In this document: in pieces, positions 1 to 41,765 of the stretch
Position numbering within the stretch: position 1 is the stretch's first letter
Layout of the letters: each line of letters opens with the position of its first letter
Assembly: GCF_001194135.2 (NCBI RefSeq)
Contig: NC_068981.1
Location: 156,178,409-156,220,173, forward strand
DNA from: Octopus bimaculoides
Taxonomy: Eukaryota
Length of the DNA stretch: 41,765 nucleotides
Direction of reading: 5' to 3'
Notes under the pieces: model-generated
What the model saw: only the letters and a program-made list of their open reading frames with translations
Told to the model about the DNA's origin: nothing
Database searches by the model: none
Translations under genes and position numbers: made by a program

Positions 1-507
1 TATTTTATTGTCTTTGCACAGCTTCTAACGCTGGAGATGTACTACGGTGTCAGCTGTTCACTACCAGTGAACTAAGGTAACACCCCTTATTTTCGAGGAC
101 CATCCGGAGTATTCGAACGGTTCCAAGCAGTGCTGTTTTCTGCAAGTGCTCCACCCTTATTGCAGCCCCTATTTGTTCCACGTACTTCTCGAGATTTTTG
201 CTCACTGTTCCCAGGGCTCCGACAATTATTGGTACTACTGCTACCTTTTTCATCGACCACAGCTGCTTAACTTCCCAAGCTAACCCGTCATATCTCTCGA
301 CTTTTCTTTCTTCTTTATCGCATACCTTGTTGTCAGCTGTTCAATACCAGTGGACTAAGGTAACATCCCTTATTTTCGAGCACCATCCGGAGTATTCGAG
401 CGTTTCCAAGCGGTGCTGTTTTCTGTAAGTGCTCCACCCTTATTGCAGCCCCTATTTGCTCCATGTACTTCTCAAAATTTTTAGTTCTCAGGGCTCCGAC
501 AATTATT
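1..507 (-). mobile_element. Two tandem 3' fragments of an RLE-type non-LTR retrotransposon (R4/Dong-like)
   Basis: Minus-strand ...KVERYDGLAWEVKQLWSMKKVAVVPIIVGALGTVSK...LQKTALLGTVRILRMVLE is the restriction-like endonuclease C-terminus. Copies at ~49-230 and ~331-507 abut an (ATT/GTT)n microsatellite. Confidence 0.75.
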
Positions 508-535
508 AATATTATTGTTGTTGTTGTTGTTATTG

Positions 536-575
<40 letters not shown>

Positions 576-2056
576 CATCATCATTAGCAAAATATAAAAT
601 AACCTGCAGCTACAACACTTCAACGTTTGCTACTAAATGAGCTGCTTTTACATTCACCTTTACAGCCACGCTTTTCAGAAGTGCGTTCTCCTGATAAGGA
701 CATGCTTTCTTAGACCCACTGGATTAAGATTAATTCGTGAATTCATTTCACCAGCTTATCTCCCAGTGGCTATTTCTGTATGCGATTAGCGATTAGTTTG
801 ATTAAAAAGAAAAAAGACTTACAACTAACATTGCCAATCACTGGGAATATATATTCGTTAGCGGGAAACACGTTATATTTAGCCAATTAGAAACTAATAG
901 GCTGTGGCATTTTACTCTTATCGTATTAATGCGGATCAAGCTATAGACTATATAAATCGTGCCGAATCGAATTTGCTTCAAATATCCATTACATTTTGGA
1001 GTATTTGTTGGCAAGTGAAAAAGAACAAAAAACATCAATAAGCCAGTAAGTATATTTAACTATTGTAATTCTGGCAGCAAACATTGCATAGCATATACCG
1101 ATACGACAAAACAACGCTCAGTATTTTTACCTTTTACGTTGCTTAAAAATTTGCTCACCTTTTTACAAACATAGCATTTATATATAAACAACATTCGCAA
1201 TTGATACTATATGATAATGACTATTTATTAAATTGTAAACTATTTATCTCACGTAAAATACTGCAAAATCCATGAAGATTTCCGGTCTTTCTCAAAATGG
1301 AAAAAAAATGCATAAAAATCTTTAAATTATTTTAACGGTGAAAAGTAACTTTTGTAAAGATAAAATCTGTTGATGTATCTATTAATGTTAGATGTTGGAT
1401 GTTATATGAATAGTGAATCCCTTATTTCATTAGGCCATAGGAACATCAAAGATCCTCTACGCGATCGTAAGAAATAGTAGCCAGATCACCCCCACAGCAC
1501 ACCTTTCGAACTAAGATTCTTGATGTACGAAACAGGAAGGTCATGGATGGAATGCTTTGCTTATAGGTCTGCTCAGTGAGTGGTGACCCGGAGCTAAACA
1601 GCAACAAGTACAAGAACAACACCCACAGTCTTTCTGGGCTACATTAGCTGCCTGTTAAGGCCCATCCCTCTTCAAGGTACCTTAACAGAGGAGCCGAACT
1701 CTGTACTGCAAGCAAACAAGCCACTTGTCAATTTTATAGTGCTAACATTATTTGAAGCAGTCAGTAGCCCCTAATCTGTGCGACCTATCAACAGCTAGTT
1801 TTGACTGGACCATTTTAAAGTTTTAAAGTGCTTTGACCATGGGCACAACAATGTGCCTTTAATAGGATGCAAACCAGAGGTTTGTCGGTTAGTCATTCTA
1901 TATGTTTATCTATCTGTTCGGCCTTCTCGTCTCACTTTTCGAATGATGACGCTAAAAGAAAAGATGGAAATAAGTAACAAACGTCGTTGTTGTTGTTTAG
2001 CCCTACGATCAATGCTCCATTCCACCTTTTATTCACTGTGTTATCTAGAATTATAT

Positions 2057-2330
2057 GAGGGTGCGTGGCCTAGAGGTCACGATGTTGTACTCACGATCGC
2101 GTGATCGTGGGTTCGATTCCCGAATAGTGCGTTGTGTTTTTGAGCAAAGAACTTCATTATATATTGCTCCGCAATCATTTCGGCATCTGACGTGTGACAC
2201 ACCTATACAGGCAATGTCGATTTGAAGAACAGAGTGAACTTACGTGCAACACTAAAGTTTGATCACTATAAACAAATCATTTGTGTGCAGGTTGTTCAGC
2301 AAGAAATTGCAGAACCATCTTTCTCGTATT
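2057..2330 (+). mobile_element. tRNA-derived SINE (family A)
   Basis: A-box/B-box-like head (gtggcctagagg...gggttcgattccc) plus a body homologous to the reverse complement of 36885-37197. Confidence 0.75.
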
Positions 2331-3363
2331 CGGTTGCCTACCATATCTAGACTTACAATATTCGTTGTAACTATTTTTTCTAAATGTTGAGGATGTGTAT
2401 GGTGGTAGATTTGGCTATTATTTCTGGTAGGTTGAAGAACGTATTTGCAGTTTGTTTGACCCAAGTGAACCTGAAAATCCTTTTAATGGTTCAGCTCTTA
2501 ACTTCTATATATACTTCAAATTAATCTTGTATTCCACGCTGTTTTTTAAAATAATGAACACAGTTGCCTCGAAGAGATTAAAGAAAACTTTTATCTATTG
2601 AACACTATAAATGTTTAATCTAAAGTTATCCTGCATTACTGGGAAAATTTAGTATCAAATATTAAGCTTATTAGTTTCTTGCTGATATTCTGATTAACGA
2701 ATTATCATCGGGGATTAAAAGAAATTTTGCTTGTTAATCTACCAACATTTACTTATATATTTACATATTATGAATGTGTCTGTGTGTATGTGTGTGTGCG
2801 CGCTGTATTTGTATACGTGTAAAGATTTTGGATTATATGCAGATTTTCGACTCTAATCCTAGCATTAATGCTGTATTAGTGAAATTCATATAGAGTGACT
2901 GGCCTGATCGAATTCAAACAACGTGAGCATTGATATTGCATAAAAAGAAAACCTTCGGTACACATTTATGTGGAAGGCTTTATGATGTTTATGTTTTAGT
3001 AATATTAATAAAGTGAAATTGTTATAAACAGATTGCAGAAAAGTTTAGTCATTGATTGCTGGTTTAACACTAGGTTTAACATTAGGTTATTTTGATAGTC
3101 TTTCCTCTATTGAAGACAATTGCGTTGTCTCTGGCCCGAGGATATCTTCCTCCAGCCACTAAGACCCTGAAAAAGGCAATGGGCGCTGCTTTTCCTCCTT
3201 TGAATAAACCATAAAATAACGTTTTAAAAAATATCAGATTGGCATAATTTATGTTTATCTTGCAACTGAAGTGATAAATACGAGGTGTATATGAAGCGTA
3301 ACTGTTCTGACTGGGAATAAAACCAAGCTGTCACTCATAATTATAGCCTTGCACGAAATCCAG

Positions 3364-3512
3364 TGAGTCATTAATCTTAAATGCCAATTAGTCTAATACA
3401 CTTTAGGATAGCAGTCCCTATCCTGTGAACCATAAAAGTAGCATCGACTGAGGTGTGCGAGTTGTGCGGTCACTTATATACGAATGGTTCGTATATAAGT
3501 GACTGTTATAAG
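3364..3512 (+). promoter_or_regulatory. Candidate RALBP promoter and non-coding first exon
   Basis: TGAGTCA at 3364, TAATCT at 3372, CAATTAG at 3385, TATA-like CATAAAAG at 3431, then a strong donor AAG|GTACGT at 3512/3513. The ATG exon has an acceptor, so an upstream exon is required. Confidence 0.35.
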
Positions 3513-4281
3513 GTACGTTATGTTTAAGGAAGAGGACGGCCAGCCCCCATGCTGCGACATTGCATCAGAACCCATATTGGGTCGCAGTAATATTCCGAAA
3601 AGATCAACACAATTTTATTTTTGAAATATTTGGTAAGATCTAAATTGTAAACGAATATATTACACATTAAGTCATAGATGCAAAGGCTGCAACACAATGA
3701 CAGTTACTGTAATAAACAAAAACTAAGGATTATTTCACTAAGAAAAGTATCAAATGCTAATGTACTAAACTTCTGCTAATGTATTAAACTTCTGAAATCA
3801 CAGAATTGATCGGAGACATATGTTGAAAGCGAGACAATCACAACGTGGAAAAGCCATTTCCGCGATTTATGATACAAAAGTTATTAAATTTTCTGTCAAT
3901 TTATTTCTTAGAATATTAATGGTGTTATAAAAGAGACCTACTCGCAATTCTGCACCGAAGTCTGACACCTTAAGAAATAATTTTACGATGAATTTAATAG
4001 TTGTTTTAATGCTACTAATTGTAATTAATGTAATATAATTAACAAACTTGTCCTCTTCTTCACTATATTATTTTCCTGGAAGTTGCGGCGCATTGAAGTT
4101 AAAAGAGCTTGTCTTTGTTTGAGGGTTGAATGACTACTATTGCTATTGGGTACCATAACAATCTTTATAGATTTTGCAGTGGAATTATTTGAATTCATTA
4201 ATGTCAAACAACGAAGTAATTTTACTTCGAATAATAAACGACACCTAGTTTACAACCAGGTGGACTGAGCCTACGCAAGTT

Positions 4282-4356
<75 letters not shown>

Positions 4357-4388
4357 CAGTTGCTGCTGCTGCCGCTGCCGCCGCCGCT
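4282..4388. repeat. Compound microsatellite (AGT)n-(GCT/GCC)n
   Basis: Read directly from the sequence. Confidence 0.95.
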
Positions 4389-5028
4389 GTTTAGCCTCAG
4401 GTCAGCTCTGATTAAGTTGATCTATTGAAGGCATTCTATAGCACGTTATGTAAGGGGCGTTTGGTTGCTACTTCTAGCAGATAGAGTGATCATTCTATTG
4501 TGACTCTCAAAGCTGCATCTTCTATTCATTGCAGTTTTAAACTATTAAGGCGCAGCTACCTAATGTTAACATATTTACTGAAGTGAGCATAAGATATATT
4601 AAGAATAAGATACGAGTTCAATCAATTTATATTCTTTTAATGATTTCGGAAAATACGGGAGACAGAACTGAACATATTTCGTTCTTAGCATCTTCAGGGA
4701 AGCATATACTTTACCATATCTGTCGAAGTAGTGATGAGGGAATCACTAAGTAGATAAAGCCTAATTGGTGTCAAAGAAATTAACATATCTACACAGATTT
4801 ATCACCGAGAGAAGTTATTCGAAGACGTTATTTGCCTCTTTTATTTGTTGTTTATTTCAGTCATTGGACGGCGGCCAAGTTAGGGCACCACTTTGAAGGG
4901 TTTTAATCGACCATATTGACCCCAGTACCTATTCCTGTAACTCTGGTCCTTATTCTAGCGTGTATAACAAAACTAATCAAATGTAATTACGCAGTGAAGT
5001 AAAGAAAACATTGTGTAATGTCTGTTAG

Positions 5029-5069
<41 letters not shown>

Positions 5070-5334
5070 CATACATGTATGTATATATTGCAATAATGTA
5101 CTATAGAACATATCTAGAGATTTTTGTCTGACACTATATGATACAACGAATGTAACCTTTACGTCCATATATATGCAATATGTTCGCTGTGAGAAAAAAT
5201 AGTTGTATACGTCGCTCATTTCAACCCTACTTGAGTAGCCATGCAACTTACTGGACTGTCCACGAGCACGCTCCCTATCAACCCACTGATATTAGTGGCT
5301 CATGTAAACTGAATTTGCATATTTAACACGCAAT

Positions 5335-5362
5335 TACACACACACACACACACACACACACT

Positions 5363-5434
<72 letters not shown>
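5335..5434. repeat. (CA)n followed by (GATA)n microsatellite
   Basis: Read directly from the sequence. Confidence 0.95.
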
Positions 5435-5435
<1 letters not shown>

Positions 5436-7882
5436 TTTTCACACCTACTCTTGTGTACCTCCTTAGATATTATCTTATCACTGCTTCGGCAAGTAAAGTT
5501 TATTATGTGACATGAGGATGTTTAATAAGACTGAATCAAAATTTGAATTATCTCCCGTTTTTGCCGAAATAATGAAAACAATATTTGTCACCGTACTAAT
5601 ATTGTCTTTTCCTCTTTTCATAATTATTTTCAATTAGCTTTTTTGATATTAACTGCATTAAATACGATAACATTAACTGGACTGTTGCTTTTTAAGTTGA
5701 TGGGATTTCTAAATACTTTCTGTCTGTGATTTATTCGTTACTGGGACCTACACTGGTCACATTGCTCGAACGTATATCTGCGTCTTTGGGCAGGTAACTT
5801 GACATAATTTTGTAAACAGAAAAACAGAAAAAAATAATGTCCACCACAGAGGTGTCTTATAATATATTCATCCTGTCATACAAGCTTTGGTGAAGCTCGA
5901 CCTATTAGAAATAGATCCCAAATATACATCAAATTACTCCCTGTGGTCTTACAAAAAGACTCTGAAAATAATATAGACCGGTATACGTTATATTTAAAAA
6001 TAGAAAGAGGTAGTATGATTATGACTGAACTGTTTTTTTAACACAGATCTGCTTGATCAGGCCGACAGGGCACTAACAACAACTAGAATCAAATTATAAG
6101 ACTAAAATGAGGTTAAATAAGTAGAAAACAGAAAAGTATTACCCAGCTATGGGAAAATGCAGCTCGCAGGAATTTCTAAACGGCAGATCTAACGAAAAAT
6201 TTCCTTGAAATCTTTTTAGCAACACTGCTCACCTGACGATGAGTCGAGTCTCATACGACCTGTTTTTCAAAAAGGTTGATATAACCTATAATCGTCGACA
6301 TAAGTGTCTTTCTGAAAAAAAAAATCCCAATTTTTTTCTTTTCCTTCTTTCATTTTTTTTTTCTTTTTTTTTTCCCATTTGCTTTTACAAATTTGCTGCT
6401 AATGAGATTCATTTAAGTTTAACAGTAACATGAGGCTACCAAATTCCTCTTACATAAATGAACTTCAATAGCTACTCCAGTGCTCTTCAATGTTGATGTC
6501 CAACTGGCAGATGATGAGAGAAGATCCCTACTTATGTTAAATATGTTTCCATTTTTCACGTTCAGGTCTCTGATCGCTGTTACTGTCCTGTAGAATTTGT
6601 TTTATTTAAAGAGAATAGTACAGGGTCTTAGGTTATGTGGTTTCTTGATAGAATTTGTCATAAGGGTTAGATGTAAATTTTGTAGAAATATACTGTTTTG
6701 TAATAATTATTGCTTAATGAGTTCGTAAATCCTTTATAAGATGGATATGCACACACACACAGACACACCTACAATCATACCCACACACAGCACAATAATT
6801 AACTTTCTTCACCATTTCTTTAATTGTTTTTCGTGTTTCGGTAGTGTCTTAGCTCTAATTTCAACATTTCAATCGTCTTCCAAGGCTGTGTCTAATCAAA
6901 GTAACTCGAGATTCCAACAACAATTAACTATCTTAAAAGCTCAGGGGAGACCTACAATCGGAAACTACTCCCAAATCTGGGGCGATATAGCTGCTTCATA
7001 TACAAGCATACGAGCCCACATCCCACAAAAATCGGCCACCTAACTAAGTAGTATGTAGTCGCCAGCCAACACGCTTCCAACCTTTTCTCCTGCAGTCGCC
7101 AACATTTACAGCATCGATTGGAGGGCTTATGAAGGCCTTGAACACCATGAAGGCCATGTTTGGAGGGCTTGTGAAGGCTATTCACACAAACCTTCCTCCA
7201 GATATAAATCCGATTGCGGTTTCTAGTTCAGGCCACTCCAGTCATGTTAACAGTGACTTAGTAAAAGCATAAACGCCACACAATTCCAGTTCTTCTACCT
7301 TATAAATCTGAGGCATATATACCAATGTAAGAATTCGACAATTGTATTGTATGCAATATGTATTAACCGCGTGGGTAGAAGCATGGTCAAGGAGTTTAAA
7401 AATTTGACTAGTGACTATTATAACGTATGTCATAAATATTTTATACTCAACCACTTATACTATCATTGAATGGGTAGAAATTTAGTTGATAGGGCAAATG
7501 GTGTATTCATTGTAGAACCCGTCGATGGACCATTTATTTTATTTTTATTGTATATTATTCTGTAAACATTTGACAGACCCGTAGTGCTATGAATGTGTCA
7601 CTGTACACTGAGATCTTATCTGAATGAAATCTGGCATATTCTTTTTATATCACAAAACTCGGACGGGATTGTGAAAAATACTGCCTGATTCCCATGCATT
7701 AGTACCCCAACTTCATTTCCAGAATGCTGAAGATAAGATAATACTATTTAATGGATCCCGATCACAAATTTCAATCAATTGCCTTACTGGTGTTACTTGT
7801 GGGGAAAATATCGCTTCCTTCGCTTGCACTGAATCTATTTTGATTGAGTGCAATATTTAATCATAACCATACTATTATACAA

Positions 7883-8087
7883 GTGACGATCGGTGGCTTA
7901 GTGGTTATCGTAAGATTGTATTTTTGATTCCTGGAATGCACAATGGGTTGTGTTCTTGGGCAAAACACTTCATTTCCCGTTGCTCTAGTTCACCCAGCTG
8001 ACAAAAATACGTAATCCTGCGACAAACCGGCGTCCCGACCAGAGGAGAACACACGCTTCACAGAAACTGGAAAACCGGCTCTATGAG
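7883..8087 (+). mobile_element. tRNA-derived SINE, family-A-like head
   Basis: gtggcttagtggtt...ttgtgttcttgggcaaaacacttcatttc...ttgctctagttcacccagctg matches the head and core of 37237-37380. Confidence 0.65.
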
Positions 8088-8220
8088 TATATATATCTCA
8101 TGAAGGAACTTTATCCTTTTTTACGCTATTATTTAAGAGTTATATAAAGTATTGAGATCTGAAGGAAATAGGGATTTTTAAAAAACTAAATGTGATTCTT
8201 TACCTTGTTATTTTCAGAAT

Positions 8221-8280
8221 ATGAGTCTCAGAGAACAGCATGGCGCTGAAAAACTCATTGACGAGTACACCCCACCAGAG
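8221..8280 (+). CDS. RALBP: RALBP coding exon 1 (MSLREQHGAEKLIDEYTPPE)
   Basis: Acceptor ttattttcag ends at 8217, followed by AAT and ATG at 8221. Donor GAG|gtaaga at 8281. TPPE aligns with the SEC14L 'QPPE' motif. Confidence 0.88.
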
Positions 8281-8353
8281 GTAAGAGTGTTTAAATATTT
8301 AAATATCAAAGGCTAGTTGTTGTGGATAAGATCACATTGATATGATTCTGTGT

Positions 8354-8557
8354 AAGATGGCGAACTGCCAGAAACGTTAGCCCGTCGGACAAAATGTCTT
8401 TGGGTATTTCTTCTGACTTGTTACGTTCCGAGTTCATTTTCATCGAGGTCGACTTACTTTCATCCCTCCAGGGTCGATAAAATAAGGACAGGGATCGATG
8501 TAATCGATTAACCCCACTACCGTCAAAATCGCTGGCCTTGTGCCAAAGTTAGAAAAG
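8354..8557 (+). mobile_element. SINE family B (most abundant repeat in the window)
   Basis: ggcgaactgccagaaacgttagc...gttccgagttc...gtcgac...gtcgataaaataag...gatgtaatcga...gctggccttgtgccaaa. About ten related copies: 10267-10452(-), 14100-14333(+), 18483-18640(+), 22241-22455(+), ~26300-26455(+), ~26860-26970(-), 28686-28790(-), 28803-28999(-), 29027-29241(+), ~33885-34050(+). Confidence 0.8.
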
Positions 8558-9039
8558 ATATGATATATATATCCAGTTATAAGACACCTGATGATGGAAG
8601 AAGAAAACCGAACAAAACTTAATGTAGAACCAGACAAACATTATTGATTTCTAATATGGGATAAAAAACTACAAATTTGTGATAAATGTGTGATTAATAG
8701 TATCGACCCATATTGAATAGTTGTTTATTTCAACAGGATTTGGAATGACGCAAGTCGAGATGGACAACGGTGGGGATTTGAACTTGGAACGAGAATAGAA
8801 ACAAATAAATATTTCAATGCGTTTTGGTCACCGCTTTATCAAGTCTACCAATACATTTTCTCCCCACCGTCTTCCAAGACATTTTATCTACTGCTCTGCC
8901 GATTCTACGAATGCACTGTCCCCCAAAACACTCTAGCCAATGCTCTACCAATTCTGCCTAACCACCATCATTGGTAGATTTCGAAATCTACTGAATGTTT
9001 GTTCGTTTCACCTAAACTTTTACGTGTCCCAGACAGTGG

Positions 9040-9409
9040 ACATGCTGGGGCACTGCCTTGAAGAACTTTAGCCGAACGAATCAATCCCAGTACTTTTTTA
9101 AAGCCTGGTACTTATTCCATCGATCTCTTTTGAAGAACCGCTAGGTAAAGAGTGCGTAAACACGCCAACACCGGTTGTTAGGTGGTAGTGGGAGACAGAC
9201 ACAGACACAAAGGTGTGTGCGCGTACACACATGCATATAGATCGGTGATTGTCGTACGCTGACGAAGGGTAAACAACCAGAAACCCGAGCCATTTATAAA
9301 ACATGTGACATATGAATAAAAATCTGTAAATATACAACCATCCAGACATCTGAGTACCTGATTATTTTTTCTAATATATAATTCCTGTACATCACCTCAA
9401 AACCTTCCA

Positions 9410-9457
<48 letters not shown>

Positions 9458-9630
9458 GTATATATATATATATATGGCGGTCCTCTTTCAGTTTCCGTCT
9501 ACCAAATCCACTCACAAGGTTTTGGTCGGCCCGGGGCTATAGTAGAAGACACTTGCCCAAGGTGCCACACAGTGGGACTGAACCCGGATCCATGTGATTG
9601 AGAAGCAAGCTTCTTACCACACAACCATGC
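9040..9630 (-). mobile_element. tRNA-derived SINE family C (head, simple-repeat middle, tail)
   Basis: Head at 9476-9630 is shared with 24273-24420(-) and 34768-34910(+). Tail at 9040-9200 is shared with 34950-35140(+). Confidence 0.7.
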
Positions 9631-9984
9631 TTACGGCTATTATGTTCCCATGTTTTTTTTTCTCTAAATATCTCCATACATCATTCAAATATATCCTTTC
9701 ATCGTACTTTTCTATATAATTGTTTCATTAAATTGCATTTGTAAGACGTATATACACGTAAGACTCTTAACGACACGGTCATGCCTTTACTCACGTTACA
9801 TGAATGTTGATTTACGGCCTACTCCCCCGAGATAAATGAATAAGTAAGTAAATAAAAAGGAAAGTTGATTCTAACAGGATTTGAATTTCGTATTAATAGT
9901 TAATATGGCTTTGTAGAGAATTGTAAGTTCAACGGAAATAAATTTAAAGATACACATGAGAATGGTTAACTATGCGCGCGCTTA

Positions 9985-10023
<39 letters not shown>

Positions 10024-10127
10024 TATTTACTCGTGTATAAGTCGCACTATTTTATGCTTGTTTTTAACAGGAAAGACTAGGGTGCGACTTACAGACGAGT
10101 AAATATGATGTGTGTGTGTGCGTGTGT

Positions 10128-10196
<69 letters not shown>

Positions 10197-12071
10197 TATA
10201 TATAATGTGTTCTTTGTAAATTGTGCACCTATATATTGTGAGGAAGAATCGTATTGGTGGAAAATATTGATTTCAAATTTTGGCACAAGGTCAGAAATTT
10301 CGTGGGGGCGGGTTAAGTTGGTTATATCGATCCCGAAAGGATGAAAAACAAAGTCGACCTCGGTGGAATTTGAATTCAGAACATGAAGACAGACGAAATG
10401 CCGCTAGACATTTTGCCCGGCGTGCTAACGATTCTGCCAGCTCATCACCTTAATTGGTTGGAAAATATTGACCCCGTGAAGAGGCTGCATATTTGAGTTA
10501 CTGGTAAAAGATGACCTGGTGTCCTCAGGATCGTTCTGATGTGAGATCATCCGAAACCCTGCGAATTGCAAGCATAATCGTCGTGTTTGTTGTTGTTCTA
10601 TATGTTTTTATATGGATTACCTATAAAAATTATGTCTGAGCAGATAATTTCATAGCTGTCCTATTGTCCTCCATAGCTTCTATTATCCATCACAGTTATT
10701 TCATATACTTGAAATTTCATCTTCTGCCCCACCACTCCTATTTCTGCTGTGACTACTACTGCTATGATGACTGTCAGTAAATCTTGTGGTTGCTGGCACT
10801 GTTGCTATTTTGACTGCTACACTGAGATTTAGTACAGCTTTTCTAGGATGGGCTATATGTTCGGCAACCTCTGTAGACAGTACCAGTTGCAAATGTAGCA
10901 TTTACTCTCAGTAGCTGAATGGTTAGAAATGATAATGACCTAAGTTCCTTTTGGCTCCATTTTCATTGAGCAGATGGATGGAATGGTGTACAAGCTGATT
11001 GGGCCAAAAATGATGACGTAGGCTGCTGCTGCTGCTTATTGCAGTTGCTATAGAAACTGCTATTGCTGTTAACGAAGAAAGTGTACCAGTTGTTGCTCCA
11101 AAATGTGATTATGTAAGCTTGGTCGTTGACAAAATAGGCGAACTCGTGGATTAGTAGAGAAAACGATGCCACTGCGCAGCGCTGGCGTCACTTGGACTAT
11201 GGTGGAGAAATCGAACTAAATCGGTACGCTACGATCAAAATAACATGAAATATCCGTTACAATTTTACTAAGAGTTGAGCACTAGTGAGTCGAATCCGAC
11301 ACCTCATTTCGATTTCCAGATGAATCAATTCTCCGTGCGTCTGTCAGTAATGTTCCCTGAAAATGCATAAATGTTACAAAGCTAAAAATCAAAGTTATCT
11401 GGTGTAGGGATAAGTTTATGAATTCGTTGCTCACAGCACCCAAACTTACAACACAAAAAAGCGTGACGCCGCAACTCACGTATAAGGGAGTTAATTGTTT
11501 CAAACAATTTCTTTTTAATCTCTTAACAAAGCAATGAAAGCTTGCCTGGCCGAATTGATAATGCATTGGAAAATCAGTTGAACGGTCGATGGGCTGCTTC
11601 GTAACATCCTTGCTATGTTAATTCCGATACTAAAAACGTATTTCTCAAATGGCATTTTCCACTTCGCTATAAACAGGGGACGCAGTTAAATGACAAGTGG
11701 TTGCTTCCTACAATAATAATGCTGTAATATGGATGAAATTTTCGGTTTAATTGATCCTACTGTATATGATTCGATGAAAGATTATTCTGCCAAACTAAAA
11801 TGTCCTAAACGTCCTACACGAAGCTTAGATTTTCATCGGTAGACATACGACTTAATTGTACTGCAAAGTTATTGACACCTTTGGACAATTAGGAGTTTTC
11901 TATGAACTGAATTCTTAGTTGAAGACAGTTCTTTTCTCTTATTGCACAAATACTTCTGAAAATGTATAAATGTCATATACAATCTTAATTCCTCAATTTG
12001 AGGGTCGCTGTTTAAATTAAAGAAAAAAAATTTCGATCTCAACAATTTCAAGCTTTTTTATTGTTTTATAG

Positions 12072-12260
12072 GTCATCCAGAAATACATGACTGGGGGAGA
12101 TATTGGACACGATAAAGAAGGTGCAGTCGTCCGAATTGAGCCATGGGGCTACTTAGATATGAAAGGAATCATGTATTCATGCAAAAAATCAGATTTGGAA
12201 AAGAGCAAGCTGCTTCAGTGTGAAAAACATCTAAAAGACCTGGAAGGTGAAACTGAAAAG
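12072..12260 (+). CDS. RALBP: RALBP coding exon 2 ([17 protein letters not shown]...DLEGETEK), start of CRAL-TRIO
   Basis: ttttatag|GTC acceptor, 189 nt open frame, AAG|gtagaa donor. Carries the SEC14-type GxDKEG motif. Confidence 0.95.
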
Positions 12261-13941
12261 GTAGAACTGCTGATATTTTTTGTATTTAAAATATAAATCT
12301 ATTAAGATATTAATTTAGTACTTAATTAAACACAATAAGGTTTTACCAATACTTATACTGGAACTTGAAAATTATTGTAACAAAAGTTTCTACTAGATGG
12401 GAGATTACATCGCCAGACAACTGGTTTATAAAAGAGAACAGAGTCCAAAGTAACTGGTAGTGGTTTGTATCGGCAAAAATTGTTCAGAGAATTCCTTGAA
12501 TTTCAATAAGTCTGTATGCTGTGTGGAGAGGCGGACTTTGACATCTGAGAGAGAAATATTTTCTTGGATGTATCGAGTGTAGGACTTGTACCTACACTTA
12601 GTATAGTAGGACTGGTGAATATGTTCAGTACTAGCATTTAAATATAGCAGGCCTGCTAACATGTCCAGTAATTAAAATTAAATGTAATAGGACAACTGAT
12701 AAGTCCAGCATCTACATCTGAATACAGTAGGACTACTCAGAAGAGCTCTTAAGACAAATTACATTTCCAAAACCTACATCTAGCCCTAACCTTACATTTA
12801 AAGGGAATGCAGATAACTCCTAAGATGTCCAACACTTACACTTAACTACAACAAGACTCATAGTATCTAATATCTGAACTTAAATAATATCTTAACTTAA
12901 ATACGGTAGGATTACTTACATTCTTAATTCCTACATTTAACTGTAACCCTGCATTTAAAGAGAATGCAGTAGGACTCCTGATATACCTAATACTTACACT
13001 AAACAACAGTATTCAGAGTATGATGCATGCTCACTGTCTACAATGGAATGCAGTACGACTACTTGAAAATTTGTTTTCTACTCTGAGTCCCTAAAGGTCA
13101 GCTTTCATTTCCCTCACGGCACTGATTCATAGATAACGGGATCAAATCCAATGTTGTCTCCTGCCGCAACCCGTATTGTTTTAATTTAAAATAAACAGTA
13201 TTACCATTTAGATATAAAATGGTTGGCAGAAAAGGGAATAAAATAATACCTTCTATAAGATATATGGGCGATGAGAAATTAATCTTTCTTGCCTATAAAT
13301 TAAAGATGTGTCGTATCTAATGGGAAAATAAAATTAAAACAGTAATCTATAATTTGGTTTGGGCCTGGGTTTTGATATTTTCCTCAACAGTAGGAAATAT
13401 ATTGTGCTCTACTAAGTTATGGTTATTGTTGTTCAACCCTAGATCAACTATATTGACTGAGCAGACTTATTCCATCCGTGACTATACCGTAATTTTACAA
13501 ATGTCTCCAGTCTTATATAGGACCTATGGATACGAATTAAAGCCTATTTGGCAGCTATTTCTAGCAGGCCGAGTTAATACACAGGCTCTTTTATTGTTGC
13601 TGTTGTTATTTAACCCTAGTTCAACCCTAATCGAATAGAAATGCTAAAGACGCTCCAGTCATGACCACCTCCATTTTTTTATGCACAAGGAACCTAGGAC
13701 TACGGTGGATAACGTGTTTATTTCTACCAACTCGGGAGAATATTCCTAGGAACTCGGTTGTTTCATTTCATGGTGTACGTTAGTATTTCATTTCGAATGT
13801 TTTTTACAAGTCAGTGAAAGAAATGTTTGAATATTTTTAACTTAAAAGTAATTTGTTCTGTTCTGACTCAAATGTCACAAACCGATTATCTTGCTTCTAA
13901 GAAATGTAAACAGCATTTAATATAAACGTTTGTTTTTGCAG

Positions 13942-14017
13942 CTTGGGAAACCCTGCGCTGGACTGACTGTTGTGTTCGATATGCAGAATGTAGGATCTAA
14001 ACACATGTGGAAACCAG
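13942..14017 (+). CDS. RALBP: RALBP coding exon 3 ([26 protein letters not shown])
   Basis: tttttgcag|CTT acceptor, 76 nt, CAG|gtaagt donor. Carries the CRAL-TRIO VFDM...KHxWKP motif. Confidence 0.95.
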
Positions 14018-14851
14018 GTAAGTCAGTCGCAAATTATTCTCATATGTACTAATATAAACTTGTAAATTATTCTGATATGAGCTAATATTTTACCTAATGT
14101 AGGCGCCGTGTGGCCAACTAGTTAAGATTCTGATCTATGTATGCTGTGGTTTGCTGAAATGCTAAACGGTATTTCTTCCAGCTCTTTACGTTTTGAGTTC
14201 AAATGCCACCGAGATAAACTTTGTTTTTCATCTATTCAAACTCGATAAAATAATACCAGTTGAGCATTGGAGTAAATGTATTCGATTCCCCATCCCTCAA
14301 AATTGCTGGCCTTGAGACAAAATTAGAAAAGATTATAAGAGGGAGAGTTGAAACAGGTAATTTGTGTGTCTCTCTTTAAACTTCCATACATGTATTTATG
14401 GAAATTTTAATCAATCCACCATAACGATTGAATCAACAGCAATTATGACCAAGAGAATGTTATTAAATATATAGTCAAATAGTATCAGGACCACTCTCTA
14501 CTTCTGGACATCTGTCATTGGATAATTGCTCCCTGACAATTATGCACTAGATGATTAACGTCATAAAACAACGTTCTTCCAGTAACCTCCTTCTGACAGT
14601 TATTAATTATGGAAGTATTAGTTATTGTAATTATCAATTATTTATTGTTTTATGAGTTTTGTAAAACTGATTTATCTCCATTCGAAGTATATCGTTTATA
14701 GAAGATTTGTTTATACATTTCTCAATACTTCTATTGTTACGTTCTAAATATAAAATAGATTACCTTAATTACTAATTAGCAATTCTTAATTATTGTGATT
14801 ATTAATTATTGTATTTGTGTTTAATTCACAATTTACAGTTTTAGTTGTATG

Positions 14852-14965
14852 ATTACAGTGATATAAGAATGTAAGTCTTACCGATATAGTATAATTACAG
14901 TGATATAAGAATATAAGTCTTACCGATATAGTATAATTACAGTGATATAAGAATATAAATCTTAC
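14852..14965. repeat. 42-bp tandem repeat, ~2.7 copies
   Basis: Unit attacagtgatataagaatataagtcttaccgatatagtata starts at 14852, 14894 and 14936. Confidence 0.95.
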
Positions 14966-15229
14966 TAATTAGTTCTATTAGTATTTATTTGTACCCCCTA
15001 TCGTTGAGCTTTTTCTTAATTTTCTCTTAATTAGAGAAATTATTCAGGGAACAGTTGTTCTTTGAGGGCTTTATCTAGGGTGTAATTGCCAGGGGTCAAA
15101 TTATCCAAGGAACAGTCGTCCTAGAATCAAATATATGATACAAATTATAAATACTTGCAATTCAATAAAATTGATACATATGAAATAGGAACAAGCTTTG
15201 ATTTTAAAATATTCAATTATTACTTACAG

Positions 15230-15310
15230 GTTTGGACATGTACTTATATTTAGTCAAAGTGTTGGAAGACAATTATCCTGATATGATGAAAAGACTCTTT
15301 GTCATCAATG
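15230..15310 (+). CDS. RALBP: RALBP coding exon 4 ([26 protein letters not shown])
   Basis: tacttacag| acceptor, 81 nt, ATG|gtaagg donor. Carries the EDNYP..KRLFVIN CRAL-TRIO motif. Confidence 0.95.
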
Positions 15311-16239
15311 GTAAGGAATTCCGTATCGGATAACTTTGTTTTATGCCCGTCTAAACCACTTTCGTACTCTGAATTTTCCTTTCTTGTCATTTCTACTGAT
15401 TGAAGCATTATCTGAAAATATGTCGGTGGGGACGTTCTGTTTTTGGATGGTAGATTTGATTTATCGTCCGGTTAATATCACCACTTAGCTTTGAGTATCT
15501 TTAGCAGAGTCAACTGTTGGAAGTCTTCGGGCCAGTTCTTTGGTCTGATGATAACTTCCTCCCTCCCCTCCAATCATGGAGGTCCTGAAAATGGTTCATG
15601 GACACAGCCCTTCCTCAAACTATGTGTTTCCTCCATCTCCTCAATCAAAATATTTCAAATTCGACCAAGCATTGTGATATTCTAGTTTGGAGTGGTTTGA
15701 TAAAGCCATAAAGTCAGCCACTTTCTCCTGGACTTACGAATTATCTTACGTAAGTATTGATTTCATAACTGATTTAATAATTCCACCAATGAATTCACTC
15801 AGTTCGATAATAATTTATTGGTAGCCTATTTTGCTTCCTAATTGTGCCTTTATTTACACCAAATTAATTTTGGAAGAAGAGTAACTGATATAAAACACCG
15901 GACAAAATGACTTGCAGTGTTTAACTCTTACCCTCTTCGTTCAGATATCACAACCGCTATCCAAAACGAGTTTTCTTTTCATCCATTTAGAGTCTATGTA
16001 ATAAGTACCAGTTTTATGTAATAATGTCGAATCAATCGTTTATACCAACTGCTATACAATTCTGTCCTAGTTTATGTATGTATGTATGTATGTATGTATA
16101 TATGTATGTATGTATATATGTATGTATGTATGTATGGATGGATGAGTGTGTGCATGTGTGTATGTACAAATGCATGTATAAAGTGAGAACATAAAATATT
16201 GGAGGTGTGAAACATATGGCCGTATATTTGGTGTCAAGG

Positions 16240-16690
16240 TGTGCAGTAAATCCACTGGGAGTTAGGGACCTCTAGCTGTTTTCGCAGAATCCTTCTAGGA
16301 GAGAGTCACACTGACGTAAACTCTACTGTTTCATGTGATTACTGGACATTTCACTTCTGGTTGTCACTAAGTATTAATCAGGGAGACTCAGAGAGCGGCA
16401 CTCATTTTTGTACAGGCGTTTATCTCTATAAACCAATAATGTACAGATGTGTCTTTATGGTGACCTCATTTGTCATCCCATCTACTAAAAGTCATATGGT
16501 GATAGAAGAGGGACATGTATCGAGCTAACCAGTTGGAAGCACACAGTAAGTTAGTTACAACTGTCACGTATGCTTCAAACCATGTAGATCTGTAACGAGA
16601 ATAGGTATCTGAGAGGTCATGGGTGGAAAGTCAGACATGCTATTGACAACAAGGAAGCACAAGGAGACGGCAATCATCTGTGAAGATGGA
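16240..16690 (+). mobile_element. Possible decayed RTE-like LINE 3' end
   Basis: YNCHVCFKPCRSVTRIGI at 16556-16609 resembles the terminal C..C...C.SRIGL..H finger of RTE ORFs. A (TATG)n tract follows. Confidence 0.3.
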
Positions 16691-17467
16691 GCAATCACCA
16701 TGTATGTGCGTACGTACGGACGTATGTATGTATGTATGTATGTATGTGTACATGTGTGTATCTATGCATGTCGTGCATGATTACTTGTATGCATTTATGT
16801 ATGTATTTATATATGTACGTATCTCATTAGTAGTTGAGAGAATAAATGTCTCAGTTATACGAAATGAGATGCATCTTGTGAGGTTCATAGGTGTCTAGTT
16901 ACCACATAAAATTACTTCTTGGTATTTTAAGTTTTGTAACGTAATATCTTCCTTAGCAGAGTACTCTGCAAGTGTTTTTACTACTTCAGTAAGTCAAGAT
17001 ATTTTTGGTCGTAAAATTAGGCATTCGATTCATCCCCCTGGTACTTTGCAGTCGTTTTATATTCAACTCCTCGTACCTGACTGCTATTCATAAGAAAACC
17101 TAACTAGAACCTACCTCTTTCTATACCGGACGAAGAAGTAAATAGTCACAGAAACCTCTAGACGTCCCGAAGTATACTACTCTTTGGTAAATAAAGACGT
17201 ATTTTCTTGATATGGATATATTTCAGATTCATTCTTTGTCTATTTCATATAGACATTGGACATAGCTCCAACCAATTTATAATTAGACGTAAAGCACTGA
17301 TAATAAACTCTTCGAATAGACGTGTTGAGATGTACTTTGTGAGATTCATATGTATCTAGTTACTAAACGCACACATACATATGTGTATGTGCATATATGT
17401 ATGTGTGTGTATGTTTGTGAATATATATATATATATTTATATATATATATAACTGTACTCTTTTCAG

Positions 17468-17551
17468 CCCCAACACTATTTCCCGTCTTATATAAACTCG
17501 TGAAACCGCTTCTCAGTGAAGACATGAAGAACAAGATTTTTGTATTGGGAA
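17468..17551 (+). CDS. RALBP: RALBP coding exon 5 ([28 protein letters not shown])
   Basis: cttttcag| acceptor, 84 nt, GAA|gtaagt donor. Matches the SEC14 gating-helix region AP..F...KP.LSE...KI. Confidence 0.96.
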
Positions 17552-18743
17552 GTAAGTAATCTTATTATCATTTCTTGATTGGCTCAATCAACCAACCTAC
17601 CAATCGATTAATCACTCAGTCAGCTAATCCAAGTATTTAAAGAACGTTTCAGTTGCTTGTAAACGGTAATTATAGCTTGAAGGTACCTAACTAAATGGAT
17701 AAAGTATTGGACTATGTACTCACATATTCATAGCTCTGTATTCGTAGCTCTGCATTCATAGCTACTGAAGAGATTTGATCCTGCCATTTGGCATGATACT
17801 TAATTCTACATAAATTTTAATTAACGTAGCTACGTGGAACGTGTACAAGGTTTTGTTTTGATTTTACCGGCAATATCCAGATAACCCTTCATGAGCGAAA
17901 TCCATCTTTTGTCTGTTTAAAGCCAAAAAAGTGGGGGTGGACGGAACAAATGAACAGCACTCTGGTCTTTAGTTCTGAATTTTCTTGTTAGACAAATTTG
18001 TACAATTACAGATGAAAAAACGAGTTTCATTAACGATTTGAATCTTTGCAAATTTGTAAATGAGTAGCTTGAAAAATAATTATGTGAAAATAGATGCCAT
18101 CAATAATCAAAATAAATAAATTCACACTTTAAAATAAAGGTGACTATTTAAGAAATGCATATCTAGTCACATTTACACTGCTTATATTCTGTCACTATCC
18201 GTTATTATGTAGATTATGTATTGAAACAGATTATTTGAAAAAAAAAATGTAATTGAAAAGATGGTTTGTCTACTCAGGCATGTTATTACAATGCGACTGT
18301 ATCCATGCTTGCGTTTATTCAATTTCTATTGAGATTAACTTTGTATATGAAGATACAACAAAAAGGATTTGAAAAACTATGAATGGAAAATTTAACGGTT
18401 ATCTACACAGTTATTCTAAGAACGTTTTATATTATCATCAGAACACAGATATAACTATTTGGTTTAAGCTTTATTCCCTGATAGAATGGGTGGAACGTTG
18501 ACCAAAATACCTTGCAGCATTTAAATGTGTTCTCATTGTGTTTTGAGATCAAATCCCGCAGAGGTCGACTTTGTCTTCCATCCTTATGGGAGTAATAAAG
18601 TACCAGTCAATATACTCGGTCAGTTTCATCGATTGTAAAATATGCCTCCTCTTCATATACATAAAAACATAAAATCAATCAATAATCTAGAGTCATTTAG
18701 TTTCTGTCGTACTAATGAACATCGGTGACATCTCGGTTTTCAG

Positions 18744-18850
18744 ATGACTTTAAAGACACACTGCTGGAATATATTGAAGCGGAGAACCTTCCTGCTTATT
18801 TGGGTGGTACAAAGACCGGTCCTGATGGAGATCCCAAATGTTTAGATGTG
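18744..18850 (+). CDS. RALBP: RALBP coding exon 6 ([36 protein letters not shown])
   Basis: ggttttcag| acceptor, 107 nt, GTG|gtaagt donor. Carries the LP..LGGT...PDGDPKC motif. Confidence 0.96.
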
Positions 18851-19465
18851 GTAAGTAGAAACTGCTGTTTCCATATATATAAAGCTAATTCAGGCTCCTC
18901 CTCAGAAATCTGTTTGTGACATTCCTAAAAGTTATGATTGTATTTCTATCTACAAACATTTGGCAAGTAGATTTTCATTTTCTTCATCTGCAAAAGTATT
19001 CCATATCGAACTGATGACAGCATTGATTGCTATCACATTATAGTTTTAACAATATTTTCACCGTTTTCACAAGGTAAGTCACCTCGCTCATATGAAGTTT
19101 AAGACGTTTGGAGTGGTCTTAAGAGGGCCCAGAAATGAAATGAAATGAGAGACGTGAGATTTGCAGAATCGGTACTACTTGTGCCGCTCACAAAGTTTTT
19201 CTAAAAGAACATAAATTTTAGCGTTTCCTTCATAATTTTCATATACCAAAACTAGCATACCCGTGTCGTCAAAAATGCCGACAGCTTTTATTAATGATAG
19301 AAAATGGCGCATCAATACAATGGTAAAACCATTGCTAAATGTAAGCAAACTAATAAATATATGAAGTACTTGAATTAGATACGGTTGAACTGTCACAGCT
19401 GAAAATATCGTGTATATGATGTATGTGTGTATGTGTGTGTGTATACACACACGCAGACATACATA

Positions 19466-19508
<43 letters not shown>

Positions 19509-19578
19509 TCACATACGCACGCACACGCACGTACACGCGCGCGCGCGCACATATGCATTTAGGTCTCCACGAAGTATG

Positions 19579-19622
<44 letters not shown>

Positions 19623-20355
19623 GCGACTCCAGGTCATCAGTGTCACTCGGGCTCATCACAGATTTCGCAAAAGACACATGCCTGCTCGAAGAATTTCACG
19701 TTTTTCCGCTTTATTCCTAGCCCCAAATGGCTTATTTTTTATATCTAGCATTATGTCTTTTTCGATTTCTAAGTTGAGGGTAAAAATAAAGCAACACTGC
19801 AAAACACAACTGGTCTTTACACAGAGACACACAGAATAACAGCACTCAAATAACGACAGCGGAGTGCACAACAAACATCACCGATCTGACTGTTGCATGT
19901 ACTCTTGACAAAAGATGCCAGTTAGTCTTTTACACCTACCAGGCTCGTTCGTATAAGCCCATGATACTGGATAATGTTTCGCTCCTTTAAGAATATTGTA
20001 GAATGGAAACTTTTCATAGATTGGAATTTAAATCCTAATCTTTATAGAAATTTATTATTTTAAGAAAACATTGAATATGAATTACTTTTAATTTTTACGA
20101 TTATACGTAGATAACAACTCGGGCTGTAACTTCTGAGCCCGAGTCAGGTGCGTGTGAACGATATCGCGAGAACGTCTGCTACGAATATTTTTTGACACAG
20201 GGCACCTCTAAGACGACCGCCAGATGCTGAACGACAATAAATGCGACCAGGCTCAGTAAGAAGTGCCCGGGTTATTGGCTGAAATTACATACTTGAAGTC
20301 AGTGTTGTCAGAAATTAAATCAGCTTGAAAATATACGTTCAGTTTACTAAATTCA

Positions 20356-20476
20356 NNNNNNNNNNNNNNNNNNNNNNNNNNNNNNNNNNNNNNNNNNNNN
20401 NNNNNNNNNNNNNNNNNNNNNNNNNNNNNNNNNNNNNNNNNNNNNNNNNNNNNNNNNNNNNNNNNNNNNNNNNNNN
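20356..20476. other. Assembly gap (121 N). Other gaps at 33635-33713 (79 N) and 38295-38304 (10 N).
   Basis: N runs in the sequence. The first lies in the intron between coding exons 6 and 7, which join in frame without it. Confidence 1.
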
Positions 20477-20512
<36 letters not shown>

Positions 20513-20520
20513 TTACATGT

Positions 20521-20555
<35 letters not shown>

Positions 20556-20636
20556 CCTCTCTACACATAGACGCACACATACACACCTACTTACCTACAA
20601 ATAGGTAGGTAGGTGTGTGTGAGCGTGTGCATAAAA

Positions 20637-20938
20637 CCATTTATCCTCTTTTCGAGGCAGTAATGGGTAAGGACCCCCTTCGGTCATGACTGACCATGGG
20701 ATTGCACCTAGAAAGTTACCCTCCGCGGCACAAGTCCAGGCAAGGTTGTTTATGGAAGACCAGCAAGGGAACGGGAAAGACCGATACAGCTTTGCACCAG
20801 TGATGTCGCAACACATTTCTACAGCTGAATGAACTGGAACAACGTGAAATAAAGTGTCTTGTTGAGGACAACACACAGCCCGGTCCACGAATCGGACTCA
20901 CTACCTCATGCGCCCAACGCTCTAACCACTGAGCCCTC
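20637..20938 (-). mobile_element. tRNA-derived SINE, family-A-like head with another tail
   Basis: Minus strand reads ctcagtggttagagcgttgg...gtcctcaacaagacactttatttcacgttgttccagttcattcagctg, the same core as family A. Confidence 0.7.
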
Positions 20939-21254
20939 AAAGCATTCTGGAATGAACGTATCAAAACAAACCAGAGGTATAACTTGTTCCGTATGTATAT
21001 AGTGTGATTAAATGGTATGATCTACTGTTGACAGAGAATACAGAACCACCGATATACAACAAAAAGCTCGGTTATTGGTATAATGATGCTACCGATGCAT
21101 CTTTTCAATAACCAGTACACTTCGTTCTCGATTGTTCAGTCCAGTATTAGCAAGTTACTGATGCATCATTAGCTGTCTTCATATTTTCAATCTATTTTTG
21201 GATCAATGGTCTAATATGGTTTACTATATGTTTTGCTTGTTTTTGTATTTTCAG

Positions 21255-21394
21255 ATTTGCCATGGTGGTGAAGTACCTAAAGAATTCTATTTGGAAAATA
21301 CCGAAGACTTCGAAACTATGGAAACCATTACTGTTGGAAGTGGTGATAAGATTTACATTGAATATGAAATCGAAAAGGAAGACAGTTTCCTTAA
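21255..21394 (+). CDS. RALBP: RALBP coding exon 7 ([14 protein letters not shown]...EKEDSFLK), linker and start of GOLD
   Basis: gtattttcag| acceptor, 140 nt, TAA|gtaagt donor. Carries the GGEVPK.FY motif. Confidence 0.95.
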
Positions 21395-22240
21395 GTAAGT
21401 AGAAGACATACTAAAACATACAAAACACTCACACACACACTCATTTCATAAATACATACATACATACAGGCATATCCAATCATGCACATATACACATACA
21501 CATATGTGAATGTATATGTGCATTTACTAAGAAATACCTTACATATATATACACACACACGCACTAGTATTGGGATTCCTCTTAGCCCATTTTTGTCTCA
21601 TTTATGCAAACTACTTTAGCGATAGATGTGTTCTGCTTTTGTATTGCTTTTTTTATATATATCTAAGAGTCTCGTTCTGCCGAAGATAAGGAAGAGCAAC
21701 TGCTGTACTGATGATGTTTATTGAGGCAGAAAGACATGCCTCCTCCCAGCTGTCCTCTTGCCTGCATACAATCTTCTATATCATATATATATATATATAT
21801 ATGAATATATTAATGTACAAAATATATTAATGAATGTACAATGTTATATATCCATCACGGCTGATCTTACAAATCGATTTCGCGCTAGGAATACAATGGA
21901 GTGTTAGGTAACAATCCCATTATATAACCTTACGCTCCTCAGAGTTAGCCGATATGGAATGGAATATGGCGACTGCTCCATATTCCCTTATATGTGTATA
22001 TATGAATATATATTTATAGGTATATATGTATGCGTGTATACAGAGATGCTCCTCGACAGGTCAATTATATGACATTTTTGTTACCTAATTTAAGTTTGCC
22101 TATTTAGGCGGTCAAAAGTTGTGCTATCAGTTTGGTGTAATGGTAAAGAAAGCTATATATTTACAGATGAAACGTTTTAATCTCACAATGTTACAGTTTC
22201 TACTACTATTATTATCATCATCATCATCATTATTATTATT

Positions 22241-22455
22241 AAGGCGGTGAGCTGGAAGAATCGTTAGCACGCCGGACAAAATGCATAGCGGTATTACGTC
22301 CGTCTTAACGTTCTGAGTTCAAATTCCGCCGAGGTCGACTTTGTTTTTCATCTTTTTTGGGGTCGATAAATTAAGTACCAGTGAAACACTGGGATCGATG
22401 TAATTGACTCATCCCCTCCCCCAAAATGGCAGCCCTTATGGCAAATTTTGAAACC
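22241..22455 (+). mobile_element. SINE family B, well-preserved copy
   Basis: aaggcggtgagctggaagaatcgttagcacgccggacaaaatgc...gttctgagttcaaattccgccgaggtcgactttg. Follows an (ATC/ATT)n tract. Confidence 0.85.
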
Positions 22456-23847
22456 ATTATTATTATCATCATCATCATCCTCATTATTATACGTATATGC
22501 ATACATGCATATAGGTTCAAAATTAATCTCACGAATAACATGAAAAAGACAAAGTCAACAAAGATATGTTTAGTCTTACGATCGTCGAAGCATAACCCCC
22601 ATTGCAATTACCAAAGTAGTGCTGAGAAAATTACGAAGTAAATGTATAGGATTTTACAGTGATTGGTGAAGAAGGTTAAAATTGTTTAAATAATAAACAA
22701 TTCGATGATGCCTTCAGCATAAAAAACAATAAAGTTAGTGCTAATATATTTTATGTAGACGTCTTAAGACAATTTTATGTTGAGGAAAAAATAATATTCA
22801 ATGGTTAATTTTTTTTCTTTTTTCTTTTTTCAAATATAGTAAACATTCATTGGTTATTCTGTAAACACTGTTAAATTCTTACTCCAACCGATATCCAATA
22901 TACTTGATATTTTTTCATTATTACTTTGGTAGGTACAGTGAAGTTTATGCTTTACCGTACGATTTTAATAAAACCGAAATATGCCCAAATTTGTCTCTGG
23001 TACATACCGAAAATTTAAAATTATGTTAGTTAATGGCTAATATTGCTTATTTCCATTAGCTTTTTAATTTTCGCTGTACTAAATATCTAACACTAATCTG
23101 CCTGTTGCTTTTCATAAGGATGGCACCTCTGAGCAAATGTATCTATAATCGACTAGATAAAACATCTGACTTTTATTCTATGGATCATGAGATAACAACC
23201 CGCTGAAACTGTTACATTAAGTGCTTTGAATAAATCACTTGACTTGAATAGCCTTACTTCAATACTTGTTTTGTATTTTACCCTGATTTTCAATCAGTTA
23301 TTGCTTCACTGCTTGTGCAATAGAATTAAACAATGCAGTCATTGCATAGAGTGCTTATAACAATACCTCTATCTTCTCCTAACTCAGTAACTATATCATG
23401 TTGTTTCCATATTTCCAATGTTGGCTTCAGTCACTATTATTTTGTTCTTATGTTCATGATAGCTAAAGCCGAACCTTTTGTTGCTACAATAAAACACGAA
23501 TTTTCGTGAACGAATAGGAGATCCACTCAGTGGTTATTCGAATTAGTAGAAACAACTGCAAAATCTCTTTCAAATCACACTTTTATGTCTTCAGAAAAGA
23601 TTTTCACGATGAATAATGTAATCCGAAGTAGATTATACATTAAACAACTGAAAGAGTAGTTATGGCTGGAAAGCCTTTGGTCATCACGACCAACTTGAAA
23701 TTAATCAGTTTCAGCGATGCTGCACCATTTGCCATTCCTAGGATATGAAAAAGTGGCCATGTTGGTATCATTGCAATATTTATGCAAAGCGAAGTCTACG
23801 TGAGTCGTAAATTGGAGTTTCTCACTCCCATTCTACAATCATCATTG

Positions 23848-23943
23848 TAATCATCATCGTAATCATCATCATCATCATCATCGTCATCATCATCATCGTC
23901 ATCATCATCATCGTCATCATCATCATCGTCATCATCATCATCA
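23848..23943. repeat. (CAT/CGT)n microsatellite
   Basis: Read directly. Explains the poly-Asp ORF 23796-24017. Confidence 0.95.
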
Positions 23944-24207
23944 TGTGTGTGCGTGTATCTAAGTAAACACACAGAGACTCCATTAAGTAGATCGTAGGAA
24001 CTTGTGTTGTTCCTCACACATACAACATTAAGAGTCTTTACTATATAATGAACATTGTTACAGCATAAGTCATGATTTGCTCGAAACTGCTGGTCAAGAT
24101 ATATACTGCTGCGTATCTCCTTTTATTTTTTTGTATGCTTTATTCTGTACTCAGTATTTTGTATTGCATACAGATATACTCATTAAGCCTACTTGTATTT
24201 ATCTGTC

Positions 24208-24247
<40 letters not shown>

Positions 24248-24272
24248 TATATATATATATATATATACACAA

Positions 24273-24420
24273 GGGTTTCTTTCAGTTTCCGTCTATCAAA
24301 TCCATTCACAAGGCTTTGGTCGGCCCGAGGCTAAAGTAGAAGACACTTGCCCAAGGTGCCACACAGTGGGACTGAACCCGGAACCATGTACCTGGTAGGC
24401 AAGCAACTTACCGCACAGCC
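24273..24420 (-). mobile_element. SINE family C head
   Basis: Near-identical to 9481-9630 (ttcagtttccgtct...gaagacacttgcccaaggtgccacacagtgggactgaaccc). Confidence 0.8.
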
Positions 24421-24877
24421 AATATATATATATATATATATATATCATGCAAATAAGTAACAAAGATGTCCAGGTTTCATTGCATTACGGCTGTTTCAAG
24501 CGGTTCCATTTAATCGATCAATCAAACGGTCATAATGCACTGACACGTGGACATCTTTGTAACTTACAAAACGCTTCTTGATGAACTTACTCTACTAATA
24601 GAATATGTACACACCTGGTATCAAAACTTAATTTTAAGTTGCTTTTCCATGTTGACCTTAACAGGTAAACTCTGTCACTCTCTCTCTCCCTCTTCCTATA
24701 TATATGTATGTGTACGTATGTACTTTTGCTTGGTTTGTGTGCGTGCTGTATCGAGGGGAAGAGGCGGTGAGATACTTATTAGAATAGCATCTCTCTAACA
24801 ACGTCATATCAGTGCATGTGATTTAAACTATTGTTTATTTTGTTCATTTATTTCATTTACTTTTTTATCTTCTTTAG

Positions 24878-25026
24878 ATGGGAATACAAAACTGAAGAAC
24901 ACGATATCGGATTTGGAGTTTTTAGAAAGAATGGTGACGACTGGGAAGAGGTTGTGCCTATTCAGAGAACTGACTGTTCCATCATGACTCTTGATGGCAG
25001 CTACAAATGCAAAGATCCCGGAACAT
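24878..25026 (+). CDS. RALBP: RALBP coding exon 8 ([17 protein letters not shown]...KCKDPGT), GOLD domain
   Basis: ttctttag| acceptor, 149 nt, CAT|gtaagt donor. Carries the GOLD motifs W.F.T...DIGFG and DG...C..PG. Confidence 0.95.
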
Positions 25027-25985
25027 GTAAGTAGTATTGTTGGCGGTAATGTTGGCTGAGGTGGTGATGGTGGTTGTAGTGGTGGTAGTTGTCTTGTTGT
25101 TGGTTGCGGTGACGGTGGTGATGGCAGTTGTTGGTGGCGGTGGTGGTTGTGATGGCGGTTATGATTGTTGTTGTTGTTAATAGTGGTGGCGGTGGCGGCG
25201 GTAGTGTTTAGCCTCAGTTCAGTGTTTATCCGACCAGCAGAAATATGATATAAAAACATAAGTCTTCTAGCCTCGATCGCAGTTAGATTTAAATGAAACT
25301 TGAGAATTTGTATCTAGCATTGCCTTATCTAGTGAGTTCTCGTCCTTTTTTTAAACCGAAGTGAAAGGTTTCAGAGGAATTTGATTGCAACTTCTTGCGC
25401 ATCAATCAACTGCATTGTGGCTCCTTTAAGGGATCATTTGTAAGTACTTTGCATTTACACCTAGAGAACACCATCATTTACAAGGCTCCTTTAATTAAAT
25501 GTTATGTGATGGAAGCGGTAGAGAGCTGAAGTAAACGTTTTAATGTATTTAGCTTCGACCGCCTACATTATACGTTCAAATCTCTTTCGGGCCCAACTTT
25601 GCTTCTCACTGTTTTATGCCGATAAAAGTATTATCAGAAAATTGTTGAGGCCGATTCAGTGGATTATACAGATTTTTGATCTTGCACCAGTGTGAGAATT
25701 CAACGCCTTACAGGAGTCGAATGTAACTTCCTTCCTTTGATAATTTATGAGAAACTAAATTACTTATACACTGTGAATGGCACAAGAGTGCAGGCATGAT
25801 TGTATGGTTAATAAGTTTGCTACGCAACTACGAGATTTCGACTTGAATCAGCTCAAGATTTGTAAGTGAGCGCTGCATCGACCAAAACTTTGTGAACATT
25901 GGTAGACAGAAAATGTTTTGATATCCAGTAGGCTTTAATCCATCGTCCGATTTAACATTATTACTATTACTTGGCACATGGATAA

Positions 25986-26044
25986 CTTTAGCAAAGTTTA
26001 GCAAAGACTTTAGCAAAGTTTAGCAAAGACTTTAGCAAAGTTTA
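25986..26044. repeat. 22-bp tandem repeat (ctttagcaaagtttagcaaaga), ~2.7 copies
   Basis: Five copies of tttagcaaag with an alternating linker. Confidence 0.95.
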
Positions 26045-27561
26045 CTCTGTTGCAAGTATTTGAGCCAGGTCACCGGTCAAAGTATAACTTTCTCCCTGCC
26101 TTCCATTAGTTTTAGAGGTCTTGAAATAATTGGTAGTTTCAATCCCAAAAGAAATCATTATTACCTATAGTTTATTGATAGGTACCTCTGATCAGTGAAA
26201 GGTCAAGCAAATTATCCGCACGAGTGTCAAGAAATATAAATAATATCAATATTAAATCTAAAAATTTCAATAGTATTTATATTAAATCTGAAATCATCCG
26301 TCTTTACGTTCTGAGTTCAAATTCCGTCAAGTGCGACTTTGTCCTTCATCCTATGAAGTCGATAAAATAAATACCAGTTGAAAGCTGTGGTTGATATAAT
26401 CCGCTTAACTTCTCTCCAGAAATCGCTGGCCTTGTACCAAAATTTGAAGCTAATATTAAATCTGGAACTTCAGTCTATTTAGATGTCTTATTGATTTAAC
26501 ATTAAATCGAATTATCTCAATCTTAATAACATAAAAATTAAATAGATTAATGAATTATCTGATTATTACGCTTATTTTGGTCACTGGATAATGCTGATTA
26601 TATTATTGTTCAGTAAGTTAAAACATCAATATTTCACCTGCAAGCAAAATAAATAAATTCTAATTTATTTTAATCAGATGATAATATCTTTTAGGAATAC
26701 GTGAAATTCCTAAATTCCCATGTACGTTTCCCAACATAGAGGATATTTATGCCTAGAGGACATTGATTACCCCACACCATTCTTTTAACTAAACCATTAA
26801 AAGAGAAAATATATAATGCATATAATTATGCATATATACAATTATTACTCAAATTTGAGGGATGATTTTAATAAATTATATCGAATGTTGTAACTGGTTG
26901 GTATGTTGTCTTATCAACTCCAGAAAGATAAAAGGCAAAATCGACCCAGGCGAAATTTGAACTCAGAAAGTAGTATTTATATTGACACAATTTCGTGAAA
27001 TGCAATGTACAGTGTGTAGTGAAAACTGAGCTTCTGTTTCACAGAGCCTCAGCTTGAAGTTATTTTCATTTTACTGACAACGTTTAGAGATATACCGGGC
27101 TGGATAAAAATCAACAGATGTCCTACGTACCGCCTGACACCAACAGTGAATCCTCCTCTACACTTCCATTGACAATACAGTGAGGCATAAGTGCTGTTTG
27201 TAAAATAATAGATTAAAAATTTGGTTTTCTCACAAGCTAAACTCAACAACCTTTTAGAGTTGACACTAAAATAGCAGGCAACAAAAACAATCCAAAATTT
27301 TCGATACAATTTATTATTAGAAGGGAGAAATACAATTACTGAAATTTATCGGAAACTATTTTTTCAATAGAAATCAATTTTGGTAGTAATTTATTGGAAA
27401 AATATATTTTTGTGTGTAAAAAAAAATTATTTGTACAAAGCAAAATATCTTTTATTCAGTTGGCTTCAAACCTTGAGGATATATAGAATTTCAACACAAA
27501 ATATTATTGCTTAATGCTGCTTACTTTTATACTTTAAAATGTTTAAAATATTTTCTTGTTA

Positions 27562-27609
<48 letters not shown>

Positions 27610-27612
<3 letters not shown>

Positions 27613-28005
27613 GGTGTTCCAGAAGTCTCGGGCACATTTTGACATTGAATATCTCGAAAACTATTAAGGACATAAAAGCGCACCTGATATATTCTGAAAG
27701 CCTGCAATTTCAAGCTTTTTAATGGAATGTTCAAAGATGCTCAATGTGAGCACCGTTGGTCACACAGTACACATCAAGCCGGTAGTCCAATTCTTGCCAA
27801 ACACGTTCCATTCATTGCGTTGTCGATGGTTGCAACAGCTTTCGTTATTCAGGCCTTCAGTTCATCCACGTCTTTTGGAAGGAGAGGCACATAGACCAGT
27901 TCTTTCACAAACCCCCACAAAAAGAAATCGCAGGGTATGAGATCTGGAGAGCTGGGGGGCCAGGGCATGAGAACGCGATCATCTCGCCCATACCGTCCAA
28001 GGAAG
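27610..28005 (-). mobile_element. Tc1/mariner transposase 3' remnant with one terminal inverted repeat
   Basis: Minus strand encodes WPPSSPDLIPCDFFLWGFVKELVY...ELKA*ITKAVATIDNAM, then a frameshift to ERVWQELDYRLDVYCVTNGAHIEHL* (stop at 27731-27733). The CAGGGTGT terminus at 27610 abuts a (TA)n run. Confidence 0.85.
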
Positions 28006-28802
28006 GATTTTGAAAACATTAGTAAGACAATCCAGCTTGGACATTATAGTTAATTTGAAACTTAAGTAACTGAATTTGGAAATTCATTAAATCTTAGCCA
28101 TCTGGACCTGCTTTAAGAATAATACAGCATTGGCTAAGTAGCCTTCATAATCTATTTAATCTGATTTATTGTAACAGCTTGGCATAGATTAATTCACATG
28201 TGTACGACGTTTAATTTAACAAATATTGTCATTGCCTTTAGCACAATATATTTTTATAGTTAAAATATCTACATCTTCACTTTGTTAATAGATGAAAAAA
28301 AAAAATTAATGAGAAATTCAGCAACGTATTACTTACTGCAAATAGTGAAGCATTAAAATAGACCAATTTCTTAATTCAAAATGCAAACAACACAATAAAC
28401 GAATAAAGTGGCATACATAGATAACCATAAAACCATAGCCGTCACTCATATGCATATGTTTTTGTTTTGTTTGTTTTATTTATTACGGCCACATTTTGAG
28501 GGGGCCTACTTCTTTTGCACAGTTTGCACCATTATAGATCCGGTACCGAAAAGATAAAAACGAACATTGATGCCTCATTCCTTCGATGCCCTAAGAAAGT
28601 AGTTATTTTGCTCAATGATTAATCCGTTACTAAGTATATGCTAAGGGAAAATACGTTCGTTATCCATCCAGTTGTTCCTTAAAACATTGGTTTCAAATTT
28701 TGGCACAGGGCCAGCAATTTTGGAGGAGGGAGAAAGTCGATTGTATCGACCTAATGCTTTCATGATTCTGCCGGCTCACCGCTTTATTCTTCTTTAAAAT
28801 AT

Positions 28803-29241
28803 TGATTTCAAATTTTGGTACAAAGCCAGCAATTTACGGGATAGGAGTAAGTCGATTATGTCGACCCCGGTGCTCAACCAGTACTTATTTTATCGATCCC
28901 GAAGGGATGAAAGGCAAAGTCAACCTCAGCAGCATTTGAACTCAGAAGATGAGGACGGACGAAATAGCGTGCTAATGATTCTGACAGCTCACCGCTTTAT
29001 TCTTCTTAGAAATATACGTTGTTTGTAAGACAGCGAGCTGGCAGAAATGTTAGCACGTCGGCATTTCGTCCATCTTTACGTTCTGAGTTCAAATTCCGCC
29101 GCGGCCGACTTTGTGTGTGTGTGTGTGTGTGTGGACCCATTTCCGAGTCGATAAAATAAGTACAAGTTGAAAACAGGGGTCGATGTAATCAACTAAATCC
29201 CTCCCCCAAAATTGCTGACCTTGTGTCAAAATTTGGAACCA
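28803..29241. mobile_element. Head-to-head inverted pair of family B SINEs
   Basis: Minus copy at 28803-28999 and plus copy at 29027-29241, with a ~27 nt spacer. Confidence 0.8.
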
Positions 29242-29298
29242 ACATTGGAACTTTGTAAGAAATAACACAATAACTTATACATTTTTTTTTATTTGCAG

Positions 29299-29456
29299 AT
29301 GCCCTGTGCTTCGACAATTCTTTTAGTATGATGACTTCAAAGAATGTCCGTTATACTGCAGAAGTTATGAATCCTGAAATTGATGTTTTGAAAGAAGATC
29401 TTGATAAAATGATCAAAGACAGCACTTGGGATGAACTTTCTGCTCAAATCAATTAG
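29299..29456 (+). CDS. RALBP: RALBP coding exon 9 ([23 protein letters not shown]...SAQIN*)
   Basis: tttatttgcag| acceptor, GOLD motif Y.L.FDN.FS...K.V.Y, TAG stop at 29454-29456. Confidence 0.95.
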
Positions 29457-29684
29457 ATTAATATATAAATCTAAACGCACACACTAACATACATACATGC
29501 ATACCCATATAAACAAAAACCTCGTTGTTAGATTCAGAGATATGTTGATAGAGAAATTCAATTCCAGCAATGCTCAAATGAATAGTATCAGTAACAACTA
29601 GGAGTTGGACATTAAAAGCAACATTAACAACGAACTAATGAGAAGCTATTTAACGAAAGTCATAAGAATTGTCCTGTTCACACG

Positions 29685-29690
29685 AATAAA
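29685..29690 (+). terminator. Candidate polyadenylation signal (AATAAA) for RALBP
   Basis: First canonical AATAAA I saw after the stop (~230 nt downstream). It is followed by a CA at ~29701 and a T-rich tract (tgtttttattg). Other AATAAA sites occur near 30.4-30.8 kb. Confidence 0.45.
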
Positions 29691-32065
29691 TATTTGAGTG
29701 CAAATCTTCCTCTATAGAATGTTTTATTGAAATATCTAAAGTAATTTCTATAACCTTCCGAAATATCCTTCTGAAAAATAGTACAAAACTATCTAATGAT
29801 ATATTGATCTGTATTTGAAGATAAAATTGATATTATGCTTCAGATATTTCAGATTTGTTTCGGCCCGTGGTGGCACATATCAACTCTAACTTTAATCCAT
29901 GCCTATTTTACATGACATTTAGAACATTTTGGAGAACTTAAAGCAAAATATCATGAATTTATTTAAAATACAAAAATTTCAATAACGGAAAGAAATTCCA
30001 ATCATTTGTTGTTGTTTTTTGTTTTTTCTAATATTCAATGGATCATTAAAATTAATATAATAAACTAACACTATTTTAATAATAACGATAATAATAATAA
30101 TTTTTTTCTTTTATTAGCCACAAGGGTTCACATACAAAAACATTAAATGACATACAACAACATAAAAGACAAAAACTGAACGATACAATAATAGTAAGGA
30201 TTATAACGCTAGTGATCAGTTATTAGCGACTTCTGAAAAAGTCGACAAATCTCCTGTTGTTACTAATACCGATGTTACTGATATCAACTTATGACAATTG
30301 TTTTAAATGCTTCCTTTTCGCTATTATTCATTTTTTTAATGTATCTTCTAAATCTTCATCCTTTCAAATAAAGATAGAGCATAAATAAATTGTTTCTTGC
30401 TTTTTTTTCTTCTTCTATTGATATGTATGTATTTCTGTTCAAATACGTCTATATGTGTAAACGCATATAAAAACGACAGGAATATAAGTTTAATATCCTG
30501 TATGGCAATTCTCTTGACCAAAATATAAACAGCTATGCAGTTGATATGAGAAATCAACAATATAGTTGTTTGAAAGTTCAAATATTTTACTCCCATAACG
30601 TAGATTTTTTTAGTTTTTTTATTTTCATTATACTGCCACATCATATTTACATTATCAGAATCATACTTTTTTTCTTATACAAACACTTTAAAACATTTTA
30701 AAATATTTTTGAATGGGTGTATGGGGAAACATACTGAATCTATTTTTTCCACAAAAATTATATTTATAAAATAAAGGCATGTCATATGTTACAGGGCGTC
30801 TTCTATCCTAGCAAATACGGTAATAAGAATTAATAAAAATTTCTATAGAACATCTGTTGGAAAGATCAACCTCTATTAAAAGAACTTGAAAAAGACGAAA
30901 AATGGATGCTTGAAAAATTTATGATGACATAGTTTCAATTCTCAGTTTATATCAAGTACTGACGACAACTTTAGTTACATGGACTTTTGGTCATATCAGG
31001 TCAAAGCTTCGACTTTATGTTTCCACTTTCAGCTAATGTGGTTTTGTGATGTATATACACTAACGCATACTCACGCATACATGTGTGTGAGTGTATACAT
31101 ATACATTTAAGTACATGCATACATACTAATCTGAATATATATACATTTACATACACACATACAAAAATACCATGTTGATGTTGAAATTCCCATGAAGGAG
31201 AATTGGATCTAGGTTAGAAACCGGCTCTTCCTTTATTGGCAAAAAATCTTGAAATAAAACTGAATAATGACATACATACATACACACACACACACATACG
31301 TACGTACGTACATACATACATACATACATATATAAAAGAGACAAGTCTAAAATAATGGTCATTGCATATAATTCCTTTATTAGAGCAAATTTGGCTTACA
31401 GTTGTTTCCAGTAATTATTATAGATAGGTTTACTCAATCGGTCGATTAATCAATTGAGGTGAATTGAACGACCTAAGATAATTAATGCTACTTGCGCCAA
31501 AGCCATTACTGGAAATTTTCGTGAGCCATAACTTGGGACCCTGCCAAAAGATTATTTCGAGTTCATCACTAATCTAAGTAATGTTGTTAGCCTGGTGTGC
31601 CAACAGAGAGCTTATGAATTATTTTGCCTGGATTGATAATCCCTCACTATTCGTTCTATATACAATATATACAAACATACATATATATATATATATGTGC
31701 AAAAAGAAAAAGAATGACTTCACTGTTAGTTCTAATTAGTTTAATTTGCTATTTTTTTAAATATTTTAATAATATAAATTTTAGTTCATAGATCTAGGAA
31801 GTTCTTTGTTAACTTGGGTGTGGAGATTATTTTTTTAAATTCCTTGTTAACTTTTTGGGAGAACTTTCTTACATTCGTTGTCAAACAGATCTGAGGATTT
31901 GGGGCTTTGTGATTCTATATATAGGATTTGGGTGGGTTTGGGTTTTGTTAATCAATGTGGGAGTGAAAGTAATGAATGGTCAACACAAGATACTTGATTG
32001 GGAGTGGAGTTGGGAGGTGGTGGGGTATTAAAGGAATGTTTGTGAAGCCATTTAAGTAGTTAATA

Positions 32066-33340
32066 GTGCAGCATGAGGACAAAAAAGCAGAGAGAAATTT
32101 AACTGGTTTAAACAAAATTAAAGATCATCGTAGGGTGCGGAATAGTGAAGTAGAGTAACCCCAATGAGCCTTTTTATGTTTTAGAGTGTCCGGGACTAGT
32201 GAAAAGAAGGAAAAGAACTGAAAGCATGGCATGACTGACATCCGCTAAACGCACTCAAGAATCAGGTGGTGGTATTAAACCTGACAGCGGATTAAGTCAA
32301 CCGAATCAGAATGCAAAGAGCCAGAATAAATACCGCAAGGCATCTCGTCCAAGACTCTAGCAATTCTACCAGTCCACCATTCTAGACTACCACACGGGAT
32401 TTGAATACAAAGCTGAGAGAGTCGGAACAAGCTCTGCAAGATATTTAATCCTACCTTCTAACTACTCTGCCAGATTTAGACCTAAGCTAAGTAAGCTACA
32501 GCTTATGTTTCACAATTTACAAGGACCTCAAAATAACTGAAAACCATGTACGGTTGCAATTTTTATGAGGCGTTCCTGTGTAATTTCTAACCGGGTCCTA
32601 CAAACTTTATACTGCTTAGTATCTCACTATGATTTAAATCCAGCATTTGATAGGGGCAGTCAAATCGTTCGTGTTCAGTGGTTAGAAAACTACTCAGAAA
32701 CACATGTGCATGCATTCAATAACACAAATGAAAGGATAAAAAAATGAAACACCATGAGTTCCAATAAAGTAAATGAACGGGGATGTTATGTAAGAGGAAG
32801 GAAAATGACCAGAAGCAGAAAAAGCATTTGTTGATGTTAAGGTGCCTTGCGGTATACATAAATTCGTAGTGTAAATGTTGATAACAATGGAAACTAACAT
32901 GCAGACCGAGGTTTCAATTCCTGGTTGCGAATTCAGTGTCTCTCCTATACAGATAGCTAGAAAAAGAAGAAAACATGAAGTGCGGCATGAGGACAAAAGC
33001 AGAAAAAGAGAAAATTAACTGGTTTAGACATAATTAAAGACCATTGTATGGTGTGGGATAGTGGAGTAGGTTTTAACTAATTATTCCGGAAGTGGAGAGT
33101 AGCACTTATGAGCCTTTTTATGCTTTTAGAGTGTCTGAGACTAATGGAAAAAAAAAAGGGAAAGAATTGGGGGTATGGTATGAATACGTGCAACAGAATG
33201 ACAACCGGTAAACGCACTCAAGAATCGAATGATGGTATTAAACCTGGCAACGAATTAAGTCAACCGAATCAGAATGCAAAGAGCCAGAATAAATACTACG
33301 AGGCATCTCGTCCAAGGTTCTAACAATTCCGCCAACCCAT
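32066..33340 (+). repeat. Diverged direct duplication of a ~320-360 bp unit (32066-32380 and 32980-33340)
   Basis: Both copies carry gtgc.gcatgaggacaaaa...aactggttta...taaacgcactcaagaatc...ttaagtcaaccgaatcagaatgcaaagagccagaataaatac...ggcatctcgtccaag. Confidence 0.9.
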
Positions 33341-33479
33341 CACTTTTGATGACAGGTGGATCTGTAGTGTCAGATCATGAGTTTGGCGAGTAAATCTTCT
33401 AATGTCCTTGTTATGGATATTACTGAGACTTACCTTCAAACATTCATCCAAATACCAGCTCTTTCTTTCTTCCTTTCTT

Positions 33480-33518
<39 letters not shown>

Positions 33519-34059
33519 CTTTCATTGTTCCTCTGTGTGGAATGGTCTTGTACCTCCACCTCTTGAGCACTCCCAACTCTCTTTTATCTCTTTCTGCTGT
33601 CACCCATATTGCGTCCACGTACCCCAGGCTCTGCNNNNNNNNNNNNNNNNNNNNNNNNNNNNNNNNNNNNNNNNNNNNNNNNNNNNNNNNNNNNNNNNNN
33701 NNNNNNNNNNNNNCTGCTAACGTAGAACGAAAAAGGTATCAATTTGAAGAAGAATCTGCAAAGACCATAGACACAGCTCCTTCTTCCGTCTGAAATCTTT
33801 AAAATAAGTAAGTAAATAAATAAATAAATAAATAAATAAAATCTAATTGAAAGAGTCGAAGAAATTACAAAAATGAGATGGCAGTTTTAGTATGAGAAAA
33901 GATATATATTTTTTGCAAGTATCGTTAGAGCATCGATATTTTTTCCAGATCTTTACGTCCTGAGTTCAAATCCTGCCGGAGTCAATTTTGCCTTTCAACA
34001 TTGTGGAATCGATAGGACAAAGTGTGATGCCAGTCAATAAAGTGCTGGGATTGAAATTT

Positions 34060-34680
34060 TAGAGGTGATTTGAAACCGAACTGCCAGATAACCGGTCACG
34101 CATCACGATCAACCCACAGTAGTTTCACATGATCGGTCTATCAAGCAACCAATCAACGTCAAACCATCGCGTGATTCAATCTTTTAGAATTTTCACTTTG
34201 TACTCTATAAAAAAGCCGCTTTTGATGGTAATTGCAGAATGTTGAGGCAGCTGCACGTTGTGTCTCCATTCTCACCACAGCCAGACAGTTAAGACGAGAT
34301 GGCCGATAATCAACAGAAATTTTCGTCGCTATGAATATAACATAATTGCTTTCAGTTATGATGGACCAGCCACAGACTGTTGTATCATTAAGCTTGTAAA
34401 CTCCAAGCAGTATGTCTCTCCTAGTATGTAATTATTGTTATTATTTGTAAATGACCAACACAGTCAAACTCTATGTACAATAATAAAATCTTCTGTTAAC
34501 TATTCGCAGTTGTTGTCAGTTATTCCTTCAAGCACTCCGAGAAATGCTTTTTTATTCAGTAACTCAACCAGTCATCACTGCAGACCAGCCAACGACATAG
34601 TCACTCGTTGTAACACAATAATATCATCGACTACCCATTCTCGCCTTCAAAACTGTTAGCGTTGTGCCTATATTTGAAAC
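34060..34680 (+). mobile_element. Putative LTR-like repeat with promoter motifs
   Basis: CpG-richer block with CCAAT at 34149 and TATAAAA at 34206 and no supported ORF. Boundaries are approximate. Confidence 0.3.
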
Positions 34681-34767
34681 AAATTATTACAATAATTGTT
34701 AGTGTTTTGTCGATGTAGGCATTGAGGTTATGCAGTCTATAAGTAGTCTGCAAGACTACTTATAGAC

Positions 34768-35140
34768 TGGTAAGAAGTTTACTTCTCAACATCAAGGTTT
34801 CAGGTTCAGTCCCACTGCATGGCACCCTGGGCAAGTGCCTTCTACTATAGTTCCGGACCGACCAAGCCTTGTAAGTGGATTCGGCAGAAGAAAGGTGAAA
34901 GAAGCTTGTGGTATGCATGTATGCGCGCGCGCATGTGTGTGTTATCTCTTCCCGCCACCGCTTAACAACCGGTGCTAATTTATTTATGATTCCGTAACTT
35001 AGCGTTTCAGCAAAAGAGATTCATAGAATAAATACCAGACTTAAATATAAGTACTGGGGTGATTTGTTCGATTAAAAGCCTTCAAGGCGATGCCCCAGTA
35101 TGGTCGCAGTCCGACGACTGAAACAAGTAACAGACAAAGG
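34768..35140 (+). mobile_element. SINE family C (head, TG-rich middle, tail)
   Basis: tggtaagaag...caggttcagtcccactgcatggcaccctgggcaagtg..., then a tail matching the reverse complement of 9040-9200. Confidence 0.75.
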
Positions 35141-36692
35141 CTAAAAGATACGTCATGCAGTGAAGAAAATTATCTAATTAAGTGATAATACTGATGCGGT
35201 GTGGGAAAGAACATATCAGCCTAGTGACAAATATGACCTTATCTGATCTTAATAAAATCGGGTGACAGCTTCGGACGGATTTCATTAAATCTCCTATTTA
35301 AATCTCCTCGGCAAAATATAGCTTTTTTTCGTACAGAGAGTACTGTACATGTGTTATCATCGAAAATGATGATAATAACTTAATTCTAATCATCAGATCA
35401 TGATTGTTCTTTTCACTGCATAATTAACTAATTAGGTTGTTCCACAGACATGCTCGCACGCAACATGCTGAATATCAACAATATAAAATTAATAAAATTA
35501 AAGGTAATTATGATCAATTAAATGATTTTCCAATTTGAATTAAAATAGATAGTGGTGCATCTTGTTCGGCTATTCCGTATTCCTTTATTGATAAAATCAG
35601 TTCACCATTAGTTCACCCATCAAAGATTTTAACAATTTAAGACGATTCAGCACTGAAAATAAGGAAACCGGTATTGCTAAATTTTCATACAATCACACAT
35701 GTTCGTCTGTAGAACAGACAAGGACCATTAAGTCATCCTTAGGATGAGTGATGACTTATGCGGTGACATTATCCGTGACCATTTTCAGTTCAGTGATAAG
35801 ACCAAGTCAAGACGACTGGGGGTGGAGAGGGATGCAATGGATGACCAACATATCTTTACTTACCTCATCTTGGTCTCTGCAACCGCTTTCCCCTCTGTCG
35901 AACCATGGAGGTTACTTACGCAGAATTCGCTGGATTCAGCCTTCACATGCGTAAGTACGCAAGGTCTAATATTTTAATAAACCCATAGCTGAGACCATGA
36001 CGGATACTAGTACTCTGGATAAGAGTTGACCTGGGAACAATAATGACTAAGTAATGGTTCCACACTTCTCAAAGCCTTGCTACTCCCGAACCAGGCCCCC
36101 ACTTCCGGATGCAATTTAAAGTCTTACCTAGAACAATATAATGCTACAAACAATAATGATGCTATGAAGCAAAACTGTGGATTTCGATTCACCAAATGGC
36201 TTTGAAGTAATTGGAAGAGATGTCTTATATCAAGATACATGGGTAGCCATTGTGAAAGGTTATGCGGCTATCTTTCTTGTGAAGATGCTGAGTATGGGAT
36301 AACTATTGCTTGTAAAGTGCCTTTCTGTTTACAAGAGGAAGTTTTAAAAAATAAGAAAGTGTTAAAGTAGCCTTGAGAGACTTGGTGTAATATCAACTTG
36401 TGACTGAAATACCGTCAGGTATAATTCGTTTGCAGCTTGGATAAGAAAAGAGGATAGGTTGTTTAATGTGTGCAGGTTACAAAGTTTGTTTATATACAAA
36501 CATTGACACACATACTCCCAGTCAACTGTTGATTTAGATATTTTCTGGAATGACAGTTGTAACGTTATTCTCAACAATTGACCTAAATAATACATACTGG
36601 CAAATTCCATTGTTCGAAAACAAAATAAAACAAATATGAGTTATCAGTACATCTAACTATGTAAATGTCTGTTTGGGTCCATATACATTAGA

Positions 36693-36883
36693 CACACACA
36701 CACACACACACACATACATACGTGAGCGCGTGCATGCATGCATGCATGCGTGCATGCATACATACATACATACATACATACATACATACATACATACATG
36801 CATACATACATACATACATGCATACATACATACATACATACATACATACATACATACATACATACATACATACATACATACAT
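36693..36883. repeat. (CA)n-(TGCA)n-(TACA)n compound microsatellite
   Basis: Read directly. Explains the six overlapping MYVC/HTYI ORFs. Confidence 0.95.
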
Positions 36884-36884
36884 G

Positions 36885-37197
36885 CAGCGTGGATTTTCAG
36901 AAATTGCAGAAATCTCTTGTCGTTAGATGACGCGTGAGAGTTCTGCAATTTCTTGCTGAAATGATTCGTTTATAGTCATCAAATATTTGTGGTCACATAG
37001 GCACACTCCCTCCATCAAATCGACATTACCTGTACAGATGCACGATGTGTCACACGTCAGATGACGAAATGATCGCAGAGCAACGTGAAATTAAATGTTT
37101 TGCTCAAGAATATAACACAACGCCTGGTCTGGGAATCGAAATTACAATCTCGCAATCGTGAGTGCAACACCCTGACCACTAAGTCATGCGCCTTCAC
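36885..37197 (-). mobile_element. tRNA-derived SINE (family A), minus strand
   Basis: Reverse complement aligns with 2057-2330. Confidence 0.75.
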
Positions 37198-37236
37198 ATA
37201 CATATATGCATACATACATACATACATACATACATA

Positions 37237-37560
37237 GTGAAGGCGCGTGGCTTAGTGGTTAGGGCATTCGGCTCACGATCGGAAGGTCGTGAGTTCAATT
37301 CCCGGCGACGCGTTGTGTCCTTGAGCAAGACACTTTATTTCATGTTGCTCCAGTCCACTCAGCTTGCAAAAATGAGTAGTACCTGTATTTCAAAGGGCCG
37401 GCCTTGTCACACTCTGTGTCACGCTGAATCTCCCTGAGAACTACGTTAGGGGTACACGTGTCTGTGGATTGCTCAGCCACTTGCAAGTTAATTTCACGAT
37501 CAAGCTGTTCCGTTGATCGTATCAGCTGAGACCCTCATCGTCGTAACCGACGGAGTGCTC
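37237..37560 (+). mobile_element. tRNA-derived SINE, family-A head with a different tail
   Basis: Head gtggcttagtggttaggg...gagttcaattccc. The tail is shared with the minus-strand element at 37832-38103. Confidence 0.75.
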
Positions 37561-37569
37561 CTTTTTTTT

Positions 37570-37610
<41 letters not shown>

Positions 37611-37831
37611 TGATTCATCCTCTACAATTGATCACGATATCAGAGACTATAAAATATGTAAGACCTTCTTATAATTCAAAGGTGATGGTTAAAACAAGAG
37701 ACTTTCCTTCACAACCTTGCCGGTCAAAGTTTACTCTAAATTAAAAAGAAAAAAAAATGAACATGCATACATGTGTATTGACACATACATACATACATAC
37801 ATACATATATGTTGTTGTTGTTGTTGTTGTT

Positions 37832-38103
37832 GGCACTCCGTCGCTTACGACGTCGAGGGTTCCAGTTGATCCGATCAACGGAACATCTTGCTCGTGAAAT
37901 TAACGTGCAAGTGGCTGAGCACACCACAGACACGTGTACCCTTAACGTAGTTCTCGGGGATATTCAGCGTGACACAGTGTGACAAGGCTGACCCTTTGAA
38001 TTACAGGCACAACAGAAACAGGAAGTAAGAGTGAGAGAAAGTTGTGGTGGAAGAGTACAGCAGGGTTCGCCACCATCCCTTGCCGGAGCCTCGTGGAGCT
38101 TTT
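37832..38103 (-). mobile_element. Retroposon 3' fragment ending in a (CAA)n tail
   Basis: 37832-38002 is the reverse complement of ~37390-37558. The remainder differs and lacks the tRNA head. It adjoins a (GTT)n tract. Confidence 0.6.
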
Positions 38104-38167
38104 AAAATACATACATGCATACATACATACATACATACATACATACGTACTGCCTGAAATCAACTGC

Positions 38168-38198
<31 letters not shown>

Positions 38199-38509
38199 CT
38201 TCTCTCTCTCTCTCGCACTCTCTTTCTCTCTTCCTCGCTCTCCCTTTCTCTCTCTCTCTGGTTCACTCTTTCAGGGCGGTGGTTGATGTAAAAGNNNNNN
38301 NNNNCAGCAGTTTTTGATCAGATATATAGATATATGCTTCATTATAACAGTGATATTCACAAAGCTTTTACCTTCATAAAGGAACTTTTTTCAGCACGGT
38401 GCATATGTCATAGCATTACAATTGTATAGTAGTGAAACATTGGTAGTGAAACTAAAATACATTATGTTTATATATATTTTCAGTTACCTCAGTTTCAGTT
38501 ACCATCGTG

Positions 38510-39121
38510 CAGACATGGGCAATCTGCAGTCCGGGGGGATGCGAAATTTTTTTTCCCACGAAAGTTCCGGACCCCAGATATGAACTCGTTTGCATACAGC
38601 CAATCAGAGCTCAACTTTCAAACTAATTTATGAGCGCATAATAAGAGATGGGCGATAAGATAATGTCACTTGGGTAAGGAATGACCATGCTTCTTTTCTC
38701 TTTTAATAATGCTTGTTGTTCGTGTTCTTGTTTCAACCATGACTGCTTCTGTGTAGTTATTTATGTTGTTGATTACTTTGCAAAACAGTAAGAGGAGAGG
38801 GTTGCTAGCATATCACCCTCTACACATATTCTTCCCATCTACATCTTTATCATATGGGGGGGCCCTAACAAAATCCGATAAAAGGTATAGATGCAAATCT
38901 AATTATTTGTCTCCTAAAATCAGGCATAACTTGGCGATCGGTCGACTTACAACACCGTTCTTCGTCTTAAGTTTACTTGGTAGAGGGTGTTTGTTAACTT
39001 GACAAGAAGGTCAATGTGAGCTCTGATTGGCTGTATGTAAATGAGTTCGTTACTGGGGTCCAGAATTCTCGGGGAAAAAAAAATTTCACGTCCGTGGAGG
39101 TGGGTCCAAATGACATGTCTA
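38510..39121. mobile_element. Non-autonomous DNA transposon / MITE with ~105 bp imperfect TIRs
   Basis: 38510-38613 (cagacatgggcaa...ggaccccag...gaactcgtttgcatacagccaatcagagctca) is the reverse complement of 39017-39121. No TSD seen. Confidence 0.7.
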
Positions 39122-39582
39122 ACAAAAAATTACCTAGAAATTTTTAGTAGTACGGTCTGCTTCAAGAAAAAATGGTTGCTAATGCCTGCTTTTGAACTAC
39201 GAAGAAACTGCGCTATCAGAAAACATTAGACGAACGTTGTGTCTGGGGAAGAGTCATATTTTTTTTGTGCTTTATAGTTTAACACACACACCGGTAAAAT
39301 TTCCATTTATTTCTTATTTTTATTTTCCTAAAATTTTCGTTGCGTCTTACAAGTGGAAATTTTACCGGTGAACGTGTTAAATTATAAGGCACAAAAAGAA
39401 AATGACTCTCCCCAGACACAACAGAAAATGCTTCAACACACGAACTCACATAAAGAATCTTGCAAACCAAATCCCAAAACGAAATTAGATGAATGTCTAT
39501 ATGAAAATTAACAATCTTGCTGTAACTAAGTAAAGTATATAGATGGCGTGTGTATGAGATGAACAAGTACTACAAACTGATT

Positions 39583-39633
<51 letters not shown>
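39583..39633. repeat. (TAG)n microsatellite
   Basis: Read directly from the sequence. Confidence 0.95.
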
Positions 39634-39634
<1 letters not shown>

Positions 39635-40189
39635 ATATAAACACAAAGGTGCTTATATCTTTCAAAAGTGAAACTTAATTGGTTAGATAATATGAGCGAT
39701 ATGATGGGAGATAAGCTGTTATAGATTAGATCAGAGATGTATTGGCGAGTCCAAATCATGCCGTATGGAGCGGGGGGAAGCAATTTTTTGGGCCCCTGTT
39801 CCAAAATGTGAATTTGGTATTAACATCATCTTGTTATATTCTTATATTCTCTTTTCGTTGTCGAGTTTCTTACTTGAAGTCGAGCCTCTTACCTTTGGGA
39901 GTGAATTACAACTAGTAATCTTCATCCGTAATTAACTGTTGCTATTTTCGTTATTCTTATTGTTCTTGTCGCCATTGTTATTTTGTTGTTGTTGTTAAAT
40001 CTGATAGAATGGCAGTACATTTCTCTCCATCACCTTCCTTTCCGAATGCAACTTACAAAAGATCAAGACTAGGTCAAAAAGGCAAGTATTTAGCTTTAAT
40101 TCTTTCAATTACATCTACCACAGAGATAACTTAGGCGTTAAATAAAACACTATGAACACCACCACCACCAACAACAACAACAGTTTGGT

Positions 40190-40860
40190 TCCTTCAATGA
40201 ACTCTCTCATAATTCAGATATACTTAAGGAGATAGACTTTAAATGCAAGATCCATTCCCATCTGCACTGTCTTTATTTTCCAAAAATATCGGTTGGCCAC
40301 AGCTACTAAGCAATTAAATTGTCAGCATTCCAGCTCTAAGGGTGACAGAGGGCCAACTCTCTTAATAGATTCGACCAAAAGGGGGATTCGTCCTGCACAT
40401 AACAACAATTGTTCGATATTGCTCCACAAGCCAACAATGCTCGGATCATGAATGAATGCGTGCACAATGGTTCCCTAGCTTTGCACATATTTCGGAGAGA
40501 CCTGACTAACGGCCCTCTGTACTCGCAGAAGTTACCTTAAGCCAGCAATGGCTCCGTGGAACAGCCAATTCAGGGATTTCTGAAAGTAATCCATAGACCC
40601 TCAAATCAAAAGTCCACTGAAGCTAACCAGCTAGATGAGTCTCGTCTATGCCTTGAGGTTCCTGAGAACGTTGTCACACTTTCTCATCGTGTCGATGATA
40701 ACGGGAAAGCTCCACCGGTTGTGTTTCCTGATAAAGAGCCGAGAGTGACTAATAACATTTCAGATGTTTTCATTTGATCCAGAGCAGCAATTCAGTTTAA
40801 GGGATGATGATTGACCCTATCGAAAGATTTCGATTGACCCAAATTGGTTAGATCTTCGCC
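40190..40860 (-). mobile_element. Degenerate L1/Tx1-like LINE ORF2 remnant
   Basis: Minus-strand LGQSKSFDRVNHH (40803-40845) resembles the RT motif LDQ.KAFDRV.H. It is followed by MDYFQKSLNWL and VSQVSPKYVQS*GTIVHAFIHDP (decayed C-terminal zinc knuckle), with stops and frameshifts. Confidence 0.6.
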
Positions 40861-40876
40861 GTAGTCAGGATTATTA

Positions 40877-41516
40877 TGTAGTGAACACTTCTCTCACTAT
40901 ATATATTAACAGGCGAGCGTAGTAGAAAGCAACTCATTCCCTGTCATCACCTGACTGACTATTCTTTGCGCGGGTAAATTATCTCCAGTCCGTTCACCCC
41001 AGGACACAAACCGACCAACCGCAGCCCCTAATGAGGTCACGTGAGAGTGTTTCTTCTAATGCTTTCCTGGAGCCCCTATTTTCCTATAAATAGCCTGCGA
41101 GATACCCGCCAATTCGTCGCGGCTCAGATCTCTGAGATCTGGTCATCTGACCACAGACGCGTAACACGGCACCAACCAACCAGCCAGTTTCCAGCGACGA
41201 CATCGACACCATCGTCCAACTACGACTACCAGCATCGCCGCCAGCGTCAACATGACTCTACACGTACACAAGCTACCAACAGCTAACCAAACAACTACCG
41301 TAGCACTTCTCGACCCTGTTGTGTGATTTGCTCTCCACGAAACCAACAGCCAGAATTCAACCTGCGAAGAACATCTGTATTCAAGAAACCGGCGCGGCAT
41401 CGAAGCCCCAACATCACGAGTGACCGCTCTGCCTTAACGCCTTAACTTCTTATATACAGACACTTACCACTGTGTACTCTAACTAAGAACTGGTATAGTT
41501 CCTTATACGTGTTACT
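40877..41516 (+). mobile_element. Putative solo LTR (or promoter/first exon of a downstream gene)
   Basis: CpG-rich island starting TGTAGTG, with GGTCACGTGA (E-box) at ~41036, TATAAATAG at ~41085 and a GTTAC end. No TSD found. Confidence 0.35.
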
Positions 41517-41765
41517 GACTCTATTCAATACTATGTATCTCTCGCATTCACATACATGTATTACTCGCACACACTCCTTTGTTTACATGACGGCCAGTCT
41601 TATATTGTGTTTTATTATGTCGCATTCACACACACACACAGACATACAGTTTAATGCTACAATAAATCTTACTGTTATACATCTTCATCGGTTGCGTTCC
41701 TATCTTGTATCTTACTGGCAAATTTCTTAGTTCTCTATGTTATAGAATTATAACATACTAGCAGA

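Follow-up and report, generated by a model that had tools for sequence, protein, structure and literature searches.

The retinal-binding protein gene of Octopus bimaculoides probably starts translation at a once-internal methionine of an old SEC14L coding exon

The question raised by this locus is whether the start codon of the Octopus bimaculoides retinal-binding protein (RALBP) was once an internal methionine codon of a longer SEC14L-type gene and, if so, whether the shortening was the event that created RALBP. The rhodopsin-retinochrome cycle of cephalopods depends on RALBP as its carrier, and the characterized protein is of the SEC14L type without the N-terminal helical domain. In the squid Todarodes pacificus, it is the soluble protein that moves retinal, in both its 11-cis and its all-trans form, between rhodopsin and retinochrome (PMC8628405, PMC7910522). 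The stretch of DNA analyzed here, referred to as the window, comprises 41,765 nucleotides on chromosome CM046601.1 of O. bimaculoides, starting at about position 156,178,409. A first-pass annotation of its letters had proposed that RALBP is a decapitated SEC14L gene, and that the cephalopod retinal shuttle arose through loss of the N-terminal exons.

The exons were first placed with a SEC14L2-like probe, and their boundaries were then set from the splice sites. The resulting gene consists of nine coding exons from 8218 to 29456, all with AG/GT borders, and the ATG at 8221 opens a reading frame of 347 aa. An exact-sequence look-up found this model to be identical to XP_014769203.1, the O. bimaculoides retinal-binding protein isoform X1; the RALBP gene and its product are already known and annotated in this species. 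The features of the gene are as follows, where L001 is a spliced RNA contig described below.

8198..8217, plus strand: polypyrimidine tract and AG splice acceptor, CTTTACCTTGTTATTTTCAG, with the AG at 8216-8217
8218..8280, plus strand: exon of 63 nt, phase 0/0, coding for N-MSLREQHGAEKLIDEYTPPE; by homology, the orthologue of SEC14L2/RALBP coding exon 4
8221..8223, plus strand: ATG, start codon of XP_014769203.1 and, in the putative ancestor, codon 2 of exon 4
8281..8286, plus strand: GT donor GTAAGA of the 8218-8280 exon, read from the sequence
12072..12260, plus strand: coding exon 2 of the short form (VIQKYMTGG...ETEK), where the CRAL_TRIO domain begins; model, with mRNA L001 mapping across
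13942..14017, plus strand: coding exon 3; model and L001 mapping
15230..15310, plus strand: coding exon 4 of the short form; model and L001 mapping
17468..17551, plus strand: coding exon 5; model and L001 mapping
18744..18850, plus strand: coding exon 6, where the CRAL_TRIO domain ends; model, Pfam, and L001 mapping
21255..21394, plus strand: coding exon 7, where the GOLD domain begins; model, Pfam, and L001 mapping
24878..25026, plus strand: coding exon 8 (GOLD domain); model, Pfam, and L001 mapping
29299..29456, plus strand: last coding exon with the stop codon; model

Pfam assigns a CRAL_TRIO domain (PF00650, E 1.2e-29, residues 32-185) and a GOLD_2 domain (PF13897, E 3.9e-11) to the 347-aa product and gave no match to CRAL_TRIO_N (PF03765) in it at E up to 1. 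In Sec14-fold proteins, it is the CRAL_TRIO domain that builds the ligand pocket, and the short protein has this domain in full. The AlphaFold2 model of the 347-aa protein has a mean pLDDT of 90.5 and a pTM of 0.83, and only its first ten residues are lower (79). Isoform X2 of O. bimaculoides is 322 aa long and has its start in the exon that follows 8218-8280. Rfam and tRNA scans of the window returned no matches.

The exon at 8218-8280 translates as NMSLREQHGAEKLIDEYTPPE. It reads AAT ATG AGT CTC ... CCA GAG, with AAT at 8218-8220 and the last codon, GAG, ending at 8280. Pyrimidines make up 15 of the 18 bases before the AG at 8217, a tract that ranks second among those of the nine acceptors of the gene. 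The sequence at 8198-8286 bears out the initial reading that the ATG at 8221 comes directly after the acceptor and an in-frame, phase-0 AAT. Both the acceptor and the string A[AG]T ATG AGT are kept in O. vulgaris, in Argonauta hians, and in a third cephalopod contig (L009), and the A at position -3 of the ATG is base 1 of a conserved Ser/Asn codon (AGY/AAT).

The 347-aa product is colinear with human SEC14L2, its residues 4 to 322 corresponding to SEC14L2 residues 63-387 (E 1e-81), and tblastn matched the 8218-8280 exon to the N-terminal segments of relatives with E-values of 4e-7 to 2e-5. Values of this size indicate that the match of the exon is homology and not chance. In three of the three genes that were mapped to genomic loci, exon 4 is 63 nt long, has phase 0/0, and comes after three coding exons. 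The coding exons of a fish SEC14L2 (Scomber, L014) read MSGRVG..TE, FRGR..WLR, ARSF..IRK, HVEFRKQMKVDSIISDFKPPE (HVEFRK..PPE), and VIERY..., and those of a chiton RALBP-like gene (Liolophura, L015) read ...IKQ, FREK..WLK, ARDF..FRN, SMAYRENMKVDTLVQNYKPPE (SMAYRE..PPE), and VLTKY.... A paralogue from Argonauta (L010), which we refer to as type B, has the same exon layout with SKSFRERLQVDQLLENYVPPE (SKSFRE..PPE) as its fourth coding exon. The proposed alignment with vertebrate SEC14L exon 4 was thus recovered with the same length and phase in fish SEC14L2, and the three exons upstream were found to code for CRAL_TRIO_N, as had been proposed, in fish SEC14L2, the chiton gene, and Argonauta type B. 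The Pfam CRAL_TRIO_N match in the long relatives stops at the last residue before exon 4, that is, at the exon 3/4 junction, and a profile-profile comparison (hhalign) of cephalopod and SEC14L2 N-termini gave a probability of 99.4%. At the position of Met 8221, Met is present in 47 of 115 aligned homologues and is internal in the long relatives; the others have mostly V, L, or I, and the aligned fish and amphibian SEC14L2 sequences have Val. By homology, window positions 8218-8280 are therefore an ancient exon, coding exon 4 of a SEC14L-type gene with the architecture CRAL_TRIO_N, CRAL_TRIO, and GOLD.

The same Met start is found in other cephalopod proteins. The cloned T. pacificus RALBP (P49193, 343 aa) begins MSLREQMGADTL, and O. 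sinensis XP_029643236.1 and A. hians GAB1597786.1, both 347 aa, begin MSLREQHG...; Pfam found no CRAL_TRIO_N match in these short Todarodes, O. sinensis, and Argonauta proteins. The description of RALBP as a headless protein starting at a recycled internal Met is accordingly correct for the annotated Octopus and the cloned Todarodes proteins. Two independent mRNAs of oegopsid-type squid, one found in a JGI metatranscriptome (L007) and the other in a Logan assembly (L017), carry a leader followed by AG[CT] ATG AGT CTC CGA GA. The two leaders are homologous and free of ATG; an 8-nt indel sets them apart, and that of L017 includes an in-frame TAA. At its beginning, L007 has ACATGGGG, which we take to be the tail of a SMART template-switch oligo and so to mark the 5' end of the cDNA. 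In the nearest genomic contig, L009, the AGT ATG AGT is preceded by a pyrimidine tract and AG instead of this leader, which indicates that the leader is spliced on. The 27 extra residues (MGTSV...) of the predicted protein P0004 are very probably an artefact; their ATG sits in ACATGGGG at the 5' end of the contig.

A different leader is found in O. vulgaris, where CAI9716272.1 (P0125) has a non-homologous MSVLALIST...LKAQ joined to NMSLREQ at the same acceptor. Candidate counterparts of its pieces lie in the window.

6107..6113, plus strand: ATGAG followed by GT, putative counterpart of the 5-nt first coding piece of O. vulgaris P0125
6845..6944, plus strand: candidate counterpart of the O. 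vulgaris leader exon (SVLALIST..LKAQ), with its acceptor ..tttcggtag intact

At the leader donor (6945-6946), O. bimaculoides has CAG then GGGAGA, whereas O. vulgaris has CAG then GTGAGA; because the donor is GG, the leader may not be used in O. bimaculoides. The O. vulgaris leader reading frame (MSVLALIST...) was rejected as a conserved N-terminal extension, given this GG donor, no Argonauta counterpart upstream, and no Pfam domain. The squid leader exon was also sought in the Octopus and Argonauta upstream DNA, where local and global alignments were no better than those of shuffled sequences (fraction at least as good, 0.14-0.85).

The closest homologue returned for the Octopus protein, P0003, shares 86% identity with it and is encoded by spliced RNA contigs that occur in at least 24 assemblies. 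One of these contigs, L001, covers every one of the nine exons in the window, whereas nothing there corresponds to its first 604 nt. Its full reading frame is 426 aa long, MYRQTYSMIEGK...EEWWGY..TPEKE..YCKRWLIARQFNVDQAVEMFKN, then SMSLREK.... The same 426-aa form is present in the cuttlefish Acanthosepion pharaonis in both a gene model and an RNA contig (CAE1324635.1; P0133). The mRNAs of Acanthosepion and of a second decapodiform (P0132) have in-frame stops upstream of MYRQTYS, and the decapodiform mRNAs join MYRQTYS...YCKRWLIARQ[FY]NVDQAVEMFKN in frame to the exon 4 sequence SMSLRE. Over the 78 N-terminal codons, dN/dS between Acanthosepion and the second decapodiform is 0.03, and over the remainder of the protein it is 0.07; the N-terminal domain of the decapodiform long form is under strong purifying selection. 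AlphaFold2 predicts the N-terminal residues of the long form as helices with pLDDT above 90 and places the old internal Met inside a helix of residues 62-79, which runs across the exon 3/4 junction.

A neighbour-joining tree groups the 426-aa proteins with those of Octopus and Todarodes as orthologues (type A, 85-91% identity). The sister group of type A is the faster-evolving coleoid paralogue type B, and Nautilus falls outside types A and B, among other mollusc RALBPs. In chiton, gastropod, bivalve, and brachiopod, the RALBP-like proteins measure about 400-430 aa and include the N-terminal region. From the long type-A orthologues together with the long non-cephalopod RALBPs, it follows that the N-terminal exons were present in the coleoid type-A ancestor, and some lineages use them to this day. 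The 426-aa orthologues in Acanthosepion and the second decapodiform thus contradict the proposal that the cephalopod retinal shuttle arose by loss of N-terminal exons. In-frame splicing of CRAL_TRIO_N exons onto exon 4, which the first-pass annotation had named as evidence that would speak against it, was found in Acanthosepion and the second decapodiform but not in Octopus itself. Judged from the distribution of the two forms, the truncation is lineage- or isoform-specific and is not the event that created RALBP. Other relatives also vary at this place: the Nautilus RALBP record has a non-homologous N-terminus joined at the same exon 3/4 junction, and short isoforms predicted to start five residues upstream, inside exon 3, recur in vertebrate and gastropod relatives.

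Searches upstream of the Octopus exon gave a consistent picture. No CRAL_TRIO_N exon was found in the window by tblastn with ten N-termini, and no N-terminal exon or remnant of one was found in the 10 kb upstream of type A in O. bimaculoides and Argonauta (homologous locus on BAAFZT010000002.1) or in the corresponding 11.9 kb in O. vulgaris (locus on OX597814.1). A profile HMM was built from thirteen N-termini, with exons of the Argonauta paralogue, the chiton, and the fish as positive controls. It recovered all control exons (E 9e-9 to 0.1); in the 10-12 kb upstream of octopod type A it scored no better than E 2.5, on the wrong strand. Both methods, the HMM with its controls, support the earlier statement that 1-8217 holds no CRAL_TRIO_N-like exon. 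In the Argonauta type-B paralogue, all three N-terminal exons lie at most 6.2 kb from exon 4. The cuttlefish type-A gene model spans 203 kb, and for this reason the N-terminal exons of Octopus could be far upstream.

Annotations from three sources, namely RefSeq (O. bimaculoides, O. sinensis), the O. vulgaris record, and the Argonauta record, contain no long octopod type-A protein. The sequence collection showed no RNA contigs of this gene from Octopus, which leaves little weight to the lack of a long Octopus form in it. With the first 83 residues as query, a word-indexed search gave two genomic ORF fragments only, and one with the 78-aa type-A N-terminus returned a single cuttlefish-like exon fragment (P0139). 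When the N-terminal profile was compared with 1.84 billion representative proteins, a type-B octopod fragment was the only cephalopod sequence among the six top-ranked matches. An octopod type-A N-terminus was not among these six, a result that is uninformative because the library is clustered at 50% identity.

One upstream segment of the window stands out by its conservation among octopods.

574..1072, plus strand: octopod-conserved block, 96% identical to O. vulgaris and 76% to Argonauta; candidate promoter and leader

The block is colinear and single copy in the octopod loci compared, and it contains the motifs GGATTA (721), GATTAG (784 and 791), and CAATTA (884). A conserved TATATAAA at 949-956 is followed about 90 nt on by a conserved GTAAGT (1046-1051), with no ATG between them. 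From these motifs, the block looks like a candidate promoter with an ATG-free non-coding leader exon at approximately 979-1045 on the RALBP strand.

Our current hypothesis, which we consider probable, is that 8218-8280 is the old SEC14L exon 4 and that Octopus RALBP starts at a once-internal Met through a switch of leader or promoter that was not the origin of RALBP. In the Octopus mRNA, one or more non-coding leader exons most likely precede 8218-8280, in place of the three N-terminal coding exons of the ancestor. Its first AUG would then be the one at 8221, ancestrally an internal Met codon, and translation would yield 347 aa with the whole CRAL_TRIO pocket and GOLD but without the N-terminal helical CRAL_TRIO_N region. 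The truncation would amount to a switch of promoter or leader exon onto the old acceptor. We infer that Octopus transcripts never include the N-terminal exons, and the short protein would be a functional retinal shuttle in Octopus.

How the two forms came to be distributed bears on this hypothesis. Octopods and oegopsids have a short type A and the cuttlefish clade, which lies inside Decapodiformes, has a long one; the full-length form is the only one seen in the cuttlefish-type RNA assemblies examined. None of the species compared showed the two forms together. With short forms in octopods and oegopsids and long forms within Decapodiformes, pure loss would need at least two independent events. 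Given this pattern and the Nautilus N-terminus, an old two-promoter gene is more economical than repeated loss. In this tentative scenario, to which we give appreciably less weight than to the switch itself, type-A RALBP would be an ancient two-promoter gene, the distal promoter giving a full SEC14L-like protein and an internal, possibly photoreceptor-specific one (with 574-1072 as candidate) giving the headless shuttle, and lineages would keep different forms.

A somewhat less likely version places two promoters in Octopus itself, with a distal promoter and the three N-terminal exons more than 12 kb upstream, so that 8221 would be both an internal Met and a start. The 203-kb cuttlefish gene model leaves room for such a layout, Decapodiformes include both long and short type-A mRNAs, the non-homologous N-terminus joined at the exon 3/4 junction in Nautilus suggests that an alternative leader is old, and vertebrate and gastropod relatives repeatedly show predicted short isoforms that start in exon 3. 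It is weakened by the searches of 10-12 kb in three octopods, in which no N-terminal exon was found while the paralogue has its own at most 6.2 kb away, and by the annotations of the octopods examined, which give no long type-A protein. Improbable by comparison is that 8218-8280 is a true first exon driven by the TATA-like TTATATAAAG at 8141-8150, the apparent acceptor being a chance tract in the 5' UTR. This TATAAA-like motif, about 75 nt before the ATG, is kept in O. vulgaris, and in Argonauta GTATAAAA precedes the acceptor by about 55 nt; however, the introns here are AT-rich, so that TATA-like motifs are common. The tract and AG moreover stand at the homologous phase-0 junction in all genomes examined, the junction serves as an acceptor in the long decapodiform mRNAs, the short squid mRNAs, and the O. 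vulgaris model, and isoform X2, starting in the next exon, suggests that upstream leaders are able to skip 8218-8280. Slightly more improbable still is that the protein is long everywhere and that the short entries for Octopus, Argonauta, and Todarodes are models or cDNAs with an incomplete 5' end that default to the first Met. In favour of this, cuttlefish-type species give good support to the long form, and native squid RALBP is reportedly about 51 kDa, compared with predicted masses of 49.2 kDa for the long form and 39.2 kDa for the short form. Against this, two independent squid mRNAs carry a distinct non-coding leader, one with an in-frame stop and one with an apparent template-switch tag, and the O. 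vulgaris model likewise splices a non-homologous leader to the acceptor. The leader or promoter switch thus remains our preferred reading.

The known system closest to the Octopus protein is T. pacificus RALBP (P49193), with 86.9% identity over the shared length, the same clade, and the same protein cluster; both have the MSLREQ start and CRAL_TRIO plus GOLD without CRAL_TRIO_N. They differ in that one is from an octopod and the other from an oegopsid squid, that retinal binding is known only from the squid literature, and that the squid leader exon has no detectable similarity to the Octopus upstream DNA. Vertebrate SEC14-like 2/3/4 (TAP/SPF; PDB 1OLM, 4UYB, 4TLG) share CRAL_TRIO and GOLD and agree in exon 4, which has its intron at the same position, the same phase, and the same 63 nt, but the Octopus product lacks their approximately 60 N-terminal residues (CRAL_TRIO_N, three coding exons). 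The full-length type-A RALBPs of the cuttlefish and the second decapodiform are orthologues with 86-89% identity and the same exon 4 and Met; the cuttlefish protein has 78 extra N-terminal residues (MYRQTYS...EMFKN), homologous to SEC14L2 N-termini, that the Octopus product lacks. The coleoid type-B paralogue (A. hians 412 aa, O. sinensis partial, Acanthosepion 401 aa) is 57-62% identical to type A. The first six coding exon junctions mapped in Argonauta type B are at homologous positions, and every type-B sequence seen keeps the N-terminal exons.

The truncation coincides with an old exon boundary, and the full-length protein is still produced by close relatives, cuttlefish among them. If the two-promoter reading is true, the visual shuttle would be defined by removal of the CRAL_TRIO_N helices and not by a new gene; in other respects, this is ordinary N-terminal shortening through a first-exon change in an already annotated gene. 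The long and short forms that occur naturally for one orthologue offer a direct contrast in how retinal is bound, how the protein docks to membranes, and how it exchanges with rhodopsin and retinochrome. Residue numbers and descriptions of domains taken from the 343-aa squid entry do not hold for every cephalopod. The literature searched held no published native RALBP mass and no discussion of the missing N-terminal domain or of the long/short split, and the split of type-A RALBP is a modest new point. As a side observation, the mass of about 51 kDa reported for native squid RALBP is closer to that of the long form (49.2 kDa) than to that of the short form (39.2 kDa).

A 499-nt block in the window (574-1072) is 76% identical to its counterpart in Argonauta and 96% identical to that in O. 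vulgaris, and among the loci compared it is single copy and colinear. The features within it are as follows.

Motifs in window 574-1072:
GGATTA/GATTAG/CAATTA
949-956, TATATAAA
1046, conserved GTAAGT

Judging from the sequence, this block is a candidate for the RALBP promoter together with a non-coding first exon. A second colinear block, at 2572-2769, is more weakly conserved (69% to Argonauta).

The leader exon of the O. vulgaris RALBP model, whose counterpart lies at window 6845-6944, ends in the donor CAG|GTGAGA (GT at 10903-10904 of the O. vulgaris locus, L013), whereas O. bimaculoides reads CAG|GGGAGA, with GG at window 6945-6946. This GG could indicate either that the leader is spliced differently in O. 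bimaculoides or that the site reflects an assembly error or polymorphism.

Many predicted short forms from other animals start with M[LIF]R.. five residues upstream of exon 4, i.e., within exon 3, and N-terminally shortened models are therefore recurrent across the SEC14L/RALBP family. Predicted short forms are found among vertebrate SEC14L2 models (P0079, P0081, P0093, and P0104) and in gastropods (P0016, P0026, and P0055). The exon-3-start forms in these two groups could be either true isoforms or truncated predictions. The RALBP of Nautilus pompilius (P0007, A0A977R1C5) begins with 45 residues that are not related to CRAL_TRIO_N, and this unrelated N-terminus meets the exon-4 junction exactly (...GNHGDL|SMDYREK). 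An alternative leader exon carrying an in-frame upstream ATG may therefore be in use in Nautilus as well.

The first 11 residues of type-A RALBP (the 426-aa decapodiform proteins P0132 and P0133) and of its coleoid paralogue, type B (P0008 and P0010), are nearly identical (MYRQTYS[ML]IEG), whereas the remaining N-terminus is only ∼55% identical between the two types, as estimated by eye. This shared start could be explained if either the extreme N-terminus or the mRNA 5′ end were under constraint. Two start codons in the protein records were rejected as artifacts. In P0003 (419 aa), from the long decapodiform mRNA (loci L001-L006), the start had been placed at the second Met; the correct ORF (MYRQTYS...) has 426 aa. 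The ATG for the first 27 residues of P0004, from the short squid mRNA (loci L007/L008), sits in a ACATGGGG tag at the contig 5′ end, and these residues were not accepted as a genuine N-terminus.

The 322-aa isoform X2 of O. bimaculoides (P0126) has its start, MTGGD, one exon downstream of the flagged exon (8218-8280), which suggests that O. bimaculoides has transcripts without the flagged exon. The 305-aa isoform X1 of O. sinensis (P0124) differs at its 3′ end, which is an alternative one from ...KCKDPGH onward.

Repeats and gaps were also noted. On the minus strand, an ORF fragment occurs in two adjoining copies (window 53-340 and 336-629) with an (ATT/ATC)n run between them; it reads ...VVPIIVGALGTV..LEKY.EQIGAAIRVEHLQKTA.LG..RILRMVLE... 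and is reminiscent of a retroelement ORF tail. The runs of N are listed below; the first lies in the intron flanked by positions 18850 and 21255 and touches no exon.

Assembly gaps (runs of N) in the window:
20356-20476
33635-33713
38295-38304

At the type-B RALBP locus of Argonauta hians (L010), exon fragments are present in dozens of tandem copies at 23780-30870 and 31590-34760, within introns of the annotated gene. These comprise PSYLGGTKTDPDGDPYCHTM in >40 copies and TVVVKSGDTTMLDLPVHFAGSILQ in ∼15 copies, and represent either an assembly artifact or a satellite of exon-containing units.
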